Positions 1 through 64,000 of a stretch of 64,000 nt of DNA are shown here, piece after piece; position 1 is the first letter of the stretch; each line of letters begins with the position of its first letter. The stretch is from assembly GCA_041674705.1 (NCBI GenBank), contig JBAYVF010000004.1, forward strand, positions 38,516 through 102,515. The letters are read 5' to 3'. The stretch comes from Candidatus Omnitrophota bacterium. Lineage in GTDB: Bacteria; Omnitrophota; Omnitrophia; Omnitrophales; Aquincolibacteriaceae. The notes beneath the pieces were generated by a model that was not told the DNA's origin, searched no databases, and saw only the letters and a program-made list of their open reading frames with translations. The position numbers were made by a program, and so were the translations under genes.

Positions 1-561
1 CAAGAGGCCATTATTGGAATTGTCTATGCGGTGGCAGCAGCCGGGGCCATTCTCATCTTGAGCCGGGCGGCAGAAGGTGATGAAGAGATCCGTCATATGA
101 TGGTCGGCAATATCCTTCTGGTGGATCTCCGCGAGATACTCACGATGGCTGTCCTTTACGGCATCGTGGGTTCATTCCACTGGTATTTCCGCAAGACGTT
201 TCTCCTGATCTCGACAAAATCCGAAGAGGCTTATCGGAAAGGGATAAAGGTCCGGTGGTGGGACATTCTTTTTTATCTGACATTCGGTCTCGTGGTAACG
301 AGTTCGGTGCATATTGCGGGCGTCCTGCTCGTTTTCTCGTTTCTGATCATCCCGGCGGTCGGAGCGATCCTTTTTTCGGATAAAATATCCGGCAGGCTTT
401 TTCTGGGGTGGGGTTTTGGGATCCTTGCGAGTCTTGCAGGGATCGGGCTTTCGTATTACTTTGATCTCCCAACCGGGGCAACGGTGGTATGTGTTTTCGG
501 CGGACTCTTGGTCCTTCTCGCGTTAATAAAAACTTTGTTTCTTGCTGGCCCGAAGCCCTAG
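1..561 (+). CDS. ABC-3 family metal (Zn/Mn-type) ABC transporter permease, C-terminal part; the 5' end lies upstream of the window
   Basis: Frame 1 is open from position 1 (QEAIIGIVYAVAAAGAILIL...). The product is hydrophobic and multi-TM, with a ZnuB/MntB-like sequence. Confidence 0.65.
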   Translation, partial: QEAIIGIVYAVAAAGAILILSRAAEGDEEIRHMMVGNILLVDLREILTMAVLYGIVGSFHWYFRKTFLLISTKSEEAYRKGIKVRWWDILFYLTFGLVVTSSVHIAGVLLVFSFLIIPAVGAILFSDKISGRLFLGWGFGILASLAGIGLSYYFDLPTGATVVCVFGGLLVLLALIKTLFLAGPKP

Positions 562-1265
562 AGGCTGACCGCTTGGCCTTCTCGCAAGGGGGTAAAGCCT
601 CTTTTGTAAGCTCTTCGGAATAAGAGGTGGGCGGTAGCGCCGGTGCAGTGGAGGGGGATGACCTTTCGGACGCCGAGGGCTTGAAGTTCTGCGATGATCT
701 TTAAATTGTCTTTTCGCGTATTGTCCTTCATGTGGAATCCACCGCAGATAGCGTAGATTTTCTTGCCGAATATTTTGATAGCTTGCCTCACGATCCGGAC
801 GATCCCTGGGTGGGCGCAGCCCGTGATGACTGAAAAGCCCTTTTGTGATTTCACGACCAAAGCCTGTTCATAAAGAATGCCGCGACCTGTTTCGGCGCGC
901 ATCTGTCCAAGCGAAAAGATGCCCCGGCTTATTTGGCAGGGCCTGCTGACTTCGATTAATGAGCCGTGGTTACTCCGGATCAGCCCTTTTAGAGTTTTGC
1001 CGGTCTCCTTGCAGATGTGAACTTGTGCTTTGGGATGGGTCTTGAGGAAATCACCAAGTCCCGCAATGTGGTCCCAGTCCTCATGCGAGATCACCACATG
1101 TTTGACTCGGGAGAGATCGATTTTGAGGCGTCTGACATTTGTCCGAAAGATGTCTTCCCGGCCGAAAGCATCAAAGAGAACATCTCCGACGAGAAAAGAA
1201 ATGCCCCAACGCATGGCTTTACGTTCTTTTTTTGTTGAGCCATCGGCAATAAGCCTGAGATTCAT
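558..1265 (-). CDS. MBL-fold metallo-hydrolase
   Basis: HxHxDH-type motif (SHEDWDHIAGL) and a C-terminal CGGFH segment. Its stop overlaps the upstream gene's start. Confidence 0.7.
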   Translation of the reverse strand: MNLRLIADGSTKKERKAMRWGISFLVGDVLFDAFGREDIFRTNVRRLKIDLSRVKHVVISHEDWDHIAGLGDFLKTHPKAQVHICKETGKTLKGLIRSNHGSLIEVSRPCQISRGIFSLGQMRAETGRGILYEQALVVKSQKGFSVITGCAHPGIVRIVRQAIKIFGKKIYAICGGFHMKDNTRKDNLKIIAELQALGVRKVIPLHCTGATAHLLFRRAYKRGFTPLREGQAVSL

Positions 1266-1606
1266 TTTCTCCCGACCACTTCAGCGGCTTTTTCGACGCA
1301 GCCAACGCATGGTAGCTTTTTCAAAGCTTTGATCTCGTGGCATTTCAGGGAGCCTGCTAAGGAATGAAGCTCTTTCAAACCATCTTGGGTTCGGTGGGGG
1401 AAATGATGATCCAAGAGGCATTTTGCTGCGTAAAAAGCCCCGCAATATCCTTCTGGAGCCATTCCTCCACCGCAGGCTGAGAGCAATACCGTGGTTTTTT
1501 CCTCAAGTGGAAGTTGTTCCCGGAATGTTTCTGCGACAGACTGTGCACAATTAAGTCTTCGGGGGCTCTTCTTTCCCAAAAAATAGGCTTTTGCTGTTTC
1601 TTTCAT
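1262..1606 (-). CDS. C_GCAxxG_C_C family putative redox-active protein
   Basis: Family signatures NCAQSV ... ACGGGM ... GYCGAFYAAKC. Translationally coupled to the MBL hydrolase (4-nt overlap). Confidence 0.65.
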   Translation of the reverse strand: MKETAKAYFLGKKSPRRLNCAQSVAETFREQLPLEEKTTVLLSACGGGMAPEGYCGAFYAAKCLLDHHFPHRTQDGLKELHSLAGSLKCHEIKALKKLPCVGCVEKAAEVVGRK

Positions 1607-1779
1607 GAGTTATTGAAGCTTTCTATGGTCTTGTTTTAATTTCTCGTGAGCATTGCAAAAAGGACAGAACTTTTCCATCCGTGCCATGGCCCGGGCGAAT
1701 TTAGAGTTCGGGAAACGCCTGGCTATGATGCACAGAGGGCATATTTCACACACAAATGCGAGTAGCCGGATCAACCCGT

Positions 1780-2292
1780 TCATTTTTTGTCCTTTCCCGC
1801 CATTTTATGCTGTTTGAGAAAATGTTCTGTGCATTCCATGAATTTGGCGGTTCCTTTTGCGATAACCCGCTTGCCTTGCAAGAGCTCGGACTCCAGGATA
1901 TGCCACGCCGAGATAGATTTTTTTATCCGTGCACGGACGGTTGCCGCTTGCTTCACGGCAAGAGGGGATAGAAACCGAACCGTTAATGCTCCCGTCACGG
2001 CTATTCTACCATGGGCAAATAGGCAGTTCATCATCGCTCCGTCGAGGATCGCCGCAATGACGCCGCCGTGCATCAACCCGGGATAGCCTTGCAAGAACTC
2101 GTCGCAAAAGAAGCGCGCTTTAACAGAGCCATCTTTGCAAGCATGAAACGGTAGTTTGAGCCCAAGGGGATGCTTTTTGCCGCAGATGATGCAATGGGCA
2201 TGGAAAAGCTTTTGGAAGGACCTAAATCGCTTCTTTGTTTCCGCCATAAGTCCGCATGTGCTTTCTGTCAGGGGTTTTTTTACGTTTAGCAT
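1780..2292 (-). CDS. Hotdog-fold (PaaI/4HBT-like) thioesterase with an N-terminal Cys/His-rich segment
   Basis: HGGVIAAILDGAMMNC hotdog signature. N-terminal HAHCIICGKKH...HAC. Overlaps the next gene by 7 nt. Confidence 0.65.
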   Translation of the reverse strand: MLNVKKPLTESTCGLMAETKKRFRSFQKLFHAHCIICGKKHPLGLKLPFHACKDGSVKARFFCDEFLQGYPGLMHGGVIAAILDGAMMNCLFAHGRIAVTGALTVRFLSPLAVKQAATVRARIKKSISAWHILESELLQGKRVIAKGTAKFMECTEHFLKQHKMAGKDKK

Positions 2293-3137
2293 CCGACAAC
2301 CTCCCAGATCTTGGTGATCTCATTTTTTAAAGGGCCATTCGTATATTCTGTGATGGGTTTTCCTGCGATTACGGATTCGATGACGGCTCGTGCGAAAGGT
2401 ATTTTCCCGATAACAGGGACCCTGCGAGATTCGCAATAACGCTCGATCTTCTCCGACGCTTCCGGATTAATGTCCCATTTATTGATGACAAGCTGTGTCT
2501 GCACGTTGAAGTGCTCAGCTAGATCGATCACGCGTTCGGCATCATGCAATCCGGAAAGGGTGGGTTCTGTCACGATCAAGGCGAGATCCACTCCCGAAAG
2601 GGAAGCGATGACCGGACACCCGATGCCCGGAGGTCCATCGATGATGATGTGTGTTGCCCCGTTCTTTTCCGCGATTTCCTTGGCTGCCTCACGGACCTTC
2701 GCGACAAGTTTCCCCGAGTTTTCCTCGGCGATGCCCAGTTTTGCATGCACGAAGGGTCCGTACCGTGTTTCGGAAATAAACCACTCACCGGCCGTATTTT
2801 CTTTCATGCGGATCGCGTTTACAGGGCACAGCCTGGCGCATAAGCCACATCCTTCGCAAGCAATCGGGCTCACGGCAAATTCGGAACTGATCGCTTGAAA
2901 ACGGCATGCGTCCGAACATTGTCCGCAGTGCGTGCAAAGGACCGGATCGATCTTGGCAAAAGCCCCGCTCTTGAAGATGTTCCGTTCTTTTATGGAAGGG
3001 TGCAGCAAGAGGTGGAGATTGGCGGCATCGACATCGCAGTCCACCATGACCTTGTTTTTTGCCAATGATGCAAAAGCTCCGGTGAGCATGGTTTTCCCCG
3101 TGCCGCCTTTCCCGCTGATGACGACGATCTGTTTCAT
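2286..3137 (-). CDS. MinD/ParA-superfamily P-loop ATPase with inserted 2x[4Fe-4S] ferredoxin domain (COG1149-type)
   Basis: Deviant Walker A GKGGTGKT plus two CxxCxxCxxxCP motifs (CTHCGQCSDAC, CEGCGLCARLCP). Confidence 0.8.
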   Translation of the reverse strand: MKQIVVISGKGGTGKTMLTGAFASLAKNKVMVDCDVDAANLHLLLHPSIKERNIFKSGAFAKIDPVLCTHCGQCSDACRFQAISSEFAVSPIACEGCGLCARLCPVNAIRMKENTAGEWFISETRYGPFVHAKLGIAEENSGKLVAKVREAAKEIAEKNGATHIIIDGPPGIGCPVIASLSGVDLALIVTEPTLSGLHDAERVIDLAEHFNVQTQLVINKWDINPEASEKIERYCESRRVPVIGKIPFARAVIESVIAGKPITEYTNGPLKNEITKIWEVVGC

Positions 3138-3976
3138 GCCACGACCTTGGTGCTGTCCAGGATGAAACGGAAAAGCTCTTGGAATTTTGTCCGATATTCG
3201 GGGAATTGCTCAATAAAAGGGATTCCCACCGAATAGAGCTCAGCGATCTTGCGGTCGAAGGGGATCTTGAGTAGTACCGGGATGTCGTGAGCCTTAAAAT
3301 AAAGACGAGTTCTCAAGTCGTCAGGTTCCGCTCGATTCATAACAACGCCGTAAGGGATGCCAAGTTTTTGAACGGTTTCGATGGCCAGTTGGAGATCATT
3401 CATCCCGAAGGGTGTGGGTTCCGTGACCAGAATGCAGAAATCACTATCCTTTACGGCTGTGACCATAGGACACGCAGTGCCTGGAGGCGCATCAATGATC
3501 GCTGTCAAAGACGGATCGATATGTGATTTGACCTGCCTGATCAGAGGAGGGGCCATTGTCTCGCCTACGGTAAGCTTTCCCTGAATGAAACGGATGTCAT
3601 TTCGCTGTCCGATTTCAATCTCACCGATTGGGCGGTCGATCTCCCGGATCGTTCCCTGGGGGCATAGGCGGGAGCAGGCTCCGCAGCCGTGGCACATTTG
3701 AGGAAAGAAAAGGACCTTTTTAGGAAGCAGCGCGAAGGCATGATAAGCGCAAACATCCCGGCAAGTGCCGCAAAAGTTACATTTCCCGTAATCGATCTCC
3801 GGAACCCGGACCGTAGCCGGTTTTCGATCGCATATATTAGCTTTGAGAAATATCTGAGCATTAGGTTCTTCGACATCGCAATCAAGGAGCTGGGCTTGTT
3901 CAAGGCAGAGCGCCAGATTTACTGCCACCGTTGTTTTTCCGGTTCCGCCTTTGCCGCTTGCTACCGAGATGATCAT
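3134..3976 (-). CDS. MinD/ParA-superfamily P-loop ATPase with inserted 2x[4Fe-4S] ferredoxin domain (second paralogue)
   Basis: SGKGGTGKTT Walker A. Cys clusters CNFCGTCRDVC and CHGCGACSRLCP. 4-nt overlap with the neighbouring gene. Confidence 0.8.
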   Translation of the reverse strand: MIISVASGKGGTGKTTVAVNLALCLEQAQLLDCDVEEPNAQIFLKANICDRKPATVRVPEIDYGKCNFCGTCRDVCAYHAFALLPKKVLFFPQMCHGCGACSRLCPQGTIREIDRPIGEIEIGQRNDIRFIQGKLTVGETMAPPLIRQVKSHIDPSLTAIIDAPPGTACPMVTAVKDSDFCILVTEPTPFGMNDLQLAIETVQKLGIPYGVVMNRAEPDDLRTRLYFKAHDIPVLLKIPFDRKIAELYSVGIPFIEQFPEYRTKFQELFRFILDSTKVVA

Positions 3977-4620
3977 TTGGCTTTTGTCGCGATGAGCGTC
4001 TGATGAAAGAGCGTCTTCGTTTTTTGGAGGCTGAAATTTTTTCTCCGGAGGTATGCCGCAGTTTCCGACATGGTGATCGTGCCTCTGCCGTGAACATTTC
4101 CTTCGAGGGCATGGATCTGGTCCATGGTCTTAAATCCCTTTTCCGTAAAATCGCTCAGAATCAGCTTCCCCTGCGGTTTAAGGACTCGGATAAGTTCATC
4201 CAGGACCTTATGAGGCTGTGTGAAGTGGTGGAGGGTATTGATAGAGAAGATCATGTCATAGCTACTGTCTTTGAAACTCAAATGTTCGCCGTTCTCGACG
4301 CGAAGGTCAGCGAATCCGTCCAGAAGTTGGAATTTTAGATAGCGTTTCGCGATATCTTTTTCTTCTTTGGAAATATCAAAGCTGGTGAAGGAAAGTCCGC
4401 ATTTTGCAAGTGCGCTCGCGAAATGACCCTTTCCCGTGCCTGCTTCGAGTATCTTGCCGCGCAGGGGAGAGGCCTGTTCGAGAATCACTTCCCGCTCCCG
4501 GTCGAGATCGTAGCCGAATTTCAAAAACAATTTCTTGCGTTCAAATATCCGGGTTAATTCAGGAGGAAGTCCGGCGGGGATTTTGCTTTTCTTGGAGACT
4601 CGTATCGGATCAGTTTTCAT
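3973..4620 (-). CDS. Class I SAM-dependent methyltransferase (start corrected from the 265-aa ORF call)
   Basis: Motif I LEAGTGKGHFASALA and post-I VLKPQGKLILSD. The ORF-track N-terminal 50 aa overlaps a real ferredoxin gene in another frame. Start moved to ATG at 4620 (MKTDPIRV...). Confidence 0.7.
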   Translation of the reverse strand: MKTDPIRVSKKSKIPAGLPPELTRIFERKKLFLKFGYDLDREREVILEQASPLRGKILEAGTGKGHFASALAKCGLSFTSFDISKEEKDIAKRYLKFQLLDGFADLRVENGEHLSFKDSSYDMIFSINTLHHFTQPHKVLDELIRVLKPQGKLILSDFTEKGFKTMDQIHALEGNVHGRGTITMSETAAYLRRKNFSLQKTKTLFHQTLIATKAK

Positions 4621-4783
4621 TGGGAGTGATCGCTTGGGTTGGGCAGGAGGGAATGCAGCTCCCGCATTCGACGCATTGTTCGTTCGCCACAGCTTTGCCT
4701 CCCACGAGTCGGACTCCGTCCACAGGGCAAATTCCGATGCAAGCGCAGCAACCGTTACATTTTGAGGCATCTATTTTGACCAT
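4610..4783 (-). CDS. 2x[4Fe-4S] ferredoxin, 57 aa (not in ORF track)
   Basis: Minus-strand translation gives MVKIDASKCNGCCACIGICPVDGVRLVGGKAVANEQCVECGSCIPSCPTQAITPNEN*. It has two CxxCxxCxxxCP motifs. Its stop overlaps the methyltransferase start. Confidence 0.7.
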   Translation of the reverse strand: MVKIDASKCNGCCACIGICPVDGVRLVGGKAVANEQCVECGSCIPSCPTQAITPNEN

Positions 4784-4848
4784 GAAAATTTCTCCATCGT
4801 TTTATGTTTATAGAACAGCCTCCTAGGCTGTTTTTAGATTGTGATTTT

Positions 4849-5184
4849 TCAAAGAGGGTGAAAAAGGGTAATAGCTTCCGTGACCTTGCCGGTGATCCCG
4901 GTATGGATTTTTATCCCGGCAGGGTTCAGGACCTGGGCGGCATTCGGGCCGACGCTACCGGTCAAGACCGCCTCAACACCTTTTGAGACCATCAATTGTG
5001 CGGATTGGACGCCAGCACCCCCTGAGTTCTGGCCATTCGGATTTCCGAGGATCTCTTGCTCACCCGAAACCGTATCAACGATCCAGAAATACCGGCACCG
5101 GCCAAAGCGGGGATCGACCGCCGCTTCCGGATCATTTCCTTGAGCTGTAATACAGAGACGCATAGATTTCCTTTCGATTAGCAC
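4849..5184 (-). CDS. NifX/NifB-C-terminal-like (dinitrogenase FeMo-cofactor biosynthesis domain) protein
   Basis: About 110 aa with the RFGRCRYFWIVD motif typical of the NifB/NifX/NafY-type domain. Confidence 0.7.
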   Translation of the reverse strand: MLIERKSMRLCITAQGNDPEAAVDPRFGRCRYFWIVDTVSGEQEILGNPNGQNSGGAGVQSAQLMVSKGVEAVLTGSVGPNAAQVLNPAGIKIHTGITGKVTEAITLFHPL

Positions 5185-5254
5185 CGTTTCTCATTTGATT
5201 TTAAAGGAAAACGGTACAGCCTTGCGAATCCATAAAATCAATTGGAGCGCAGTG

Positions 5255-5620
5255 CTAGTGGCAACCACCCTCGTGCCCTTGGCAACCCGCCAGTCCGCCG
5301 AGCTTATTTTTAATGAGGTCTTCGACCGCGGCTCTGACATTTCCCGAGTAACCGAACACCTGAATCCCGGCGTGCACAAATTTTTCCTGAGCGCCCATAC
5401 CCATGCCGCCGGCGATCACGTGCGTTATACCATGCTTCATCATTTCGCCAACGGCCTGGCAGCCGCCCCCGCCGTGTTGGGCGGTGTTCTGAGCTACTTT
5501 AGCTTCCTTAACTTTATCTCCGTCTATTTCGACGATGCAAAAATATTTACACTGCCCGAAATGTGCGGATACATCGCTGTCGAGTCCCCGGTCGTCATTG
5601 GTGGTAATCCCTATTTTCAT
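5255..5620 (-). CDS. NifX/NifB-C-terminal-like domain protein with Gly/Cys/His-rich C-terminal tail
   Basis: HFGQCKYFCIVEID motif. The C-terminus GGLAGCQGHEGGCH suggests metal or cluster binding. Confidence 0.7.
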   Translation of the reverse strand: MKIGITTNDDRGLDSDVSAHFGQCKYFCIVEIDGDKVKEAKVAQNTAQHGGGGCQAVGEMMKHGITHVIAGGMGMGAQEKFVHAGIQVFGYSGNVRAAVEDLIKNKLGGLAGCQGHEGGCH

Positions 5621-5650
5621 TTGATACTCCCTTTAGTTTGATGTTGGATA

Positions 5651-5681
5651 GGGGACAGGCCGCTCATTCTTGCCTGTCCCC
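5651..5681 (-). promoter_or_regulatory. Intercistronic stem-loop (10-bp stem GGGGACAGGC/GCCTGTCCCC) between DUF5320 and NifX-like genes
   Basis: Perfect inverted repeat seen in the sequence. No U-run follows it on the minus strand, so it looks like a stability or processing element rather than a terminator. Confidence 0.35.
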
Positions 5682-5687
5682 TAAGTG

Positions 5688-5939
5688 TTATTTCGCTTTA
5701 CTCTGTTCCAGCTCGTTCAGTTTTGAACGGACGGCTTCCAATTCGCTGGAAAGGTATGCTGCACGCTCTTTCAGGGTCTCGGTTCCTTCGGTCCCGCTAA
5801 CTTTTGGCTGACCTGAATCAGCCCGTTGCCTGCCGGTGAGTCCCGTGGCATAAAACTGATTTCGCCAACCGCGTCCTCGACCCATCGTCATTCCCATTCT
5901 CCTGGGTCCTGTTCCATCTCCTCCTGGCATGATATTCAC
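5688..5939 (-). CDS. DUF5320-family small protein
   Basis: N-terminal GDGTGPRRMGMTMGRGRG plus C-terminal coiled coil. Sits beside DUF134 as is typical for this family. Confidence 0.6.
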   Translation of the reverse strand: MNIMPGGDGTGPRRMGMTMGRGRGWRNQFYATGLTGRQRADSGQPKVSGTEGTETLKERAAYLSSELEAVRSKLNELEQSKAK

Positions 5940-5948
5940 CTCCTTTGG

Positions 5949-6332
5949 TTAAATTGTGTCATTTGTTCCAAAATTGCCCCGGCGGCATCTTCCGCGCCCT
6001 TGCCCAAAACCGCCCTTGAGTGGAGGTTCCGGTTGTTCCGGTATCTGAATATTGATGCCACCGGCGATTTTGAGTGCTTTACCATTCACAATAGCATCTG
6101 CGATCTTCTTGTGGGCTGCAGCAATGGTATTGCCGAAGGTTTGCCGCGAAATATTCATTTTTTTTGCTGCGTCTTCCTGATAAAGGCCTTCCAGATCCGC
6201 GAGGCGGATCGCTTCAAACTCATCAAGTGTCAAACCAACCTCCTGAAGGACAGAGAGAGGAATGCCTCTTGGCTTGAAATAATCCACTCCGGGTGTTCCG
6301 AAAACGCGCCTGCATTTAAACGGTCTTGGCAT
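5949..6332 (-). CDS. DUF134/UPF0251 putative DNA-binding protein (first gene of operon)
   Basis: Conserved KCRRV...FKPRGIP...LTLDEFEAIRLADLEGL sequence, which is sigma-70 region-4-like. Confidence 0.7.
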   Translation of the reverse strand: MPRPFKCRRVFGTPGVDYFKPRGIPLSVLQEVGLTLDEFEAIRLADLEGLYQEDAAKKMNISRQTFGNTIAAAHKKIADAIVNGKALKIAGGINIQIPEQPEPPLKGGFGQGRGRCRRGNFGTNDTI

Positions 6333-6425
6333 GGGGTCCTCCGAATGTTATTAGCATATGCCAATAATAGCCCTCAAGAGACTACTTGTCAAGGATTCGA
6401 AGGAACTTTGCTGAATGGAGGGAAG

Positions 6426-6466
6426 GTAAAATCCCAACGGGCCCGATGTTAGGCGGACCCGTTGGG
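6426..6466 (-). terminator. Rho-independent terminator of the peroxiredoxin gene
   Basis: CCCAACGGG...CCCGTTGGG stem followed by a short U-run on the minus strand. Confidence 0.45.
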
Positions 6467-6480
6467 CAGGGAAAACTGTT

Positions 6481-7260
6481 TTATTGCTTACTCGAACCTT
6501 TTTCGACTTCCTCTTTGGGGAGCTTTTTAAAACACATGAACCAGTCCTTACAGGTCACATCTCCTTTTCCTGATTGTTCCATGCGTTCTTTAGCGGTCCC
6601 GCAAGAACCGGCGGGAGGTACGATCACATCCTGACCTGGCTGCCAGTTGGCAGGGGTAGCGACCTTAAAGGCATCGGCGGTCTGCATGGCGATCAAGAGA
6701 CGCTTGATCTCGTCAAAGTTGCGGCCGTTGGAGAGCGGATAGTAAAGCATCGCGCGAACTTTGCCCACGGGATCGATAAAAAATACCGCACGCACTGCTT
6801 TGGTATCGCTTGCGGTCGGCTGAAGCATCCCGTACTTTTTCGCCACTTCCATCTTGAGATCTTCGATCAGCGGGAAAGTTACTTCCACATTCTTCATCCC
6901 GTTGAACTCGATTTTTTCTTTGATCGTCCTGAGCCACGCGATATGGCTGTAGGTGCTATCGATCGAAAGACCGACCAGCTGTGTGTTGAGCTTCTCGAAC
7001 TCAGGCATCATGGTCGCAAACGTCATGAACTCGGTTGTGCAGACGGGAGTAAAATCCGCAGGGTGGCTGAAGAGAATGATCCATTTCCCCTTATAATCGC
7101 CCGGGAAATTGATCGGGCCTTGGGTGGTCTGGGCCGTAAACGCCGGAGCATCATCCCCGATCAGAGGCAAATGCTTGGCTGCGACTTCCTCAGCAAAACC
7201 TAAAGGAAGGGTGACAGTTATTAAGGCAAAAGCCAGTAACAGCGAAAACGTTTTTTTCAT
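6481..7260 (-). CDS. Secreted 1-Cys/Prx6-type peroxiredoxin (AhpC/TSA family)
   Basis: Signal peptide MKKTFSLLLAFALITVTLPLGFA. Peroxidatic motif FTPVCTTE. Confidence 0.8.
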   Translation of the reverse strand: MKKTFSLLLAFALITVTLPLGFAEEVAAKHLPLIGDDAPAFTAQTTQGPINFPGDYKGKWIILFSHPADFTPVCTTEFMTFATMMPEFEKLNTQLVGLSIDSTYSHIAWLRTIKEKIEFNGMKNVEVTFPLIEDLKMEVAKKYGMLQPTASDTKAVRAVFFIDPVGKVRAMLYYPLSNGRNFDEIKRLLIAMQTADAFKVATPANWQPGQDVIVPPAGSCGTAKERMEQSGKGDVTCKDWFMCFKKLPKEEVEKGSSKQ

Positions 7261-7418
7261 GGTGGCTCCTCGAATTTGTTGGGGGCTTTAGGAATTCCCT
7301 TCGATGGGTTCAATATAGGTCCGAAAAGCTGGCGAAGCAAGAGCCGATTTATTTTGGGGTTTTTCCGTAAAAAAGCTTTTTGGAAGGTGAAAAAGCGATA
7401 AGATATACAATATTCCTT

Positions 7419-8807
7419 ATGAAAAAAGCTATCTTGTTTCTCTCGATATTGAGCTTGATCTCGGGCCATTTGGTTTGCGCCGAAGAAATGCCGGCGCAAA
7501 ACGCAGAGCTTGAGAAACGCACATTCCTTGATTGTTACCAGAAAGTTCTCACCCATTATCCCGCGCTCAGGAAACGGTATGAACAATTGGAACAGGCCAA
7601 GGCGGAACGAAATCTTGCCATCGCGGATCTTTTTCCCAAAGTGCGCGGCATTTTCGAAATGGAGACCTCCGATGACCCGGTGTTCGTGTTCGGCAGTCTG
7701 CTCCGGCAGAAATCTTTTACCGACCAGAACTTCGAGCTTAATTCACTCAACACACCCCGTCACCGGACGAATTATCATTTCGGGATCGAAGGGGACATCC
7801 TTCTTTTCGATTCATTCAATACGATCTCGAAGATCCGCTCCGCCCGCCGGCTTGTGAAATCCGCGGATCTCGAGACGGATTTTACCGAAATGGAAGCCGC
7901 GATCATCACGCTTGAAAGTTATTTGGGGATCCTTCTCGCGCGGGAGCTCTATAACGTTGCGGTCGAGGTAAAGGAAGCCTCGGACAAGGATCTTCAGCAG
8001 GCCAAAGACCTGAACGACAAGGGGATGATCTTGGGCGCGGACTATTACGCGGCCAAGGTGACGGCGGCAGGGATCGAGCGTGAAGTGAACCGACTAAAGG
8101 GCCTTCTTAAAACTTCTCGCATGTTGATGAATATTCTGATGGGGGAAGACCCGGAGCTTGTCTGGGATGCGGCTGGTCAATTTCCGGATGCCGCTCAAGA
8201 TCAAGGGGCACTTCAATCCTGGCTCGCTCAGGCGTATCAAAAAAGGCTGGACCTTGCGGCGATGGATCAGCTGCTTGATGCGCAACGGATCGAATCGCTG
8301 CGCCAGAAAACTTCCTTTCTCCCAAAATTTTACGGGTTCGGCAGTTTGGATGAAGACACCAACAATTGGCATACCGGCGGGCAGAACTTTTCAGTAGGCG
8401 TGAAAGGTTCGATGGATTTTTTTGATCCGAGTTATCCGGGACGCGTAAAAGGATCCGGCGCCAGATACAAGGAGCTTAAGGCCGAACGCGACGCGCTTCG
8501 CGATGAGATCGCCAAGGGACTTATCCAGGAGCTCACGCGTTACGAAACCGTGACCGCGGATGCGCCGATCATGAAGTTGGCCTACGCCGACGCAAAACAG
8601 GCCTCCGAACTTACGGCGAAACTTTATCAGGAAGGCCGAAAATCGATCGCGGATCTTCTGGAGATGCGCCGCGGCTATTTTGAAACGGCCGCCGGGTTCC
8701 AGAGCCTTCTCTTGGCGCTTGAACTCGAATATGCAAAACTTTTATTCCTCTCCGGACAGCTTACCGAAAACGGTATCCACGAAATGAACACGCGGCTCAA
8801 AGGTTAG
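7419..8807 (+). CDS. TolC-family outer membrane efflux protein
   Basis: Signal peptide from MKKAILFLSILSL, so the start is moved from 7380. Coiled-coil/beta repeats typical of outer membrane efflux proteins. Confidence 0.75.
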   Translation: MKKAILFLSILSLISGHLVCAEEMPAQNAELEKRTFLDCYQKVLTHYPALRKRYEQLEQAKAERNLAIADLFPKVRGIFEMETSDDPVFVFGSLLRQKSFTDQNFELNSLNTPRHRTNYHFGIEGDILLFDSFNTISKIRSARRLVKSADLETDFTEMEAAIITLESYLGILLARELYNVAVEVKEASDKDLQQAKDLNDKGMILGADYYAAKVTAAGIEREVNRLKGLLKTSRMLMNILMGEDPELVWDAAGQFPDAAQDQGALQSWLAQAYQKRLDLAAMDQLLDAQRIESLRQKTSFLPKFYGFGSLDEDTNNWHTGGQNFSVGVKGSMDFFDPSYPGRVKGSGARYKELKAERDALRDEIAKGLIQELTRYETVTADAPIMKLAYADAKQASELTAKLYQEGRKSIADLLEMRRGYFETAAGFQSLLLALELEYAKLLFLSGQLTENGIHEMNTRLKG

Positions 8808-8811
8808 CTCT

Positions 8812-11800
8812 ATGGCCACGCATCACTCGGACATCATTAGCGGGATCGTCAGTTACTTCGCCAAGTCCAAGATCACGCCTCTCATTATCGCAGCGTCGCT
8901 TATTATCGGCGTGTTTGCGGTCATCAATCTTCCCCGGGAAGAAGAGCCGCAGATCTCGGTGCCGATGTTTGATATTTTTGTCGCTTATCCGGGCGCAGAT
9001 TCCAAGGAGGTCGAGCAACGGATCGTGACCCTTGGAGAACGCAAGCTCTGGGAGATCCCGGGCGTGGAATACGTTTATTCTACGATCGAGCCGGAAGGAG
9101 CGCTGATCATTGTTCGGTTCAAGGTCGGGGAAGATGTCGAAAAGAGCCTGATCAAGCTTTACACCAAGGTCTATTCCAATCTCGATTTCCTGCCTTCTGA
9201 CGCAACGCAGCCCCTGATCAAAGTCCGTTCGATTGATGATGTGCCGATTCTGACCCTTACTTTCCATGGTAAAGATAAAGATCCTGTCGTGCTTCGCAGA
9301 ACCGTGGCAAATGTCCAGAACATCGTGAACGCGATCCCCGATGTTTCAGAAACCCGCATTACGGGTGGCCGCAAACGTCAGTTCCAGGTATTTTTTGATG
9401 AAGAAAAGCTTAAGGCCCGGCTCCTGAACCCGCTTGAGATCACGCAGATCATCCGCTCCGCGAACGTGAAACAAAGTGCCGGACATCTTGAAAGCGCGCC
9501 GGAACTTGAATCGGTGGAGGCAAATTCGTTTTTCCGCACAAAATCCGATCTTGAGAATCTCGTGGTCGGCGCGAGCGCGGGGAGCGTGGTGACGCTCAAA
9601 GACATCGCGAAAGTCGTGGACGGTCCGGATGAAGAAGAACGCGCGTCGGAAATTTTCTTTGGACCCGCATCGAAGGAAAAAGACAAAGGTCCGTTTGATG
9701 CCGTGACGCTTTCGATCTCAAAACGTAAGGGCGCGAACGCGGCCCATCTTTCCGAGGTGATCCTGCACGCGATTAAAGAGCTTCCGGAAACGACGCTTCC
9801 CAAAGATGTTGAAATGACCGTAACGCGCGATTACGGGGAGACCGCGAAAGAAAAATCCAACGAACTGCTTTTTCATATGGCGATCGCGATCTTCGGCGTG
9901 AGTGTTCTGATCGCCTGGGTGCTTGGCCTGCGCGAGTCCGGGGTGGTGGCGATCGCGATCCCGATGACCTTGGCGCTGACGCTTGCCACGTTCTATTTTC
10001 TTGGCTATACGCTGAATCGCATTACGCTTTTTGCGCTGATCTTTTCGATCGGGATCCTTGTGGATGACCCGATCGTGGATGTGGAAAATATCGTCCGGCA
10101 TCTCCGGCTTCCGGACAATAAAGGAAAATCCATTCTGGATATCACGATCGAAGCCGTGAATGAAGTCCGCAGTCCTTTGATCCTCGCGACGCTTACGGTG
10201 ATCGCAGCCATCCTGCCGATGGCTTTTGTAAGCGGACTTATGGGCCCCTACATGCGCCCCATTCCGATCGGCGCAAGCGCGGCGATGATGTTCTCGATGT
10301 TCGTGGCTTTTGTCGCGACTCCTTGGGCCGCATACCAGATTCTCGGGAGGGCGTTCGCTCAGGGGAAGCTCAAAGCCCACCACGAAGGAGAGAAAGAAGA
10401 TTTTCTGACGCATCTTTATCGCTCCTACATGAATCCGCTCATTTATAACGCGAAGATCCGGCAATGGTTCTTGATCGGTCTCGGAACCTTGCTTGCGCTT
10501 GCGGTTTTGCTTGTGCCTCTCAAGTTGGTTCGCATGAAAATGTTGCCGTTCGACAACAAGAATGAATTCCAGGTGGTGCTCAATATGCCCGAGGGGACAC
10601 CCGCGGCGAAGACTCAGGCTGTGATCACGGAGATCGCGGATTATCTCGTCACCACGCCGGAAGTCAAAGACATTGAGATGTATGTGGGCTCGGCAGCACC
10701 CTATAATTTCAACGGGCTTGTGCGTCATTACTTTCTTCGATCAAAACCTTTCCAGGCGGATCTTCAAGTGAATCTGGCAGGAAAACATCAGCGCAAACGC
10801 CAAAGCCATGATATCGCCAAAGCGGTACGCCCGAGGATCCATGAGATCGTGAAAAAACACGGCGGCCATGTTCAGGTTGCAGAAGTCCCTCCCGGCCCGC
10901 CTGTTCTTTCGACGCTCGTGCTTGAAATTTATGGACCCACGCTTGAGGGCCAAACAAAGCTTGCGAAACAGATCGAAGGATTGCTCGCTTCCAGCGAAGG
11001 CGTGACCGACATCGATACCTATATCCAGTCACCGGAAAAGCTCATGCGCCTCCGTGTGAATACGCAGAAAGCATCCTTGAATGGAATTCCGGTCGCGCAG
11101 ATCGCTGAAGTTATCACAACCGCAGTCGGGGGAAAGACCGTGGATCTGGCGCACCTTTCTGAAGAATACGAGCCGGTGGAGATCCTTTTGCGTCTGCCCA
11201 AGGAAAAGCGTGCGGGGATGGAGAGTGTTCTCAATATGACGCTTCTCTCCCGGTATGGGAACCCGATCCCGGTACGGGAACTTGTGGATATCGAAAAGGA
11301 CACCAAAGACCCCGCGATCTATCACAAGAACCTTATGCGGGTCTCATATGTGATCGCGGACGTGGCAGGGAAGTTTGAAAGCCCGGCGTATGCGATCCTG
11401 AAACTCAAAAAAGAGATCGCAAAGATGCCGGTGCCTGTTAATCAAGAGGGCCAGAAGACGCTCGACCAACTTTTTAACGGCCAGCCGCAAACGACGGATC
11501 GCTGGACCTTGAAGTGGGATGGAGAATGGCAGATCACGTACGAAGTATTCCGTGATCTCGGGATCGCGTTCGTCTTTGTGCTTCTTCTGATCTACGCGCT
11601 TGTGGTTGGGTGGTTCCAGTCGTTTAAAACGCCGTGGATCATCATGTTGCCGATTCCGCTCACGCTTGTGGGGATTTTACCTGCGCACTGGCTCGGCGGC
11701 GTGTTTTTTACTGCGACTTCCATGATCGGGATGATCGCGGGTGCCGGGATCGTGGTCCGCAATTCCATTATTCTCGTGGATTTTATCGAAATGAGACGTG

Positions 11801-12036
11801 CGGAGGGGATGCCCCTTGAAGAAGCCGTGATCGATGCCGGGGTGAAGCGCTTCAGGCCGATGCTTTTGACAGCGGCGGCGGTAGTCGTCGGCGCATCGGT
11901 CATTCTGTTCGACCCGATCTTTCAGGGTTTAGCCGTCGCCTTGATGGCGGGGGAGATCGCCTCGACGATCCTTTCTCGAACCGCAGTTCCTGTTTTCTAT
12001 TACATGATGGCTAAAAAAACAGGGACTCGGGACTAG
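8812..12036 (+). CDS. RND efflux transporter permease (AcrB/CzcA-type)
   Basis: 1074 aa. 12-TM RND architecture with large periplasmic loops. Confidence 0.85.
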   Translation: MATHHSDIISGIVSYFAKSKITPLIIAASLIIGVFAVINLPREEEPQISVPMFDIFVAYPGADSKEVEQRIVTLGERKLWEIPGVEYVYSTIEPEGALIIVRFKVGEDVEKSLIKLYTKVYSNLDFLPSDATQPLIKVRSIDDVPILTLTFHGKDKDPVVLRRTVANVQNIVNAIPDVSETRITGGRKRQFQVFFDEEKLKARLLNPLEITQIIRSANVKQSAGHLESAPELESVEANSFFRTKSDLENLVVGASAGSVVTLKDIAKVVDGPDEEERASEIFFGPASKEKDKGPFDAVTLSISKRKGANAAHLSEVILHAIKELPETTLPKDVEMTVTRDYGETAKEKSNELLFHMAIAIFGVSVLIAWVLGLRESGVVAIAIPMTLALTLATFYFLGYTLNRITLFALIFSIGILVDDPIVDVENIVRHLRLPDNKGKSILDITIEAVNEVRSPLILATLTVIAAILPMAFVSGLMGPYMRPIPIGASAAMMFSMFVAFVATPWAAYQILGRAFAQGKLKAHHEGEKEDFLTHLYRSYMNPLIYNAKIRQWFLIGLGTLLALAVLLVPLKLVRMKMLPFDNKNEFQVVLNMPEGTPAAKTQAVITEIADYLVTTPEVKDIEMYVGSAAPYNFNGLVRHYFLRSKPFQADLQVNLAGKHQRKRQSHDIAKAVRPRIHEIVKKHGGHVQVAEVPPGPPVLSTLVLEIYGPTLEGQTKLAKQIEGLLASSEGVTDIDTYIQSPEKLMRLRVNTQKASLNGIPVAQIAEVITTAVGGKTVDLAHLSEEYEPVEILLRLPKEKRAGMESVLNMTLLSRYGNPIPVRELVDIEKDTKDPAIYHKNLMRVSYVIADVAGKFESPAYAILKLKKEIAKMPVPVNQEGQKTLDQLFNGQPQTTDRWTLKWDGEWQITYEVFRDLGIAFVFVLLLIYALVVGWFQSFKTPWIIMLPIPLTLVGILPAHWLGGVFFTATSMIGMIAGAGIVVRNSIILVDFIEMRRAEGMPLEEAVIDAGVKRFRPMLLTAAAVVVGASVILFDPIFQGLAVALMAGEIASTILSRTAVPVFYYMMAKKTGTRD

Positions 12037-12073
12037 GGACTCGTTCCTCGAAAGAGTTTTGACGAGTCCCGAG
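12022..12073. repeat. REP-like GGGACTCG/CGAGTCCC palindromic element (copy 1), overlapping the RND stop codon
   Basis: GGGACTCGGGACTAGGGACTCG...CGAGTCCCGAG. The same motif family is present at 17758-17867 and 60626-60690. Confidence 0.6.
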
Positions 12074-12088
12074 CAACGGGGGTTTATT

Positions 12089-12292
12089 ATGACCATGGAA
12101 AAAATAATTCGCGTGATGGCGGGAACTTTCATTTTAGCAAGCGTCGCTCTGGCGATCTGGGTAAGCCCCTGGTGGCTCGTCTGGACGGCGCTTATCGGCG
12201 TGAATCTTATCCAGTCCGCCTTCACCGGTTGGTGTCTGGCCGAAAAGATCCTCAAGAAATTCGGCGTCCCTGGTTCCTGTTGCAGTCAATAG
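12089..12292 (+). CDS. DUF2892 (YgaP-like) small membrane protein
   Basis: 67 aa with two TM helices and a C-terminal GWCLAEK motif. GGGGG Shine-Dalgarno 7 nt upstream of ATG 12089. Confidence 0.55.
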   Translation: MTMEKIIRVMAGTFILASVALAIWVSPWWLVWTALIGVNLIQSAFTGWCLAEKILKKFGVPGSCCSQ

Positions 12293-12306
12293 CCGATATT
12301 ACCCCA

Positions 12307-12363
12307 TGTAACACCGGGTGTTAAAACGGTGTCATTTCCCCGAATGTAAGACCGGGTGTTACA
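12307..12363. promoter_or_regulatory. Two tandem 17-19-bp palindromes TGTAACACCGGGTGTTA and TGTAAGACCGGGTGTTACA (putative regulator or enhancer sites)
   Basis: Seen directly at 12307-12323 and 12345-12363. They lie 45-105 bp upstream of the TTGACA and TGGCAC elements. Confidence 0.4.
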
Positions 12364-12382
12364 TTTGGGTGAGGCCCTTTGA

Positions 12383-12426
12383 TTGACACTCCTTCCGCCT
12401 TCGGGCAGAATGGCACCACTTTTAAT
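12383..12426 (+). promoter_or_regulatory. Candidate gatCAB promoter(s): TTGACA-17-CAGAAT overlapping a sigma54-like TGGCAC-N5-TTAAT
   Basis: TTGACA at 12383-12388, CAGAAT at 12406-12411, TGGCAC at 12411-12416. The -12 element lacks GC, so the sigma54 assignment is weak. Confidence 0.35.
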
Positions 12427-12443
12427 CACGGGTCGGGAACTTG

Positions 12444-12566
12444 CCCCGTTAGAGATTCACGAGAAGAAATTGTGCGAGATTGATTTTTAATGAAAACATT
12501 TAAAGTGGTAGACATAGATAGCCAGACAAGCGGAAGCGCCCTAGGCGCTTCCTATCTCTAACGGGG
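12444..12566 (+). promoter_or_regulatory. Leader hairpin: 11-bp inverted repeat CCCCGTTAGAG...CTCTAACGGGG enclosing about 100 nt, with an inner 9-bp hairpin, ending 5 nt before the gatC ATG
   Basis: Arms at 12444-12454 and 12556-12566. Inner GGAAGCGCC-CTA-GGCGCTTCC at 12532-12552. The same arms recur at 45314-45416. Confidence 0.5.
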
Positions 12567-12571
12567 TAAAC

Positions 12572-12853
12572 ATGGAAATCAATATCGATAGAGTTGCGGA
12601 ACTTGCGCGGCTCAATCTTAAAGCCGAAGAAAAAAAGAAGCTCGAAAAAGACCTCGGGGCGATCCTCGACTACGTCAAAAAACTGGATAAGCTGGATACG
12701 TCCAAAGTCGAGCCCACGAGCCATGTCCTTAATATGGAGAACGTGTTCCGCCCTGATGAAGCCAAGTCTTCGGATGCCGCCTCAAAGGCCCTGGAACATG
12801 CCCCTCAGACCGAAGGCTCTTTCTTCAAAGTCCCCAAGATCGTGCAAAGATAA
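12572..12853 (+). CDS. gatC: Asp-tRNA(Asn)/Glu-tRNA(Gln) amidotransferase subunit C
   Basis: 93 aa with a typical GatC sequence (LARLNL..EE...L..IL.YV..L). Lies upstream of gatA. Confidence 0.9.
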   Translation: MEINIDRVAELARLNLKAEEKKKLEKDLGAILDYVKKLDKLDTSKVEPTSHVLNMENVFRPDEAKSSDAASKALEHAPQTEGSFFKVPKIVQR

Positions 12854-12887
12854 GTGCTAAGTGATAAGTGTTAAGCGATAGGCAGAA

Positions 12888-14321
12888 ATGAATACACCAC
12901 TCCATAAACTGACAGTGAAGGAAGCGATCGGGTTCTGCCAAAAAGGCGGGGCTCAGGAGCTTGTTCATGCTTTAACCGAGAGGGCCCAAAAGTTGAATCC
13001 TCTCGTGAACGCGTTTTTGCGGTTTAGTGCTTCCGATATCAACTTACCGCTTACCGCTGAACGCTTACCCCTCGCAGGTGTTCCCGTTTCTATTAAAGAC
13101 AACATCTGTATCGATGGCAGGGAAGTGACGTGCGCGTCGAAGATCCTGGCTAAGCACGTGCCTCCTTATAATGCCACCGTGATCGAGAAATTGAAGAGCG
13201 CGGGTGCGACACTTTTCGGCCAATGCAATATGGACGAATTCGCGTTCGGTTCTTCGTGCGAAACCTCGGCGTTCGGTCCGTGCAAAAATCCCTGGGACCT
13301 CACGCGCGTACCCGGAGGCTCGAGCGGTGGCTCTGCGGCTTCCGTCGCGGCAGACATGACGCTTGCGGCGCTCGGGAGTGACACCGGCGGTTCGATTCGT
13401 CAGCCCGCGGCGCTTTGCGGTGTGGTCGGCGTCAAGCCCACTTACGGCCGCGTGTCGCGCTACGGTCTTATCGCGTTCGGTTCAAGCTTTGACCAGATCG
13501 GTCCCATTACAAAAACCGTGGAAGATGCCGCCATTCTGCTGAATGTGCTGAGCGGCCACGACCCGAAAGATTCCACGTCCGCGTCTCAGTCCGTTCCTGA
13601 TTTTACGCAAGCGCTCAAGCGCGATGTGAAGGGCCTCAAGATCGGCCTTCCGAAAGAGTACTTCATTGAAGGGATTGATCCCCAGATCGAGAAAAGCGTT
13701 CGCGAAGCCGCGGAGATCTATAAGAAGCTCGGCGCCGAGATCAAGACGATCAGCTTGTCGCATACCGAACACTCGGTTGCGGTCTACTATATTGTGGCCG
13801 TGGCGGAAGCCAGCTCGAACCTTGGACGCTTTGATGGCGTCGAGTACGGCCTGAGGGTTCCCACAAAAGATCTTCGTGAAATGTATTTTGAAACGCGCGA
13901 CCAGGGGTTCGGCCAGGAAGCCAAGCGCCGCATTCTGCTCGGCACGTTCGTGCTCTCGGCCGGTTATTATGAGGCTTATTATCTGAAGGGCCAGAAAGTC
14001 CGTACACTTATTCGGCAGGATTTTGAGAAGGCGTTCAAGGAAGTGGACGTGATCTTGTCGCCCACCTCGCCCACGGCGGCGTTCAAGATCGGCGAAAAGT
14101 CCGCAGACCCGATCGCCATGTACCTTTCCGATATCTTTACGATCCCCGCGAACCTGGCCGGCATTCCCGCGATGTCGGTTCCGTGCGGTTTTACAAGCGG
14201 CGGTCTTCCCATAGGCTTGCAGCTTATGGCCAGGCCCTTTGACGAATCCACCATGCTCCGCGCGGCTTACGCTTTCGAGCAGGAAACCGGCATCTATAAA
14301 AAGAAACCGAAGTTAGACTAG
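12888..14321 (+). CDS. gatA: Asp-tRNA(Asn)/Glu-tRNA(Gln) amidotransferase subunit A
   Basis: Amidase signature GGSSGGSAASVAA. 477 aa. Confidence 0.95.
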   Translation: MNTPLHKLTVKEAIGFCQKGGAQELVHALTERAQKLNPLVNAFLRFSASDINLPLTAERLPLAGVPVSIKDNICIDGREVTCASKILAKHVPPYNATVIEKLKSAGATLFGQCNMDEFAFGSSCETSAFGPCKNPWDLTRVPGGSSGGSAASVAADMTLAALGSDTGGSIRQPAALCGVVGVKPTYGRVSRYGLIAFGSSFDQIGPITKTVEDAAILLNVLSGHDPKDSTSASQSVPDFTQALKRDVKGLKIGLPKEYFIEGIDPQIEKSVREAAEIYKKLGAEIKTISLSHTEHSVAVYYIVAVAEASSNLGRFDGVEYGLRVPTKDLREMYFETRDQGFGQEAKRRILLGTFVLSAGYYEAYYLKGQKVRTLIRQDFEKAFKEVDVILSPTSPTAAFKIGEKSADPIAMYLSDIFTIPANLAGIPAMSVPCGFTSGGLPIGLQLMARPFDESTMLRAAYAFEQETGIYKKKPKLD

Positions 14322-14346
14322 AGACTACAGACCAGAGACGACAGCG

Positions 14347-14562
14347 ATGACGAATAATTTGCATCATGCAGCTAAAAAGTATGTCGAAGTGATCGAGAAG
14401 ATTGAAAGAACCACCAATCCCAAAGAGTTGCAGGAACTTGAGGAGAAGCGGGTGGACCTGCACTGGAAGTTTATCGATCTGCTCAAAAAGCAGGGGATCA
14501 AATATAAAGACAGAGATCACGCAACCCGGATTGCCATACGGATTGCGCACGGAGAGTTATGA
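14347..14562 (+). CDS. Hypothetical small protein (71 aa) within the gatA-gatB insert
   Basis: ORF only. ATGA overlap with the next ORF. Lower GC than flanking genes. Confidence 0.4.
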   Translation: MTNNLHHAAKKYVEVIEKIERTTNPKELQELEEKRVDLHWKFIDLLKKQGIKYKDRDHATRIAIRIAHGEL

Positions 14563-14792
14563 CGACGCTTGAAATTGCTCGCATTTATACGGATCTGGTG
14601 AAGGCGGAGCGGGAGATTCCTGAAGCGGAGCACCAGGCCAAGGAAAAGATCAATGCTCTCCGGACCAAGTATCACGAGATCCTGATGGCAAAGATGCGGG
14701 AAGAACGGATCGATTTCTCCGATCGCTTCGACGCCGCAGCCAAGGCTTTCGATCTTGTTCGCGAAGAAGATTCAAAGTACGGTGGTAGGTAG
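14559..14792 (+). CDS. Hypothetical small protein (77 aa) within the gatA-gatB insert
   Basis: ORF only, charged and helical. Coupled to the previous ORF. Confidence 0.4.
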   Translation: MTTLEIARIYTDLVKAEREIPEAEHQAKEKINALRTKYHEILMAKMREERIDFSDRFDAAAKAFDLVREEDSKYGGR

Positions 14793-14835
14793 TTGCAGAG
14801 CATTTGTGCGGCGCCGCACGAATTGGAAATGAATT

Positions 14836-15006
14836 AGCTCGACGTCGAGCTTATTGAGATCAGGCTGGCAAGGCGGTTCGGGCAGTCGGGGGCCTTATAT
14901 CGTATATGATATACCTGCCTGCCGGCAGGCGGCAAAACAGTCGGCGCCGACTGTTTTGGCCAATAGTGTGGGGGAGCTAACCCCTCCCCACCGGACGCCG
15001 TCCGGT
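14836..15006. repeat. Cluster of five GC-rich perfect palindromes
   Basis: AGCTCGACGTCGAGCT (14836-14851). GCCTGCCGGCAGGC (14917-14930). AAAACAGTCGGCGCCGACTGTTTT (14934-14957). GGGGAG-ctaacc-CTCCCC (about 14970-14989). ACCGGACGCCGTCCGGT (14990-15006). Confidence 0.65.
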
Positions 15007-15024
15007 TGACAAGAATGGAGAGAG

Positions 15025-15591
15025 ATGAAGAAAGAGCCATTTGTGCCAAGCTTAGGCTCTGATGTAATTAAGAAGTTTTGTCAGTTGTGTGATTGGGCGT
15101 ATCAATCATGGCTAATGCAACGGACTCTTTTTGATGATAACCCTAATCTTTATGTTCTGGAAAAGGATAGTTTTCAGAGATTTTTTAGTCTTCTTAATAA
15201 TGTTACGCTCGAATATGCCCTTCAGCAGCTCATAAAGCTTCATGATCCGGCAATTATGAATGGCAAGATTAATCTGACGATTAATTGCATAGTCCAATAT
15301 GGCGACTGGGAAAAGAAGGTGAGGACGGATTTAAAAAGTCTTAGCGACGAGTTAGAGTTATTAGCCGGATGCCTGAGAGCGGCGAGGAATAAAGTTCTTT
15401 CTCATAACGATTTTCTGGCGTGCATGGAAAATGTGCCGATCGGTTGTTTTGAGGAAAACAAAGATAGGGATTATTTTGATAAGCTCCAAGAATTTGTAAA
15501 TATTGTTCATGATAAAACGATCGGCGGGCCTTATCCTTTTGATAGTTTGGTGCAAAGTTACACCCGCGAATTTTTGAGTGCGCTGAAATAG
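15025..15591 (+). CDS. Hypothetical protein, low-GC cargo gene; possible HEPN-like Rx5H motif
   Basis: 188 aa, AT-rich codon usage. Motif RNKVLSH near residue 120. No confident family match. Confidence 0.5.
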   Translation: MKKEPFVPSLGSDVIKKFCQLCDWAYQSWLMQRTLFDDNPNLYVLEKDSFQRFFSLLNNVTLEYALQQLIKLHDPAIMNGKINLTINCIVQYGDWEKKVRTDLKSLSDELELLAGCLRAARNKVLSHNDFLACMENVPIGCFEENKDRDYFDKLQEFVNIVHDKTIGGPYPFDSLVQSYTREFLSALK

Positions 15592-15633
15592 CATTAGTAA
15601 CTGCGGCTATTCCTGTGCGCTAAAGTAATCAAA

Positions 15634-16197
15634 ATGATTCAAAGGGGAAGCCTGGTGGACGACAAATTGTTGAATGACATAGCAAAAAGCTTTGTTGTGA
15701 CGGCGCTTAGCTATACCAACCAGAACTGGCGGACATTTTGTCAGTCTTGGAGCAAGGCGTTGAAGGCTGATTTGTCAGGAGACGCTGAGGCTAAACTAGA
15801 ATTTTCGATGGCCATTATCGGGTTGGGCTTGTCACGCATTAAACGAGATTCTTTGGAAAATACTGCATCGCGTGAAGTTGGCAAGGTGCAGGCTGAGAAG
15901 ATTAGAGATTATTTGAGGGTGATGTCGGGCAACTTAGGTGATGAGCCATGGGAAAAGGCAATGAAGTATCATAATGCTTATGAAAATTGTCCCAATTTCG
16001 ATTCGAGATTTGATAAACCTCCTTTTGAAAGCCGCGTGGAAGCAATAGCCGTGGTTTTATTCGATTCTTTTAAAATAGCGCATCTTATTAAAATAGGAGG
16101 TCGCATCTCTTACGAACCTCTTACGCTTATGATGCTTGCTGGTACAGTTTTGGCAGCTTACCAAGACTGTAAAAACACATTTCAGAGTTTATTATGA
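15634..16197 (+). CDS. Hypothetical protein, low-GC cargo gene
   Basis: 187 aa, AT-rich. Partner of the previous ORF. No recognisable domain. Confidence 0.5.
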
Positions 16198-16325
16198 ACT
16201 ACGAACCTGTGATCGGACTTGAGGTCCACGTACAGCTGAAAACAAAGAGCAAGCTGTTTTGTTCGTGCTTCCGCCACACAGCGCGGCGGACAGGCGACGG
16301 AATTCGGTTAAGGAATGAATTATGA
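16194..16325 (+). pseudogene. Diverged duplicate of the gatB 5' end (25 gatB codons, then unrelated sequence to a stop)
   Basis: [25 protein letters not shown] matches gatB residues 1-25 ([25 protein letters not shown]) with about 22 synonymous nt differences. Its ATG overlaps the stop of the upstream cargo ORF. Confidence 0.7.
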
Positions 16326-17773
16326 ATTATGAGCCCGTGATAGGTTTGGAAGTGCATGTTCAATTGAAGACAAGATCAAAGTTGTTTTGTTCTTGTTCCA
16401 CCACTTTTGGCGAGGAAGGTAATAAGAATACATGCCCCGTGTGTCTCGGCTGGCCGGGGTCATTGCCGGTACTGAACGAAGCGGCGCTGAAACTCGGGAT
16501 TCGGGTGGGGCTTGCGCTTAATTGCAAGATCGCCGAGCGGCTCAAGTTCGACCGGAAGAATTATTTTTATCCGGATCTTCCCAAAGCCTACCAGATCTCG
16601 CAATTCGATATGCCGGTGAACGGCCGCGGCGAACTTCTCATCGAAACAAAAGATGCGGAAGGAAAAATGATCGAGCGAAAGATCGGGATTACTCGTGCGC
16701 ACCTGGAAGAAGATGCCGGGAAGCTTCTGCATGAAGGCATCGCGGACGGCAGTCTCGTGGACTACAACCGCGGCGGTATCCCGCTTCTTGAGATCGTCTC
16801 CGAACCGGATCTCGGAAGCCCGCAAGAGGCGCATGACTATCTCACCGCGCTCAAGGCCATCCTTCAATATGTGGAAGTGAGCGACTGCGATATGGAAAAG
16901 GGGAGCCTTCGCTGCGACGCGAACGTGTCGGTGCGGCCCGTGAGCCAGGAAAAACTCGGGACCAAGGTCGAGATCAAGAACCTGAACTCGTTCAAGATGG
17001 TGGCGCGAGCGATCCAGTACGAGATCGAACGGCAGACGGAAGCGCTTGAACGCGGGGAGGCGATCGTCCAGGAAACGCGACTTTGGAGTGACGCCGAGGG
17101 CATGACGGTTTCCATGCGTTCCAAAGAAGATGCCCACGACTACCGTTATTTTCCCGAGCCCGACCTTGTGCCTTTCACCTTGTCGCGCGAAGTCGTAGAG
17201 GCGATCCGGAAGACTTTGCCGGAATTGCCGCTTGAGCGCGCGAAGCGGTTCATCAAAGAATTCGGCATTCCGGAATATGATGCCTATGTGCTGGTGCAGG
17301 AGAAAAAACTGGCCAACTATTTTGAATCCTGCATTCGCGAAGGCGCCGCGCCGAAGCTCGCGAGCAATTGGATCCAAAATGAACTCTTGGCGCTGCTGAA
17401 TGTGAAAAACATCGCGATCGATGAGTGCCTGGTTTCGCCCCACGCGCTTGCCGGACTGATCCGGCTGGTCGAAAAAGGGATCGTAAGCGGGAAAACCGCT
17501 AAAGATGTTTTTCAGGAAATGGCGGCGACCGGTAAAACGGCGGACGTAATCGTTAAAGAAAAAGGCCTCACGCAGGTTTCGGATACCGGGCTCATTGAAA
17601 AAGCCGTTGAAAAAGCGATCGCCGCGAATCCCACGGCCGTCGCGGAATTCAAGGCCGGCAAACAAAAAGCCCTCGGCGCGCTGGTGGGTGCCGTTATGAA
17701 AGAAACCGGCGGCAAGGCGAATCCGAAAGTGGTTAATGAAATTCTCATTAACAAGCTGGGGACTCGTAGCTAG
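16322..17773 (+). CDS. gatB: Asp-tRNA(Asn)/Glu-tRNA(Gln) amidotransferase subunit B
   Basis: 483 aa, canonical GatB. Its last codons (GTRS*) are supplied by the REP-like element. Confidence 0.95.
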
Positions 17774-17867
17774 GGACTCGCACCTCGTGAAAAAAACTAC
17801 TCGTACCTCGTACCTCGTATCTCGGGACTCGAAAAAACGAGGAACTAGTCCCGAGTCCCGAGTCCCG
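17758..17867. repeat. REP-like GGGACTCG/CGAGTCCC element (copy 2), with CTCGTAC x3 and GTCCCGA x3 tandem units
   Basis: GGGACTCG x3, CTCGTACCTCGTACCTCG, CGAGGAACTAGTCCCGAGTCCCGAGTCCCG. Overlaps the gatB 3' end and the nominal tsaD 5' extension. Confidence 0.6.
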
Positions 17868-17876
17868 CTCTACACC

Positions 17877-18875
17877 TTGGGGGTAGAAACTTCCTGCGAC
17901 GAAACGTCGTGTTCGGTGCTGAAAGGCAAAGACACGATCCTCTCCAACGTGGTTTCCTCCAGTCTTTTCCGGCACAAGAAATTCGGCGGCGTGGTGCCCG
18001 AGATCGCGTCCCGGCACTGCATGGAACAGATCCAGTGCGTGTTCGAAGAAGCACTTCGACAGGCTCAGTGCAAGGCGCAGGATTTAGATCTGATCGCGGT
18101 CACGCAGGGCCCGGGTCTTATCGGTTCGCTTCTCGTGGGAGTCTCCTTCGCAAAGTCGTTGGCCTATCAACTTGGAATTCCCATCGTGGGTGTGAACCAT
18201 ATGGAAGCGCATCTCGTCGCGAATTTTTTCGGGACTCCGGAACCCAAACGCTATATCGGGCTCCTTGTTTCCGGCGGGCATACGATGCTCACGTTCTGCG
18301 AAAAAGGGAAGATCCATATTCTTGGCGAGACGGTGGATGACGCGGTCGGCGAAGCATACGACAAAGTCGCGAAGATCATGGGTTTGAGTTATCCGGGCGG
18401 GCCTATCCTTGATAAACTTGCGAAAGAGGGGAACCCGTGCGCTTTTCATTTTACCAGGCCGAAGCAGGACGAGCGTTTCAACTTCAGTTTCAGCGGCGTG
18501 AAAACGGCCGTGCTTTATCAATTTCAGGATCCGAAAACGGGGAAGCCGAATCCAGCGGCGCCTTCGGTGAAAGATATGGCGGCGAGTTTTCAGCACGCGG
18601 TGATCGGATGGCTTGTGGAAAAAGCGCTCGACGCGGCGGAATTTAAAAAGGCTTTCGACATCGTGGTGGGCGGCGGCGTGAGCGCGAATTCTTATTTGCG
18701 GGAGAAGCTCACGCGGGACGGCGCCGCAAAAGGCATCAAGGTCTGGTTCCCGCCGTTCGTGCTGTCGACCGACAACGCAGCCATGATCGCACGCCGGGGT
18801 TTTGAGCTTTTTAAACGAGGCTGTTGTTCTCCGCTCAAGATGACGGGAAATCCCGCTTTAGCTTTGGGCCGCTGA
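17877..18875 (+). CDS. tsaD: tRNA N6-adenosine threonylcarbamoyltransferase TsaD (Kae1/YgjD family)
   Basis: GVETSCDETS and HMEAHL motifs. The ORF-track start at 17736 is rejected. TTG at 17877 is the nearest in-frame start before the conserved N-terminus, so the start is uncertain. Confidence 0.8.
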   Translation: MGVETSCDETSCSVLKGKDTILSNVVSSSLFRHKKFGGVVPEIASRHCMEQIQCVFEEALRQAQCKAQDLDLIAVTQGPGLIGSLLVGVSFAKSLAYQLGIPIVGVNHMEAHLVANFFGTPEPKRYIGLLVSGGHTMLTFCEKGKIHILGETVDDAVGEAYDKVAKIMGLSYPGGPILDKLAKEGNPCAFHFTRPKQDERFNFSFSGVKTAVLYQFQDPKTGKPNPAAPSVKDMAASFQHAVIGWLVEKALDAAEFKKAFDIVVGGGVSANSYLREKLTRDGAAKGIKVWFPPFVLSTDNAAMIARRGFELFKRGCCSPLKMTGNPALALGR

Positions 18876-18887
18876 TATTTTAAAGTC

Positions 18888-18966
18888 GTACTTGGTCGTT
18901 GGTACATAGTACTTAGAAAAACAAAAACTGTCGTTACACTAAGTACCAAGTGCTATGTACCATGTA
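18888..18966 (+). promoter_or_regulatory. Long imperfect hairpin in the mgtC leader
   Basis: GTACTTGGT..TGGTACATAGTACTTAG pairs with CTAAGTACCAAGTGCTATGTACCA. About 17 bp of stem with a 7-nt bulge, directly upstream of the Shine-Dalgarno AAAGGAGG. Confidence 0.4.
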
Positions 18967-18985
18967 CTCATCAAAGGAGGTTTTT

Positions 18986-19459
18986 ATGTGTTCTTTTATG
19001 GGCCTGACAGCGCATGACATTGAAAATTTTACACGGCTTCTAACGGCTACCGGACTCGGAGCCCTCATCGGGCTTGAGAGGGAATACAATGGTAAGGAAG
19101 CCGGTTTCAAGACTTATACGCTGGTCTGTCTGGGGTCGGCCCTTATGATGATCATTTCCGCGGACATTTTTTTGATCTACAGAGGCCTTGCGGTTGTGGA
19201 TCCCTCGCGTATTGCGGCGCAAGTGGTGACAGGGATCGGTTTTTTGGGAGCCGGGGCGATCATTCGCGATCAGCAGGGCGTCCGGGGACTGACGACGGCG
19301 GCGGGGATCTGGGCGGTTTGCGGTATCGGTCTTGCTTGCGGTCTTGGTTTTTTTAAACCCGCCATGTTTACGACGCTCTTGGTGCTTATTGTGCTTGTCC
19401 TGTTCCAAAAATTCGAAAAGGATATTCTTCCCAAGAAGAAATCCCACCATACAATTTAA
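18986..19459 (+). CDS. mgtC: MgtC/SapB family membrane protein
   Basis: GLEREYNGKEAGFKTYTLVCLGSAL and VVTGIGFLGAGAI motifs. Start set at the ATG preceded by AAAGGAGG. Confidence 0.7.
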   Translation: MCSFMGLTAHDIENFTRLLTATGLGALIGLEREYNGKEAGFKTYTLVCLGSALMMIISADIFLIYRGLAVVDPSRIAAQVVTGIGFLGAGAIIRDQQGVRGLTTAAGIWAVCGIGLACGLGFFKPAMFTTLLVLIVLVLFQKFEKDILPKKKSHHTI

Positions 19460-19478
19460 CGGACGGATATTTCCACGA

Positions 19479-19507
19479 TTGACACTCCGAGAGCAAAAAG
19501 CTAGAAT
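19479..19507 (+). promoter_or_regulatory. Sigma70-type promoter for hisG (TTGACA-17-TAGAAT)
   Basis: TTGACA at 19479-19484 and TAGAAT at 19502-19507. Confidence 0.45.
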
Positions 19508-19516
19508 CCGCTCCCT

Positions 19517-20398
19517 ATGACAACAGTGAACAAGCTTAAAATTGCATTACCCAAGGGCAGTCTCGAAGAAGCGACCTATAATCTCTTCAAGCGGGCCGGC
19601 TTCAAGATCAACGTTAACTCCCGTTCCTACATTCCTTCCATTGATGATCCCGAGATCGAAGTGGTCCTCTTCCGCCCCCAAGAGATGTCCCGTTATGTTG
19701 AAGACGGCATTGTGGATTGCGGCCTCACCGGGCATGACTGGATCGTGGAAAATGACTCCGATGTGGTCGAACTTTGCGAGCTTCAATATTCCAAGCGCAC
19801 CTCCAATCCTGTCCGCTGGGTTCTGGCCGTGCACGAATCGTCGCCCTTTAAAAGCGTCAAGGACCTGAATGGCAAAAAGATCGTGACCGAGCTCGTGGGT
19901 GTAACGAAGCGCTATCTTAAAAAGAACAAAGTGACCGCGGAAGTGGAATTCTCGTGGGGGGCCACGGAAGCCAAACCGCCGCGTCTTGCGGATGCCATCG
20001 TGGAAGCCACCGAGACCGGCTCCAGTCTTCGCGCGAATAAACTCAAGATCATTGACACCGTGATCGTTTCGATACCGAAGTTCATCGCAAATAAGAAAAG
20101 CGTGAAAGACTCCTGGAAAAAACACAAGATGGACAATCTGATCATGTTGCTTCAAGGCGCGATGCGTGCCCAGGAAAAGGTCGGCCTTAAGATGAATGTC
20201 GAGAAGAAGAACCTGCAAAAGATCCTGAGTCTTCTCCCGGCCATGAAAAAACCGACCATTGCGAATCTTACGGATAAGAACTGGCTGGATGTCGAGACCA
20301 TCATCGACGAGTCTGTGGTCCGTGAGTTGATCCCGGCGCTCAAGGCGGCCGGCGCCTCAGGCATCATCGAATATCCGCTCAATAAAGTTATTCCCTAA
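19517..20398 (+). CDS. hisG: ATP phosphoribosyltransferase, long form
   Basis: [10 protein letters not shown]...GLTGHD N-terminal domain plus C-terminal regulatory domain. 293 aa. Confidence 0.9.
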
Positions 20399-20424
20399 AA
20401 CCATCATCCAAAGGAGTTCCATTC

Positions 20425-20523
20425 ATGCCTTGGGCTCGTAAACAGCGCAAGAAAAAGATGAACAAGCATAAGCGCAAAAAAAAGTTGCGCCGGAACCGTC
20501 ACAAGAAAAAAGACTGGTCCTAG
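20425..20523 (+). CDS. bS22-type small basic ribosomal protein (AURKAIP1/DUF1713-like), 32 aa (not in ORF track)
   Basis: MPWARKQRKKKMNKHKRKKKLRRNRHKKKDWS*. AAGGAG Shine-Dalgarno 8 nt upstream. Pattern matches bS22 (RKxRMxKHKxKKL..RH). Confidence 0.65.
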   Translation: MPWARKQRKKKMNKHKRKKKLRRNRHKKKDWS

Positions 20524-20545
20524 TTTTAAGTCACAAAGCTGCAAG

Positions 20546-20604
20546 GCCACAAGGACACAAAAGAAATGCTCGCGAGGCATGTGTCCTTGTGGCTTTGTGT
20601 CTTT
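20546..20604 (+). terminator. Strong hairpin (14-bp stem GCCACAAGGACACA/TGTGTCCTTGTGGC) plus T-rich tail after the bS22 gene
   Basis: Arms at 20546-20559 and 20580-20593, then TTTGTGTCTTT. It could also act as an attenuator before ispE. Confidence 0.55.
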
Positions 20605-20617
20605 AAGAGGGGTCTCC

Positions 20618-21493
20618 ATGCAAGCGCTCACTCTGAAGAGTCCGGCGAAACTCAATCTCTACCTCCGTATCCTCGGAAAACGGCCGGACGGATATCACAA
20701 ACTCCTGACGCTCTTTCACCGTATTTCGCTTGTCGATACGATCGTGATCCGTAAAAGCTCTCAAGGTTTTAAACTTTCCACAAATATTGCCTCACTTGAA
20801 ACCGGGGAAGGCAATCTCATCACCCGGGCCTACCGGGAGCTTCAACGGAAATTCCCCAGGTTGGGCGGGGTTTCTGTGCGGCTTACCAAGCGCATTCCGC
20901 TCGGCGCCGGATTGGGAGGCGGTTCCAGTAATGCCGCGTCATTTCTGCTAGGCATGAAAAAGCTTTTCAGGCTCAAGATATCTCGGCAAGAGCTTTTTTC
21001 TATAGGGAAAAGACTTGGCGCGGACGTGCCGTTCTTCCTTTCAGAGGCGCGGCAAGCCATGGCTTGGGGGATCGGGGATAAGCTGCAAAAAGTGCCTTCG
21101 GGCGTCCGTTTGGGGTTCCTTTTGTTGGTGACCGATCAGGGGCTGAACACGAAAAAAGTCTATCAGAAACTCGCCAGGAGCGGGCGGCCCCTTTCCTTGA
21201 CAAAGGAAAAGCGTATTGCTAGAATCCTGCGCTCTTTTCTCGCAAGCAAGAGGGTTCGGGAGGCTTCGGAATTCGCGCGAAATGATCTGGAAATCCCGGC
21301 GTTTCGCTTGATGCCATCCATTCCTAAAGCGATCACGGCTCTCAAAAACTTTGGCGTTCCCTATGTCCTTATGAGCGGAAGCGGGGCCACGGTCTTCGCA
21401 GCGTTCTCCAGCCGGGAAGAAGCTTTAGACCTATCGAAGAGATTGAAAGAAGTTCCCTTTCCTTTTCGCAAGGTGATTTGTCACTCATACTAG
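20618..21493 (+). CDS. ispE: 4-diphosphocytidyl-2-C-methyl-D-erythritol kinase
   Basis: KLNLYLRILGKRPDGYH and PLGAGLGGGSSNAA (GHMP kinase) motifs. Start moved to MQALTLKSP. Confidence 0.85.
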   Translation: MQALTLKSPAKLNLYLRILGKRPDGYHKLLTLFHRISLVDTIVIRKSSQGFKLSTNIASLETGEGNLITRAYRELQRKFPRLGGVSVRLTKRIPLGAGLGGGSSNAASFLLGMKKLFRLKISRQELFSIGKRLGADVPFFLSEARQAMAWGIGDKLQKVPSGVRLGFLLLVTDQGLNTKKVYQKLARSGRPLSLTKEKRIARILRSFLASKRVREASEFARNDLEIPAFRLMPSIPKAITALKNFGVPYVLMSGSGATVFAAFSSREEALDLSKRLKEVPFPFRKVICHSY

Positions 21494-21513
21494 TGGTACA
21501 TAAGAGTTGAGGT

Positions 21514-21828
21514 TTGGAAGTGAAGATCACGGAAATTCGCGTTTTTCCCCAAGCGAATAAAGAAAACAAGTTGTGTGCCTTTGCCAACATCACCTTTGAC
21601 GGTTGTTTTGTGGTGCGTGGCCTGAAGGTTCTCGAAGGGTCGAAAGGCCTTTTTGTGGTGATGCCGTCCCGCAAGGTCAAAGGCGATGATTACCGGGACG
21701 TGGCGCACCCCATCACGGCGGAGTTTAAGGATTATATTCAGAGCGAGGTCTTGAAAGCCTACGAGCTTTTTATCGAACATCAGCCCCAGGCCCAAGCGCT
21801 CAATGACGACGATCCGTTTGAGCGTTAG
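21514..21828 (+). CDS. spoVG: SpoVG family protein
   Basis: MEVKITEIRV...FVVRGLKVLEGSKGLFVVMPSRK. TTG start with GAGGT Shine-Dalgarno. Confidence 0.8.
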   Translation: MEVKITEIRVFPQANKENKLCAFANITFDGCFVVRGLKVLEGSKGLFVVMPSRKVKGDDYRDVAHPITAEFKDYIQSEVLKAYELFIEHQPQAQALNDDDPFER

Positions 21829-21829
21829 A

Positions 21830-22078
21830 ATGTCTTTTTTTGTTTATGGTCTCGAGAGTAAAAAAGACGGTCGGCATTACGTGGGAAGCGGTGAAGATGT
21901 TGACGAAAGATTGCGGCGGCACAATTTAGGCGATTATCGTTATACTAAAGGTCATCGGCCGTGGATTGTGATTTACAAGGAATCCTGCAAGTCACGCTCA
22001 GAAGCTGTAAAGCGGGAACGGTTTTTTAAATCCGGCGTAGGGCGCAAGTTCTTAAAAGAAATTATTAGTTCGAAATAA
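21830..22078 (+). CDS. Small stand-alone GIY-YIG nuclease-domain protein
   Basis: FFVYGLESKKDGRHYVGSGEDVDERLRRHN...RPW...ESCKSRSEAVKRERFFKSGVGRKFL. Start moved to MSFFVYG, 1 nt after the spoVG stop. Confidence 0.7.
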   Translation: MSFFVYGLESKKDGRHYVGSGEDVDERLRRHNLGDYRYTKGHRPWIVIYKESCKSRSEAVKRERFFKSGVGRKFLKEIISSK

Positions 22079-22086
22079 CAAAGTAT

Positions 22087-22157
22087 TGCCCCGTGGTGAA
22101 ATGGTATCACACTGCCCTTTGGAGGCAAGGTTTCTGGTTCGAGCCCAGACGGGGCAG
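22087..22157 (+). tRNA. tRNA-Gln (anticodon UUG)
   Basis: Hand-folded cloverleaf. Acceptor TGCCCCG/CGGGGCA with U1:A72 and G73. U8. D-arm GTGA-AATGGTA-TCAC. Anticodon loop CTTTGGA. T-arm TCTGG-TTCGAGC-CCAGA. No CCA is encoded. Confidence 0.8.
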
Positions 22158-22415
22158 ATTTTAAGAATCAAAGAACGGTTTTAAGGGAGCCCTTTTCCGC
22201 CTGAGGCGGATTCGTCCGCAAGGCGAATCCGATGATGAACGGATTCGCCTCTGGCGAAGGAGGCAAGGTTTCTGGTTCGAGCCCAGACGGGGCAGATTTT
22301 AAGAATCAAAGAACGGTTTAAGGGAGCCCTTTTCCGCCTGAGGCGGATTCGTCCGCAAGGCGAATCCGATGATGGACGGATTCGCCTCTGGCGAAGGAGG
22401 CAAGGTTTCTGGTTC
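22121..22415 (+). repeat. Tandem 138/137-bp repeat (about 2.15 copies), each unit starting with the 3' half of tRNA-Gln (GGAGGCAAGGTTTCTGGTTCGAGCCCAGACGGGGCAG)
   Basis: Units begin at 22121, 22259 and 22396. The last unit is truncated. Units contain several small GC hairpins (CCGCC-TGA-GGCGG, CGGATTCG..CGAATCCG). Confidence 0.75.
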
Positions 22416-22521
22416 TCCGCCGAAGGTCGGATCCGCCAACGCTTTGTGGCGGAGAGCCTCCGCCAAAGGACGGATTCGTCCTGAAGCTTTGCTTCGGGCG
22501 AACAGGCCGGGCAGACTTTGA

Positions 22522-23454
22522 ATGCAGCAAACTGGAAAAAATATGAAAAACGGACTCAGGGATAAAACGAAGGAAATGATCGCGGCCTACGGGTTCCTCA
22601 TGCCGAACCTGGTCGGATTTCTTCTCTTCACCTCGATCCCGGTCTTGGCGTCGCTTTGGCTGAGTTTTGTGAAGTGGGATCTTTTGTCGGATGGGCCGCA
22701 ATTTGCGGGGCTCACGAATTTTATCGAGCTCGTGAAAGATCCGTTTTTCGGAAAATATTGCTGGAACACCCTTTATTTGATGGCGGCGATCCCGATCAGC
22801 ATGGCAGGGTCGCTTCTCCTTGCGATCGCGCTGAATCAAAAACTTAAAGGGACGGTCATTTTCAGGACGCTCTATTTTCTTCCGACGATCTGTTCGGGCG
22901 TTGCGATCTTCATGCTCTGGCGCTTGATCTACAATCCGAATTTCGGGCTCCTCAATTCCATGATCGCTCAATTCGGGGATACGCTCGGTCTTAAATTGAT
23001 CGGACCGAACTGGCTGACGGACGAAGCGTGGGCGAAGCCGGCATTCATCATCATGAGCGTGTGGCAATCGATCGGCGGCTACAACATGATCCTTTATCTG
23101 GCCGCGTTGCAGGGTGTGCCGCGCGATCTTTATGATGCCGCGGAAGTGGACGGCGCCAACAGCTGGCAGAAATTCTGGAATGTCACGTGGCCGCAGATCT
23201 CGCCCACGACGTTCTTTATCGCGACCATGAGTTTGATCGGCGGATTCCAGGCGGGGTTCGATCAAGCGTACATCATGACGGGCGGGGGTCCTAACGGGTC
23301 CACCACCACGATCATTTATTATATTTTCAACAATGCTTTCGAATGGTACCGCATGGGGTATGCGGCCGCTATTTCGTGGGTGCTGTTTCTGATCATTTTT
23401 GCGGTAACGATCGTGAAGTGGCGTTTCTTTGGCAAGATCGTTCACTACACCTAG
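22522..23454 (+). CDS. Carbohydrate ABC transporter permease (MalF/UgpA-like)
   Basis: 6-TM ABC TMD with EAA-like region. 310 aa. Confidence 0.8.
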   Translation: MQQTGKNMKNGLRDKTKEMIAAYGFLMPNLVGFLLFTSIPVLASLWLSFVKWDLLSDGPQFAGLTNFIELVKDPFFGKYCWNTLYLMAAIPISMAGSLLLAIALNQKLKGTVIFRTLYFLPTICSGVAIFMLWRLIYNPNFGLLNSMIAQFGDTLGLKLIGPNWLTDEAWAKPAFIIMSVWQSIGGYNMILYLAALQGVPRDLYDAAEVDGANSWQKFWNVTWPQISPTTFFIATMSLIGGFQAGFDQAYIMTGGGPNGSTTTIIYYIFNNAFEWYRMGYAAAISWVLFLIIFAVTIVKWRFFGKIVHYT

Positions 23455-23563
23455 AACATCGTAGAATATAGCTTGTCATCCCCGCGGAGGCGGGGATCCA
23501 GTGAATGGATTCCCGATGAAGGCATTCGGGAATGACATTATTAGGGGATCTTAAGAGAAGACC

Positions 23564-24520
23564 ATGGGCAACCACATTGATTCATTGATCCAAGCGGAAA
23601 TGAAACAAGAGATGGCGGCATCTGCCTCCCGCTCTAAAAGAAAAAAACCGACGAAAGTCGTGACCGAGCTTAAGGAAAAGTCGCCCCTGAAGCGTAGATT
23701 GCAGCGTGCGGTGCTTTTTATAGCCCTGTTTATCGGTGCCGTGAGCATGGCGGCGCCTTTTCTCTGGATGGTCTCGACTTCGCTGGCGGAAGCGGGGCAG
23801 GTGTTTGCCGAAAATCGTCCGTGGTGGCAGGAATGGCTCCCGACCAGTTTTGTCTGGCAGAATTATGTGAAGGTCTGGTCCGTCGTTCCGTTCGCGCAAT
23901 TTTATCTGAATTCTATTTTTGTGAGTCTTTGCATTACGTTCGGGCAAGTCGCCACGAGCGCGATGGCCGCGTACGCGTTTGCGCGTCTGAGTTTTCCGGG
24001 CCGTGACAGGATCTTTTTTGGTTATCTCGCGACCATGATGATCCCAGGCGCGGTGACCATGATCCCGGTCTTTATCCTGCTCCGGCATTTTGGATGGATC
24101 GATACGTATAAGGCGCTGATCCTCCCGGGGATCTTTACGGCTTACGGGACGTTCATGTTACGGCAATTCTTTTTGACGCTGCCGAAGGATCTGGAAGATG
24201 CCGCGAAGATCGACGGGTGTTCGTATGTCCGGATCTTCTGGCACATCATTCTGCCGCTCTCGAAGCCGGCCTTGGCAACTTTGACGACTTTTACGTTCAT
24301 GGGGTCGTGGATGAATCTGATGTGGCCTTTGATTGTGGTGAATACGCATACGAAATATACGTTGCCGGTCGGATTGGCTTATTTTCAGGGAGTTCACGGC
24401 ACGGATTGGACGCTCCTTATGGCGGCGTCGATGTTGATGATCCTGCCGATCCTGATCGTCTTTTTATTCAATCAACGGTTCTTTGTCGAAGGTATCAAAT
24501 TAACCGGGATTAAAGGCTAA
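23564..24520 (+). CDS. Carbohydrate ABC transporter permease (MalG/UgpE-like)
   Basis: EAA motif region DAAKIDGCSYVRIFWHIILPLSKPAL. 318 aa. Confidence 0.8.
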   Translation: MGNHIDSLIQAEMKQEMAASASRSKRKKPTKVVTELKEKSPLKRRLQRAVLFIALFIGAVSMAAPFLWMVSTSLAEAGQVFAENRPWWQEWLPTSFVWQNYVKVWSVVPFAQFYLNSIFVSLCITFGQVATSAMAAYAFARLSFPGRDRIFFGYLATMMIPGAVTMIPVFILLRHFGWIDTYKALILPGIFTAYGTFMLRQFFLTLPKDLEDAAKIDGCSYVRIFWHIILPLSKPALATLTTFTFMGSWMNLMWPLIVVNTHTKYTLPVGLAYFQGVHGTDWTLLMAASMLMILPILIVFLFNQRFFVEGIKLTGIKG

Positions 24521-24525
24521 TTCCT

Positions 24526-25776
24526 ATGGAAGCGATTGTTCTCGCAGCTGGAAAAGGAACGCGGATGTGTTCGGAATTGCCGAAGGTCCTGCACCCGGTG
24601 TTTGGGAAACCCGTGCTCGGGTATGTGCTTGAAACGTTAGCCGGGGCCGGGATCAAGAATCCTTATGTCGTGGTGGGTTATAAGGCGGATGAAGTCCGTT
24701 CTTTTTCGAGATCGTACGGAGCGATCCCGGTGCTTCAGCGCGAGCAAAAAGGGACCGGTCATGCGGTGATGATGGCCAAGACGGCCTTGAAGCAGGCGCA
24801 GGGGGCTGTGCTGGTCTGGCCGGGCGATATGCCGCTTGTGAAGCCGGAAACACTCGAGAAATTTTTGGCGGCGCATAAAAAATCACGGGCGCATGTCAGC
24901 GTGTTATCCTGTGATCAGGCCGATCCTTCCGGATACGGGCGGATCGTTCGGGACGAAGGGCATTTTGCGGCCATTCGCGAGGAACTGGATGCGACTGCGG
25001 AAGAGCGTAAGATCCGGGAAGTGAATACCGGCATTTATCTTTTTGATAAAAAAGTTTTGTTCGAGGCTTTGGAAAAGATCGGACGGGACAACCAGAAGGG
25101 TGAGTATTATCTCACCGACACCATTGAGATCCTCCGGCGGGAGGGCTATTGTGTGGAAGCGTTTTCACTGGCGAGCGCGGAAGAAGGGCAAGGGATCAAT
25201 TCCCAGAAAGATCTGGCCACCGTGACAAAAAAGATCAATGAGCGGGAGATCGCAAGGCATCAGGAAAAAGGCGTGACGTTCATGGCGCCGGACCAGACGT
25301 TTGTGGCGCCCGGCGTGAAGATCGGCAGAGGCACCACGATCTATCCCTGGTGCTTTATTGAAAGCGATGTGGAGATCGGCGCCCATTGCAGGATCGGGCC
25401 GTTCGCGAAGCTTCGCCACGGTACCGTGATCGGAGAGGATTCGTTGATCGGAAGCTTTGTGGAAGTGAGCCGGAGTTGTCTTGGAAAAAAGGTTTCGGCT
25501 AAACATTTGACTTATTTGGGGAATGCAGTGATCGGGGACGGAACGAATCTCGGGGCCGGGACCATTACTGCGAATTTTGACGGAAAGAAAAAGCATCAGA
25601 CAGTGATCGGTAAAAATGTAATGATCGGTTCCAATACGGTTTTCGTGGCGCCTGTCCGGATCCCGGACGGGGCGAAGACCGGCGCGGGGTCGGTGGTGAT
25701 CCCGAAAATAAAAATTAAAAAAGGTGATGTGGTCGTCGGCGTTCCCGCCCGTCCCGTCACAAAGAAGAAAAGGTAG
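24526..25776 (+). CDS. glmU: Bifunctional GlcNAc-1-P uridylyltransferase / GlcN-1-P acetyltransferase (GlmU-like)
   Basis: N-terminal LAAGKGTRM nucleotidyltransferase domain plus C-terminal left-handed beta-helix hexapeptide repeats. Lies upstream of prs as in the gcaD-prs-ctc-pth cluster. Confidence 0.75.
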   Translation: MEAIVLAAGKGTRMCSELPKVLHPVFGKPVLGYVLETLAGAGIKNPYVVVGYKADEVRSFSRSYGAIPVLQREQKGTGHAVMMAKTALKQAQGAVLVWPGDMPLVKPETLEKFLAAHKKSRAHVSVLSCDQADPSGYGRIVRDEGHFAAIREELDATAEERKIREVNTGIYLFDKKVLFEALEKIGRDNQKGEYYLTDTIEILRREGYCVEAFSLASAEEGQGINSQKDLATVTKKINEREIARHQEKGVTFMAPDQTFVAPGVKIGRGTTIYPWCFIESDVEIGAHCRIGPFAKLRHGTVIGEDSLIGSFVEVSRSCLGKKVSAKHLTYLGNAVIGDGTNLGAGTITANFDGKKKHQTVIGKNVMIGSNTVFVAPVRIPDGAKTGAGSVVIPKIKIKKGDVVVGVPARPVTKKKR

Positions 25777-25785
25777 GGTGCCCTC

Positions 25786-26772
25786 ATGGTGAAGATTGCG
25801 AAACTGAATAAAAAACAGAATGGCGACATGGTTCTTTTAACCGGGAGCTCTCATCCGGAGCTCGCCAAGGAGATCGCAAAGCATCTTGGTATTCCTCTCG
25901 GCGATGTGATGCTCGGCCGCTTTCCGGAAGGGGAGATCCAGCTTCAGATCCGCGATAATATCCGCGGCAAAGATGTTTTTATCGTTCAGCCGACCTGCAC
26001 GCCGCCTAACGAAAGTCTAATGGAACTTTTGATCCTGATCGATGCCGCGCGCCGCGCTTCGGCCAAGCGGATCACGGCGGTACTGCCGTTTTTCGGTTAT
26101 GCCCGTCAGGATCGCAAAGACAAGCCGCGTGTTCCGATCACCGCGAAGCTGGTGGCCAATCTGATCGTAAGCGCCGGCGCGAACCGTGTGCTGGCCATGG
26201 ATCTTCACGCGGGACAGATCCAGGGATTTTTTGATATCCCGGTGGATCACCTCTATTCGATCAACGTGCTGGGGAACTACTTCAAGAAAAAGAAGATCAA
26301 GGATCTCGTGGTGGTTTCGCCTGACGTAGGCGGGATCAAGATGGCGCGAGGATACGCCAAACTTTTTAATTGCGATTTCGCGATCGTGGACAAGCGCCGC
26401 GAGAGCGCGTCCCAGACGCATGTGATGCACATCATCGGTTCCGTGGCCGGGAAAAACGTTGTGATCATCGACGACATGATCTCAACCGGCGGATCGCTGG
26501 TCGAAGCCGCCAAGGCTCTCAAGAAGGCGGGCGCATTGGACATCTATGCTAACATTGTGCACCCTGTTCTGGCCGGGAGCGCCGTTTCGAGGATCCGGGA
26601 TTCCGTGATCAAGGAACTTATCGTGACGAACAGTATCCCCTTAGGCAAGGAAAAGCGGATCAAGAAGATCACGCAGCTTTCGATCGCTTCGCTTTTGGCG
26701 GACGCGATCTGCCGGATCCATTACAACGAATCGATCAGCACACTTTTTTCAAGCGCAGGAGTAGAAGCATAA
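25786..26772 (+). CDS. prs: Ribose-phosphate pyrophosphokinase
   Basis: PRPP synthetase motifs (FPDGE, DLHA.QIQGFF, VVIIDDMISTGGS). Confidence 0.9.
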   Translation: MVKIAKLNKKQNGDMVLLTGSSHPELAKEIAKHLGIPLGDVMLGRFPEGEIQLQIRDNIRGKDVFIVQPTCTPPNESLMELLILIDAARRASAKRITAVLPFFGYARQDRKDKPRVPITAKLVANLIVSAGANRVLAMDLHAGQIQGFFDIPVDHLYSINVLGNYFKKKKIKDLVVVSPDVGGIKMARGYAKLFNCDFAIVDKRRESASQTHVMHIIGSVAGKNVVIIDDMISTGGSLVEAAKALKKAGALDIYANIVHPVLAGSAVSRIRDSVIKELIVTNSIPLGKEKRIKKITQLSIASLLADAICRIHYNESISTLFSSAGVEA

Positions 26773-26831
26773 ACCGAGCAAGAGGGAAGCCACTTCCGTC
26801 TTAATCACAGGACATCAAGGAGGAATTTTCA

Positions 26832-27578
26832 ATGCAAACTTTTGAACTGAAAGCCAAGGCACGTACCGCGGATGGAACCAGTAAAGCACGCGCGGTCCGT
26901 CGTAACGAAATGTTTCCCGCCGTGGTCTATGGCCATGGGATGAAACCGCTCGCGATCGAAGTGCCGGATAAGGCCTTCTTAAAGGCGATTCATACCAAGG
27001 CCGGCGCCAACGTCCTGATCACGCTTCAGATCGAAGGCGTGAAGCTGAAGGAATCGACCTGCCGTGTCAAAGCGATCCAGAATAATCCCGTCACCGACAA
27101 GATCGATCATATTGATTTTATGGTCATTTCGCTCACCGAAAAGATCACGGTGAAGGTGCCGGTAGTTCTTCTCCATATTGAAGAGGCGCCCGGCGTCAAG
27201 GAAAACGGATCCCTTGACCTGGTGCATCGCGAGATCGAGGTGGAGTGTTTGCCGACTCAGATCCCGGAAAAGATCGAGATCGAAACGAAGACGATGAAGA
27301 TTAACGACGCGGTCCACGTCAAGGACTTGATACTGCCCCATGGGATCAAATGCCTGCTTTCACCCGAGGATGTTGTGCTCGCGATCCATCCTCCTCGTGA
27401 AGAGGAAGTGAAGCCTGTTGAAGAGGGTGCCGTGGAGCCTGAGGTCATGGAAAAGGGCAAGAAGGATAAGGAAGGCGAAGAAGGTGCTCCCGCGAAGGCC
27501 GCGGCGCCTGCCGGAGCCAAACCTGCCGCACCTGCCGCGGGAAAACCTGCCGCAGCCCCCGCCAAAGAAGGAAAGTAA
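26832..27578 (+). CDS. rplY: 50S ribosomal protein L25 / general stress protein Ctc, with A/P/K-rich C-terminal tail
   Basis: L25/Ctc N-terminal and beta-barrel domains. C-terminal AKAAAPAGAKPAAPAAGKPAAAPAKEGK. Confidence 0.85.
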   Translation: MQTFELKAKARTADGTSKARAVRRNEMFPAVVYGHGMKPLAIEVPDKAFLKAIHTKAGANVLITLQIEGVKLKESTCRVKAIQNNPVTDKIDHIDFMVISLTEKITVKVPVVLLHIEEAPGVKENGSLDLVHREIEVECLPTQIPEKIEIETKTMKINDAVHVKDLILPHGIKCLLSPEDVVLAIHPPREEEVKPVEEGAVEPEVMEKGKKDKEGEEGAPAKAAAPAGAKPAAPAAGKPAAAPAKEGK

Positions 27579-27717
27579 CGACGGTCCCAATGCTTATCAA
27601 TTTCAGCGGATCTGAAATTGGGGCCGTCCTGACGGCCATTGATGAAAAGAAAATAAAAGTCAGGACGGATTTCCCGGGAGTCGCGCAAGCGTCCCCGGGA
27701 GGATCCTGAGGGCTCTG

Positions 27718-28299
27718 ATGAAACTCATCGTTGGGCTTGGGAATCCCGGAGACGAATACGCCCGCACGCGGCACAATATCGGCCGCCGGCTCATGGAGTT
27801 CATCGCTGAAGATGAGAAAGTAAAGCTCGCTTCCAAAAAGTCCCAGAAAGCGGCTCTGGCTTCGGTGTTGTGGAATCAAGAGGCCGTTCACCTGGCGCAT
27901 CCGCTCACCTATATGAATCTTTCCGGCGAAGCGATCGCGGCGCTTGTAAAATATTGGAAGGTCGCGGCGGACAAAGATCTTTTAGTCGTAGTCGATGATG
28001 TCGCGTTGCCTTTTGGAAAATTCCGTTTGCGGGGCGAGGGAAGTTCGGGCGGGCATAATGGCCTTGCCTCGATCGAAGAACATCTTGGGAGCCGTGCCTA
28101 TCCGAGGCTTAGGATCGGGATCGGTCCTTGCGAGAAAGGAACGGACGAGTCGCTTCGGGATTATGTGCTTTCTCCCTTTAAGGTCTTAGAAGAAAAGAAA
28201 ATGAAAACGCTTCTTGGGGCCGGGGCGGAAGCGTGCCGGGCCTGGGCGTTAGAGCCCCTGGCGAAGGCGATGAATCGGGTCAATGCTGTCACGTTGTGA
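27718..28299 (+). CDS. pth: Peptidyl-tRNA hydrolase
   Basis: MKLIVGLGNPG..Y..TRHNIG signature. Confidence 0.9.
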   Translation: MKLIVGLGNPGDEYARTRHNIGRRLMEFIAEDEKVKLASKKSQKAALASVLWNQEAVHLAHPLTYMNLSGEAIAALVKYWKVAADKDLLVVVDDVALPFGKFRLRGEGSSGGHNGLASIEEHLGSRAYPRLRIGIGPCEKGTDESLRDYVLSPFKVLEEKKMKTLLGAGAEACRAWALEPLAKAMNRVNAVTL

Positions 28300-28482
28300 A
28301 GGGCAGATGAGCTTTCCTATTAAATGAGAATCAGGGTTGCTCAAGCAGGGCATTTATGTTACATTGTCTTTCCTTTTAGCCTTTTCAAAGGCCTAAAAAC
28401 TTCATAACTGCTTCTGTAGCTTCTGTTTATGAAACTTACGGGAAGAGTTATCATTTTAATAATCTAGACGCCGAGGGAGTGT

Positions 28483-28824
28483 GTGATGAAAAAATACGAA
28501 GGTTTGTTTATTTTTCCGCCGGAGATCACAGGGGAGAGCCATAAAGACCCTGCCGCGGAGGTTGTGAAGTGGATCGAAAAGTTCCAGGGGAAAGTCATTC
28601 AGAAGACCGATCTCGGGAAAAAGCCGCTCGGCCATATGATCCGCAAATACAAAGACGGCCGGACGTTTGTTTTTGAATTCGAAATGGATCCGTCCCGGGC
28701 CCAGGATTTCCGCAAGGAACTGGAGCTTCAGGAAAATCTTTTAAGATACATGGTGAGCATCCCCGCGAAGAAGCCCGCATTGCCGCCTCTTCCGGTCGCT
28801 CCTGTCGCAACATCCAAAGCATAA
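28483..28824 (+). CDS. rpsF: 30S ribosomal protein S6
   Basis: YEGLFIFPPE...G...DLGKKPLGHMIRK. Followed by ssb-rpsR-rplI. Confidence 0.85.
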   Translation: MMKKYEGLFIFPPEITGESHKDPAAEVVKWIEKFQGKVIQKTDLGKKPLGHMIRKYKDGRTFVFEFEMDPSRAQDFRKELELQENLLRYMVSIPAKKPALPPLPVAPVATSKA

Positions 28825-28855
28825 TCAACCCAACACAAAAAATATCGGGTGACCT

Positions 28856-29341
28856 ATGGCCGTAAGTTTGAATAAAGTGATGTTGATCGGAAATCTCACG
28901 AGGGATCCGGAGCTTCGTTATATTCCTTCGGGACAGGCCGTGACGACGTTCACGATCGCCGTCAACCGCGCGTTCAATTCCAAGGCGGGAGAAAAAAAAG
29001 AAGAAGTCGCCTTTATCCGCATCGTTGCTTGGGCGCGTCTCGCCGAGATCTGCAATGAGTACCTGAAAAAAGGCCGCCCCGTTTTTGTCGAAGGAAGGAT
29101 CCAGACCCGAAGTTGGGATGGCCCGGATGGTACCAAACGGTATTCCACGGAAGTGGTTGCCGACAATGTCCAGTTCCTCGGATCAAAGCCCGGAAGCGGG
29201 AAGGGCGAGAGCTCGGATGTACCGACGATGGACGTGGACGATAGTATTTTTGAAGCCCCGGAGGGCGGCATGCCTTCCAAAAAGGATTCCGTCTCCCTTT
29301 CAAAGGACGAACTTAAACCCGACGAAGAAATTCCATTCTAA
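28856..29341 (+). CDS. ssb: Single-stranded DNA-binding protein
   Basis: OB fold with NKVMLIGNLTRDPELRY and an acidic C-terminal tip (DEEIPF). Confidence 0.9.
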   Translation: MAVSLNKVMLIGNLTRDPELRYIPSGQAVTTFTIAVNRAFNSKAGEKKEEVAFIRIVAWARLAEICNEYLKKGRPVFVEGRIQTRSWDGPDGTKRYSTEVVADNVQFLGSKPGSGKGESSDVPTMDVDDSIFEAPEGGMPSKKDSVSLSKDELKPDEEIPF

Positions 29342-29438
29342 TCCTGCGTTACGGGTAATTTTATGGGTTTGCAGTATTTGTACCGTTAACCCGTAAAAAA
29401 AATAATAAACGGTGCTAAATCAGCCAGGTGTAAAAAAT

Positions 29439-29756
29439 ATGAAACCGAGATCTTCGAAGTTTGGAAAGTTTGAAAAGAAAAAACCATTTGATAAGAACGC
29501 CCGCGGTCCCAAAAAGGGCGAAAAGGGTTACGGCTCACCGAGTCGGGCTCCTTCCCGGCCCGTGCGCAAACGTATGCGTCGCGTGTTGCCCCAGATGGAT
29601 TACAAGGATGTGGACGCTCTCGGCAAATACATCACCGAAAAAGGCAAGATCCTGCCGCGTCGTATCACGCGTTTGAGCTCGAAAGACCAGCGGACGCTCA
29701 CGCGTCTCATTAAGAAGTCGCGTCACTCCGGGCTTCTGGCGTTCCAGGCGAATTAA
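29439..29756 (+). CDS. rpsR: 30S ribosomal protein S18, with Lys-rich N-terminal extension
   Basis: Conserved core [47 protein letters not shown]. Start chosen at ATG 29439 (GGTG Shine-Dalgarno). 29412 is the alternative. Confidence 0.8.
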
Positions 29757-29797
29757 TCGCCGGGACCATTTTAAAAAAGAAAAAGAGGAATTGATCC

Positions 29798-30253
29798 ATG
29801 GAATTATTGCTTTTAAAAAATGTGACAGATGTTGGCAAAAAAGGCGATGTCGTACGCGTCCGTGACGGGTTCGCAAGAAATTTCCTGATGCCTCAGGATC
29901 TCGCGATCCCGGCAACCCGTGCGAACAAGCAGTTCTTTGCGGAAAAGCGCGCCCGTAACGTTGTGCGCAAGGCCAAAGAAAAAGAAATCGCCGAAAAACG
30001 AGCTAAAGAGATGAAGGATCTTACGATCACCCTCGAAGTCCGCGCAGGCGAAGGGGACAAGCTTTACGGCTCCGTGACCGCCGAGGACCTTCGTGTGGCG
30101 CTTGAAAAACAAGGACACAGTTTTGAAAAAAAGCAGGTCCGGATCAAGGACGCTTTGAAGACCCTGGGTACGCATCAGGTGGATCTCGAGATCTACCCGC
30201 AGGTCAAGACACGTCTGACGGTTGAGCTCGTCCGCGGCCCTGATTCTCATTAA
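29798..30253 (+). CDS. rplI: 50S ribosomal protein L9
   Basis: MELLLLKNVTDVGKKGDVVRVRDGFARNFLMPQ is the canonical L9 N-terminus. Confidence 0.9.
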   Translation: MELLLLKNVTDVGKKGDVVRVRDGFARNFLMPQDLAIPATRANKQFFAEKRARNVVRKAKEKEIAEKRAKEMKDLTITLEVRAGEGDKLYGSVTAEDLRVALEKQGHSFEKKQVRIKDALKTLGTHQVDLEIYPQVKTRLTVELVRGPDSH

Positions 30254-30350
30254 TTTTAATATCAACGGGTAATCAGGACAGTCCGATTCAGCGTTTTTGA
30301 AAAGAAGATAGGGAATTGGACGACCGTCTTAACCTCTCTAGAGGTCATTT

Positions 30351-31715
30351 GTGGCTGAATTGAAGACAACGGTCAATCTTTACGAAAAACTTCCGCCCCA
30401 GAATCGCGAAGCTGAAATGAGCGTTCTGGGCGCAATGTTTTTTGACGAGATCGCGCTCGCCAAAGCCATTGAAGTTCTTACCCCCGATTTTTTCTACGAT
30501 CAGCGTCATCAAAACATCTTCACGGCGATGACGGCCCTCTTTTCCAAGAATCACCCCGTGGATCTCATCACCGTTTCCGAAGAGCTCAAAAAACGCAAGC
30601 AGCTGGAAGACCTGGGCGGGATCAGCTACCTGACGCAACTCACTACGATCGTCCCGACGGCGGCCAATATTGAGCACTATGCCCGCATCGTCAAAGACAA
30701 GGCCCTTCTTCGAAAGCTTATCCAATCCGGAACGCAGATTGTGCAAAACAGTCTTGAGTCCGACGGAAATGCCCGCGAGATGATCGACAGCGCGGAGAAG
30801 ATGATCTTCGACATCGGTCAGTCGCAGATCGAAAATAAGACCGTTCAGATCAAAGACATTATCCATGAGAGCATGGAAACGATCGACCAGCTCTTTCAGC
30901 GCAAGGAGCACATCACCGGGATCGCGACCGGTTTTCATGAATTCGATATGAAGACGGCGGGGCTTCAGCCGTCGGACCTCGTTATCGTCGCCGGACGTCC
31001 TTCCATGGGAAAATCCGCTTTTGCCACCGCGATCTGCGAACATGCGGGCATCAATTTGAAGAAACCGGTCGTTATTTTCTCGCTTGAAATGAGCAAAGAA
31101 CAATTGGTCCAGAGGATGCTCTGTTCCCACGCCCGCGTGGACGCGCAAAAGGTCCGCACAGGATATCTTTCCCATCAGGATTGGCCGAAGCTCACGAACG
31201 CTGCCGGGAAACTTTCTGAGGCGCCGATCTTTATTGATGACACGCCGGGCCAGACCGTGCTCGAGATCCGCGCCAAGGCGCGCCGCCTTAAAATGAAGCA
31301 CGATATTTCGCTGATCGTGATCGACTATTTGCAGCTCATGCAGGGTTCCAAATCCTCCGAGAACCGCCAGCAGGAGATCTCCGAAATTTCCAGGTCCCTC
31401 AAGGCCCTGGCGCGAGAGATCCGGGTTCCCGTGATTGCGGTGAGTCAGCTTTCCCGCGCGGTAGAGTCCAGGACAGGCAATCGTCCGCAGCTTTCCGATC
31501 TTCGCGAGTCAGGCGCCATCGAACAGGACGCGGACGTGGTTGTGTTTCTTTTTCGCGAAGAGTATTATCAGCCTTCTGAAGAGAACAAGAACAAGGCCGA
31601 AGCGATCATCGCCAAACAACGTAATGGGCCCACGGGTGTGATTCCGCTCGTGTTTCTCAAAGAATGGACGCGTTTCGATAATCCCGAATTTTTTAGATCC
31701 GAGGAATCCGCATGA
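30351..31715 (+). CDS. dnaB: Replicative DNA helicase
   Basis: Walker A GRPSMGKSAF, the DnaB N-terminal domain, and downstream H2-H4 motifs. GTG start with GAGGT Shine-Dalgarno. Confidence 0.95.
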   Translation: MAELKTTVNLYEKLPPQNREAEMSVLGAMFFDEIALAKAIEVLTPDFFYDQRHQNIFTAMTALFSKNHPVDLITVSEELKKRKQLEDLGGISYLTQLTTIVPTAANIEHYARIVKDKALLRKLIQSGTQIVQNSLESDGNAREMIDSAEKMIFDIGQSQIENKTVQIKDIIHESMETIDQLFQRKEHITGIATGFHEFDMKTAGLQPSDLVIVAGRPSMGKSAFATAICEHAGINLKKPVVIFSLEMSKEQLVQRMLCSHARVDAQKVRTGYLSHQDWPKLTNAAGKLSEAPIFIDDTPGQTVLEIRAKARRLKMKHDISLIVIDYLQLMQGSKSSENRQQEISEISRSLKALAREIRVPVIAVSQLSRAVESRTGNRPQLSDLRESGAIEQDADVVVFLFREEYYQPSEENKNKAEAIIAKQRNGPTGVIPLVFLKEWTRFDNPEFFRSEESA

Positions 31716-34117
31716 AGCGTTTCAGTGTTTTGTTTTTGAGCTTGTCCTTCTGCGCGTTCCTTTCGTCGGCGGTTTTTGCCGAAGATGCCGCGAAGAAGAC
31801 GGCGACTGAACCCGCGGTGGCTTCTCCGGCGGCTCCCGTTTCAACCCCTCAAGCTCAGACTTCGACTTCCACTTCGCCCGCAACAGATTCCCAGCCCGCT
31901 CCGAGGATTGAAAAAACGGTCGTCGCCGTGGATGTTCGCGGGAATCGCATCGTGAGCACGAACACGATCTTGAGTAAGATCCAGACCAAGGAAGGGCTTG
32001 CCCTTAAACAGCAAACCGTCAACGAAGATATCAAGCGCCTTTATGCGACCGGATTTTTTGAGGATGTGAAACTGGAAGTGGAAGAACTTCCGGAAGGTTA
32101 CAAGCTGATCGTGGACGTCGACGAGAAGCCGATCATCAAGCAAATTACGCTCGAGGGGTTTACTTCTTTTAAAGAGGATAAGCTTCGCAAGACATTGGGC
32201 GTGATGGAAGGACAGATCCTGGATCGCAAGGCCGTCAAAAAAGGCGAGGAAGAGATCCGGAAGCTTTACGCGGACAAGGGATTCCGGTTCGTGGACCTTC
32301 AAACGGCGGTGAACGTGGACCCTCAAACCAAAGAAGCTGTGATCACGATCAAGGTCTTCGAAGGGAAAAAGTTCAAGATCACCAAGATCTCTTTCGAGGG
32401 GGCCAAAGCCTTCAAGCCCAAGCAGCTTGCCAAGCTCATGAAGACGAAGAAGCAAATATGGTTCCTGTTCGGCACGTTCAAAGAAGGTGACTTTGAAAAA
32501 GACCTCGAGAAGATCAGTTTCTTCTATCAAAAGGAAGGCTATCTGGACGTGAAGGTGTCTCCGGAGTTCAGTTATAACAAAGACAAGAATACGATCGAGA
32601 TCCTGATCAGGATCGACGAGGGGCAACATTATCTGACCGGTGAGATCAAGTTCAAGGGGAGTACCCTTTTCCCGGAGTCCGAGCTTTGGCAGCAACTCGA
32701 AATGCTTCCCGGCCTGACTTATTCGCAGTTCTATGTCGCGCAGGATATCGAAAAGCTCCGTCAGTTCTATGCCAACGAGGGTTATATCGAAGCTCGCGTG
32801 GTGCCTGACGTAAAATTGAACCGCGACAGCGGGAAAGTCGATATCACCTACGAGATCCAGGAAGGAGACCTTTATTTTGTGGAGAAGGTCCAGATCCGCG
32901 GAAACACCAAGACCCGCGACAAGGTCATCCGTCGCGAGCTTCGCATCCGCCCGGGCGAACGCTTTGACGGCAAGAAGATCGAAAAATCCAAGGAGCGCCT
33001 CCAGAACCTGAACTATTTTGAAGAGATCACCTATGATACCGAGCCTACGGATGCCGGGACAAATCGCAAAGACCTTATTTTCAGGGTGAAAGAAAAACGT
33101 ACGGGCGAGCTTTCCTTCGGCGGCGGCGTCAGTTCCATTGATACCTTCATGGGGTTTGCCGAGATCTCCCAACGCAATTTCGATATTCTCAACTGGCCGC
33201 GTTTCACGGGTGGTGGACAGTCGCTTTCGATCCGCGGGCAGATCGGTACGATCCACCAGGAATACGACGTCAGTTTCGTGGAACCGTACCTTTTTAACAA
33301 GCCGATCTCCTGGGGCACGAACCTTTTTGCCACTTCTCAAGACAACAAGAACACTCTTTTTGGCGAGAGACGCATGGGCGCTTCCACGACTTTATCGCGT
33401 CTTTTTAAAGATGTTCTCCGGGCGGGTGGCGGGTACACGCTGGAACGCGTGGAGCTCAGGGATATTGCGGACAATGCTCCCGTTTCGGTCACGGAATTTA
33501 AAGGGCCGGACTGGCTTTCCAGACTTCGTGCGTTCACGACCTTTGATAATCGAGATAGTGTCTTTGCCCCGACCAAAGGGCGCGTGATCAATCTCGCAGG
33601 CGAGCTGGTCGGAAGTTTTCTTGGCGGCGACCAGGAGTATTATATCCTGAGATCCGGATACACGGAGTACCTTACGTTCCATAAAAAGCATCAGATCGAA
33701 TTTCAGGCCAGGTTGGCTTCGGCTCAGTCGTTCGGGAAATCGTCCACAACGCCGGCCTATGACAGGTTCTTTGCCGGCGGCCTTGGTACGGTACGTGGTT
33801 TTGATTACCGGCGTGTGGGGCCTCAGGAAGAAGGGGAGGCCGTGGGCGGTCAGACCATGGCGATTGTGAATTTGGACTACACTTTTCCGCTTCCGTATCT
33901 TGACGCATTCCGCGGTGTGGTGTTTGTGGATGCGGGGAATGTTAGCAAGGATTCCTACAATATCGATTTCGGGAAATTTGCCGTAAGCGTGGGTCCCGGG
34001 ATCAAGGTCAAGACACCGATCGGGCCTTTGGCTTTTTATTATGGTCTTCCCATTGCAAACCGGGACACCAAGAACAGGAACGGTCGTTTTGAATTCAGTT
34101 TGAGCCGTAGTTTTTGA
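31712..34117 (+). CDS. bamA: Outer membrane protein assembly factor BamA
   Basis: Signal peptide, POTRA repeats, C-terminal 16-strand barrel ending ...FEFSLSRSF. Confidence 0.9.
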   Translation: MKRFSVLFLSLSFCAFLSSAVFAEDAAKKTATEPAVASPAAPVSTPQAQTSTSTSPATDSQPAPRIEKTVVAVDVRGNRIVSTNTILSKIQTKEGLALKQQTVNEDIKRLYATGFFEDVKLEVEELPEGYKLIVDVDEKPIIKQITLEGFTSFKEDKLRKTLGVMEGQILDRKAVKKGEEEIRKLYADKGFRFVDLQTAVNVDPQTKEAVITIKVFEGKKFKITKISFEGAKAFKPKQLAKLMKTKKQIWFLFGTFKEGDFEKDLEKISFFYQKEGYLDVKVSPEFSYNKDKNTIEILIRIDEGQHYLTGEIKFKGSTLFPESELWQQLEMLPGLTYSQFYVAQDIEKLRQFYANEGYIEARVVPDVKLNRDSGKVDITYEIQEGDLYFVEKVQIRGNTKTRDKVIRRELRIRPGERFDGKKIEKSKERLQNLNYFEEITYDTEPTDAGTNRKDLIFRVKEKRTGELSFGGGVSSIDTFMGFAEISQRNFDILNWPRFTGGGQSLSIRGQIGTIHQEYDVSFVEPYLFNKPISWGTNLFATSQDNKNTLFGERRMGASTTLSRLFKDVLRAGGGYTLERVELRDIADNAPVSVTEFKGPDWLSRLRAFTTFDNRDSVFAPTKGRVINLAGELVGSFLGGDQEYYILRSGYTEYLTFHKKHQIEFQARLASAQSFGKSSTTPAYDRFFAGGLGTVRGFDYRRVGPQEEGEAVGGQTMAIVNLDYTFPLPYLDAFRGVVFVDAGNVSKDSYNIDFGKFAVSVGPGIKVKTPIGPLAFYYGLPIANRDTKNRNGRFEFSLSRSF

Positions 34118-34240
34118 TCGGGCGCTTGTTTCGCCCGATCATCCTGAGCGACTGAACGTATTTTGTGAGGGAGTCGAAGGATTCCCTTTGAGGTGAAGTA
34201 GGATTTTAATTCCATTCTAATCTAAAAAAGGAGAGATACC

Positions 34241-34753
34241 ATGAACCGTAAAATGATAGCAGGTTTTCTGGCGGCGTTGATGATGTTGGGCCTGAGCTTT
34301 CCGGCTTTCGCGGCGGAGATGAAGGTTGCCTATGTCGATGTGGGCGAGGTTTTTGACAATTACCAAAAGACCAAGGATCAGGATCTGGTGCTGAAGACCG
34401 CGGGAGAAGCCAAGGAAAAAGAACGTAATGAAATGGCGACCAAGATCCGCTCGATGGAAGATGAAATAGCCCTTCTCGCGGCGGATGCCCGCGCTGCCAA
34501 GCAGGAGCAATTGATCGAAAAGAAGCGTCAGCTTGAGGATTTTGATCGCAATGTGCGTCAGCAACTCGCAGAACAGCGCGATAAGGTGGTTCGCGAGATC
34601 TTCCAGGAGATCGATGTGATCGTTCAGGATCTTTCGGCCAAGGGCGGTTATGACATGATCTTCAATAAACGCGTGCTTCTTGCCCAGAAAAAGAATTTTG
34701 ACATTACGCCGCAAGTTTCTGCGGAGCTCGCGAAGAAATACAAAAAGGCTTAA
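34241..34753 (+). CDS. skp: OmpH/Skp periplasmic chaperone
   Basis: Signal peptide plus coiled-coil OmpH fold. Lies downstream of bamA. Confidence 0.8.
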   Translation: MNRKMIAGFLAALMMLGLSFPAFAAEMKVAYVDVGEVFDNYQKTKDQDLVLKTAGEAKEKERNEMATKIRSMEDEIALLAADARAAKQEQLIEKKRQLEDFDRNVRQQLAEQRDKVVREIFQEIDVIVQDLSAKGGYDMIFNKRVLLAQKKNFDITPQVSAELAKKYKKA

Positions 34754-34766
34754 AGCTTTAGGGATC

Positions 34767-36047
34767 ATGAAACAAAAGACGCTCAAAACCCAAGCTGTTT
34801 TCGAAGGGACGGGGCTCCATACCGGTCACAAGGTGACGGTATGCGTGCGTCCGGCTTCGGAGAATGCGGGCATTCTCTTTTGCCGTGTCGATCTGGCCCC
34901 GGACCTCAAGGTCCGGGCCTCGATCGAGAATGTCTGTTCCGACGAAGCTCGCCAGACCGCCATTGTGGTAGGCAGCGGTCGTGTCCGTACGATCGAGCAT
35001 CTCATGGCGGCTTTCCACGGGCTCGGGATCGATAACGCCTTAGTCGAGATCGACGGGGAAGAAGTGCCCGGGATGGACGGGAGCGCTCTGGAGTTTACGA
35101 AGGCCCTCATTGCCTCCGGTTTCGAGGAGCAGAACGCTCCGCGAAAGTTTCTTGAGATCAAAGAACCGGTGTATGTCGATCAAGGGGACCAGTCGATCGT
35201 GCTTTTGCCGGCCCCGACATTTTCGATCTCCTATATGTTGAGCTATCGCGATGCGAACCTTTTGGACCAGTACCTGTCGCTTCCGATCGTGCCGGAGATC
35301 TTTGAACGAGAGCTGGCGTCGGCTCGCACCTTTTGTCTTAAAAAAGAAGCCGAGCTCTTGCTGTCCCAGGGATTTGGCAAAGGGGCGAATCCTACCAACA
35401 CGCTTATTTTTGAAAAGAACAAACCCCTCCAGAACACTTTAAGGTTTGAAAACGAAGCGTGTCGCCATAAAATGATGGATATCCTGGGCGATCTGTTTTT
35501 ATGCGGAAAATTCATCCGCGGGCATGTGATCGCTTCCCGAAGTGGCCATGCCCTAAACGTCGAACTCGTGAGGAAACTGATGATGAACACTCCCGCTGAA
35601 CCCAAACCGCTCTCCAGGACGCTCAATGTGGAAGAGATCCAAAAGATCATCCCGCACCGCTACCCCTTTCTTTTTGTGGACCGGATCGAGAATTTTGAAC
35701 CGGGAACGCGTGCCACAGGTTTCAAACAGGTCACGATGAACGACTATTTTTTTCAGGGGCATTTCCCGGGTCATCCCGTGATGCCGGGGGTGTTGATCGT
35801 GGAAGCCATGGCGCAAGTCGGTGGCGTGATCATGCTGGGAGAGCCCGAGAATCGGGGCAAGATCGCCTACTTCATGAGCGTGGATGCCGTCAAGTGGCGC
35901 ACCCCGGTCCTTCCGGGAGATACGCTCCGGATGGAGGTCGAGGTTTTGAAGAAACGCGCCAAGTTTGGTCAATGTTCCGGCAAGGCTTATGTGGGTGATA
36001 AACTTGCATGCGAAGCGGATGTGAAATTCGCTGTGGTGGATGCGTGA
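34767..36047 (+). CDS. lpxC/fabZ: Bifunctional UDP-3-O-acyl-GlcNAc deacetylase / 3-hydroxyacyl-ACP dehydratase (LpxC-FabZ fusion)
   Basis: N-terminal LpxC (TLKTQAVFEGTGLHTG...HALNVEL). C-terminal FabZ hotdog (FQGHFPGHPVMPGVLIVEAMAQ). Start moved to MKQKTLK. Confidence 0.85.
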   Translation: MKQKTLKTQAVFEGTGLHTGHKVTVCVRPASENAGILFCRVDLAPDLKVRASIENVCSDEARQTAIVVGSGRVRTIEHLMAAFHGLGIDNALVEIDGEEVPGMDGSALEFTKALIASGFEEQNAPRKFLEIKEPVYVDQGDQSIVLLPAPTFSISYMLSYRDANLLDQYLSLPIVPEIFERELASARTFCLKKEAELLLSQGFGKGANPTNTLIFEKNKPLQNTLRFENEACRHKMMDILGDLFLCGKFIRGHVIASRSGHALNVELVRKLMMNTPAEPKPLSRTLNVEEIQKIIPHRYPFLFVDRIENFEPGTRATGFKQVTMNDYFFQGHFPGHPVMPGVLIVEAMAQVGGVIMLGEPENRGKIAYFMSVDAVKWRTPVLPGDTLRMEVEVLKKRAKFGQCSGKAYVGDKLACEADVKFAVVDA

Positions 36048-36814
36048 AGATTCATCCGACGGCGATCGTTCATCCGGACGCCATTTTGGGCGACGGGGTG
36101 GAGATCGGCCCTTGGGCGATCATTGCCGGGACGGTGAAGATCGGCGCGCGCACGAAGGTCGGGCCGCGCGTGACAATTGAAGGACACACCACGATCGGTG
36201 AAGATAATGAGATTTTTACCGGCGCGGTTGTTGGCAGCCTGACGCAGGACAAAAAAGCCGATGGTGGCGTGAGTTATCTGAAGATCGGCGACCGCAACAC
36301 GATCCGCGAATATGCGACCCTGAACCCCGGTACTTTAAATGGCACCGAAACCGTGGTCGGAAATGATAATCTTCTGATGGCCTACGCGCACGTGGCGCAT
36401 GATTGTATTATCCAAAATGGCGTAACCCTTGCCAATAACGCGACACTTGCGGGCCATGTGATCGTGGAGGATCAAGCGATCATCGGGGGGCTTTCCGCGG
36501 TCCATCAATTCGTCCGGATCGGAAAATTGTCGATCACGGGGGGATGCTCCAAAGTCGTGCAGGACATTCCTCCCTTTATGATGGTCGACGGCCATCCGGC
36601 ACATGCCTTTGGCATCAATGCCGTGGGGCTCGATCGCGCGGGATTTTCCAAGGAAGAAAAATCCGCCATCAAAAAGGCCTTCAAGATCATCTTCAAATCG
36701 GGCCTTATCTTAAAGAACGTTATCAAACAGATCCAGCAAGACATCCCCCTGAGTCCTTCCATTCAGACGATCCTCGCATTCCTGGAGACGTCCGAACGTG
36801 GCATTTGCGGATAA
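36044..36814 (+). CDS. lpxA: Acyl-ACP--UDP-N-acetylglucosamine O-acyltransferase
   Basis: GTG start overlapping the fabZ stop (GTGA). Hexapeptide repeats. (V)KIHPTAIVHPDAILGDGVEIGP. Confidence 0.85.
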   Translation: MKIHPTAIVHPDAILGDGVEIGPWAIIAGTVKIGARTKVGPRVTIEGHTTIGEDNEIFTGAVVGSLTQDKKADGGVSYLKIGDRNTIREYATLNPGTLNGTETVVGNDNLLMAYAHVAHDCIIQNGVTLANNATLAGHVIVEDQAIIGGLSAVHQFVRIGKLSITGGCSKVVQDIPPFMMVDGHPAHAFGINAVGLDRAGFSKEEKSAIKKAFKIIFKSGLILKNVIKQIQQDIPLSPSIQTILAFLETSERGICG

Positions 36815-36917
36815 GGTCCGCTTGAAGTCGGTATTTCGGGCCGTTCCCCCAGTGGTCGAATTCGCAGGGGATGAAGCCGATATCTCTTTCTGATATAATC
36901 TCTGGCGAGGTGAACTT

Positions 36918-37733
36918 ATGAAGACCATGGGCATTATCGCGGGCAACGGTCGTTTTCCCATTCTGGTGGCGGAAGAAGCCAAGCGGGCGGGATACCGGGT
37001 CGTGACCTGCGCCATTGAACAGGAAGCCGAACCGGCTCTGGAAAAACTTTCGGACGCTTTCTCGTGGGTCAAAGTGGGCGAGCTTAAAAAGCTGTCGAAA
37101 TTCCTCAAAGACGAAGGTGCTCACGAAGCCATCATGGCCGGCAAGATCGAGAAAGTGCGTTTCTTTAAGGAAAACGTCCGGTTCGATCTCGATATGATGG
37201 GAGTTCTTGTAAAGCTGAAGGACCACAAAGATGACTCCCTCCTCGGGGGTATTGCGGATTACCTCTTTAAAAAAGGCATCGTGCTCCAGGATTCAACCCT
37301 CCTTCTCAAAGATATGATGCCGGGCCCCGGCTTGCTTGGGAAAAGGAAACCCTCGAAAGCCGTTATGGACAATATTGATTTTGGCTTTGAAATGGCGCAA
37401 AAGATCTCGGGCGCGGACATCGGACAAACCGTGGTCGTGAAGAACAAGGCCGTACTCGCGGTCGAGGCCATTGAAGGCACCGACGAAGCGATACGCCGCG
37501 GCGGGGCGCTCGGGCGCGGTAAGATCGTTGTGGTGAAGATCGCCAAGCCAAATCAGGATATGCGTTTTGATGTGCCGGCGGTGGGCTTAAAGACCCTGGA
37601 GGGGTTGATCGAAGCGCAGGCTGTGGCTTTCGCATTTGAGGCCCATAAGACTCTTTTTATCGGCAAAGATATTTTTGTGGAGCAAGCCAATCGCGCGGGC
37701 ATCGTTCTTTACGGCGTGAGCGACCGGCCTTAA
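36918..37733 (+). CDS. lpxI: UDP-2,3-diacylglucosamine diphosphatase LpxI (DUF1009 family)
   Basis: About 270 aa with an N-terminus of LpxI/DUF1009 type (IAGNGRFP). Lies downstream of lpxA. Confidence 0.65.
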
Positions 37734-37746
37734 TGCTGGGGAAAAT

Positions 37747-39333
37747 ATGAGCAGTGAAAAAATAAAACCTACCGTAGGTTTGAAGCGTGAGATCCAGGAG
37801 CTCAGTGTGCTCTATGAGATCACCCGGCATATGACGGCCCCATTCCCGATCGAGGAGCGGATGAGGAAAGCGCTGGATGTGCTCCATGAAAAAATGGGCA
37901 TGCACCGCGGAACCTTGACGCTTCTGGATGCGGATGGTGAGAGCCTGACGATCGAGATCGCCCATGGCCTGGACGATCAGGCGAAAAAGAAAGGGCGCTA
38001 CAAGATCGGCGAAGGTATTACCGGAAAAGTCGTGGAGGCGGGAGAGCCGATCGCGGTGCCGAATATTGGGGAAGAACCGCTTTTTCTTAACCGCACCGGA
38101 GCCCGGAAAGATTTCCGGCGCAACCGGATCGCTTTCATCTGTGTCCCTATCAAGATCGACCAAGAGACCATTGGCGCGCTCAGCGTGGACCGCCTTTTCG
38201 AAGGCAATATTTCTCTGGACGAAGATCTAAGGCTTCTGACCATTATCAGCTCCATCCTTGCGCAAACCGTTGCCAGTTACCGACTTCGCGAAAAGGAAAA
38301 AGCGAAGCTCCAGTTCGAGAATGTCGAATTGAAGCGCGAACTTGCCAAGAAATTCCATCCAGCTAACATCATCGGGAAAAGCAAGCGCATGGAAGAAGTT
38401 TATGAGGCCATCGATATGGTGAGCCGGACGCGCTCGACCGTGCTGCTCCGGGGTGAAACAGGGACCGGAAAAGAATTGGTGGCGCATGCGATCCATTATG
38501 GAAGTTTCCGCTCGAAAGGGCCGTTCGTGAAGGTGTCCTGCGCGGCATTACCGGAAACTCTCCTCGAGAGCGAGCTCTTTGGGTATGAAAAGGGCGCTTT
38601 TACCGGGGCGGTCGCAAGAAAACTGGGGCGTTTTGAGCTGGCCGACGGCGGGACTCTTTTCCTCGATGAGATCGGGGATATCTCAGCCTCAATGCAGGTT
38701 AAGCTTTTGCGGGCACTCCAGGAGCGGGAGTTCGAGCGCGTGGGCGGGACCCAGACGATTCGCGTGGATGTGCGGGTTATCGCGGCGACGAACCGTGATC
38801 TTGAAAAAGCGATCCAGGAAAAGCAGTTCCGGGAAGATCTCTATTACCGGCTCAATGTAGTGCCGATCCTTTTGCCCTCTTTAAGGGAAAGGCGGGAAGA
38901 TATTCCGCTTCTTGTCGCGCATTTCTTGAAAAGGGCAGATCTTGAAAACGGGAAAAAAGTGAAGTATGTTTCCGACGATGCCATGAAGTATTTGATGGGT
39001 TATTCTTGGCCCGGCAATATCCGGGAGCTTGAGAACGCGATCGAACGGGCTGTGATCCATTGCAAGACCGATACGCTTGAAACCGATCTTTTTCCGATAC
39101 CGGGATCCAAAGGCCATCCGGTTATGATCCAGCCCAAGCCTTTTGAATCCTCGATCGGGGAAAAGGGTGAAGATGTTCCAGGGGATCTTCCGAGCGCTGT
39201 TGAAAAGCTTGAAAAGAAGTTGATCCAGGAGGCTCTTCGCTCCAATGCCGGGAATCAGCGCAAGACGGCCAAGGCGCTTGGAGTGACGGAGCGTATCCTT
39301 GGGTACAAGATCAAACAGTATGGTCTGAAGTAG
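37747..39333 (+). CDS. Sigma54-dependent transcriptional activator with N-terminal GAF domain and C-terminal Fis-type HTH (NifA/NtrC-like, no receiver domain)
   Basis: AAA+ sigma54-interaction domain ([29 protein letters not shown]-equivalent). C-terminal [22 protein letters not shown]. Confidence 0.85.
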
Positions 39334-39340
39334 CGGGTTC

Positions 39341-39383
39341 CTACAAAATTGTAGTTATTTCCCCCAAGACAACAATTTTGTGG
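39341..39383. promoter_or_regulatory. Two inverted copies of the motif CYACAAAATTGTWG (CTACAAAATTGTAG and CAACAATTTTGTGG), a putative upstream activator site for glnN
   Basis: Located at 39341-39354 and 39370-39383, 50-95 bp upstream of the sigma54 -24 element. Confidence 0.45.
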
Positions 39384-39433
39384 TTTTATATCTCAGATGG
39401 AGTGAATCCCTAGGGGTGAAATAGCTAAGAAAT

Positions 39434-39449
39434 TGGCATAGAAATTGCT
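39434..39449 (+). promoter_or_regulatory. Sigma54 promoter (TGGCAT-N5-TTGCT) for glutamine synthetase
   Basis: GG-N10-GC spacing is exact. Lies 80 nt upstream of the ATG. Confidence 0.6.
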
Positions 39450-39528
39450 AATTAGGAATGGGGTTCTTTTACGTCTTCATGAAAAGAAGCTGAATTAACA
39501 AGCTATTCAAACAAAAAAGGGGGATGTT

Positions 39529-41670
39529 ATGTGCGAAGATAAGGCCTGTCAGTGCAGTTCTAAAAATGTGGATGTGCCGAAGATTTTTGGAAGTAACGTT
39601 TTTAATGATCGGACCATGAGAGAACGTCTCCCCAAAGAGACCTATAAAGCTCTCAAGAAAACGATCCAGCAAGGACTTCCGCTTTCGCCCGAGGTGGCCA
39701 ATGTGGTTGCCAATGCGATGAAGGATTGGGCTATTGAAAAAGGTGCGACGCATTACACCCATTGGTTTCAGCCGCTCACTGGCCGTACCGCGGAAAAACA
39801 TGATTCTTTTATCTCTCCGACCGACGATGGTAGCGTGATCATGGAGTTCTCCGGGAAGCAATTGGCTCAAGGTGAACCAGATGCATCGTCTTTTCCGAGC
39901 GGGGGTCTTCGCTCCACATTTGAAGCGCGTGGCTATACGGCGTGGGATTGCACCTCTCCCGCATTCCTCAAAGAGGATGCTTCGGGGAATGTGACTCTTG
40001 CCATTCCGACGGCTTTTTGTTCTTATACGAGCGAAGCGCTTGATAAAAAAACGCCGCTTCTTCGTTCCATGGAAGCAGTTTCCAAACAGGCCATTCGCGT
40101 TTTAAAAGCCCTCGGCAACAAAACCGCAAAGCGCGTGACCTCGACGGTCGGTCCTGAGCAGGAATATTTCCTGATCGACAAGACCTGCTATGAAAAACGT
40201 CTCGATCTGATCGTTTCCGGGAGGACGCTTTTCGGCGCCCCTTCGCCCAAGGGACAGGAGTTGGAAGATCAGTATTTTGGCGCGATCAAAGATCGTATTG
40301 CCGATTTCATGAGGGATCTGGATATCGAACTTTGGAAGATGGGGATCTCTTCCAAGACCAAGCACAACGAAGTGGCGCCCGCGCAGTATGAAATGGCGCC
40401 GATCTATTCCACGACCAACATCGCGGCGGATCACAATCAACTTGTGATGGAAACCATGCAGAAAGTGGCGCTTCGCCACGGCCTTGTGTGCCTCCTTCAT
40501 GAGAAGCCGTTTGCGGGCGTGAATGGTTCTGGCAAGCATAACAACTGGTCGCTTTCGACCGACGATGGACAAAATCTTCTTGAGCCGGGGAAGACGCCTT
40601 CTGAGAACGAGCAGTTCTTGATCTTTGTAAGCGCCCTTCTCATGGCAGTGGATCGTCATGCTGACAAGCTTCGCGCGAGTTGCGGCAATCCCGGGAATGA
40701 TCTACGGCTCGGCGCGAACGAAGCTCCTCCTGCCATTATTTCGGTTTTTATGGGGGAAGAGTTCACGGAGATTTTGGAAGGTATCGCTAAGGGGAAAAAA
40801 GTGGAGTCCCGTGGCCAGAGTTTTCTTCATATCGGGGTCGATGCCTTACCTCCGCTCCCGAAGGACAATACCGATCGTAACCGCACATCGCCTTTCGCGT
40901 TCACGGGGAACAAGTTCGAATTCCGCATGGTTGGCTCCTCGGCCTCCATTTCGGGACCGAATATCGTGATCAATACTATTGTTGCGGAAGCGTTGGATGA
41001 GATTGCGACGCGTCTTGAAAAGGCCGGCAAGAACGGTCTGAACAAAGAAGCAACCGCAATCGTTCGCGACGCAGTGAAAAAGCATGGGCGTATCATTTTT
41101 AACGGGAACAACTACTCCGATGAGTGGGTTGCAGAAGCCAAGAAGCGCGGTCTGCCGAACATCAAGACCGGCATCGAAGCTCTGGGCTACATGGCGACGC
41201 CTCAGGCAGAGAAGCTCTTCGACAAGTACCAGGTGCTTTCTCCCAAGGAGCTCCATTCCCGTTATGAGATCTACTTGGAAGCCTATGTAAAGCATGTGAA
41301 TATCGAAGCTCAGGCATCCGTCCAGATGGTCAAGCGGCTCTTTATGCCTGCAGGGATAAAGTTTGCCGCCGAGCTCGCAGGGGGGATCGGAGCTTTAAAA
41401 TCAGCTGCGGCTTCGGTGACGGTCCAGAAAGCATTGCTCACAACTGTGAGCGGCCTTTTATCAACCGCTTCGGAAAAGCTTGCGGTACTTGAAGCTTCAA
41501 TCGATAAGGCGCACCATGTATCGGATGTGGCCAAACGTGCCGAGGCATTCCGAGACAAAGTCGTTGTGGTGATGAATGCTCTTCGCAAGGACATCGATGC
41601 GCTTGAAGGCGTGACTCCGACTGAAATTTGGCCGGTTCCCACTTACGCGGAGATGCTCTTCAAGTTGTAA
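39529..41670 (+). CDS. glnN: Glutamine synthetase type III
   Basis: 713 aa, the size typical of GSIII. The catalytic region shows the Gln-synt_C hallmark residues of a type III GS. Confidence 0.8.
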
Positions 41671-41848
41671 GGCGCGATTTTAAGCGCACTTATCTGGTTC
41701 GACATAGCTTACCACCTTGAGTGAAGTCGAAGGGCTGAGCAAGCCCGAAGGGCGCGCCGAAGGATATCCTTCGACTCCTTCGCAAAAGGCTCACTCGCTC
41801 AGGATGATTAGGGTTGGTGTTACCAACCCTAAACAATCAGGGCAAGGC

Positions 41849-41888
41849 AGGCGGGTTTCCTCATCCCCTGAGGGACCCGCCTTTTTTT
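41849..41888 (+). terminator. Rho-independent terminator of glnN
   Basis: AGGCGGGT...ACCCGCC stem followed by TTTTTTT. It is preceded by three further hairpins (41745-41795, and TAGGGTTGGT-gtt-ACCAACCCTA at about 41805-41828). Confidence 0.6.
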
Positions 41889-41962
41889 ATTGAGACTGTC
41901 CTGATGTTCTCGCAATAAATTCCCGCAAAAATACACACATCTTTCGGCCCATTCACTCGATT

Positions 41963-41978
41963 TGGCATGGCTCTTGCA
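41963..41978 (+). promoter_or_regulatory. Sigma54 promoter (TGGCAT-N5-TTGCA) for amt1-glnK1
   Basis: Exact -24/-12 consensus and spacing. Confidence 0.6.
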
Positions 41979-42080
41979 CCTATATGATGGCTCTAGAGTA
42001 CGAGTGGTTTTTATAGGCATAAAAATACAAAAATGTGCGACAAATTCGTGGAGAATCAAACCTTTGAAAGGGAGGAGCAA

Positions 42081-43412
42081 ATGATGAAAAAACTAAAGAA
42101 GTGGTTTTTAGGAATAACCGGGTTTATGGCTCTCATGGGAATTTCAAGGCTGGCCATGGCGGCGGACGGGGTCGTTCCGGCCATTAATACGGGCGATACG
42201 GCGTGGGTGCTGATGTCTGCGGCGTTCGTTTTCCTGATGACCCCGGGCCTAGCATTCTTCTACGGCGGCCTAGTTCGCAAAAAGAACATGCTTTCGGTGC
42301 TCATGCAATGTTTTATGCTGATGTGCATCATCACGCTTCAATGGGTGATCTTTGGCTACAGCCTTTCGTTCGGGCCGGATATCAAAGGAATGATCGGAAG
42401 CTTGAGCTGGGCGGGCCTGCACGGCGTCGGGATAACGCCGTTCGCGGATTATTCAGCCACGGTTCCGCATCAAGCCTTCATGATCTATCAAGCGATGTTT
42501 GCCATTATCACGCCGGGACTGATCCTGGGCGCTTTCGCGGAGCGTATGAAATTTTCCGCATTTGTTGTCTTCTCGCTCCTCTGGGCGACCTTTGTTTATG
42601 ATCCCGTTTGCCACTGGGTGTGGGGCGTGGGCGGTTTCTTGAGAAACATGGGAGCGCTTGATTTTGCCGGAGGCACAGTCGTTCACATTAATGCGGGTGT
42701 TGCGGCTCTTGCCTGCGCGCTAGTGCTAGGGAAAAGAAAAGGTTATCCCAGCCATATGTCACCTCCGCACAATCTTCCGTTTGCTGTGCTCGGCGCGGGG
42801 TTGTTGTGGTTCGGCTGGTTCGGGTTCAATGGAGGAAGTGCCCTGGGAGCTAACGGTCTTGCCACAAGCGCCCTTGTGGTGACCCATGTGGCCGCCGCTG
42901 CCGCAGGTCTGACCTGGTCATTGATCGAATGGAAGATTAGCTCGAAGCCGACCATGCTTGGCATGATCACGGGAGCTGTTGCTGGGCTTGTTGCTATTAC
43001 GCCGGCCGCGGGATTTGTCGGCCCCATGGATGCTATTTGGATCGGGATTGGGGTTTCCGTGATTTGTTATTTCTTTGTTGCTGTGGTGAAAAGCAAGTTT
43101 GGCTATGACGATTCTCTGGATGCTTTTGGTGTGCATGGGGTTGGCGGGATCTGGGGAGCTTTGGCCACGGGACTCTGGGCCACAAAGGAGATTAATCCGG
43201 CCGGGAATAATGGGCTTTTTTACGGGAATCCTGGACTCCTGTGGATTCAGCTCAAGGCGGTAGTGATTACCATTGTTTATTCGTTCATCGTTTCGTTTGT
43301 TCTTCTGAAGATCGTAGACGTTCTGCTGGGTCTACGCGTTTCGGAGGACGAAGAGCGCATCGGGCTGGACCTCACGCAACATCGTGAATCTGGCTACACC
43401 ATCTTAGATTAA
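42081..43412 (+). CDS. amt: Ammonium transporter (copy 1)
   Basis: Amt/MEP signature D(F)AGG.VVH. Signal peptide. 11 TM helices. Start moved to the ATG after the GGGAGG Shine-Dalgarno. Confidence 0.9.
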   Translation: MMKKLKKWFLGITGFMALMGISRLAMAADGVVPAINTGDTAWVLMSAAFVFLMTPGLAFFYGGLVRKKNMLSVLMQCFMLMCIITLQWVIFGYSLSFGPDIKGMIGSLSWAGLHGVGITPFADYSATVPHQAFMIYQAMFAIITPGLILGAFAERMKFSAFVVFSLLWATFVYDPVCHWVWGVGGFLRNMGALDFAGGTVVHINAGVAALACALVLGKRKGYPSHMSPPHNLPFAVLGAGLLWFGWFGFNGGSALGANGLATSALVVTHVAAAAAGLTWSLIEWKISSKPTMLGMITGAVAGLVAITPAAGFVGPMDAIWIGIGVSVICYFFVAVVKSKFGYDDSLDAFGVHGVGGIWGALATGLWATKEINPAGNNGLFYGNPGLLWIQLKAVVITIVYSFIVSFVLLKIVDVLLGLRVSEDEERIGLDLTQHRESGYTILD

Positions 43413-43424
43413 AGGAGGAATGCC

Positions 43425-43766
43425 ATGAAATATATTATCGCCGTGATCCAACCGGACCGGGTGGATGAAGTGCTCCGGATCCTCGAAGAAAAAGAGATCC
43501 ATCTTGTGACCGTAACTAATGTTCTTGGCCGCGGCCGGCAAAAGGGGATCTCCGAGGTTTACCGGGGCCATAAAGAGGGGGGGCGGCTGCTTCGAAAAGT
43601 GAAGCTCGAAATCGCGGTCAATGAAGCCTTTGTGAAGGCGACGGTCGATGCGATCAAAGAAGGTTCGAGGACGGGGCATATCGGGGACGGCAAGATCTTT
43701 GTGCTCGATCTCAAGGAATGCTTTCGAATTCGCACCGGGGAGATCGGCGAAGTCGCAATCGGATAA
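43425..43766 (+). CDS. glnK: Nitrogen regulatory protein P-II (copy 1)
   Basis: MKYIIAVIQPDR...GRGRQKG...EVYRG T-loop. Linked to amt. Confidence 0.9.
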   Translation: MKYIIAVIQPDRVDEVLRILEEKEIHLVTVTNVLGRGRQKGISEVYRGHKEGGRLLRKVKLEIAVNEAFVKATVDAIKEGSRTGHIGDGKIFVLDLKECFRIRTGEIGEVAIG

Positions 43767-43767
43767 A

Positions 43768-43826
43768 ACGCGGGGAACGGCGAGCGAGAAATATTAGTTT
43801 TTGCGTTCGGCGTTCCCCGTTTCCAG
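43768..43826 (+). terminator. Imperfect long hairpin (CGGGGAACGGCG.../...CGTTCGGCGTTCCCCG) after glnK1: possible terminator or enhancer site
   Basis: About 17-bp stem with 2 mismatches and an AT-rich loop. A short T-run follows. Confidence 0.4.
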
Positions 43827-43840
43827 GTTTTTCAACAACT

Positions 43841-43856
43841 TGGCACATCTCTTGCA
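43841..43856 (+). promoter_or_regulatory. Sigma54 promoter (TGGCAC-N5-TTGCA) for amt2-glnK2
   Basis: Perfect consensus. Confidence 0.65.
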
Positions 43857-43984
43857 CCATACCGTGAGAAGCTCTATCTCTGCATTCGGCTCAGAATAGA
43901 GATTTTTTTGCTACCTTAAAGTCTACAAAAATGTAGGACGAATTCGTCGCGAATAGGATCTGTCGACAAAAATGGAGGCGTTTG

Positions 43985-45313
43985 ATGCGAAAAAAAAGTA
44001 AGCTTTTTTGGGAAATTATTCTTTTCTTTGTTTTTCTGGGTTTATCGAAAATGGTATGGGCTGCAGACCCAGCGGTCCCGCCCGTTAGCGGCGGAGATAT
44101 CTCGTGGGTTCTTGTTTCCGCGGCTCTGGTATTTCTGATGACTCCCGGTTTGGCTTTTTTCTACGGCGGGCTCGTTCGTAAGAAGAATATGCTCTCGGTC
44201 CTGATGCAGTGCTTTATTTTGATATGCCTGATCACGCTTCAGTGGGTGCTTTTCGGCTATAGTTTGGCATTTGGTCCGGATGTGAAGGGGCTGATCGGCA
44301 ACTTGAGCTGGGCAGGGCTTCAGGGCGTGGGTCTGGATCCTTTTGCGGCTTATTCATCTACAATCCCGCATCAGCTTTTTATGATCTATCAAGCGATGTT
44401 CGCGATTATCACGCCGGGCTTGATCCTGGGGGCCTTCGCAGAGCGCATGAAATTCTCCGCATTTTGTATCTTCTCGCTTCTTTGGGCCACATTCGTTTAC
44501 GATCCCGTTTGCCACTGGATGTGGGGTGCGGGTGGTTTCCTGAGAGATATGGGGGCTCTTGATTTTGCGGGTGGGGTTGTGGTTCATATCAACGCCGGCA
44601 TTGCGGCTTTGGTTTGCGCGCTTGTGCTCGGTAAAAGAAAAGGCTATCCCAGTCATATGTCGCCTCCCCACAACCTGCCCTTTGCGGTTTTAGGTGCCGG
44701 GCTTCTTTGGTTCGGTTGGTTTGGGTTTAATGGAGGAAGTGCGTTAGGCGCCAATCGACTCGCCGTGAGCGCCATGGTCGTTTCTCACGTTGCCGGGGCA
44801 GCTGCCGGGCTGACTTGGGCGCTCCTGGAATGGAAGTTCAACTCTAAACCTACCATGCTCGGTATGATTACCGGCGCCGTCGCGGGACTTGCGACGATCA
44901 CCCCGGCAGCAGGCTTTGTGGGGCCGATCGATGCGATCTGGATAGGGGTTTTGGCTTCACTCGTCTGTTTCTTTTGTGTGGCGGTGGTTAAAGCCAAGTT
45001 CACTTACGATGATTCACTGGATGCTTTCGGAGTGCACGGGGTTGGCGGGATCGTGGGGACTTTGGCCACGGGACTCTGGGCGACAAAGGCCATCAATCCA
45101 GCCGGGAATAACGGACTTTTTTACGGAAATCCGGGTCTGTTTCTAATTCAGCTGAAGGCTGTGGGGATCACCATTGTTTATTCATTTGTCGTCTCCTGGG
45201 TCCTTCTGAAGCTTGTGGATGTTTTTATAGGTCTGCGTGTTTCTGAGGACGGCGAACGCATCGGGCTGGATCTCACGCAGCATCGTGAATCTGCCTACAC
45301 CATGTTGGATTAA
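43985..45313 (+). CDS. amt: Ammonium transporter (copy 2)
   Basis: Paralogue of copy 1, about 75% identical. GGAGG Shine-Dalgarno before ATG 43985. Confidence 0.9.
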   Translation: MRKKSKLFWEIILFFVFLGLSKMVWAADPAVPPVSGGDISWVLVSAALVFLMTPGLAFFYGGLVRKKNMLSVLMQCFILICLITLQWVLFGYSLAFGPDVKGLIGNLSWAGLQGVGLDPFAAYSSTIPHQLFMIYQAMFAIITPGLILGAFAERMKFSAFCIFSLLWATFVYDPVCHWMWGAGGFLRDMGALDFAGGVVVHINAGIAALVCALVLGKRKGYPSHMSPPHNLPFAVLGAGLLWFGWFGFNGGSALGANRLAVSAMVVSHVAGAAAGLTWALLEWKFNSKPTMLGMITGAVAGLATITPAAGFVGPIDAIWIGVLASLVCFFCVAVVKAKFTYDDSLDAFGVHGVGGIVGTLATGLWATKAINPAGNNGLFYGNPGLFLIQLKAVGITIVYSFVVSWVLLKLVDVFIGLRVSEDGERIGLDLTQHRESAYTMLD

Positions 45314-45416
45314 CCCCGTTAGAGGTTCAGATGTCTCATAACGGACGTTCTAGAAAGTATGCGAATCAATACATCAAAAACACATCCCGTGAAAGTGGGT
45401 TAGATCTCTAACGGGG
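45314..45416 (+). promoter_or_regulatory. Second copy of the CCCCGTTAGAG...CTCTAACGGGG bracketed leader, between amt2 and glnK2
   Basis: Arms at 45314-45324 (starting right after the amt2 stop) and 45406-45416. The interior differs from the gatC copy. GGAGG Shine-Dalgarno and the glnK2 ATG follow. Confidence 0.5.
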
Positions 45417-45430
45417 TAAAGGAGGAACCT

Positions 45431-45772
45431 ATGCGCTACATCATTGCGATCATTCAACCAGATCGATTGGACGAAGTTTTGAGAATCTTGGAAGAAAAAG
45501 AGATTCATCTCGTGACGGTCACAAGCGTTCTGGGGCGCGGACGTCAAAAGGGGATTTCGGAAGTTTATCGCGGTCATAAGGAAAATGGACGTCTCTTGAA
45601 AAAAATAAAACTGGAGATCGCCGTGAATGAAGAGTTCGTGAAAGCTACCGTCGACGCCATTATCCAAGGTGCTCGAACTAATCACATCGGGGATGGAAAG
45701 ATCTTCGTTCTTGATCTAAAAGAATGTTTTCGTATCCGTACCGGTGAGACCGGGAAAATAGCGATCGGTTAA
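45431..45772 (+). CDS. glnK: Nitrogen regulatory protein P-II (copy 2)
   Basis: Near-identical to copy 1. Confidence 0.9.
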   Translation: MRYIIAIIQPDRLDEVLRILEEKEIHLVTVTSVLGRGRQKGISEVYRGHKENGRLLKKIKLEIAVNEEFVKATVDAIIQGARTNHIGDGKIFVLDLKECFRIRTGETGKIAIG

Positions 45773-45790
45773 ACCCAACTAAAAAGAGTA

Positions 45791-45854
45791 TCCCGGCCCA
45801 AAATCGCCTCCCCTGGCGATTGAGAAGTACCCCTTCTCGGGGCCGGGATTTTTC
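45791..45854 (+). terminator. Repeated 64-nt compound terminator element (copy 1)
   Basis: TCCCGGCCC...nested AATCGCC-tcccctg-GCGATT...GGGGCCGGGA followed by TTTTT. Near-identical to 47610-47674. Confidence 0.55.
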
Positions 45855-45976
45855 TTGCCCTGTTTTTTTGGATGTCGGGTGTTGGATCATTCCTAAAAAC
45901 TACAAAATTGTAATACCTCAAAATGTTTCTGCCTTCTCAAAATAAAATCCTACTGTAAGCCCGATTTTTCCTAACT

Positions 45977-45992
45977 TGGCATGATATATGCA
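45977..45992 (+). promoter_or_regulatory. Sigma54-type promoter (TGGCAT-N5-ATGCA) upstream of the Fis-like gene and porin; CTACAAAATTGTAA motif at 45900-45913
   Basis: GG-N10-GC spacing conserved. The motif lies about 65 bp upstream. Confidence 0.5.
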
Positions 45993-46035
45993 CTGTTTCC
46001 AATGGGTTCATTAACAGCCAATCGAAATTCAAGGT

Positions 46036-46242
46036 TTGAAGCAAATGGAGAATTTTAAACTGGATCATGGAGCTCTTCCAAATGAAGGGAGGCTTCTAAA
46101 TGCTGTTCATGAGCTTGAAAGGCAGATGATTGAGAAGGCCATGGCGCGCTCCGGGGGAAACCAACGCGTGGCCTCGGAAATCCTGGGGATCACGGAGCGT
46201 ATGCTGGGATATCGCTTAAAACATTACGGAATGAATTTTTAG
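46036..46242 (+). CDS. Stand-alone Fis-family HTH DNA-binding protein (68 aa)
   Basis: C-terminal NQRVASEILGITERMLGYRLKHYGM resembles the Fis/NtrC C-terminal HTH. Confidence 0.6.
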   Translation: MKQMENFKLDHGALPNEGRLLNAVHELERQMIEKAMARSGGNQRVASEILGITERMLGYRLKHYGMNF

Positions 46243-46274
46243 GAAGCATTTTAGAAATACAACAACTGGAGGAA

Positions 46275-47573
46275 GTGATGGAAAAAATATTAAAAAGGTT
46301 TTTAAGTGTGTGCCTGATCGGAATGTGTTTTTGCCCCGGGGTGGTTTTTGGCGAAAGCCTTGAGACCGCGCCCGGGGTCCAGGCAACCGAGATCGCTCCG
46401 GCGCCGGTAGCCTCTCCGGACCGAGGGCTCTTGATGAGCCTTCTGGATTGGGCGGGGATCGGACAGACCCTGGACAAAGCCGGCATCAAGATCTACGGCT
46501 ATTCCGAAGCCGGGATCATGTTCGATCCCACGGCGGGCCGGAACGGGGCGGGTCCGACTTTTCTGGGATTCAATTATTTCAAAAACACCCCGATGCTCAA
46601 CAAGATCAGTTTGAACGTTGAGCGCACGGTCGATCCGTCGAAGAAGGCGTTTGACGTGGGTTTCCGTCTCGAGGGCATCTGGGGAACGGACGCGAAGTTC
46701 ATCCACGCGAACGGTATCGCGGACACACAAACGGGTCGCTATCAGATGGATCCTTTGCAGGCCTATGTCGACGTCACGACGCCTTACCTTCCGATTCGGA
46801 TCCGCGCCGGAAAATGGATCGAACTGGCCGGCTTTGAACATTTCAGCGCCAATATCTACGGTGCGTTCGGTGATCCTGCCAGGGCGTTTTATTCTTACAG
46901 TTATCAGTTCCTCTACGCGGAGCCTGGGACCCAAACGGGTGTTTTGGGGACTTATGTCCTGAATCCGCAATGGTCTTTTGATCTTGGGATCACGGATGGC
47001 TGGAATCAATGTACCCGGGATGCCAACCATTACGCGGACATCCTGGGGCGTATTACGTTTACGCCCAATGATAAGACCGCGTTTATTTTCACAATGACCG
47101 AAGGCCCGGAGTATCCGACGGGGGTAGGGCGTGGATTGCCTCCCGGTGACAATAAAGACTGGTGGACGGCCATGGATTTCGTAGCCACCCGCAAGGTGAC
47201 CGAAAAATTGAGTTTGGGTTTGGGAGGCGATTTTGTGAATGCTCCGCACATTCCCGGATTGTCCAAAGGCGCCAAACAATGGGGAGGTGTGGCCGGGTAT
47301 GCCAGCTACGCTCTTAACAAGTTTGTCACGGCGAATTCGCGACTCGAGTGGTATATCGACGCGGCCAACGGGTTTTCGAACGGAGCGTCCACGCGCGCCA
47401 ATTACTATGAAGCGACCTTGGGCCCGGCTATCAAGCCCTTCGCGAACAAGAAGTTCTTGTCTCAGGTGATCGTGAGACCGGAACTTCGCTTTGATTTTTC
47501 AAATCAGCCGGTTTTTGCCAAAGGCGACAAGATGCAGGTGTCGTTAAGCGCGGATATTCTGTATACCTTTTAG
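46275..47573 (+). CDS. Outer-membrane beta-barrel porin (sigma54/nitrogen-regulon associated)
   Basis: Signal peptide (MMEKILKRFLSVCLIGMCFCPGVVFG). Alternating amphipathic beta strands. C-terminal ...ADILYTF with terminal aromatic residue. Confidence 0.65.
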   Translation: MMEKILKRFLSVCLIGMCFCPGVVFGESLETAPGVQATEIAPAPVASPDRGLLMSLLDWAGIGQTLDKAGIKIYGYSEAGIMFDPTAGRNGAGPTFLGFNYFKNTPMLNKISLNVERTVDPSKKAFDVGFRLEGIWGTDAKFIHANGIADTQTGRYQMDPLQAYVDVTTPYLPIRIRAGKWIELAGFEHFSANIYGAFGDPARAFYSYSYQFLYAEPGTQTGVLGTYVLNPQWSFDLGITDGWNQCTRDANHYADILGRITFTPNDKTAFIFTMTEGPEYPTGVGRGLPPGDNKDWWTAMDFVATRKVTEKLSLGLGGDFVNAPHIPGLSKGAKQWGGVAGYASYALNKFVTANSRLEWYIDAANGFSNGASTRANYYEATLGPAIKPFANKKFLSQVIVRPELRFDFSNQPVFAKGDKMQVSLSADILYTF

Positions 47574-47609
47574 GATCGCGGAAGCTCCATAAGAGATCAA
47601 GGAAAAATT

Positions 47610-47674
47610 CATCCCGGCCCAAGATCGCCTCCCCTGGTGATCGAGAAGTACCCCTTCTCAGGGCCGGGACTTTT
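47610..47674 (+). terminator. Repeated 64-nt compound terminator element (copy 2)
   Basis: TCCCGGCCCAAGATCGCCTCCCCTGGTGATCGAGAAGTACCCCTTCTCAGGGCCGGGA followed by TTTTTT. Confidence 0.55.
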
Positions 47675-47826
47675 TTCAGGATTTAGGGGTTCTCGGGACC
47701 CCGGATTTTATGATTATCCGCTGCTGGACAGTTTGGCCAACCTGAAGTATTCTATGCGCCAATCTGAAGGCCTTCTGACCAGTAAGAACGGAAGCCCGCT
47801 GATTCACTTACCCCAGGTGTAAAATC

Positions 47827-48954
47827 GTGAAAAAAGCAATACTAGCGCTCGAGGATGGTGTGTGGTTCGAAGGCGAGGGTTTTGGCGCCGACGGTGAGGT
47901 ATTTGGGGAAGTTGTTTTCAATACGGGCTTAAGCGGCTATCAAGAGATCCTGACCGATCCCTCCTACAAAGGTCAGATGGTCTGCATGACCTATCCCCAT
48001 ATCGGCAACTACGGAATCAATACAGCCGATAGTGAATCCTCCCGGCCCTGGGTCGAAGGTTTTATCATCAAGGAACTGAGCCCGGTGGTGAGCAATTACC
48101 GCTCCGAGATGACGCTCGATCAATACCTCAAGAAATACAACATCCTCGGCATCCAGGGGATCGATACCCGCAAGCTTGTGAAACATCTCCGGACCGTGGG
48201 CGCCAAGAAAGCCGTTATTTCCACCCAGGAACTCGATCCCAAAAAACTCATCCAAAAAGCCAAGAAATCCCGCGGCATCGAAGGCGTCGATCTGGTCAAA
48301 GAAGTGATGTGCCAGAAACCTTATGTCTTTGAAGATGTCATGCCGATGGAATTTGCATGGGGTGATCAGCAAAAAAAAGGATTCAAGGTCGTCGCTGTCG
48401 ATAGCGGTGTGAAATGGAATATCCTCCGGAAACTCAACCAGCATGGCTTCCATGTTCAGGTGGTTCCGGCGAGCGCGACCGCCGAAGAGATCCTGGCGTA
48501 TAAACCGGACGGTCTTTTTCTCGCGAACGGTCCCGGCGATCCGGCGGCTGTGAAATATCTGGTTGCAACGGTGCGGAAACTCATCGGCAAACTGCCGATG
48601 TTCGGTATTTGTCTCGGGCATCAGATGATCGGGCAGGCGCTCGGGGGGAAGACCTCCAAGCTCAAATTCGGGCACCATGGCAATAACCAGCCGGTCATGG
48701 ACCTCAAGACACGGAAGATCGAGATCACTTCCCAAAACCACAACTTTGTGGTGAATATCGAGTCGCTTCCCAAAGACGAAGTGGAAATGACGCACATCAA
48801 TTTGAATGATAAAACGCTCGAGGGATTCCGGCACAAGAAATACCCGATCTTCTGCGTGCAGTATCACCCCGAGAATGCCCCGGGGCCGCACGACAGCGAC
48901 TATCTCTTTTCCCGTTTTTATGACCTTATAGAGAAGAGCCAAAAGAATGCCTAA
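47827..48954 (+). CDS. carA: Carbamoyl-phosphate synthase small (glutaminase) subunit
   Basis: GATase class I triad region (GICLGHQ). GTG start. Confidence 0.95.
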
Positions 48955-51900
48955 AAGAACCGATATCAAAAAGATCCTCATCATCGGGTCCGGGCCGATC
49001 ATCATCGGTCAGGCGTGCGAATTCGATTATTCGGGCGCGCAGGCCGTCAAGGCCTTGAAAGAAGAAGGCTACAAGGTGGCCCTCATTAATTCCAATCCCG
49101 CGACCATCATGACCGATCCTGATCTTGCGGACGCGACCTACATTGAGCCGCTCACCGTGGAATTTCTCGAGAAGGTCATTATCAAGGAAAAGCCTGATGC
49201 CGTTCTGCCGACCATGGGCGGACAAACAGGATTGAATCTCGCCGTTGAGGCCTATGAAGCGGGCGTATTCAAGCGCCATAATGTCGAAATGATCGGCGCG
49301 AAGTACGAAGCGATCAAGAAGGCCGAGAACCGCGAGGAATTCAAGCGCGCCATGCAAAAGATCGGCCTGGATCTTCCGAAAAGCGATTTCGCGTATTCCC
49401 TGGAAGAAGCCGAGAAGGTGGCTGAAAAAATTGGTTATCCGGTCATTGTGCGGGCGAGTTTTACGCTCGGCGGTTCCGGAAGCGGCGTTTGCCATAATAT
49501 CGAGGAACTCCGGACAACGGCGCGCACAGGGTTGGATTACAGCCGGGTTCACGAGATTCTGATCGAAGAATCGATCGTGGGATGGAAAGAATATGAACTT
49601 GAGGTGATGCGCGACACGAATGACAATTTCGTGGTTATCTGCTCGATCGAAAATCTGGACCCCATGGGCGTTCATACGGGTGATTCCATCACCGTGGCGC
49701 CGGCGCAGACCTTGACGGACCGGGAATACCAGCGGATGCGCGATGCCGCCCGCAAAGTGATGTCTGAGATCGGGATCGAGACCGGAGGCTCGAACGTTCA
49801 GTTCGCGGTCGATCCCAAAACGGGCCGCATGGTCATCATTGAGATGAATCCTCGTGTTTCCAGGTCTTCGGCCTTGGCTTCCAAAGCCACGGGTTTTCCG
49901 ATTGCGAAGTTTGCGGCCAAGCTCGCGGTCGGATTGACACTGGATGAGATCCCCAACGACATTACCAAATACACGCCGGCCTCGTTTGAACCTTCAATCG
50001 ATTATTGCGTGGTCAAGATCCCGCGCTTTGCTTTCGAAAAATTTGAGGGTGTGGATGACCGCCTGTCGACCCAAATGAAATCCGTCGGCGAGGTCATGTC
50101 GATTGGCCGCACCTTTAAGGAAGCGTTCCAGAAAGGCTTGCGTTCGCTGGAGACGAAGCGTTTCGGGTTCGGCGGCGATGGTAAAGACAAGATCTTCGAC
50201 CTCACGCTCAAAACGCGCGAAGCCTATCTCCAATTCCTTAAGACCGTCCCTCAGGACAAGGAACTTCGCGAGAAGATCTTTGCCTATGCGAAGATTCCCC
50301 GGGAAGACAGGATTTTTTATCTGAAATACGCGTATCTTGCCGGGTACACCACCGAAGAGATCTATAAAAAAACAGGGGTCGACCCGTGGTTTCTAGCGCA
50401 GCTTAAGCAGATCATTGATCTTGAAGGAGAATTGCTCGCCGCGCAGGGGAAGCTAAAGCAACAGGATGGGTTGATGCGAAAGGCCAAGCAATACGGATTT
50501 TCGGACCGGCAACTCGCATTTTATTGGGGGCTTCAGGAAAAAGACGTTCGCAAAAAACGTAAGGGCCTTGGGATCAAACCGGTCTATAAATTGGTGGATA
50601 CCTGCGCCGCGGAATTCAAGGCCTACACGCCTTACTTTTATTCAACCTATGAGGACGAGGACGAGGCGAATCCCAGCCGGAAAAAGAAGGTCATGATCCT
50701 GGGCGGCGGGCCGAACCGCATCGGGCAGGGGATCGAATTTGATTATTGCTGCGTCCACGCGGTCATGGCCCTGAAAAAAATGGGCTATGAGACGATCATG
50801 GTCAACTCCAACCCCGAGACCGTGAGTACGGATTATGACACTTCCGACAAACTTTTCTTCGAACCGCTCACGCTGGAAGATGTCCTTAATATTTATGAAA
50901 ATGAAAAACCGCTGGGCGTGATCCTGCAGCTTGGCGGTCAAACGCCCTTGAATCTTGCGAAGTCGCTTTTGGCGAACGGGGTCAAGATCCTCGGGACCTC
51001 GGTCGATGCGATCGATCGCGCCGAAGATCGCGACCGGTTCAAGAAGTTGCTTAAGAAGATCGGGCTTCGCCAGCCCGCCAACGGAATTGCGACAAGTCTG
51101 GAGGAAGCCCATCAGATCGCCAAAGAGATCGGATATCCGGTCGTCATTCGTCCGTCCTATGTGCTCGGCGGCCGCGCCATGGAGATCGTCTATGACCAGA
51201 CTTCGCTCAAAAAATATATGAAACATGCGGTCGAAGCCAGTGACGACCAGCCTGTGCTGATCGATAAATTCCTTGAGGATGCGACCGAGATGGATGTGGA
51301 TCTTATTTCCGACGGGAAGACCGCCGTGGTGGGTTCTGTGATGGAACACATCGAGGAAGCGGGCATCCATTCCGGAGATAGCGCGTCCGTTATTCCGCCT
51401 TTTTCTATTTCCCGTGAGATTGTCGAGGAGATCGTCCAGAAGACCAAGCGGATCGCCAAAGAGCTCGGCGTGGTCGGGCTGATGAACGTTCAATATGCGA
51501 TCCAGAAGGACCAGGTTTTTTGCCTGGAGGTGAACCCGCGTGCTTCACGGACGGTGCCGTTTGTGAGTAAAACGATCGGGGTGCCGCTTGCAAAACTTGC
51601 CGCGCAGCTCATGGTCGGGAAAACGCTCAAAGAACTGAAATTCACCGAAGAGATCGTGCCGAAACATGTGGCCGTCAAAGAATCTGTTTTTCCTTTCGTG
51701 AAATTCCCGGGAGTCGACATTATCCTTTCTCCGGAAATGAAATCCACCGGCGAAGTCATGGGGATCGACAAAGATTTCGGGAAGGCTTTCTACAAATCCC
51801 AGGACGCGGCCATGTCTCATATCCCGCGCAAAGGAACAGTATTTATTAGCGTAAAAGATACAGATAAACCCAAGATCGCCGAGATCGCCCGGGAGTTTCA

Positions 51901-52240
51901 CAAGCTGGGCCTCAAAATCGTCTCAACCAAGGGGACGGCCAAGGTCCTGAAAGAGGCGGGCGTGCCTGCTGAAGAAGTTCTCAAGATGGTGGAGGGAAGC
52001 CCCAATCTCTCGCATTGGATCAAAGAGAAGAAAATGGACCTCATCATTAATACGCCGAGCGGAAAAGGCCCCATGCTCGATGAAGGCAAGATCCGATCGC
52101 TCGCCGTTTCCTTCAATATCCCGTGTATTACCACGCTGAGCGCTGCGCGTGCGGCCGTTCGCGGTCTTCAAGCTGTCCGGGATGATGACCTCGATGTGAA
52201 GTCGATCCAAGACTATCACGGCGTTAAAGGTAAACCCTAA
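48947..52240 (+). CDS. carB: Carbamoyl-phosphate synthase large subunit
   Basis: 1097 aa. Duplicated ATP-grasp halves and MGS-like C-terminal domain. Confidence 0.95.
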
Positions 52241-52252
52241 AAGGAGAGTTCC

Positions 52253-54829
52253 TTGATCAGCTCGGGAGTCAAAGGTCTCGATAAAGTAACCACAGGATTG
52301 CGCCTCGGCGATAATGTTGTTTGGCAGGTCGACGCGATCCACCATTACGCGGAATTTGTCGCCCCCTTCGTCCAAAAAGCCCTCGAAGAAAAAAGAAAAC
52401 TTGTCTATATCCGCTTTGCCAATCATGAGCCTCTCCTGAAGGAAGACAAGAACATCACCGTCTACAAGCTCGACCCGCATATGGGCTTCGAGCCTTTTTC
52501 CGCCGCGATCAACAGTATCGCGAAAAAAGAAGGCGAAGGCGTTTTTTATGTTTTTGACTGCCTCTCGGACCTGCTTTCGGCTTGGGCCAATGACCTCATG
52601 ATCGGGAATTTTTTCAAAATCACCTGTCCCTACCTTTATGAGTTGAACACGATCGCTTATTTTGCTCTTTTGCGAAGCCGGCATTCGTTCAAGACCGTCG
52701 CGCGTATCCGGGACACGACCCAGCTTTTGATCGATGTGTATTATTACCATGGGGATTGTTACATCCATCTCCTGAAGGTCTGGAACCGGTATTCGCCGAC
52801 GATGTTCTTGCCCCATGTCCGGCAGAAGGAAAAATTTATTCCCATCGCCAATAGCGCCGATACGGCCAAGGTCTTTTCCGAGATCTTCAAAAAAGGAGCC
52901 AAGAGCGCGAAGCGGAATCTGGATTACTGGGACCAGCTTTTCCTGAAGGCGGAAGACCTTGCAGGCAAAAAAAGCGGTTCTAAAGAAGTGAAAGAACAAA
53001 TGATGGATCAGTTGTGCCGGATCGTATTGGCCCGCGACGAAAAAATGCTGGCTCTGGCCAAGGAAAATTTTGGGTTGGAAGATCTCCTGAATATCAAGTC
53101 GAGGATGATTGGGACCGGGTTCATCGGAGGGAAGTCGGTGGGGATGCTGATCGCCCGGAGCATTTTGCAGAGAGAGAAATCTTTGGAGACGGAAAAACTT
53201 TTTGAGCCGCATGACTCTTTTTACATCGGTTCGGATGTCTTCTACACTTATATCGTAGAAAATGGCCTGTGGAAAGACCACATGGCGCAGAGGACTCCGG
53301 AAGGTTATTTGGAAGTGGCCGGAAAACTTCACGAGGAGTTGGTGCGAGGCACCTTTCCCGAAGAGATCAAGGACCAGTTCCTCCAGATGATCGAGTATTT
53401 CGGACAGTCGCCGATCATCGTTCGTTCCAGCAGTTTGCTCGAAGACAGTTACGGGAATGCCTTTGCCGGGAAATACGAAAGTGTTTTTCTCGTTAACCAG
53501 GGAACGCCCGATGAACGTTATGCGAAATTCGTCGAAGCCGTTCGCCGGATCTATGCTTCTACGATGAACCCCGACGCCTTGGCCTACCGGTTGCAGCGCG
53601 GATTGGATCAGATGGATGAGCAAATGGCGCTCCTGGTCCAGCGGGTCTCAGGCGCCTACCATCAGGACTATTTTTTCCCGGATGCCGCCGGCGTCGGGAT
53701 CTCGCAGAACGTTTTCGTCTGGAAAAGCGGCCTGGACCCTAAAGCCGGCATGTTGCGCTTGGTCTTAGGGTTAGGGACCCGAGCGGTCAATCGCGTGGAG
53801 GGGGATTACCCGCGGGTCGTGGCTTTGGATGAGCCGCTTCTCAAGGCTTATGCGGGGATGGCGGCAACCCAGAGGTTTTCGCAGCACGACGTGGATGTCT
53901 TGAACGTTAAAGAAAATACCCTGCAAACGATCTCTTTCAGGAAATTGCTGAAGGAGAAAGTAGAAATGCCTCTGGATCTCCTGGCGATCAAAGATCACGA
54001 GGTCGCGGAAAAATTGCAGGCGGCGGGGTCGGACGAGGAGCCCTGGATCATCACTTTCGACAAACTTGTTTCCGAAACAACGTTTGCCTCGATCATGCAA
54101 AAAATCCTCAAGGTCCTGGAAACAGCTTATGGATATCCCGTCGATATCGAATTCACGGTCAATTTCAAAAAGAACGGCGCGTTCCAGGTGAACCTGCTTC
54201 AATGCCGGCCGATGCAGACCAAGGGCTTGGGGCATCGCGTCAAGATCCCGAAAACGATTTCCAAAGACAAGGTTCTTTTCCAGTCGAAAGGAAACTTTCT
54301 GGGCGGGAACATTTTGCAGGCCATTGATAAGATCATTTACGTGGACCCGGAAGCCTATTGCGGGCTGGAAACTCAGTCGGAGCGTTATGATATTGCGCGC
54401 GTGGTCGGAGAGCTCAATCGCAAGATCGAGAGTAAGGAAAAAACGGCCGTCATGCTTTTGGGCCCCGGCCGGTGGGGGACCACCACGCCGTCTTTAGGGG
54501 TGCCGGTTTCTTTTGCCGAGATCAATCATATTACCGTTCTTGGAGAGATCGCGTTTGTGACGGAGAATGCATCTCCCGAGATCTCCTTCGGGACCCATTT
54601 CTTTCAGGATCTTGTGGAGACGGGGATCTTCTACGTAGCGCTTTTCCCGGGTGATTCAGGCGTTTCGATGGATCAGAAATTTTTCGATGCGATCCCCAAG
54701 ACGCTGAAGAAGCTGGCGCCGGAATACAAAAAATATGAGCACGTGGTCAAGGTATTCGACGTGAAGAAGAACGACCTCAAGATCGCGGCAGACATCCTTT
54801 CTCAAAAAGTCGTCTGCTACTTTGGGTAA
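52253..54829 (+). CDS. Hypothetical 858-aa fusion protein: Walker-A-less KaiC/RecA-like N-terminal domain plus PEP-utilising-enzyme N-terminal (PPDK_N, ATP-grasp-like) nucleotide-binding domain plus uncharacterised C-terminal region
   Basis: N-terminal ISSGVKGLDKVTTGLRLGDNVVWQVD matches the KaiC-type I-x-TG-x-GLD-x-L-GG-L pattern but has no GKT. Middle region has GFIGGKSVGMLIA and IIVRSSSLLEDSYGNAFAGKYESV, matching PPDK_N/PEP synthase motifs. TTG start with AAGGAG Shine-Dalgarno 13 nt after the carB stop. Confidence 0.55.
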   Translation: MISSGVKGLDKVTTGLRLGDNVVWQVDAIHHYAEFVAPFVQKALEEKRKLVYIRFANHEPLLKEDKNITVYKLDPHMGFEPFSAAINSIAKKEGEGVFYVFDCLSDLLSAWANDLMIGNFFKITCPYLYELNTIAYFALLRSRHSFKTVARIRDTTQLLIDVYYYHGDCYIHLLKVWNRYSPTMFLPHVRQKEKFIPIANSADTAKVFSEIFKKGAKSAKRNLDYWDQLFLKAEDLAGKKSGSKEVKEQMMDQLCRIVLARDEKMLALAKENFGLEDLLNIKSRMIGTGFIGGKSVGMLIARSILQREKSLETEKLFEPHDSFYIGSDVFYTYIVENGLWKDHMAQRTPEGYLEVAGKLHEELVRGTFPEEIKDQFLQMIEYFGQSPIIVRSSSLLEDSYGNAFAGKYESVFLVNQGTPDERYAKFVEAVRRIYASTMNPDALAYRLQRGLDQMDEQMALLVQRVSGAYHQDYFFPDAAGVGISQNVFVWKSGLDPKAGMLRLVLGLGTRAVNRVEGDYPRVVALDEPLLKAYAGMAATQRFSQHDVDVLNVKENTLQTISFRKLLKEKVEMPLDLLAIKDHEVAEKLQAAGSDEEPWIITFDKLVSETTFASIMQKILKVLETAYGYPVDIEFTVNFKKNGAFQVNLLQCRPMQTKGLGHRVKIPKTISKDKVLFQSKGNFLGGNILQAIDKIIYVDPEAYCGLETQSERYDIARVVGELNRKIESKEKTAVMLLGPGRWGTTTPSLGVPVSFAEINHITVLGEIAFVTENASPEISFGTHFFQDLVETGIFYVALFPGDSGVSMDQKFFDAIPKTLKKLAPEYKKYEHVVKVFDVKKNDLKIAADILSQKVVCYFG

Positions 54830-54869
54830 TCCGCAATTCCACAGACCTATTCCTTAGGTTTTTTTGAAG

Positions 54870-55142
54870 ACAATCCCAATGCGAAGAGGCGCGCTCGCGA
54901 GACGGAACGGGCACGGTGGCGAACAGGAATCGCCTCTCGACACCGGCTGTTCACTCGCTCCTGCGGCGAGTGCCAGCCTGCGCTCTCGCTGATGGGACCT
55001 GCCCAGCTGAGCAGGACCAAGCTCCCATCAGCTCCGAGAGCTGTCTCGATGCGATTCCTGTCCGCCGAGTGAAGTCGAGCGCGCGAGCGAAGATCGCCTC
55101 GCTGGGGCGATCTGAGTGGTGACGAAGCGCATTGGGATTGTT
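54870..55142. repeat. 273-bp foldback (long imperfect palindrome) element with 14-bp terminal inverted repeats ACAATCCCAATGCG/CGCATTGGGATTGT
   Basis: Terminal repeats at 54870-54883 and 55129-55142. Internal arms are also mutually complementary (GCGATTCCTGT..CGCC on both sides, GCTGATGGGA/TCCCATCAGC around the centre). Confidence 0.6.
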
Positions 55143-55374
55143 AAGTGACTAACCATGAGATGAAAGGCCAGGCCGATTTTCGGACAGCACTTGCCCTCTT
55201 CTGATAAAAATATAAGGTTGGCAAGTACAGTCCTTGTCTCGCATTTCATTTCCACAAAGGTTGACAAGGACAGCCCCAATCTCAGCTCAGCTGAGATTGA
55301 TTGGTATTGGGACAGTCCAAATCAACATTTAAAAACATAAGATAAGAGTTTGGACTGGCGTTACCGGAGTTTCG

Positions 55375-55770
55375 ATGTTAAATTACCCTCCTATGCAAAG
55401 ACCCACTAAAACATTCATCACACTTTTTGTCCTGCTCGCTTTTGCCTGTCCTTTAATGGCCGCGGAAGTGGCCCCGGAGGCCACGATCCAGGAAGAAGGA
55501 ACGATGTTGCGCAAAGCACAACGCGGGTTTCTTAATATCGCGCTTTGTCCCTTCGAGATATCCAATGAGCTTTCCAAAGAAGTCCGCAATGACACACTCC
55601 CTCCGAGTTGGTTTGCAGGATTAGGGCGCGGCGCTTTTTACATGGTAGGACGTGCTTTGGTGGGGGTTTATGAAGTGGTGACTTTCCCGATCCCTTATCC
55701 GGCAAAGTACAAACCGGTCATCCAGCCGGAATTCCCCTGGCAGCTCGCGAAAGAGAAGCCTAATTTTTAA
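55375..55770 (+). CDS. Hypothetical secreted protein (signal peptide)
   Basis: TFITLFVLLAFACPLMAAEVAP signal sequence. 131 aa. No confident family. Confidence 0.5.
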   Translation: MLNYPPMQRPTKTFITLFVLLAFACPLMAAEVAPEATIQEEGTMLRKAQRGFLNIALCPFEISNELSKEVRNDTLPPSWFAGLGRGAFYMVGRALVGVYEVVTFPIPYPAKYKPVIQPEFPWQLAKEKPNF

Positions 55771-55779
55771 GCAGCAACC

Positions 55780-56919
55780 TTAGTTATTTCTTCCCAGAAA
55801 GTTGCAAACTTCCTTCGCGGCTCGCGCGCTTGCGCCTTTTTCTCCAAGTTTCTCTCTCACCTGACGGAACTCCTCTTTCATCTTCTGCTGCAATTCCGGG
55901 GTTTGGAGAAAGAACTTGGCTTCATGGGCAAGCGTTTCGGGGTGGGCGTCTTGCTGAATGAATTCAGGGACAACCTTGTCGTCGGCGAGGAGATTGACGA
56001 GTCCGAGGTAGGGGACTTTAATGAGGTGTTTGCCGAGAAGGTAGGTTGACCAGCTCGCTTTATAGAGAAGAAAGAAAGGCGTTCCGATGAGCGCTGTTTC
56101 AAGCGTTGCGGTGCCGGAAGCCACATAGGCAAAGTCCATGGCCTTCACAAGCTCATAAAAAGGAACAGCAGGACAAGTCACCTTCACGCCGGATGCCGCG
56201 ACGATTTCATCATACACAACCGACGGCACATTGGCAGATTTTGAAAGAAAAAAAGCGGTTTCCGGAAGATCTTTTTGAAGATAAGCCGCGGCCCGGAGCA
56301 TGATGGGGAGAATGCGTTTGACCTCTTTTTCCCGTGAACCTGAAAAAAGGCCAATCGCTTTTTGTTTCGGAGTGATCCCGATCTTGGCACGTAGTATCGC
56401 GGCTTCCGGAAGCTCCGGGATCGCGTCGAGCAGGGGATGGCCGACGAATTTGACCGCCACGCCTTCCTCTTCGTAAAAATCCTTCTCAAATGGCAGGATC
56501 ACGAGCATTTCCTGAATGTGCTTGCGCACGATATGGATCCGGCGTTTTCCCCAGGCCCAGAGCTGCGGGGAGATGTAATAAAGGACGGGGGCGGCCTTCG
56601 GGAGCTTTTTCGCGAGACGAAGGTTGAAGGCCGGAGAGTCGATCAGAATAATGGCATCTGGCTTTTCTCTTCGGATATTAGCGAGCGTTTCGTTGAAGAT
56701 CTTCAGGTATTTGAAATAATTCCGGAGCACGTCGCCCAGGCCCAGCGCAGAGATCTTTGTCATATCGTGAAAAACCTGCATCCCAGCGGCTTGCATCTTG
56801 GCGCCGCCGACACCACAGAACTGAGTCCCGGGCATGAGCCTTTGGATTTCGGAAATAAGATGAGCGCCGTGGAGATCGCCCGAGGCTTCGCAGGCCACTA
56901 GAAAAATTTTATGGGTCAT
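55780..56919 (-). CDS. lpxB: Lipid-A-disaccharide synthase
   Basis: GT-B glycosyltransferase with N-terminus MTHKIFLVACEASGDLHGAHLI. Start moved from 56985 to 56919. Confidence 0.85.
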   Translation of the reverse strand: MTHKIFLVACEASGDLHGAHLISEIQRLMPGTQFCGVGGAKMQAAGMQVFHDMTKISALGLGDVLRNYFKYLKIFNETLANIRREKPDAIILIDSPAFNLRLAKKLPKAAPVLYYISPQLWAWGKRRIHIVRKHIQEMLVILPFEKDFYEEEGVAVKFVGHPLLDAIPELPEAAILRAKIGITPKQKAIGLFSGSREKEVKRILPIMLRAAAYLQKDLPETAFFLSKSANVPSVVYDEIVAASGVKVTCPAVPFYELVKAMDFAYVASGTATLETALIGTPFFLLYKASWSTYLLGKHLIKVPYLGLVNLLADDKVVPEFIQQDAHPETLAHEAKFFLQTPELQQKMKEEFRQVREKLGEKGASARAAKEVCNFLGRNN

Positions 56920-57022
56920 AAAATTTTTAAATAACCAATAACCAAGAGACAAATCCCAAGCAAATTCAAAGAACCAATCTCCCAATCACGAATTTGGTTA
57001 TTGAGTTTTGGTTCTTGTTTGG

Positions 57023-58009
57023 TCATTGGATCTTGGAATTTGGAGATTGAAGCGAAGCGCTGGGTTTAGGGTGGTTTTTCTGGATGACTTCGGCGATCTT
57101 GAGGGCGATCGCGAGGGCGTTGCGGGCCGCGACATCGGGTTTTCCGATGCTTGTCCCAGTGCTGATCCCGTTCAGGAAGGATTTCAGCTCTTCCTTGAGA
57201 GGCTCGGCCTTTTCGATCGAGATGTCTTCCTGGAGGACCTCGTTCCCGGTCTTGCGGATGATCTTGCCGGTCTGAGCGCCGTAATCCAGGGAAATATAGG
57301 CGTCTTCCTGGAAGATGCGGATCTTACGCTGTTTTTCGAAAGTAAGCCGCGACGCGGTGATGTTCGCGATCGTTCCGTTCTTGAATTTGAGGCGGACATT
57401 CGCGATATCTTCAAAAGGGGTCAGGACATTCACTCCGATCGCGTCGAAATGTTCGAAGGGGGAGTCCACGAGCCCCAACACAATATCAAGATCATGGATC
57501 ATCAGGTCCAGCACGACGCCGCAGTCGTTGATCCTTCCCGTGAAGGGTCCGAGGCGGTGGATCTCGAGGAACCGGATATTTTTTGCGATCTCCCGGACGC
57601 GTTTGAAAGCGGGATTGTGGCGTTCGATGTGACCGACCTGGAGGGTGCAGGAATGCTTCCGGGAAAGTTTGATCAGTTCATCCGCTTCGCGGAGCCGCAG
57701 CGTAATGGGTTTTTCGACCAGGACGTGGATGCCGGCTTTTAGGAACTCTTTGGCGACCGCGTAATGAGTCGAGGTGGGGGTGGCGATACTCACGGCATCG
57801 ACTTTTCCGATGAGATCCCGGAAATCCTTGTAATAGACGGTTCCGAGCTCTTTGGCCTTGTCCTCCTTGGCAGGATCCAGGTCCGAGATCCCGACCAATT
57901 CCGCCTCAGAGAGGTCGCGATAGATCCTGGCATGTTCCTTGCCCAGGTGTCCTACGCCAACCACGCCAACTTTAAGAGGTTTTGTCACTTTAAATCCTTC
58001 AGGCTGCAT
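57023..58009 (-). CDS. Gfo/Idh/MocA family NAD(P)-dependent oxidoreductase (lipid A cluster; GnnA-like candidate)
   Basis: Rossmann N-terminus KVGVVGVGHLGKEHARIY. Placed between lpxB and msbA. Confidence 0.75.
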   Translation of the reverse strand: MQPEGFKVTKPLKVGVVGVGHLGKEHARIYRDLSEAELVGISDLDPAKEDKAKELGTVYYKDFRDLIGKVDAVSIATPTSTHYAVAKEFLKAGIHVLVEKPITLRLREADELIKLSRKHSCTLQVGHIERHNPAFKRVREIAKNIRFLEIHRLGPFTGRINDCGVVLDLMIHDLDIVLGLVDSPFEHFDAIGVNVLTPFEDIANVRLKFKNGTIANITASRLTFEKQRKIRIFQEDAYISLDYGAQTGKIIRKTGNEVLQEDISIEKAEPLKEELKSFLNGISTGTSIGKPDVAARNALAIALKIAEVIQKNHPKPSASLQSPNSKIQ

Positions 58010-58177
58010 GAGTTATCGAGAGGAAAACGATGTTCAGAAGCTTAAATCATAACCTTGAGCAGTGTCAACGGATATGTTACAGTGTGGCCTCAAACCGTAC
58101 AGCGTTTCGCGTACGGAGTACGGCGAAGGGTATTCCCTAATACGCCGTACGCCTTACTCCTTACTCGGAGATTTTTC

Positions 58178-59941
58178 ATGGACATCTATAAACGACTACT
58201 GGGTTATGTAAAGCCGTACCGCGGGCGTCTTGCCATCGCTTTTCTGTGCATGCTCGCGTTTTCGATGGCCAACGCTCTTGTCTCGGTCGCGCTCTATGTG
58301 ATCACAAAAGGGTTCTTTCAGAAGAGCCAGGTTGTCGTGGATAAAATTCCTTTTCTCTCCAAGTATTTCCCGCAACTGACCTCCGTCGCTTTGCCCATGA
58401 TCTGGATCCCCGTTATTCTGATCGGTGTGTTTGCTTTGCGCGGTTTTTTTGATTATATATCGAACTACAATATGGCCAATGTGGGGATCCTTGTGGTTCG
58501 CAAGGTCCGGGACGATCTTTATCGCCACCTGGTCTATCTTTCCCATGATTTTTATGCGAAGGGCCGTACCGGAGATTTTCTTTCTCGCATCACGAACGAT
58601 GTCGGTCAGATCCAGGGCGCGGTCACGGACGTGATCACCGACCTTATCAAGCAACCTTTGGTCATTCTTTTCAACATCCCCTTTATTTTTATTTGGGGCG
58701 GGAAATTTGCGCTTATTGCAATCGTGATCTTTCCGCTTGTGGCGATTCCGATCGTGCTTTTGGGTAAGCAGCTTCGCAAGCTGACGAAGAAGATGCAGGA
58801 GCGAACCGGGGACATCACCTCCTTTATCGGTGAGACTCTGTCCGGGGCCCATATTGTGAAGTCCTTCACCAGCGAAGAAAGAGAGATCCGTCGTTTTGAA
58901 GAGATCAATAATAGCGTTTTCAATTATTTTAGAAAGACTATCAAGATTACGATCATCCAGCGGCCTCTGATCGAGGTGATCGGCGCGATCGGCGCTGCGT
59001 TCGCGGTATGGTATGGAATGCAGTACCTGTCACCGGAGCGTTTTGCGGCTTTTTTTATTTCGCTTTATATTTGTTACGAACCTCTCAAAAAAATCAGCAG
59101 GGTGAATAGCACGATCCAGCAGTCGATCGCCTCCGGCCAGCGCATCTTCGAAGTGCTGGATTCCAAACCCACGATCCATAACAAACCCGGCGCCCACGTC
59201 TTTTCGGAGCCGGTCCATGAGATCAGCTATGAACACGTGGGTTTCTATTATGAATTCGATAAATGGGTGCTCAAGGATATTGAGATCAAGGCCAAGCACA
59301 ATGAAGTGATCGCCTTTGTGGGCGCAAGCGGTTCGGGAAAGACCACGCTCGTGAGTTTACTTCTTCGCTTTTATGATCCCGTGGAAGGTGCGATCAAGAT
59401 CAATGGCAAGGATATCCGGGATCTGTCGCTGAATTCTTTGCGAGGTTTGATCGGGATCGTGTCGCAGGAGACCGTGCTTTTTAATTGTACGATCCGGGAG
59501 AATATCGCCTATGGGCGTCCGGATGCGAGCCTGGAAGATGTCAAACGAGCGGCCGGGATCGCGTACGCTGATCATTTCATCGAAGCCCTTCCGAAAGGTT
59601 ACGACACTCCGCTCGGGGACCGGGGGCTCAAGCTTTCCGGCGGCGAGCGCCAGCGCATTGCGATCGCCCGCGCGCTTCTCAAAGATCCGCCGATCCTGAT
59701 CCTCGATGAAGCGACTTCACACCTCGACACGCAAAGCGAAAAAGAAGTCCAGGGCGCTTTGGAAAATCTCATGAAAGCCCGCACCGTGCTTGTGATCGCT
59801 CATCGCCTTTCCACCATCCAGAAAGCGGACCGTATCCTCGTGATGGATAAAGGCAAGATCGTCCAGCAGGGAACGAATGAGTTTCTTCTGCGATTGGGCG
59901 GGATGTACAAAAAACTCTACGACCTGCAGTTCAATCTTTAA
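58178..59941 (+). CDS. msbA: Lipid A export ABC transporter, fused permease/ATPase (MsbA-like)
   Basis: 6-TM domain plus NBD with Walker A GASGSGKTT, signature LSGGERQR and Walker B ILILDEATS. Start moved to MDIYKRLLGYV with GGAG Shine-Dalgarno. Confidence 0.8.
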   Translation: MDIYKRLLGYVKPYRGRLAIAFLCMLAFSMANALVSVALYVITKGFFQKSQVVVDKIPFLSKYFPQLTSVALPMIWIPVILIGVFALRGFFDYISNYNMANVGILVVRKVRDDLYRHLVYLSHDFYAKGRTGDFLSRITNDVGQIQGAVTDVITDLIKQPLVILFNIPFIFIWGGKFALIAIVIFPLVAIPIVLLGKQLRKLTKKMQERTGDITSFIGETLSGAHIVKSFTSEEREIRRFEEINNSVFNYFRKTIKITIIQRPLIEVIGAIGAAFAVWYGMQYLSPERFAAFFISLYICYEPLKKISRVNSTIQQSIASGQRIFEVLDSKPTIHNKPGAHVFSEPVHEISYEHVGFYYEFDKWVLKDIEIKAKHNEVIAFVGASGSGKTTLVSLLLRFYDPVEGAIKINGKDIRDLSLNSLRGLIGIVSQETVLFNCTIRENIAYGRPDASLEDVKRAAGIAYADHFIEALPKGYDTPLGDRGLKLSGGERQRIAIARALLKDPPILILDEATSHLDTQSEKEVQGALENLMKARTVLVIAHRLSTIQKADRILVMDKGKIVQQGTNEFLLRLGGMYKKLYDLQFNL

Positions 59942-60034
59942 TCAGGCTTTAGTCAGCAGACCACAGATCGCAGACAACAGACTGGAAGCGGTTGCGCCAG
60001 TCCCGGCAAGCTTAATGTGTTTAGAATATCCAAT

Positions 60035-60082
60035 AAAAAAGCCCCCGTGCTTTCTTGCAAAAGCAAGAACGGGGGCTTTTTT
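60035..60082. terminator. Bidirectional rho-independent terminator between msbA and the convergent minus-strand gene
   Basis: AAAAAAGCCCCCGT...ACGGGGGCTTTTTT with an inner CTTGC-aaaa-GCAAG. Confidence 0.7.
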
Positions 60083-60110
60083 GCTTTAGTTCGTGGTTAT
60101 TATAGCCTGA

Positions 60111-60539
60111 CTAGAACTTGAAGAGTTTGATCTTGGCGGCGTCGCCGGAACCTTTTTCGGCTTGTTCAATCTCGTAACTGTCATCTTTCGCGTAGCCGAG
60201 GGACGCGACCTTTTTAACGCCTTTAATGGTGTTATCGACGACCTTTTCCCCGGCCTGTTGCGTTCCGTCCAGGGTTCCAACGACGGGCTTTTCGCTCATG
60301 GTGCCGTGGGCCGTATCTCCGAGGGTGTCCTTGACGTTGTCATAGGTTACTTCTTTGATCCCCGTCGCAAAATTCTTCGCCGGATGGCGTTTTTCTTGGG
60401 CTTGTGTATCTTGATCCATCGCTTTTTGGACCTTTTCCTGCGCGCGAGCCTCTTGATCATACTGGTCCGGTTTTCGCGCCATGCCGACATTTGCCAGGGC
60501 AATGACAAGAACAAGGATAACGAGAATTCTCTTTTCCAT
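60111..60539 (-). CDS. Hypothetical secreted or membrane-anchored protein, Lys/Glu/Asp-rich
   Basis: N-terminal hydrophobic segment ILVILVLVIALANVGMA. 142 aa. No family match. Confidence 0.5.
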   Translation of the reverse strand: MEKRILVILVLVIALANVGMARKPDQYDQEARAQEKVQKAMDQDTQAQEKRHPAKNFATGIKEVTYDNVKDTLGDTAHGTMSEKPVVGTLDGTQQAGEKVVDNTIKGVKKVASLGYAKDDSYEIEQAEKGSGDAAKIKLFKF

Positions 60540-60625
60540 TTAGGGACCCCTTAGTTAGCTTATTTAGGAGAGCAAACAGGAATAGTATACATAAACGGGT
60601 TTTAAAGTAAATCCAAATGGAAAAC

Positions 60626-60690
60626 GGGACTCGTACCTCGGGACTCGTTTTGGTTCCTCGTTTTTACGAGTCCCTAGTCCCGAGTCCCGG
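60626..60690. repeat. REP-like GGGACTCG/CGAGTCCC element (copy 3)
   Basis: GGGACTCGTACCTCGGGACTCG...CGAGTCCCTAGTCCCGAGTCCCG, upstream of hom. Confidence 0.6.
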
Positions 60691-60803
60691 CTCTTCGGTT
60701 GGCGCCGAAGGGCTGTTTGATTTTTGCTTTGAGGTAAGTTATACTGCGCTGCCTTCGTTAAGGTTTGTCATCACTGAACTTAGGACATTTACTCAGGAGA
60801 AAT

Positions 60804-62099
60804 ATGAAAAAGATCAGAATCGGACTTCTCGGGTTGGGACAGATCGGTACCGGACTCTATGAGATCCTTACGGCGAAGAAAGCTCTATTCGCCCGTCAGC
60901 TCGGGGTGTCTTTTGAGCTCGCGCGGATCGCAGAAAAGTATCCCCAGCGGAATAAGAAGATTCGTCCTACGAAACACCTCATGACGAAAGACGCTTTCGC
61001 GGTAGTGCGGGATCCATCCATTGACGTCGTGGTCGAGCTGATTGGCGGTACGACGGTCGCCCGTCAACTCATCAAGGAAGCCCTCAGGAATGGCAAGCAT
61101 GTGGTGACCGCGAACAAGGCTCTTTTGGCCGAGCATGGCGATGAGATCTTTGAACTCGCGCACCGGATGAAACGCTGGCTTTGTTTTGAAGCGAGTGTGG
61201 GCGGCGGCATTCCGTGCATCAAGGCGCTTCGCGAAGGTCTTGTGTCCAACCGGATCGATTCGGTTCACGCCATTATCAACGGGACCACGAATTATATTTT
61301 GACCCAGATGACCGCCAAAGGTATGAGCTTCGCGGAAGCCTTGGCCGGCGCGCAAAAGTTGGGGTTTGCCGAGGCGAATCCTTTTCTGGATGTGAGTGGC
61401 CACGATGCCGCGCACAAGCTGGCGATCCTCGCGCGTTTCGCGTTCGGCGGGAAAGTGAAGTTCAAGGACATCTACTGCGAAGGGATCACCGAGATCTCAA
61501 GCGATGACATCGCCTTTGCCAAGGAATTCGGGTACACGATCAAACTTCTCGCGATCGCCAAGCGATCCGGGGCGGGGATGGAAGCGCGCGTTCAGCCGAC
61601 GCTTTTGCCGAACTCGCATATTCTCGCCAATGTGAATGGATCGTTCAACGCGATCCTGATGCGCGGCGACGAGGTGGGCGATGTGCTCTTTTACGGCCGC
61701 GGGGCGGGACCGCATCCGACCGCAAGCGCCGTGATCGCGGATCTGGTGGATATCGCCAAAGCCGGAGCCGCAGGGCCCGTCGAAGACCGGTTCATTGTCC
61801 GGGCGCTCGGGAAAACGATTCCGGTGAAAAGCATTTTTTCGATCCTGTCGCGTTACTACTTGAGGTTCTATGTAATCGATGAGCCCAGTGTGCTCGCGAA
61901 TATCTCGAAGATCCTCGGGAAATACAAGATCAGCATCTCGGATGTGATGCAGCGCGAGCGCAGCGCCGGTCGCGCGGTGCCGCTTATCCTTTTAACGCAT
62001 CATACGCACGAAAAAAATCTCCGGGCCGCCGTTCGCGAGATCGATCGTATGTCTTGCATCAAAGGAAGGACTCAGGTCATCCGGATGGAAGAGGCTTAA
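60804..62099 (+). CDS. hom: Homoserine dehydrogenase
   Basis: NAD-binding N-terminus [12 protein letters not shown] plus C-terminal ACT domain. Start moved to the ATG after the AGGAGA Shine-Dalgarno. Confidence 0.9.
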
Positions 62100-62104
62100 G
62101 CGCT

Positions 62105-63175
62105 ATGGGGAAATACGCCGTCAAAAAGATCGGGATCATTGAACGTTACCAGGAATATCTCCCGGTCACGGACAAAACCCCGATCATTTCGCTCAATGAA
62201 GGCAACACGTCGCTTATTCTCGCGGAAGCTTTGCCTAAAGAGCTCGGCCTGAAGAATGTCCGGATCTATTACAAATTCGAAGGCCTGAACCCGACGGGTT
62301 CTTTCAAGGATCGCGGGATGACCATGGCGATCACAAAAGCTGTGGAAGCGGGTTCGAAGGCCGTGATGTGCGCTTCGACCGGCAATACCTCCGCCTCTGC
62401 CGCGGCTTACGCGGCCCGGTGCGGGTTGAAATGTTTCGTGTTGATCCCGGAAGGGAAGATCGCCAAGGGGAAGCTTTTGCAGGCGTATCGCTACGGCGCG
62501 AAGGTAATCATGATCGAAGGAAATTTTGACAAGGCTCTGGAGCTGGTGAAAGAGATCACCCAGGAAGGCAAGATCACGCTTGTGAATTCCATCAATCCTT
62601 ATCGTATCGAAGGCCAGAAGACGGCGGCGTTCGAGATCGTCGATGATCTGGGGGATGCGCCGGAATATCACGCGCTTCCGGTCGGGAATGCGGGCAATAT
62701 CACCGCTTACTGGAAAGGCTACAAGGAATATAAAAAGGCGGGGAAGTCCGAGATCCTGCCGAAGATGCTTGGGTTCCAGGCCGCGGGTTCGGCGCCGATC
62801 GTGCTGGGGCATCCGGTGGAAAAACCGGAGACTCTCGCGACCGCGATCCGCATCGGGAATCCCGCGAGCTGGCAGGGCGCGGTTACCGCGCGTGATGAAT
62901 CGGGCGGGCTGATCGATAGTGTGACGGACGAAGAGATCACGAAGGCTTACCGTTTTATCGCGGAGCGCGAAGGCGTTTTCGCGGAACCGGCGAGTTGCGC
63001 GCCGGTGGCGGGGGTGATCCATCTCGCCCAAAAAGGATATTTTAAGGAAGGTTCCCGTATTGTGATCACGCTCACGGGGGCGGGCTTGAAAGATCCCGAT
63101 TTCGCGCTTAGCTTTGAAGATCCGGTCATTAAAGTCAAATCCACGCTTGATGCCGTCAAGGAGGTTATCCGATGA
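62105..63175 (+). CDS. thrC: Threonine synthase
   Basis: PLP-fold with FKDRGM (Lys) motif. Start moved to MGKYAVKK. Confidence 0.9.
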
Positions 63176-64000
63176 AGTCCATTGTTGTGGTGCTTGCAGG
63201 CGCTGCGGATCATCCGACCGAAGAGCTTGGCGGAAAAACTCCTTTGGAAGCGGCCAAAGTTCCGAACCTGAATTTTTTCGCGAAAAACGGCAAAGTAGGA
63301 ACTGCGAAACTTGTGTCCGATCGTTTGCCGCTTTCCGCGGACGTGAGCCTGTTTAATCTTTTAGGCTATGACGCGTCAAAACTTTATACAGGCCGCGGGC
63401 CGCTTGAGGCCGCCGACAAGGAATTGACACTTGATGACAAAGAAGTCGCGTTCTGCATGAATTTCATCACCGAGGCCGCCGGGATGCTGGCCGATCCGAC
63501 CGCCGGGGCTCTCAGCACCAAAGAGGCGAAGGCGCTGGTCAATTTTTTAAATAAAAAAGTAGCGAACGATTTTGTCCGGTTTTTTTCCGGTTCCGGGCAC
63601 CGGCATATTGCGGTCATCAAGGACGCGAATGGATTTGAAGCCTTGTCCGCGAAGACCCAGCCGCCGGAGAGTGTGATCGGCGAAAAGATCGAAGATGTGT
63701 TGCCCAAAGGTCCGGGTGAGGAAATGATGCGGAAATTGATGTATGACGCCCGGCTTCTTTTGCAGGACCATGAGATCAATCAGGTGCGCGTGGATCTCGG
63801 TGAAAATCCGGCGAACATGATCTGGCTTTGGGGACAGGGAAAGAAACCCGTGCTCAAGCCTTTCCGCGAATGCTTTGACGTCTCCGGCGGCGCGATGGTC
63901 GCGGCGCGTGAATATGCCAAGGGTATGGGGCGTGTGGTGGGGCTTACGGTTATGGAGGTCAAGGCGGAAGGTGAGGAACCTTCGGCTTTTTATGACAAGA
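63172..64000 (+). CDS. Cofactor-independent phosphoglycerate mutase, archaeal type (ApgM family; candidate non-orthologous homoserine kinase), 3' end beyond window
   Basis: [15 protein letters not shown]...NLLGYD is the ApgM-type metalloenzyme N-terminus. ATGA overlap with the thrC stop. The frame is open to the window end. Confidence 0.7.

Follow-up and report, generated by a model that had tools for sequence, protein, structure and literature searches.

A DUF134-headed twelve-gene operon of a Candidatus Omnitrophota bacterium is an expanded variant of the ORP gene cluster of anaerobes

Organization of the operon

The analysed window comprises 64 kb of DNA of a Candidatus Omnitrophota bacterium, an anaerobic organism. 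A string of co-directional minus-strand genes fills positions 558-6332 of this window. In the direction of transcription, the features of the region are as follows:

6433..6466, minus strand: intrinsic terminator of the upstream peroxiredoxin gene (13-bp stem including 10 GC pairs, then a T-run)
6364..6392, minus strand: sigma-70-type promoter TTGACA-17-TATTAT (11/12 consensus matches)
6348..6367, no strand: 20-bp palindromic operator TTATTGGCATATGCTAATAA over the -10 box, the presumed DUF134 binding site
5949..6332, minus strand: DUF134/UPF0251 helix-turn-helix protein, predicted autoregulator (Pfam DUF134, 83 bits)
5688..5930, minus strand: DUF5320 protein, short variant (Pfam DUF5320, 28.4 bits)
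5649..5683, minus strand: GC-rich hairpin at the divide between regulatory and structural genes (12-bp perfect stem, no U-tract)
5255..5620, minus strand: NifX-like carrier A, NifXa (Nitro_FeMo-Co, 73 bits)
4849..5163, minus strand: NifX-like carrier B, NifXb, of orange-protein/IssA type (Nitro_FeMo-Co, 80 bits)
4610..4783, minus strand: small 2x[4Fe-4S] ferredoxin, 57 aa (Fer4, E 2e-11)
3973..4620, minus strand: class-I SAM-dependent methyltransferase, 215 aa (Methyltransf_11, 77.5 bits)
3134..3976, minus strand: MinD/Mrp-like P-loop ATPase 1 of Orp3/Orp4 type with a 2x[4Fe-4S] insert (CbiA/ParA and Fer4 domain matches)
2286..3137, minus strand: paralogous MinD/Mrp-like ATPase 2 with a 2x[4Fe-4S] insert (30-32% identity to ATPase 1)
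1780..2292, minus strand: hotdog-fold (4HBT/PaaI-like) protein (4HBT, 33 bits; alternative start at 2247)
1610..1783, minus strand: five-Cys protein (cys57), 57 aa, CxxCPxC...CP[FA]C (conserved ORF without a Pfam family)
1262..1606, minus strand: C_GCAxxG_C_C protein, Cys-rich, putatively redox-active (Pfam, 45.5 bits)
558..1265, minus strand: MBL-fold protein with a variant metal motif (Lactamase_B, 33.5 bits)

Results of our analysis indicate that the region is one sigma-70-driven operon of twelve genes and not of eleven, as given in the initial annotation, since the conserved 57 aa five-Cys ORF at 1610-1783 had been missed. All eleven domain assignments made previously were recovered in domain searches above the Pfam gathering score. 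The overlaps of 1-11 nt that had been described throughout the operon are a property of its seven later junctions (in order, -11, -4, -4, -7, -4, +3, and -4 nt), but not of the first five genes, which are separated by gaps of 18, 67, 91, and 65 nt. The single promoter, the single operator, and the tight coupling of the distal junctions together imply one transcription unit, in agreement with the earlier proposal.

The upstream boundary of the operon is set by the terminator of the peroxiredoxin gene, and at the downstream end the stop codon of the MBL gene overlaps that of a convergent ABC-3 permease gene (558-561). The hairpin that divides regulatory and structural genes (-24.4 kcal/mol, z = -4.2) is kept in loci L002 and L006 as an equivalent stem with compensatory changes. 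In the public gene prediction for the source contig the ferredoxin is missed and the methyltransferase, the start of which overlaps the ferredoxin stop by 11 nt, is over-extended. An RND/TolC efflux system is encoded upstream in the window.

Promoter, operator, and the DUF134 regulator

L002 and L006 share the -35/-10 arrangement of the window despite their diverged spacers, and a perfect TTGACA at 17±1 nt was found in 44 of 73 unique DUF134 upstream regions. The 20-bp palindrome occurs once in the 64-kb window, with a chance expectation of 0. A metagenome scan for the exact 18-mer yielded 120 loci, 77 of which have the start of a DUF134 ORF some 17 nt downstream, and relaxed palindromes (TTATGrrCATATGyyCATAA) are located upstream of DUF134 genes in distant phyla. 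Both promoter and operator are kept while the flanking sequence diverges. As the palindrome over the -10 box precedes DUF134 genes in so many of the metagenome loci, DUF134 is predicted to be an autoregulator; judging by the position of the palindrome, it presumably binds there. The linkage of this operator with DUF134 is described here for the first time.

The DUF134 product also contains a Sigma70_r4_2-like HTH, an N-terminal Cys in a KCR motif, and a Gly/Arg tail with one Cys. Among 95 homologues, 71% retain Cys7. In other loci DUF134 is fused to Nitro_FeMo-Co or to a zinc ribbon and a Gly/Arg tail, and in some its place as the first gene is taken by Fur.

NifX-like carriers and the DUF5320 protein

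NifXa, the best solved relative of which is PH0822 (2yx6), contains an HFGxC motif and ends with the Cys/His tail GCQGHEGGCH. This tail and the Gly/Arg-rich N-terminus of DUF5320, both pointed out in the initial annotation, are indeed present. Cys/His tails were found in 31 of 128 family members adjoining the ATPase pair. The start of NifXb was taken as the ATG at 5163, in agreement with the public gene call. Its motif is DPRFGRCxYF, and its PDB matches include MTH1175 (E 8e-19) and the D. gigas orange protein 2wfb (E 4.8e-16).

The DUF5320 protein starts with the ATG at 5930, served by an AGGAGG ribosome-binding site. Its N-terminal segment is cationic (pI 11.9) and composed of Gly, Arg, and aromatic residues, and its C-terminal part is a coiled coil; the family alignment indicates that it lacks the conserved Cys segment of the family. 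With the use of a custom profile, DUF5320 was found fused C-terminally to a NifX-like domain in 13 related loci, and, among the proteins tested, four were Nitro_FeMo-Co+DUF5320 fusions with scores over the Pfam threshold. These fusions in related loci are new here. They reproduce the architecture of IssA, a carrier domain with a cationic Gly/Arg tail. By analogy, the DUF5320 protein of the window may represent a free-standing form of the tail that is carrier-fused in other genomes and in IssA.

The ATPase pair and its relation to the ORP cluster

In ATPase 1, the eight insert Cys residues are 100% conserved and C33 and C169 99% conserved (82 sequences); in ATPase 2, the eight insert Cys residues are 100% and the switch-II Cys174 99% conserved. 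ATPase 1 precedes ATPase 2 in 71 of 75 adjacent pairs. The small ferredoxin, which is retained at the equivalent position in L006, L007, and L019, is a probable electron donor. We know of no COG1149-type ATPase with a demonstrated biochemical function.

The resemblance of these ATPases to NifH and CfbC-type proteins, postulated in the initial annotation, extends to the P-loop class only. The Fer4_NifH scores are under the threshold, hhalign aligns only the first 45 residues, and NifH is absent among the 50 best PDB neighbours of the ATPase model, which include MinD, FlhG/FleN, ParA/Soj, Cfd1, ApbC, and Mrp-type HypB. As indicated by the AlphaFold model of ATPase 1 (pLDDT 90), the ATPases are MinD/Mrp-like in fold and not NifH-like.

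The core of the operon, which had been considered widespread but unassigned, is indeed widespread, as the core scan kept 80 loci of many bacterial and archaeal phyla, but it corresponds to the cluster of the Desulfovibrio ORP complex, with its two MinD-like ATPases (Orp3/Orp4) and orange protein (Orp8) (PMC6345978, PMC8359166). The operon is an expanded variant of this orange protein (ORP) gene cluster of anaerobes, although it lacks the MrpORP and the sigma-54 control of the Desulfovibrio cluster. Orp3, Orp4, and Orp8 co-purify and receive Fe-S clusters from MrpORP (PMC6345978). ATPases 1 and 2 probably pair as a heterodimer, the counterpart of Orp3/Orp4.

Archaeal MinD and FlhG/FleN are closest to the ATPases both in fold and in PDB sequence, the signature lysine of the deviant Walker A motif is present, and the ATPase 1 model has a long C-terminal helix (residues 260-279). 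Together with the polar localisation of MrpORP (PMC6345978), these features agree with a MinD-like spatial or cell-division role, as proposed by the Desulfovibrio authors for the ORP complex, in which redox switching would fall to the Fe-S inserts. Their proposal counts against a function in Fe-S handling. Yet such a role seems to us scarcely probable here, as the MinD equivalog score is 65 vs. a cut-off of 213, neither minC, minE, nor division genes are among the recurrent neighbours, and the ATPases always occur with metal-cluster carriers and often with IscU-type scaffolds and Fur.

Distribution and recurrent neighbours

The ATPase pair is conserved in 87 loci of Bacteria and Archaea, 69 of which contain NifX-like genes. 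IscU-type NifU_N is encoded within 10 kb in 33 of the 87 loci, a Fur-family regulator in 10, and FeoB in 6, while ferritin, EncFtn, Zip, and DsrE are present in close relatives. The earlier division into a four-gene core and seven additions does not hold for three genes: those of DUF5320, the second NifX-like protein, and the MBL protein are widely recurring companions of the core. A machine for metallocluster handling, as a general idea, on the other hand, fits with NifU_N, Fur, Feo, and ferritin as neighbours. The operon of the window itself contains none of these, nor Mrp, and, as noted previously, there is no local gene for a client enzyme.

As in the reading of the initial annotation, the operon could also be envisaged as a maturation line devoted to a single complex metallocofactor, with NifH/CfbC- or CooC/HypB-like insertases, NifX-like shuttles, and a client enzyme encoded elsewhere. 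NifX, NafY, and NifB move nitrogenase cofactor precursors with the same carrier domain (PMC5524996), the fold neighbours include Mrp-type HypB and Cfd1/ApbC, radical SAM genes are part of the operon in 9 of 87 loci, and the methyltransferase, hotdog, and MBL proteins could modify an organic ligand. We consider this unlikely. No candidate client enzyme recurs beside the cluster in the 87 loci, the enzyme repertoires of the hosts differ greatly, and the genes that do recur there (NifU_N, Fur, Feo) have general Fe-S and iron functions. Moreover, regulation is by Fur or by a protein in which the regulator is joined to the carrier domain, and the score of the NifX equivalog profile is 17 vs. a cut-off of 112.

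Proposed handling of iron-sulfide species

IssA, which comprises an IPR003731 domain and a cationic Gly/Arg/aromatic tail, serves in thioferrate storage and the rebuilding of [4Fe-4S] ferredoxin (PMC5524996). The orp operons are switched on only at very low redox potential and are off under gas sparging (PMC8359166). In M. voltae grown on pyrite, Mvol_0689 and Mvol_0693 (IssA-like) are up 2.3-fold and 4.3-fold, respectively; between them, Mvol_0691 and Mvol_0692, annotated as 'cobyrinic acid a,c-diamide synthase' with Fe-S motifs, are up 5.0-fold and 2.6-fold (PMC8516115 supplement). From their annotation, the latter two are apparently the same ATPase pair.

We give about even chances to the interpretation that the operon encodes a system of ORP type that is driven by ATP and electrons, retains and releases iron-sulfide species, and is autorepressed by DUF134. 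As the first product, DUF134 would repress the operon via the palindrome over the -10 box. The NifX-like carriers and the cationic DUF5320 segment would, by the chemistry of IssA and ORP, bind anionic iron-sulfide non-covalently, in the form of Fe-S cluster fragments or thioferrate-like chains. ATP hydrolysis by the ATPase pair may drive the loading or reductive release of this material, with low-potential electrons entering via the small ferredoxin and the ferredoxin inserts, and the material may be handed to scaffolds or carriers such as IscU/NifU or Mrp. DUF134 could sense the same iron-sulfide pool via its conserved Cys or a NifX-like partner and tune the expression.

In its native state the orange protein binds a Mo-Cu-S cluster and not Fe-S, which counts against this interpretation, as do the lack of NifU_N, Mrp, Fur, Feo, and ferritin in the operon of the window and the short form of its DUF5320 protein. 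With [S2MoS2CuS2MoS2]3- of the orange protein as a model, the operon might instead handle or detoxify thiomolybdate or thiotungstate, with or without copper, in sulfidic water. NifXb is close to 2wfb, the Mo-Cu-S cluster is held non-covalently (PMC6345978), any anionic metal sulfide would bind cationic tails, some DUF134-headed operons contain Metal_resist (heavy-metal resistance) and sulfur-transport genes, and the RND/TolC system mentioned above lies upstream. This seems to us very unlikely, as, within the families queried, the recurrent neighbours include no genes for the transport or cofactors of Mo, W, or Cu, the neighbourhood is dominated by iron and Fe-S genes, and the M. voltae proteome responded to an iron-sulfide source.

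Accessory genes

The Fe-S handling model gives no account of five accessory genes. Those encoding the methyltransferase, hotdog, five-Cys, C_GCAxxG_C_C, and variant MBL proteins would make up a second accessory module, which recurs under the control of DUF134 also where the ATPases are absent. The methyltransferase, which reached no NCBIfam equivalog cut-off, directly follows DUF134 in 17 of the 77 operator-bearing loci. The hotdog protein has an N-terminal HCxxCG motif and THEM4/5 and PA5202 as its nearest solved relatives, and its gene is also present in L006, L067, L077, L211, and DUF134-headed operons. The C_GCAxxG_C_C gene accompanies the core elsewhere only in L087, where MBL and methyltransferase genes follow as well. 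In the MBL protein, H-E-D-W-D-H replaces the HxHxDH metal motif, a variant kept in 11 loci; its solved relatives (7dck, TM1679, and 2p4z) are uncharacterised.

A search for cys57 gave no match in Pfam or NCBIfam, while a library of 1.84 billion proteins contained 104 representative clusters at E<=1e-3 and 17 at <=1e-10. Its P16, C18, C40, P41, and C43 are invariant, and C12 and C15 are conserved in at least 90%. In unrelated contigs cys57 adjoins the same ATPase pair; it is located 3' of the pair in L208 and ends the L211 operon Fur-DUF5320-4HBT-NifX-ATPase-ATPase-NifX.

Possibly, the five accessory genes have no relation to the ORP core and belong to a DUF134-regulated module that merged with it in this lineage, so that the twelve genes would not be one machine; detoxification of sulfide, persulfide, or another small molecule is one possibility for such a module. 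We find this doubtful, though compact operons without ATPases do exist (DUF134-MTase-NifX(-hotdog-MBL) and DUF134-hotdog-cys57-MBL), DsrE and Sulf_transp genes occur in compact DUF134 operons, and the slot 3' of the ATPase pair is highly variable in close relatives (CoA_binding_2, NifU_N, DUF2099, Zip). Against it, the compact operons nearly always keep a NifX-like carrier (44/77), and in the window the overlaps of 4 nt imply joint translation with the ATPase genes. The MBL, hotdog, and cys57 genes directly adjoin the ATPase pair also in unrelated phyla, and the MBL gene belongs to the same-strand run of the pair in 15 of 87 loci.

Organization of the operon

The operon found at positions 558-6332 of the window represents an enlarged version of the system of ORP/IssA type, i.e., that of the orange protein complex (ORP) of Desulfovibrio and of the IssA protein of Pyrococcus furiosus, under a newly defined, candidate DUF134 operator. 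It comprises twelve open reading frames, all on the minus strand. Eleven genes had been counted in the initial annotation; the overlooked one (1610-1783) encodes a protein with five cysteines, designated here cys57. The families named at that stage were all recovered by Pfam, each above its gathering score.

Genes of the operon, from the first to the last (window coordinates)
5949-6332, minus strand: DUF134 protein with Sigma70_r4_2 similarity (Pfam, 83.3 bits vs. threshold of 27)
5688-5930, minus strand: DUF5320 protein (Pfam)
5255-5620, minus strand: Nitro_FeMo-Co protein NifXa, a NifX-like carrier (Pfam)
4849-5163, minus strand: Nitro_FeMo-Co protein NifXb, a second NifX-like carrier (Pfam, 80 bits)
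4610-4783, minus strand: ferredoxin of 57 aa, 2x[4Fe-4S] (Pfam)
3973-4620, minus strand: class-I methyltransferase (Pfam)
3134-3976, minus strand: ATPase1, CbiA/ParA with ferredoxin insert (Pfam CbiA/ParA, and Fer4 twice)
2286-3137, minus strand: ATPase2, CbiA/ParA with ferredoxin insert (Pfam CbiA/ParA, and Fer4 twice)
1780-2292, minus strand: 4HBT hotdog protein (Pfam)
1610-1783, minus strand: cys57, five-Cys protein of 57 aa (outside Pfam and NCBIfam models)
1262-1606, minus strand: C_GCAxxG_C_C protein (Pfam)
558-1265, minus strand: MBL-fold protein (Pfam)

The first five genes are separated by gaps of 18, 67, 91, and 65 nt, while the other seven junctions measure -11, -4, -4, -7, -4, +3, and -4 nt. 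Based on these distances, the overlap previously ascribed to all genes of the operon holds for its distal half and not for the first five genes. On the source contig, which derives from a metagenome assembly, the public annotation omits the ferredoxin gene and pushes the start of the methyltransferase gene across it. The overlong methyltransferase (3973-4770, minus strand) gains 50 residues and is read in a different frame than the ferredoxin (4610-4783, minus strand). Three relatives keep the ferredoxin gene in the same slot, and the same annotation artefact probably hides this small ferredoxin in other genomes too.

The end of the operon is adjoined by convergent genes of a ZnuB-like ABC-3 permease and a ZnuA-like binding protein (window 31-561, plus strand; L001 6690-9769). 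The permease stop codon overlaps the last stop codon of the operon by 4 nt, and a terminator does not fit between them. The gene directly upstream of the operon encodes a 1-Cys peroxiredoxin that apparently carries a signal peptide at its N-terminus (6481-7260, minus strand; L006 5739-6530); in the 84%-related genome L006, this gene is preceded by a Zip transporter gene. In three 77%-related Omnitrophota genomes, L002, L003, and L004 (1-6536), a type I-C CRISPR-Cas set (Cas3, Cas5d, Csd1, Cas7, and Cas4) is located directly upstream of the equivalent operon.

Similarity to the ORP cluster

The core of the operon had been described as unassigned, yet it matches the ORP cluster, both in the ATPase pair with 2x[4Fe-4S] and in the similarity of NifXb to the orange protein (PDB 2wfb). 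In Desulfovibrio vulgaris Hildenborough, this cluster has the organization orp3-orp4-orp5 / orpR / orp7-orp8-orp9. Orp3 and Orp4 are MinD-like ATPases with two [4Fe-4S] motifs apiece, Orp8 is the orange protein with the Nitro_FeMo-Co domain, and the complex further includes the small Cys-rich Orp5 and Orp9/MrpORP (PMC6345978; PMC8359166). Both systems are restricted to anaerobes and contain two adjacent paralogous MinD-like ATPases with two [4Fe-4S] motifs each, which we set beside Orp3/Orp4 by description, as well as a single-domain Nitro_FeMo-Co protein. Additionally, cys57 is a candidate counterpart of Orp5 [2Fe-2S], likened by description, and a possible small Cys-rich partner. Many related loci add an Mrp/NBP35 ATPase, and some show the full layout of DUF134, NifX-like protein, and Mrp-type ATPase, with a true Mrp+NifX fusion in L059.

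The differences concern both gene content and regulation. The window operon does not include an Mrp/NBP35 gene (MrpORP/Orp9), and neither such a gene nor a third ATPase or an additional NifX-like ORF was found in the 64-kb window; matches to the NCBIfam MrpORP model are partial (30-50 bits vs. cut-off of 450). The genes form one operon, as opposed to two divergent ones in Desulfovibrio, and include extra genes for DUF5320, ferredoxin, methyltransferase, hotdog protein, C_GCAxxG_C_C protein, and variant MBL protein; the host is an Omnitrophota bacterium and not a sulfate reducer. A near-consensus sigma-70 promoter with the DUF134 operator is present where Desulfovibrio has a sigma-54 promoter acted on by OrpR and IHF, and an OrpR-like activator is encoded in only 5 of the 87 related loci with the ATPase pair. 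Since Mrp is missing and sigma-70/DUF134 replaces sigma-54/OrpR, the window operon is a variant of the ORP cluster and not its copy. Expression of the orp operons of Desulfovibrio is confined to a redox potential of about -425 mV and ceases under gas sparging (PMC8359166). Sparging also strips sulfide, to which we would tie the switch-off.

The ATPase pair

A genome scan with the ATPase alignment retained 80 loci, which belong to many phyla of anaerobic Bacteria and Archaea, and the closest ATPase homologues carry the name Candidatus Omnitrophota. In the 87 loci with the ATPase pair, ATPase1 precedes ATPase2 in 71 of the 75 adjacent pairs, and NifX-like genes accompany the pair in 69. The two paralogues are 30-32% identical. 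The eight cysteines of the insert are invariant in both (about 80 homologues each), and the switch-II cysteine is 99% conserved.

The initial annotation likened these ATPases to carriers of NifH and CfbC type, and with NifH, BchL, and CfbC they indeed share the P-loop class, the reliance on Fe-S clusters, and a conserved 'CD' where switch I begins. However, Fer4_NifH matches the N-terminus only, at 20.1 bits against the threshold of 25, and the hhalign alignment with NifH (an approximate sequence served as query) covers only the first 45 residues, i.e., the P-loop and switch I. The nearest folds to the AlphaFold model of the ATPase (pLDDT 90) are those of archaeal MinD, FlhG/FleN, ParA/Soj, Cfd1, ApbC, and Mrp-type HypB, while NifH is absent from the top 50 Foldseek matches; the equivalence to NifH was rejected on these grounds. 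The clusters of the ATPase pair would be located in the inserted ferredoxin domain instead of the dimer interface. The hallmark of NifH and CfbC is an inter-subunit [4Fe-4S] held by two cysteines per subunit, whereas the ATPases of the pair have one switch-II cysteine. The invariant Cys169 might at most be a counterpart of NifH Cys132.

Mrp/NBP35/ApbC-Cfd1 proteins and Mrp-type HypB, which are among the best structural neighbors, share with the pair the SIMIBI-class P-loop dimer fold and the deviant Walker A, and by analogy the general role of the former, that of nucleotide-dependent metal-cluster carriers, may be the same. Unlike them, the ATPase pair does not have the CxxC bridging motif but has the 2x[4Fe-4S] insert and the single switch-II cysteine. 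The ApbC model of NCBIfam scores 28.7 bits (cut-off of 348), and the CPxC motif is absent from the window ATPases, in contrast to the third ATPases of related loci. No solved full-length homologue with a ferredoxin insert was found.

A rival explanation assigns to the pair a MinD-like spatial role. By sequence, the ATPase core is closest to archaeal MinD among the solved proteins (E about 3e-10), and the resemblance of fold is real despite the low score of the MinD equivalog TIGR01968 (35-65 bits vs. cut-off of 212.9). Among the recurrent neighbors in the 87 loci, no minC- or minE-like genes were found.

NifX-like carriers and DUF5320

The two NifX-like carriers represent different subtypes. 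NifXb, of the orange-protein/IssA type, matches the D. gigas orange protein over residues 2-94 (2wfb, E 4.8e-16), and its best solved relative is MTH1175 (E 8e-19). NifXa, with the HFGxC motif and a Cys/His tail, has PH0822 as the nearest solved relative. The equivalog model TIGR02663 for NifX, a nitrogenase cofactor carrier like NafY, gives 17.4 bits for NifXa (cut-off of 112) and no match for NifXb.

In IssA, an IPR003731 carrier domain bears a cationic C-terminal tail enriched in Gly, Arg, and aromatic residues; this protein binds thioferrate, an anion, and is able to reconstitute [4Fe-4S] ferredoxin, and MTH1175 was placed in the IssA clade by the authors of that study (PMC5524996). The window system resembles IssA and its 'IssX' relatives in the IPR003731/Nitro_FeMo-Co domain, with NifXb nearest to MTH1175, in a cationic, disordered Gly/Arg/aromatic segment that goes with the carrier domain (the IssA tail being likened by description), and in the association with iron and sulfide supply. 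The first 40 residues of the window DUF5320 have a pI of 11.9 and contain 11 Gly and 7 Arg, while the family as a whole has a conserved N-terminus, then GRGWGRGFGRG-type repeats, and then a coiled coil. In contrast to IssA, the cationic segment of the window is a part of this separate protein with a coiled coil, and its fusion to the carrier occurs only in other genomes; NifXb is tailless and NifXa carries the Cys/His tail. Joint work with ATPases has not been reported for IssA.

In related loci, the DUF5320 module forms the C-terminal part of fusions with a domain of NifXb type, and in four of the proteins tested the combination of Nitro_FeMo-Co and DUF5320 exceeds the Pfam threshold. Our own profile detected DUF5320 fusions in 13 loci and DUF5320 in any form in 52 of 87; the division into stand-alone and fused forms is approximate due to crude ORF calling, with an overlap in 11 loci. 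Among the best 120 of more than 7,600 matches in the protein database, neither fusions nor informative names were found, all being stand-alone 'DUF5320 domain-containing' proteins. Because of the gene fusions in related loci, we infer that the window system reproduces the architecture of IssA split into separate proteins, DUF5320 being the detachable tail of a carrier of IssA/orange-protein type. Binding of thioferrate with formation of nanoparticles is a feature of IssA. Handling of thiometallates is another rival explanation for the window system.

Gene neighborhood and expression

The most frequent partners of the ATPase pair were counted in same-strand gene runs.

Partners of the ATPase pair in same-strand runs (number of the 87 loci)
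DUF5320: 28
IscU-type NifU_N: 20
FmdB-type zinc ribbons: 16
MBL: 15
DUF134: 13
Radical SAM: 9
Methyltransferase: 9
ARMT1/DUF89: 7
DUF364/DUF4213: 7

Anywhere in the fetched regions of these 87 loci (up to 10 kb on each side), NifU_N is encoded in 33, Fur in 10, and FeoB in 6. Close Omnitrophota relatives have Fur in place of DUF134 and a variable slot that holds genes of ferritin, EncFtn, NifU_N, Zip, DsrE, or CoA-binding proteins.

Independent proteomics indicates that apparent archaeal equivalents respond to the source of iron sulfide. In M. voltae grown on pyrite, the 'IssA-like' Mvol_0689 and Mvol_0693 were up 2.3-fold and 4.3-fold, respectively, and Mvol_0691 and Mvol_0692, which are located between them and are annotated as 'cobyrinic acid a,c-diamide synthase' with Fe-S motifs, were up 5.0-fold and 2.6-fold (PMC8516115 supplement). 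In our reading, the latter two are the same ATPase pair. Supplementary file 2 of PMC8516115 lists them only as proteins with Fe-S motifs, unconnected to the IssA-like genes.

Promoter region and the candidate DUF134 operator

The peroxiredoxin gene upstream ends in a strong terminator (6433-6466), after which comes the promoter TTGACA-17-TATTAT; the -10 box of this promoter is overlapped by a 20-bp palindrome, TTATTGGCATATGCTAATAA (6348-6367). A sigma-54 promoter was rejected, as the GG/GC spacing within the palindrome, judged by eye, does not fit -24/-12. The palindrome occupies the same place in relatives despite diverged spacer and flanks, and 73 unique upstream regions have no more in common than the two promoter boxes (-35 and -10) and the palindrome. 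An exact 18-mer scan of metagenome contigs revealed at least 120 loci; in 77 of the 120 listed, a DUF134 ORF starts about 17 nt downstream, and in many of the others the palindrome is near the contig end. Its relaxed form, TTATGrrCATATGyyCATAA, precedes DUF134 genes in Zixibacteria, Dehalococcoidia, Ignavibacteria, and Desulfobacterales. This distribution makes the palindrome a candidate operator for the whole DUF134 family. In very diverse metagenomes, human gut contigs included, the palindrome TATTGGCATATGCYAATA (window 6348-6367; L088-L207) is immediately 5' of DUF134 genes.

Within the 64 kb of the window, the palindrome is unique (0 copies expected by chance), and allowing 3 mismatches or using a degenerate pattern gave no second copy that would point to a nearby regulon or client. 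A further rival explanation is that the operon encodes a dedicated maturase for a client enzyme.

The DUF134 protein has a sigma-70-region-4-like HTH, an N-terminal cysteine conserved in 71%, and often C-terminal cysteines. The position of the palindrome suggests that it may be an autoregulating, repressor-type regulator. The presumed autoregulation, the conserved cysteines, and a palindromic candidate operator located over the -10 box resemble feedback of IscR/Fur type, and in other genomes equivalent operons begin with Fur instead of DUF134; in contrast, DUF134 is an unrelated HTH family, with ligand and DNA binding that are predicted. No solved structure was found for this HTH family, and a search of the accessible literature on DUF134, UPF0251, DUF5320, COG1342, COG1237, 7dck, and TM1679 returned nothing relevant.

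In other contigs, DUF134 occurs as part of a fusion protein, with either a NifX-like domain or a zinc ribbon plus Gly/Arg tail as the partner. A fusion of DUF134, Cys-rich linker, Nitro_FeMo-Co domain, and Cys/His tail directly follows the palindrome in four contigs (L088 3845-4582, from a human-gut metagenome; L168; L187; and L189 4113-4874). In L006 (2098-4660), a second, divergent DUF134 gene with a variant palindrome TTATGCACATATGTGCATAA upstream heads an operon of ArsP_1 permease, thioredoxin, DsbD_2, and SBF (Acr3-like) genes. Hence, DUF134 paralogues may also govern modules of metal or redox transport.

A GC-rich hairpin that is conserved but has no U-tract sets DUF134 and DUF5320 apart from the structural genes. 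It is placed after DUF5320 and before the first NifX-like gene (window 5649-5683, minus strand; L002 7972-8004; L006 7391-7416), shows compensatory base changes among relatives, and may be an attenuator or an element of mRNA processing or stability. The search of Rfam with window 1-7600 revealed nothing credible among riboswitches or other known RNAs.

Possible function of the system

In the best-supported mechanism, the NifX-like carriers would hold and release iron-sulfide species in a process driven by ATP and electrons; we consider this mechanism to have about an even chance of being correct. In a wider interpretation, which we regard as rather unlikely, DUF134, DUF5320, the NifX-like carriers, and the ferredoxin-bearing ATPase pair would form a widespread, self-regulated route of iron-sulfide storage and mobilization, present in anaerobic Bacteria and Archaea and running beside ISC, SUF, and NIF. 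Carrier domains and detachable IssA-like cationic tails would hold anionic Fe-S polymers or clusters, and the ATPase heterodimer would spend ATP and ferredoxin electrons, releasing Fe-S to acceptors of IscU/Mrp type. DUF134 would represent a new repressor family that senses Fe-S or metal sulfide and has a defined operator of 20 bp.

If such a route exists, the ORP complex gains its long-missing function. Few conserved gene sets of anaerobes that await a demonstrated function are as widespread as the COG1149/ORP cluster, and the storage and trafficking of iron and sulfide in these organisms are poorly understood. With this analysis, a list of DUFs becomes a set of testable parts, namely, a predicted operator with DUF134 as the candidate sensor-regulator, the fusions that tie DUF5320 to carriers of IssA/orange-protein type, the small protein cys57, the MBL variant that may bind iron, and the proteomic response of the apparent archaeal equivalents, all of which are directly addressable in Desulfovibrio or Methanococcus, where genetics exist.

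Accessory genes

The last rival explanation considers the operon a composite of two separate modules. The genes of methyltransferase, hotdog protein, cys57, and MBL are repeatedly found behind the DUF134 operator also where the ATPases are missing (as DUF134-MTase-NifX, DUF134-MTase-NifX-hotdog-MBL, and DUF134-hotdog-cys57-MBL), and they are also found beside the ATPase pair in unrelated phyla. The C_GCAxxG_C_C gene accompanies the core in only one further case, L087. An ArsM-type identity of the methyltransferase was rejected because of its single cysteine and weak ArsM-family scores.

In the window MBL protein (558-1265, minus strand), H-E-D-W-D-H is present in place of HxHxDH. The subfamily motif H-[ED]-D-W-D-H occurs in 11 loci, and more distant homologues retain HxHxDH. 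A carboxylate in the second position (H-x-E-x-D-H) is typical of di-iron MBL folds, such as flavodiiron and ODP proteins. The variant motif suggests that this protein may bind iron in a carboxylate-bridged, possibly di-iron site rather than the di-zinc site of hydrolases. Weak matches to ODP and flavorubredoxin agree with the di-iron reading, and because of them and the variant motif the label 'hydrolase' is not established.

The new small-protein partner, cys57, belongs to a small family of 104 representative clusters with the motif CxxCPxC...CP[FA]C, to which no Pfam or NCBIfam model corresponds. Its genes (window 1610-1783, minus strand; L006 17013-17189; L208 1848-2051; L211 3972-4142) are skipped by gene callers on the source contig and in L006. 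They are often the last or the next gene after the ferredoxin-bearing ATPase pair; the linkage to the cluster is not universal, as one homologue is encoded near fatty-acid synthesis genes, away from the cluster.

Follow-up and report, generated by a model that had tools for sequence, protein, structure and literature searches.

Do two genes of glutamine metabolism that share an inverted repeat in their leaders also share a regulatory RNA, or does the repeat mark DNA that arrived from elsewhere? The question is raised by the 64-kb stretch analysed here as a whole (the window), in which the neighbours of the repeat encode GatC/GatA, two Amt–PII pairs, and a type III glutamine synthetase. The GatC of the window is identical to a protein listed by NCBI for a Candidatus Omnitrophota MAG. 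A sequence-only reading of the window had described the same 11-bp inverted repeat around the leaders of gatC and glnK2, had considered both downstream genes to be linked by nitrogen, and had proposed either a cis-regulatory RNA or a MITE-like insertion whose terminal inverted repeats are conserved. Insertions, target duplications, and copies at unrelated loci support the second proposal. Very probably, each repeat marks the terminal inverted repeats of a non-autonomous element copy, and the two copies belong to a family of very small mobile palindromes, in which the longest members carry a gene for a minimal GIY-YIG nuclease.

Two element copies in the window

The window holds exactly four matches to CCCCGTTAGAG when up to one mismatch is allowed, at 12444–12454 (+), 12556–12566 (−), 45314–45324 (+), and 45406–45416 (−), and these form two inverted pairs. 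Across 100 shuffled versions of the window, the mean was 0.77 matches, and a count of four never occurred. Pairs of CCCCGTTAGAG and CTCTAACGGGG are likewise found at 12444–12566 and 45314–45416 only, which is above chance. The shared repeat is real, and its arms are longer than the 11 bp originally reported: those of the gatC copy are perfectly complementary over 13 bp (CCCCGTTAGAGAT and ATCTCTAACGGGG), and those of the glnK2 copy over 11 bp, or about 15 bp if G–U pairs are counted.

The layout given by the sequence-only reading holds as well. The 3′ arm stops 5 nt short of the start codon at gatC (ATG at 12572) and 14 nt short of it at glnK2 (ATG at 45431), the 5′ arm of the second copy begins at 45314, immediately after the amt2 stop codon (45311–45313), and the interiors of the two copies are unrelated to each other. 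Both copies lie downstream of promoters, in sense orientation and without a terminator-like site, and are thus expected to be transcribed within the gatC leader and the amt2–glnK2 spacer, respectively. The AGGAGG site of glnK2 is intact and located downstream of copy 2. At gatC, the sole purine-rich stretch near the start lies partly inside the stem of copy 1. The flanks of the window copies are imperfect, reading CTTG/TAAA at gatC and TTAA/TAAA (TAA/TAA) at glnK2. The coordinates of these features are collected in Table 1.

Table 1. Positions of the two element copies and their associated features in the window.
Feature	Position	Strand	Remarks
Element copy 1, 123 bp, non-autonomous, gatC 5′ leader	12444..12566	+	In sense relative to the ancestral nuclease gene; leaders of L221–L223 without element
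Copy 1, 5′ terminal inverted repeat CCCCGTTAGAGAT	12444..12456	+	First 13–14 nt equal the 5′ ends of the full-length GIY-YIG units L226, L228, and L229
Copy 1, 3′ terminal inverted repeat ATCTCTAACGGGG	12554..12566	+	Codes for S-L-T-G in full-length units
Copy 1, subterminal hairpin GGAAGCGCC-CTA-GGCGCTTCC	12532..12552	+	Hallmark of "family B" copies
Relic of the nuclease-gene 3′ end, G CGC TTC CTA TCT CTA ACG GGG TAA (R F L S L T G stop)	12545..12569	+	12545–12566 (22 nt) equal the 3′ end of the L226 unit; family C-terminus ...KRFLSLTG
Copy 1, 3′ flank TAAA	12567..12570	+	Left flank CTTG, hence no intact duplication; family flank consensus T-N-N-A
Promoter-like site of gatC, TTGACA-17-CAGAAT	12383..12411	+	Upstream of copy 1; sequence kept in relatives without the element
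Element copy 2, 103 bp, non-autonomous, between amt2 stop codon and glnK2 ribosome-binding site	45314..45416	+	L142 site empty; copy identical in sequence in the independent assembly L003
Copy 2, 5′ terminal inverted repeat CCCCGTTAGAGGT	45314..45326	+	Inverted-repeat match
Copy 2, 3′ terminal inverted repeat ATCTCTAACGGGG	45404..45416	+	Inverted-repeat match
Left target copy TAA (doubles as amt2 stop codon)	45311..45313	+	Empty L142 site reads GGATTAA, then GGGGGAACCATG
Right target copy TAAA at glnK2	45417..45420	+	3 of 4 nt agree with the left flank

Empty sites in close relatives

The closest relative of amt2 (locus L142, with an Amt that is 88% identical) has the same amt–glnK junction without the element. 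This junction reads GGATTAA and, across the junction point, GGGGGAACC followed by ATG, with a spacer of 9 nt; relative to it, the window holds 103 bp and a repeated TAA inserted exactly at the junction point. For gatC, three relatives (L221–L223, GatC 87–89% identical) have leaders without the element, with about 30–35 nt to the ATG, and retain the promoter-like TTGACA-17-CAGAAT upstream of the gene. Two others (L224 and L225, GatC 90% identical) also lack the element, but bear other palindromic insertions in the gatC leader. Counting both spots, such other palindromes are found in L141, L144, L224, and L225, which suggests that these short A-rich spacers are insertion hot spots. The comparison of orthologous sites shows a presence/absence polymorphism, in which both window copies are insertions without a counterpart in the closest relatives.

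A widespread family with target duplications

A genome collection in which each species is represented once was scanned for CCCCGTTAGAG-N(70–100)-CTCTAACGGGG. The sequence-only reading had asked for a genome scan of this kind, regarding copies at positions unrelated to nitrogen genes as a sign of a MITE; the scan yielded at least 120 loci with unrelated neighbours. Among the matches listed, the hosts are MAGs, mostly from Omnitrophota, Patescibacteria/CPR (many lineages), and Planctomycetota, and also from Elusimicrobiota, Nitrospirota, several deltaproteobacterial lineages (according to record names), Bdellovibrionales, Ratteibacteria, Auribacterota, WOR-3, Stahlbacteria, and one Clostridia bin. 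The family extends over at least 10 groups of uncultured bacteria. Several MAGs among these listed matches give three to five loci each, many of the 8-kb loci carry two to four copies, and the genes adjoining the copies are unconnected to nitrogen metabolism. With copies elsewhere adjoining unrelated genes, the nitrogen link proposed for the two downstream genes of the window is coincidental.

Allowing up to one mismatch per arm, 150 arm pairs were collected from the loci of the matches listed. They measure 31–388 bp, mostly 100–122 bp, and follow the consensus TNNA-CCCCGTTAGAGA...TCTCTAACGGGG-TNNA. In 88 of 148 copies, the 4-mers adjacent to the two arms are identical and form an exact direct repeat. 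As a control, the next 4-mers outward were identical in only one of the 148, and permuted flank partners matched in 13.9 cases on average and in 25 at most. The target consensus is T-N-N-A (T in 85%, A in 83%), and the flanks are locked to the orientation of the element, with TAAA or TGAA after the sense 3′ arm and TTTA or TTCA on the other strand.

The copies take several forms, including mini-elements of 31–32 nt, which are hardly more than both arms and still have target duplications, a nested copy in L004, and head-to-tail arrays in L030, L085, and L094. The interiors belong to several unrelated families. Judged from the target duplications, the nested, tandem, and mini copies, and the filled versus empty sites, members of this family behave as mobile DNA.

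Two other readings of the repeats were considered and rejected. The arrays in L030, L085, and L094 are not CRISPR-like spacer arrays, their units being head-to-tail elements with a common 4-nt flank. An integron attC site does not fit either, because the order of the core sites is reversed (5′-GTTAGAG...CTCTAAC-3′ versus 5′-RYYYAAC...GTTRRRY-3′ in attC) and the neighbours are core genes instead of cassettes.

Insertions inside coding sequences

The length of the element plus 4 is divisible by three in 71 of 149 copies, compared with about 50 expected (chi-square of approximately 16, with copies that are partly non-independent). Insertions within genes were examined by removing the element together with one copy of the duplication, and checking whether a long ORF was restored. 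In the restored ORFs, the inserts are in frame and free of stop codons, and read ...TPLE...SLTG.... The hosts confirmed by Pfam are RNase R (with the insert between CSD2 and RNB), a UvrD helicase (with a split domain), the beta subunit of glycyl-tRNA synthetase (GlyS, also split), and a GT9 heptosyltransferase; further hosts are type IV prepilins and an ORF of 2600 aa. In the prepilins, the insertions occur at the G/FT cleavage motif (GGG TTT A/C, the slash marking the point of insertion), which is duplicated by the insert, so that the mature pilin could be unchanged.

A covarying subterminal hairpin

A GC-rich hairpin beside one arm marks one of the interior families ("family B"), of which the gatC copy is a member. 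A total of 25 distinct element ends fold into this hairpin after the arm. In about 21 of these 25, the hairpin starts 3 nt past the arm, on two G–C pairs, and in most of them the stem is followed by GT. The pairs above the hairpin base covary, with T-A, A-T, C-G, and G-C represented at the third position. The perfect hairpin described by the sequence-only reading is indeed present in the gatC copy, but it is not specific to gatC: on this comparative evidence, it is a conserved structural module of the element, which recurs and covaries in one subfamily.

Full-length units encode a small GIY-YIG nuclease

The longest arm pairs hold complete genes (L117, with 279 bp, and L004, with 388 bp including the nested copy). 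Full-length units have 274–279 bp and present the same arms around one gene, which codes for a single-domain GIY-YIG nuclease of 86 aa. The 5′ arm is located 5–10 nt upstream of the ATG, and the 3′ arm consists of the last codons of the gene, TCT CTA ACG GGG (S-L-T-G), so that the stop codon is provided by the first three bases of the flank. This use of the flank as a stop codon explains why the flanks are orientation-locked, and the fact that one arm is coding sequence explains the conservation of the arms across phyla. Seven independent genes have been found, all with both arms (L004, L117, the L124 group, the L134 group, L226/227, L228, and L229). A perfect target duplication (TGAA, in L228) is present in one of the six full-length units with both flanks readable.

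A protein search returned 5657 homologues, typically of 86 aa, and the C-terminus is exactly FLSLTG in 82 of the best 120 of these 5657. An exhaustive search of cluster representatives returned 7272 clusters at 50% identity, with sister groups that end in ...YLTG. The DNA behind five homologue proteins has the same organization in all five cases: CCCCGTTAGAGA precedes the ATG by 5–10 nt, and the gene closes with ...CTATCTCTAACGGGG and then TAA or TGA. The only domain match of the nuclease is to Pfam PF01541. Its structural relatives are PDB 1zg2 and 1ywl, both of the UPF0213 family, and its nearest named relatives are the UPF0213/YazA proteins, which may be a neighbouring clade to the Ssn proteins (cd10448). 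With respect to viral carriage, scans of IMG/VR at both the short and the full-length spacing gave no matches; tblastn searches with the nuclease found none in phages, and only Bacillus yazA-like genes in plasmids.

The gatC copy and the end of the L226 gene are identical over the 22 terminal nt, which read R F L S L T G followed by a stop codon. Beyond the ends, the interiors of the gatC and glnK2 copies have no homology to the nuclease gene, and no gene remnant was found in the glnK2 interior; the status of the short copies as deletion derivatives is thus shown for the ends only. No SLTG-type nuclease gene is found on the contig. Its sole small GIY-YIG ORF, at 21830–22078, is 36% identical to the SLTG family and has no arms.

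Comparison with known repeat systems

The closest parallel is provided by the Ssn proteins, single-domain GIY-YIG proteins of approximately 94 aa (CDD cd10448), which cut single-stranded DNA next to hairpin repeats of 20–50 nt known as NTS/SRM (Chenal et al. 2025, Nat Commun 16:2388, PMC11893778). These repeats flank the ssn gene and are present in hundreds of copies; the authors described the layout as insertion-sequence-like and only hypothesised mobility, with no duplications or movement reported (PMC11893778). Both systems hold a single-domain GIY-YIG gene for a protein of about 90 aa, bracketed by a multi-copy repeat able to form a hairpin. However, the present element is one hairpin around the whole gene, one arm lying in the 5′ leader and the other being formed by the last four codons, whereas Ssn has a complete hairpin of 20–50 nt on each side. 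None of the 150 elements fits the SRM consensus HGTCWY..YYVSBRH..WNVSBRG..RNCYNB, and neither does the arm-TNNA-arm junction, whereas the canonical NTS does. The present family shows target duplications and empty sites, copies in mini and nested form, and in-frame insertions into coding sequence, all of which are unreported for Ssn; its hosts are MAGs of CPR, Omnitrophota, and Planctomycetota.

NTS-like repeats also occur in the lineage studied here. One of them is located in the window at 23465–23540, 1.4 kb from the GIY-YIG gene at 21830–22078, and others are found in the amt–glnK spacers of L141 and L144.

The window copies share with MITEs a length under about 300 bp, the lack of coding sequence, and terminal inverted repeats. 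The candidate partner is different, since the units of 274–279 bp with the same arms encode a GIY-YIG nuclease and not a known transposase, and no longer partner is found in the listed loci. Like the Correia elements of Neisseria, the copies are short, non-coding, numerous, and co-transcribed, have terminal inverted repeats and target duplications, and are found near gene starts. Unlike in Correia-type MITEs, the candidate parent has only about 280 bp and encodes a GIY-YIG instead of a DDE enzyme, the arms are conserved exactly across phyla, and one of them is coding.

REP/REPIN sequences with their RAYT (Y1) partners and the palindromes of IS200/IS605 are similar to the present family in that hairpin repeats are tied to a small single-gene partner, and recognition of structures in single-stranded DNA is proposed for both. 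However, those systems use a tyrosine (HUH) enzyme and produce no target duplication, whereas a 4-bp duplication is the rule in the present family, and the partner is a GIY-YIG protein. No Y1 gene was seen beside the element copies.

The in-frame insertions resemble those of the Rickettsia palindromic elements (RPE) of Ogata and colleagues (2000), which reportedly have about 100–150 bp, are found in frame in housekeeping genes, and are tolerated as extra peptides. Both are many-copy palindromes of about 100–150 bp inserted in frame, in the present family within RNase R, UvrD, GlyS, prepilins, and the 2600-aa protein. They differ in sequence family and hosts, and the present family is set apart by its exact TNNA duplication of 4 bp and by a candidate for an autonomous partner. 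No description of the present family was found in the searchable literature, the coverage of which is incomplete.

A possible mechanism of mobility and its alternatives

The association of the arms with the 86-aa nuclease suggests that the short copies might be moved in trans by this protein, or with its help, perhaps via the arm hairpin in single-stranded DNA, in the way that Ssn nucleases recognise their hairpin repeats, a proposal for which the chances appear evenly balanced. The nuclease would recognise this hairpin, probably while the DNA is single-stranded, and its cuts would mobilise the unit and its derivatives. After a hydrolytic cut, integration would still require ligation or repair by the host. 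In its strongest form, the proposal considers the unit of 274–279 bp (arm, 86-aa GIY-YIG gene, arm) as an autonomous transposable element, which would move itself and its derivatives of 30–130 bp by an undescribed nuclease-based mechanism with 4-bp TNNA duplications, and would in this way have spread over at least 10 bacterial groups and seeded in-frame peptides in housekeeping proteins. This stronger form is tentative, with the balance tilted somewhat against it. Such a unit would be smaller than any autonomous element known to us.

According to the same model, the window copies would have landed in A-rich TNNA sites beside ribosome-binding sites, and would be transcribed with the gatC leader and the amt2–glnK2 spacer. 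Their effects on expression would be incidental, through a stem of 13–16 bp beside the start region, protection of mRNA ends, or an RNase III site. It may be speculated that the stem of copy 1 affects the translation of gatC. The effect of the window copies is not that of a nitrogen-responsive switch.

The family might instead consist of ordinary MITEs moved by the DDE-type transposase of an unseen insertion sequence with the same ends, the GIY-YIG gene being a passenger or a second cargo. Terminal inverted repeats combined with a target duplication of fixed length are the classical signature of DDE transposases, and the present family has both, the duplication being of 4 bp. GIY-YIG enzymes, on the other hand, are hydrolytic nucleases for which we know of no strand-transfer activity. 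The arms-only mini copies of 31 nt, still duplicated, are also as expected if the ends alone matter. However, no arm pairs 0.7–3 kb apart were found in the roughly 120 listed loci, which measure up to 8 kb each and together supply about 0.7 Mb of flanking DNA; the longest arm pairs in them have 279–388 bp, two of these being GIY-YIG units, and the orphan arms can be assigned to degenerate short copies or to chance matches. Moreover, the 3′ arm is conserved C-terminal coding sequence in thousands of GIY-YIG genes, which is hard to reconcile with a passenger, and movement by such a transposase is considered unlikely. The ORF adjoining L061:5530, inspected as a transposase candidate, encodes an amidohydrolase.

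A second alternative is a domesticated repeat of the REP/NTS type, kept by the host for mRNA stabilisation or processing, or for an Ssn-like control of incoming single-stranded DNA, that would shape the expression or recombination of gatCAB and amt2–glnK2. NTS repeats modulate transformation in Neisseria (PMC11893778), the covariation of the subterminal hairpin indicates that its structure is selected, and both window copies are sense-oriented and co-transcribed with their genes without a terminator. The variation in presence and absence between close relatives, the unrelated interiors, and the target duplications, which indicate recent selfish insertion, make domestication quite improbable. 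The other palindromic repeats that relatives hold at the same two spots could be cited in its favour, but fit A-rich-spacer hot spots equally well.

The reading as a regulatory RNA fares worst. Both copies fold better than shuffled sequences (copy 1, −50.4 kcal/mol, z −6.5; copy 2, −37.2 kcal/mol, z −3.1), as any inverted repeat would. The comparison with Rfam suggested by the sequence-only reading matched no cis-regulatory family: at gathering thresholds, the whole window gave tRNA-Gln only, and scans of both copies at E values up to 10 gave only chance matches (E > 1), with 11.7–15.3 bits versus gathering scores of at least 33.3. The glutamine riboswitch (glnA RNA) and the Downstream-peptide motif matched neither copy in these scans, at E values up to 10. 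The RNA in question would be cis-regulatory, nitrogen-responsive, and common to gatC and glnK2 (as a riboswitch, an attenuator, or a protein-binding leader), with a conserved stem that closes off a variable interior. It would agree with the location of both copies just upstream of the start codons of glutamine-related genes and with their stable closed structures, but is barely credible. The orthologous leaders of the closest relatives lack the element, and these empty sites by themselves refute the reading; the same arms lie beside or inside unrelated genes such as tuf, pilins, RNase R, UvrD, and GlyS in at least 10 bacterial groups, and the interiors have no common sequence or structure.

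Implications

The motif upstream of gatC and glnK2 is best understood as selfish DNA, and as such it is unsuitable for inferring nitrogen control or a regulon. Gene calls can be inflated or split by the in-frame insertions, and motif searches can be misled. For annotating the insertions of this family in MAGs, the exact arm sequence offers a simple marker. In addition, in-frame palindromic insertion in essential genes, in the style of Rickettsia, is also found in CPR, Omnitrophota, and Planctomycetota.

More generally, the family links short palindromic repeats with a minimal nuclease gene, and is very widespread. Its target duplications and its filled and empty sites provide evidence of mobility, at the level of sequence, for an Ssn-like unit of gene plus repeat. 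Whether a minimal GIY-YIG gene between flanking repeats amounts to a transposable element can be tested directly in this family. If the GIY-YIG unit is truly autonomous, it would answer the question raised by the Ssn study about the mobility of small GIY-YIG genes that lie between repeats.

Related GIY-YIG genes and repeats

The window holds a single-domain GIY-YIG ORF of 82 aa that is 36% identical to the SLTG family (86-aa GIY-YIG proteins ending in FLSLTG, encoded by full-length copies of the mobile palindromic element). Flanking arms are absent around this ORF, with just CGTTAGA ahead of its ATG, and a tRNA-Gln gene lies immediately downstream. An inverted doublet of hairpins 1.4 kb away, GTCATCCCCGC-GGAG-GCGGGGATCCAG ... 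CATTCGGGAATGAC, resembles the Neisseria NTS repeats associated with the Ssn ssDNA nucleases (PMC11893778), and the 82-aa protein may be its cognate nuclease. The strict published SRM expression does not fit this repeat. The same kind of NTS-like repeat fills the amt-glnK spacer of two relatives (L141 and L144).

Sister subfamilies of small GIY-YIG proteins, including P0254, P0261, P0263, P0269, P0275, P0286 and others, end in YLTG rather than FLSLTG. The SLTG residues are encoded by the 3' arm of the element. The YLTG endings hint at related elements whose arms would differ correspondingly.

Insertions and duplications in the window

The gatC leader, occupied by an element copy in the window, holds other, unrelated palindromic insertions in two relatives (GTAGGGCAGGTTTAAACCTGTCCTAC; TCAGGGGACAGGCA...TGCCTGTCCCCTGA), and is thus a landing site used recurrently. 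Two near-identical palindromes (ATGTAACACCGGGTGTTAAAAC / ATGTAAGACCGGGTGTTACAT) lie just 5' of the gatC promoter-like site. Further along, the interval of ~2 kb between gatA and gatB contains an AbiU2-type HEPN gene and a 187-aa ORF, and the 5' end of gatB is duplicated with 71% identity, which suggests the insertion of a defence gene with duplication of its own target. The 3' part of tRNA-Gln and a 99-nt unit (copies 99% identical) are tandemly duplicated, in what looks like a scar of integration or duplication at this tRNA gene.

A separate repeat family of GGGACTC units (GGGACTCGGGACTAGGGACTCG), in direct and inverted copies, is located at gene ends. In two places, after glnK2 and again after the porin gene further downstream, there is a 64-nt repeat (92% identity between copies) that includes a T-run and a terminator-like hairpin.

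Positions of the features described (window unless a locus is named)
Feature	Locus	Position
GGGACTC-unit repeats	window	12015-12081, 17759-17866, 60626-60695
Paired palindromes	window	12306-12362
gatA-gatB interval	window	14322-16321
AbiU2-type HEPN gene	window	15025-15591
gatB 5' duplication	window	16191-16267, 16319-16395
82-aa GIY-YIG ORF	window	21830-22078
tRNA-Gln	window	22086-22158
Tandem duplication	window	22121-22415
99-nt unit copies	window	22180-22278, 22317-22415
NTS-like doublet	window	23465-23540
64-nt repeat	window	45790-45853, 47611-47674
Short left flank	window	45310-45313
Short left flank	L038	1412-1426
gatC-leader palindromes	L224	about 1090-1200
gatC-leader palindromes	L225	about 250-345
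Prepilin-gene element copies	L018	6334-6425, 6918-7021
Prepilin-gene element copies	L093	2076-2188

Element junctions and prepilin genes

The expected 4-nt target duplication lacks one base in the left flank of some junctions (TCA for TCAA; TAA for TAAA), a small irregularity that recurs among element junctions.

In type IV pilin-like genes, element copies sit exactly on the G|FT prepilin cleavage motif, which is restored at their 3' end (...SLTG|FTLIEL). Because the motif is regenerated by the element itself, processing of the element-bearing prepilins could still yield a normal mature pilin.

Follow-up and report, generated by a model that had tools for sequence, protein, structure and literature searches.

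The gatA–gatB junction of an Omnitrophota clade, a probable recombination hotspot for toxin and phage-defence genes inside an essential operon

Between the core genes of Enterobacteria and Pseudomonas lie integration hotspots, or “islets”, that gather genes for defence and toxin-antitoxin systems and owe their turnover to recombination in the flanks. The gatA|gatB junction of one Omnitrophota clade resembles these in its conserved flanks, hypervariable interior, empty sites, toxin-antitoxin and Abi cargo and lack of mobility genes, and in the way the same modules are grouped differently from species to species. In contrast to them, it lies inside an essential operon, at what was ancestrally a 4-nt stop/start overlap; its predicted cargo modules are co-oriented with the operon (the exception is one 60-aa antisense ORF in the relative L095); and it keeps truncated ends of both essential flank genes as scars. 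Integrative elements that insert into the ends of genes (tRNA, tmRNA and protein-coding) offer a second likeness, namely a direct repeat made of a truncated copy and a divergent functional one. The locus described here differs from these in having neither a recombinase nor an element body between the copies, in the variable end-points of its repeats, and in the presence of remnants from the gatA flank as well.

A third parallel is found in the Rhs, CDI and T6SS effector-immunity displacement arrays, for which homology-facilitated illegitimate recombination is the proposed origin (Kirchberger et al. 2017, PMC5361080; for Rhs C-terminal displacement, Jackson et al. 2009, as cited in PMC5361080). 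There, too, the conserved part of a gene serves as anchor and the old end is pushed aside, leaving an orphan fragment beside the working gene. What is displaced in those arrays is the variable 3' tip of a polymorphic toxin; in gatB it is the 5' end of a housekeeping enzyme gene, where the replacement encodes a near-identical protein (one K/R difference) and the displaced gene therefore gains no new function. Experimental demonstrations of homology-facilitated illegitimate recombination exist for Acinetobacter, Streptococcus pneumoniae, Pseudomonas stutzeri and E. coli, according to PMC3240628 and to references 41, 42 and 47 as cited in PMC5361080. The breakpoints of this process vary because homology anchors one end while the other is joined without it, and the gatB remnants, which end at nt 34, 36, ~79 and ~90, vary likewise; unlike those experimental systems, the gatAB case is known here from sequences alone.

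The locus lies in a 64,000-nt stretch (the window) of contig JBAYVF010000004.1 from a Candidatus Omnitrophota bacterium. An earlier note on this stretch had described four ORFs and a second gatB start between gatA and gatB. All are present: the gap from gatA to gatB is exactly 2,000 bp long and contains, besides a second, truncated start of gatB, ORFs of 71, 77, 188 and 187 aa. The features are as follows.

12383–12411: promoter-like site ahead of gatC, TTGACA-17-CAGAAT (an E. coli-type consensus, which may not suit Omnitrophota)
12572–12853, + strand: gatC, which leads the operon (Pfam GatC, E=2.4e-22)
12888–14321, + strand: gatA, left conserved flank of the probable hotspot (Pfam Amidase, E=4.7e-155)
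14315–14344: spacer from the gatA stop to the o71 start, 7-nt tandem repeats (TRF: period 7, 3.6 copies)
14347–14562, + strand: o71, which opens the o71/o77 two-gene module
14559–14792, + strand: o77, which completes the module and whose ATG overlaps the o71 stop (TTATGA)
14793–15024: spacer between o77 and o188, hairpin-rich (MFE z=−2.2)
14806–14819, 14836–14851, 14917–14930 and 14933–14958: perfect palindromes in that spacer
14968–15005: double hairpin in that spacer
15025–15591, + strand: o188, HEPN AbiU2-family protein
15634–16197, + strand: o187, mostly alpha-helical, its TGA stop overlapping the ATG of the gatB' remnant
16194–16308, + strand: gatB' remnant, made of gatB nt 1–76 (16194–16269), a 25-nt insertion (16270–16294) and nt 77–90 (16295–16308)
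16194–16325, + strand: 43-aa ORF read from gatB' (GatB_N, E=1.9e-8)
16309–16321, + strand: junction TAAGGAATGAATT, 13 nt, with a Shine-Dalgarno-like AAGGA and the start heptamer of gatB, ATGAATT, copied in tandem
16322–16426, + strand: putative replacement 5' patch of the working gatB, ~first 100 nt, with AT-rich synonymous codons
16322–17773, + strand: gatB, functional copy, right conserved flank (Pfam GatB_N, E=1.6e-120; GatB_Yqey, E=1.3e-52)

The arrangement is not an artefact, being the same in three assemblies: that of the window, one in ENA (12.5 kb, 2 mismatches) and one from Logan (identical over 3.45 kb). GC content is 45.4% in the gap versus 55.7% in gatA and 54.2% in gatB. Clearly low GC3 is confined to o188 (0.41) and o187 (0.43), which are AT-rich relative to host genes (0.65–0.66), as had been noted; o71 (0.57) and o77 (0.62) have a near-host composition. 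The gap had been taken for one single insert, a description that does not fit a widespread near-host module, o71/o77, joined to an o188/o187 block that alone is low in GC and strain-specific.

Relatives, all of them metagenome-assembled genomes taken one per species, were compared at this junction. Full-length GatA matches in clade relatives share 79–90% amino-acid identity, and the gatA|gatB gap ranges from 0 to 3,119 bp across ~30 related species of the clade. Empty sites were found in the clade and in outgroups; in L004, L013 and L023 the TGA of gatA overlaps the ATG of gatB (ATGA), which bears out the view that the gap DNA is an insertion. Occupied gaps are mosaics in which recurring modules are combined differently from locus to locus. 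Their Pfam families include Fic/Doc, RhuM with Fic, AbiJ_NTD4, T5orf172, zf-CDGSH, DUF2971, Rieske with FMN_red, and NTP_transf_2, and the modules shuffled across species are Phd-Doc, RhuM-Fic, AbiJ, T5orf172, MNT and CDGSH. At the module borders sit remnants of the flank genes. Remnants of the gatB 5' end occur at four loci: the window (to ~nt 90), L009 (nt 1–34), L012/L097 (nt 1–36) and L095 (nt 1–~79, with ~880 bp, including a degraded Fic gene, between its two gatB copies). Remnants of the gatA 3' end occur at three loci (L032, L089 and L090).

In two species (L015 and L019) a T5orf172 cassette is 94–100% identical and gatB is 93% identical over its first 100 nt, against 75–85% in the gatB body and 78% in gatCA. 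To judge from these identities, the pair is a direct example of inter-lineage exchange, with a crossover inside gatB and no duplication. Conserved flanks, a variable interior, empty sites, and exchange between lineages with crossovers in the flanks, marks of a hotspot, are found here. We consider it probable, with some reserve, that in one Omnitrophota clade the gatA|gatB junction serves as a recombination hotspot where toxin and phage-defence genes gather. Genome dynamics of this kind are real and fairly ordinary; the place, inside an essential operon, is unusual.

The o71/o77 pair is a widespread two-gene module of Omnitrophota that many relatives carry. o71 retains 83–93% amino-acid identity in L009, L010, L032, L091, L095 and L098, while o77 has 221 homologues, the named ones all from Omnitrophota, and is 64–91% identical to 30 that were aligned; it occurs without o71 in L005, L017, L120 and L147. 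The pair is kept across gatAB gaps and outside them, between sufB and sufC in the suf operon, in a Shedu/Fic defence island, and elsewhere in L029. Its genes are small and co-oriented, overlap by 4 nt and travel together, as in type II toxin-antitoxin systems. Family searches revealed no homology of either to a known toxin or antitoxin and no Pfam, PADLOC, PHROG or NCBIfam match; o77 is predicted to be a three-helix bundle (AF2 pLDDT 92.6), and this model has no match in the PDB.

The low-GC block opens with o188, which exceeds the Pfam gathering cut-off for HEPN_AbiU2 (PF18734; 37.7 bits against 26.8, E=2e-9) and aligns over nearly its whole length, residues 16–182 of 188 to profile positions 9–189 of 193. 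The same family is found in 57 of its 58 database homologues, all uncharacterised metagenomic proteins of 37–52% identity (the self-cluster at 100% aside). The motif RNKVLSH (15385–15405; R121 to H127) preserves the HEPN R-x4-6-H / RNxxxSH signature intact, and across 18 aligned homologues R121, H127, N128 and D129 do not vary. A role as an RNase of the abortive-infection or toxin type is predicted for o188 from family membership only. Partners listed for the HEPN AbiU2 family include Sel1-repeat genes and restriction-modification (R-M) operons (Anantharaman et al. 2013, PMC3710099). o188 shares with lactococcal AbiU and this family the whole-length PF18734 match and the R-x5-H, and differs in having neither Sel1-repeat nor R-M partners and in being embedded in a housekeeping operon.

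Its neighbour o187, with a probable start at GTG 15655 (as in the 180-aa NCBI version), belongs to a tiny family without a known fold: it has no Pfam, NCBIfam, PADLOC or PHROG match and no structural match, and no antitoxin domain (DNA-binding, or MNT as for HEPN toxins) was recognised in it. In a small sample, AbiU2 homologues at L083, L085, L169, L170 and L172 have unrelated neighbours or none, and an o187 homologue (P0063) has no coding sequence upstream. A type II toxin-antitoxin pairing of o188 with o187 is unsupported, as the two do not co-occur as neighbours in this small sample; the suggestion that the cargo resembles a defence or toxin-immunity module stands as regards the AbiU2 match of o188 and lacks support as regards o187 as its immunity partner. 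Neither gene occurs in any of 160+ related loci, and searches of genomes, metagenomes, plasmids and phages returned no donor for them or for the gatB 5' patch.

The gatB start is present as a direct repeat of 77 nt (16191–16267 and 16319–16395) with 71% identity and 128 nt from start to start, and the reported homology of the duplicate to gatB is confirmed. It had been described as running into unrelated sequence after codon 25; the match in fact continues to nt 90, past a hairpin-forming, frame-shifting insertion of 25 nt. The two copies differ at 23 of 75 nt, in 19 codons, 18 of which are synonymous, leaving one conservative K/R difference between the proteins; when 23 substitutions were placed at random, none of 200,000 trials gave one amino-acid change or fewer. 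Both copies therefore diverged as functional genes. The sequences upstream of the two are unrelated. TRF reports a 7-nt period at the junction (16315–16332, 100%), and the likeness of the junction to the region preceding gatB in L006 and L017 is not significant, being reached by 23 of 500 shuffles.

Which copy is the newcomer can be read from comparison with relatives, a test that is informative for the window and weakly so for L012; it lacks power in L095 and L009 because both copies there resemble typical alleles of the clade. gatB' is 83.9% identical to 15 relatives, as the relatives are among themselves (84.1%), and its GC3 of 0.64 is host-like. The working gene, by contrast, is 68% identical to relatives over nt 1–90 and 83.2% over nt 91–300, with recovery near nt 106, and the GC3 of its 5' patch is 0.40 against 0.68 in gatB. 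The nearest alleles of gatB' are those of L001, L002 and L018; that of the working 5' end is in L010. By these measures it is gatB' that behaves as the original 5' end, now displaced, and the working gatB that carries a foreign patch over ~its first 100 nt. It had been proposed that a mobile element supplied a gatB-like 5' segment, the upstream copy, and so kept an essential gene intact; the logic holds, with the polarity reversed. Given this reversal, the four ORFs lie outside the interval between the two copies.

Flank-anchored homologous and illegitimate recombination, rather than a site-specific element, is in our judgement the probable source of these structures. Modules of a selfish or defence type would gather at the ancestral 4-nt ATGA overlap and be shuffled between species by ordinary homologous recombination that uses the conserved gatA and gatB ends as anchors, the other end being joined at times illegitimately, which would leave truncated copies of the flank genes at module borders. 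The history of the window may comprise at least three layers: the o71/o77 module beside gatA; the low-GC o188/o187 block directly upstream of gatB, whose start the stop of o187 would have overlapped; and a patch of ~105–120 bp that would have displaced the original gatB 5' end at ~nt 90, bringing a Shine-Dalgarno sequence of its own and ~the first 100 nt of gatB in a divergent, AT-rich version, with the original surviving as the 43-aa gatB' ORF. That the third-layer patch carries no cargo is odd for a displacement by an incoming module.

An unlikely alternative of opposite polarity is that the o188/o187 block came from a related donor together with the donor's first ~90 nt of gatB, and was joined illegitimately 13 nt upstream of a recipient gatB that is wholly native. 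The overlapping stop and start that make gatB' contiguous with o187, as if the two had travelled together, would fit, as would the nearest alleles of the two copies, L010 being also the relative that shares the left part of the gap to 14913. The scheme leaves unexplained why a native gene is atypical (68% against 83%) over the duplicated span only, and why that span has so low a GC3. Recoding of the gatB 5' end through selection for an open mRNA start does not supply the reason, to judge from MFE values: the real sequence gives −17.4, the chimera −19.5, and synonymous versions drawn at random −20.8 ± 3.6.

We regard it as improbable that the repeat is the scar left by a site-specific integrative element (a phage, an ICE or the like) that targeted the gatB 5' end, restored the gene with its own gatB-like segment and later lost its body, gatB' being attL and the AT-rich working 5' end attR. 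The topology fits: the left-hand copy is truncated and host-like, and the right-hand one, fused to the gene body, is a divergent AT-rich replacement. Replacement ends rich in AT are typical of att regions borne by elements. The interval with a degraded Fic gene in L095 would also suit such an element, and the remnant lengths fall into two groups, ~35 nt and ~79–90 nt, that could mean two specificities. Against it, no crossover point is shared among the remnants, the gatA remnants are unexplained by a gatB-specific integrase, and in the window the copies are only 13 nt apart (plus the insertion within the remnant), with the cargo outside them. The homologous crossover of L015/L019 left no duplication, and IMG/VR viral contigs had no match to two degenerate gatB 5' patterns. 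As the earlier note had observed, no integrase or transposase family is present, either among the called genes of 9115–21591 or among ORFs scanned in 20.5–24.5 kb, and the scanned gap ORFs of relatives contained no recombinase family.

An integron or attC cassette array lacks support, no integrase having been found close to the locus in either the window or relatives. attC sites are imperfect palindromes of 55–140 nt that follow each cassette; the palindromes of the spacer, inspected by eye, are short (14–26 nt), perfect, and without RYYYAAC / GTTRRRY cores.

It is doubtful that a dedicated, integrase-independent mechanism inserts cassettes at tightly coupled junctions of essential operons (gatA|gatB, and sufB|sufC in another Omnitrophota). 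Under it o71/o77, which moves as a bare 437-bp two-ORF unit without shared flanks, would be the agent or the archetypal passenger, and the duplicated gatA and gatB ends would be its products and not accidents of illegitimate recombination.

It is very improbable that the gatB start was duplicated in tandem in situ and then diverged, with the 43-aa ORF kept as a functional leader peptide or coupling relay: the very compact junction with its 7-nt tandem copy of the start and the exact overlaps of the ORF at both ends would agree with it, but a stretch of 75 nt cannot accrue 31% divergence, nearly all synonymous, with the remainder of the gene at normal divergence, the upstream sequences are unrelated, and the remnant is broken by a frame-shifting insertion. 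That the gatCAB operon ancestrally included the four ORFs as accessory members, as the composition, strong conservation and constant position of o71/o77 in several relatives might suggest, is scarcely credible given the empty sites in clade and outgroups and the unrelated contexts of o71/o77, and for o188/o187 is already refuted by their absence from related loci.

On the preferred reading, flank-anchored recombination into an operon, the cargo is probably transcribed as part of gatCAB, because the insert has only two weak predicted promoter-like sites and, on the + strand, no terminator-like site (by an E. coli-type consensus, which may not suit Omnitrophota). The stop/start overlaps at o71|o77, o187|gatB' and gatB'|gatB would couple translation through to gatB, and the 43-aa ORF could act as a translational-coupling relay, because overlaps tie it to both neighbours, at its start to the o187 stop and at its stop to the gatB start.

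The spacer between o77 and o188 has no Rfam match. Homology of the gap to L010 stops within it, at 14913, and a 37-nt segment further on (14971–15007), of which the window holds no further copy, is 100% identical to L001 5915–5951; 28 of these 37 nt recur inverted in L017, at 96% identity.

Gene calls, Pfam matches and a direct repeat agree in placing four ORFs and a second gatB start between gatA and gatB, as the earlier note had described. The genes, in forward-strand coordinates of the window, are:

12572-12853, gatC (Pfam GatC)
12888-14321, gatA (Pfam Amidase)
14347-14562, o71, ORF in the gatA-gatB gap (each named by its length in amino acids)
14559-14792, o77, ORF in the gap
15025-15591, o188, ORF in the gap
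15634-16197, o187, ORF in the gap
16194-16325, 43-aa ORF, the gatB remnant (Pfam GatB_N, E=1.9e-8)
16322-17773, working gatB (Pfam GatB_N and GatB_Yqey)

The repeat spans 77 nt (16191-16267 and 16319-16395), with 71% identity and an offset of 128 nt. Homology of the second start to gatB, also claimed earlier, is borne out by the Pfam match and by the pattern of change: 23 of 75 coding nucleotides differ between remnant and gene, in 19 codons, 18 of them synonymous, and none of 200,000 simulations placing 23 random substitutions in the repeat gave as little as one amino-acid change. The same arrangement is present in an ENA assembly (12.5 kb, two mismatches) and in a Logan assembly (3.45 kb, identical), both the output of other pipelines; this rules out a chimera, and assembly artefact was rejected. 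The closest GatB proteins, at 90-91% identity, belong to Candidatus Omnitrophota relatives.

In outgroups and in clade members L004/L094, L013 and L023, gatA and gatB overlap by stop and start codon (…CTATGAAC… or …TTATGAAT…), and this overlap is the ancestral empty site. The comparison of relatives that the earlier note had proposed thus upholds insertion of the gap DNA, and ancestral operon membership of the four ORFs was rejected. Across the clade with GatB identity of at least 75%, the gap ranges from 0 to 3,119 bp, and an all-against-all comparison of gaps revealed recurring modules in different combinations, with these Pfam assignments:

MazE-like antitoxin and Fic/Doc, gaps of L001, L016, L017, L090, L092 and L095
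RhuM and Fic, gaps of L009, L018 and L098
AbiJ_NTD4, gap of L018
T5orf172/MUG113, gaps of L015 and L019
MNT-type nucleotidyltransferase and downstream partner, gap of L147
DUF2971, gap of L032
zf-CDGSH, gaps of L002, L006, L014, L017 and L092
Rieske and FMN reductase, gaps of L003 and L089

All predicted cargo modules are co-oriented with the operon except one 60-aa antisense ORF in L095, and no scanned gap ORF matched a recombinase family. A 341-aa cargo protein of L009 (6863-7888), which lacks a Pfam family, carries an RHLIAH motif (R-x4-H) and is possibly a further protein of HEPN type; a gatB remnant overlaps its stop. In the lower-GC loci L020, L021 and L022 (GatB 75-76% identity), the 8 kb upstream of gatB contain neither gatC nor gatA: either gatB is wholly detached from gatCA or the insert is longer than 8 kb.

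The window insert is a composite whose two gene pairs differ in composition and spread. The gap as a whole has 45.4% GC against about 55% in its flanks, but the earlier description of a low-GC foreign insert holds for o188 and o187 (GC3 0.41 and 0.43) and not for o71 and o77 (0.57 and 0.62), which are close to host genes (0.65-0.66). The o71/o77 pair recurs in six related loci (L009, L010, L032, L091, L095 and L098) at 83-93% amino-acid identity. It was also found in another Omnitrophota with sufB and sufC on either side (L176 4789-5252; also L177), in a Shedu/Fic/HigA-type island (L173 4789-5225) and downstream of tsaD in L029 (10567-10988). The suf-operon and island copies share DNA homology over the two ORFs only (437 nt), with unshared flanks. 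Since homology is confined to the two ORFs in different contexts, o71/o77 is a compact mobile two-gene module able to sit in essential operons; widespread and found in the suf operon too, it is a lead. For o77, 221 homologues without a Pfam family were found, all source-named ones being Omnitrophota, and 30 aligned homologues are 64-91% identical to it. Its model is a three-helix bundle (pLDDT 92.6) with no PDB match, and no paralogy between o71 and o77 was detectable.

The o188/o187 pair is missing from all related loci compared. o188 matches HEPN_AbiU2 (37.7 bits; cut-off 26.8), one of the lactococcal Abi HEPN groups of predicted RNases (PMC3710099), and its motif R121-x5-H127 is invariant across homologues, which are mostly solitary, in varied and sometimes defence-like neighbourhoods. 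A full HMMER scan of 1.84 billion representatives yielded only five remote homologues of o187, which offer no gene context because they sit on contigs shorter than 1.3 kb; a word-based search returned the protein itself only, a metagenome scan returned no relative, and an exact-sequence look-up of P0001 gave no record. The o187 model is confident and mostly helical (pLDDT 88.9) and has no significant structural match. The suggestion of a defence-like cargo is borne out in part, by o188, which scores above the family cut-off. A toxin-immunity relationship, also suggested, is not supported, since no conserved o187-AbiU2 linkage was seen in the small sample of homologues examined. A mobile-element origin of the pair was rejected, there being no tblastn match in plasmid or phage collections. 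The HEPN AbiU2 gene with its rare helical neighbour is a further lead.

Gapped alignment to relatives resolves the remnant into three parts:

16194-16269, gatB nt 1-76
16270-16294, 25-nt insertion, small hairpin possible
16295-16308, gatB nt 77-90

At the last segment, at least five relatives show a 13/13 match in register. Stop and start overlap on both sides of the 43-aa ORF: the o187 stop with the remnant ATG, and the ORF's own stop with the gatB ATG. The 13 nt after the remnant, TAAGGAATGAATT, include AAGGA, which resembles a Shine-Dalgarno sequence, and repeat the gatB start heptamer in tandem. Over gatB nt 1-90, 15 relatives are 84.1% identical among themselves and the remnant is 83.9% identical to them, whereas the working gatB is only 68% identical; over nt 91-300, to which the remnant does not extend, the relatives are 85.8% identical among themselves and the working gatB is 83.2% identical to them, its identity recovering near nt 106. 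GC3 of the working gatB is 0.40 in the first 25 codons versus 0.68 in the remainder, a 5' drop larger than in any other clade member with similar GC. Given this pattern of identity and GC3, the remnant and the gene body behave as the orthologous gene, and the 5' end of the working gatB behaves as a foreign patch, AT-rich and about 100 nt long, with its own putative ribosome-binding site. Of the relatives put to the same test, L012 shows the same tendency weakly, and L095 and L009 are uninformative. The earlier note had assigned the two copies the other way round, and on the present assignment none of the four ORFs falls between the copies; its observation was real and its interpretation about half right, for insertion but not for copy polarity. 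Recoding of the gatB start towards AT for an open mRNA was not supported by folding energy (real sequence −17.4, chimera −19.5, random synonymous versions −20.8 ± 3.6) or by pairing, the start region being no more unpaired (0.43 vs 0.61). Similarity of the junction to the DNA preceding gatB in L006 and L017, sought as microhomology, was not significant.

Three further loci carry gatB 5' remnants:

L009, gatB nt 1-34, overlapping the stop of the 341-aa cargo ORF
L012/L097, gatB nt 1-36, gatA stop overlap retained
L095, gatB nt 1 to about 79, with a degraded Fic gene after it

Remnants of the gatA 3' end occur in L032, L089 and L090, two of the three still overlapping the following gene as in the ancestral state. 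That the end-points vary and that both flanks have left scars speaks against a site-specific recombinase dedicated to gatB and fits illegitimate joins accompanying homologous exchange. Between L015 and L019, gatCA is 78% and the gatB body 75-85% identical, against 94-100% for a T5orf172 cassette and 93% for the first 100 nt of gatB. These values point to a recent inter-species transfer with its right-hand crossover inside the gatB 5' region. The T5orf172/MUG113 gene (GIY-YIG superfamily; 7266-8100 in both loci) lies directly upstream of gatB, and the cassette, itself a lead, resembles free-standing homing endonuclease genes in its spread and co-conversion tracts.

Hotspot, mosaic modules, scars, crossover inside gatB and divergent patch are all observed. 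We consider it reasonably probable that defence/toxin-type genes collect at this translationally coupled essential-operon junction by flank-anchored recombination, and that the second gatB start is the gene's original 5' end, pushed aside. Modules would be exchanged by homologous recombination within the conserved ends of gatA and gatB, with occasional illegitimate joins. The same process has been invoked for T6SS effector-immunity arrays and Rhs C-terminal displacement (PMC5361080), and experiments in several bacteria have demonstrated homologous plus illegitimate joining (PMC3240628). Were the remnant instead a scar of the donor's flank, with the opposite polarity, its contiguity with o187 would be accounted for, but divergence confined to the duplicated span would go unexplained, and we regard this as unlikely. 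That a decayed site-specific element left both gatB copies agrees with the topology and the AT-rich replacement end, yet there is no recombinase among the scanned ORFs, no element body and no fixed crossover, and two degenerate gatB 5' patterns had no match in IMG/VR viral contigs; we hold it to be quite improbable. In-situ duplication of the gatB start was rejected.

By E. coli-type consensus, which may not apply to Omnitrophota, the insert contains no plus-strand terminator-like site and only two promoter-like sites, both weak; together with three stop/start overlaps joining the window ORFs, these scans suggest that the cargo is probably expressed as part of gatCAB. Translation of gatB would remain coupled or use the new Shine-Dalgarno sequence. 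As this locus illustrates, accessory genes, several of toxin-antitoxin or abortive-infection type, can colonise an essential, translationally coupled operon, an insertion the cell would tolerate because the essential gene regains an intact start at each rearrangement. The hotspot is of like kind to known core-gene-flanked islets and to known displacement arrays. Scars of both flanks, a replaced 5' end and inter-species cassette transfer form a natural record of islet building, in which homologous and illegitimate recombination would jointly construct a variable islet, with no mobility genes found in the scanned ORFs. To our knowledge, the phylum Omnitrophota is not yet culturable or manipulable.

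Short GC-rich hairpin elements are scattered through the non-coding parts of the gaps. One (14971-15007) is identical at 37 of 37 positions to L001 5915-5951, and its 28-nt core has an inverted copy in L017 (96% identity). No further copy of these spacer palindromes occurs in the 64-kb window, and genome-wide repeats were rejected; Rfam gave no match in 12300-17000 at E≤1. TTATGA, which recurs at the o71-o77, o187-remnant and remnant-gatB junctions and is absent from other ATGA junctions in the window, was dropped as a recombination core because two occurrences derive from the ancestral gatA-gatB junction. Downstream, tRNA-Gln(UUG) (22086-22158) precedes a tandem repeat with a 137-nt unit (98% identical over 2.1 copies; the feature spans 22086-22415), in which the 3' portion of the tRNA recurs at about 22258-22294 and, incompletely, at about 22395-22415. 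Just 5' of the tRNA, 21803-22078 encodes a 91-aa GIY-YIG protein; the ORFs scanned in 20.5-24.5 kb include no integrase, and the next ones are ABC permeases.

Short intergenic spacers, a last lead, are made up of 7-nt units in three to five tandem copies (e.g. GGGACTC, GATAAGT, AGACTAG and CTCGTAC), in the window at:

12022-12043, heptamer spacer
12849-12880, heptamer spacer
14315-14344, heptamer spacer
17754-17867, heptamer spacer
58148-58166, heptamer spacer
60667-60689, heptamer spacer

In relatives, these gene borders bear analogous arrays built from other units, including the gatA/gatB spacers of L005, L009, L010, L012, L016 and L024. The arrays often lie near their own reverse complement, so long imperfect hairpins are possible. 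In the region 17736-17856, a long tsaD ORF begins within gatB; as homology to relatives' TsaD starts at about residue 40, with heptamer-repeat DNA before it, the gene itself probably starts near 17856.
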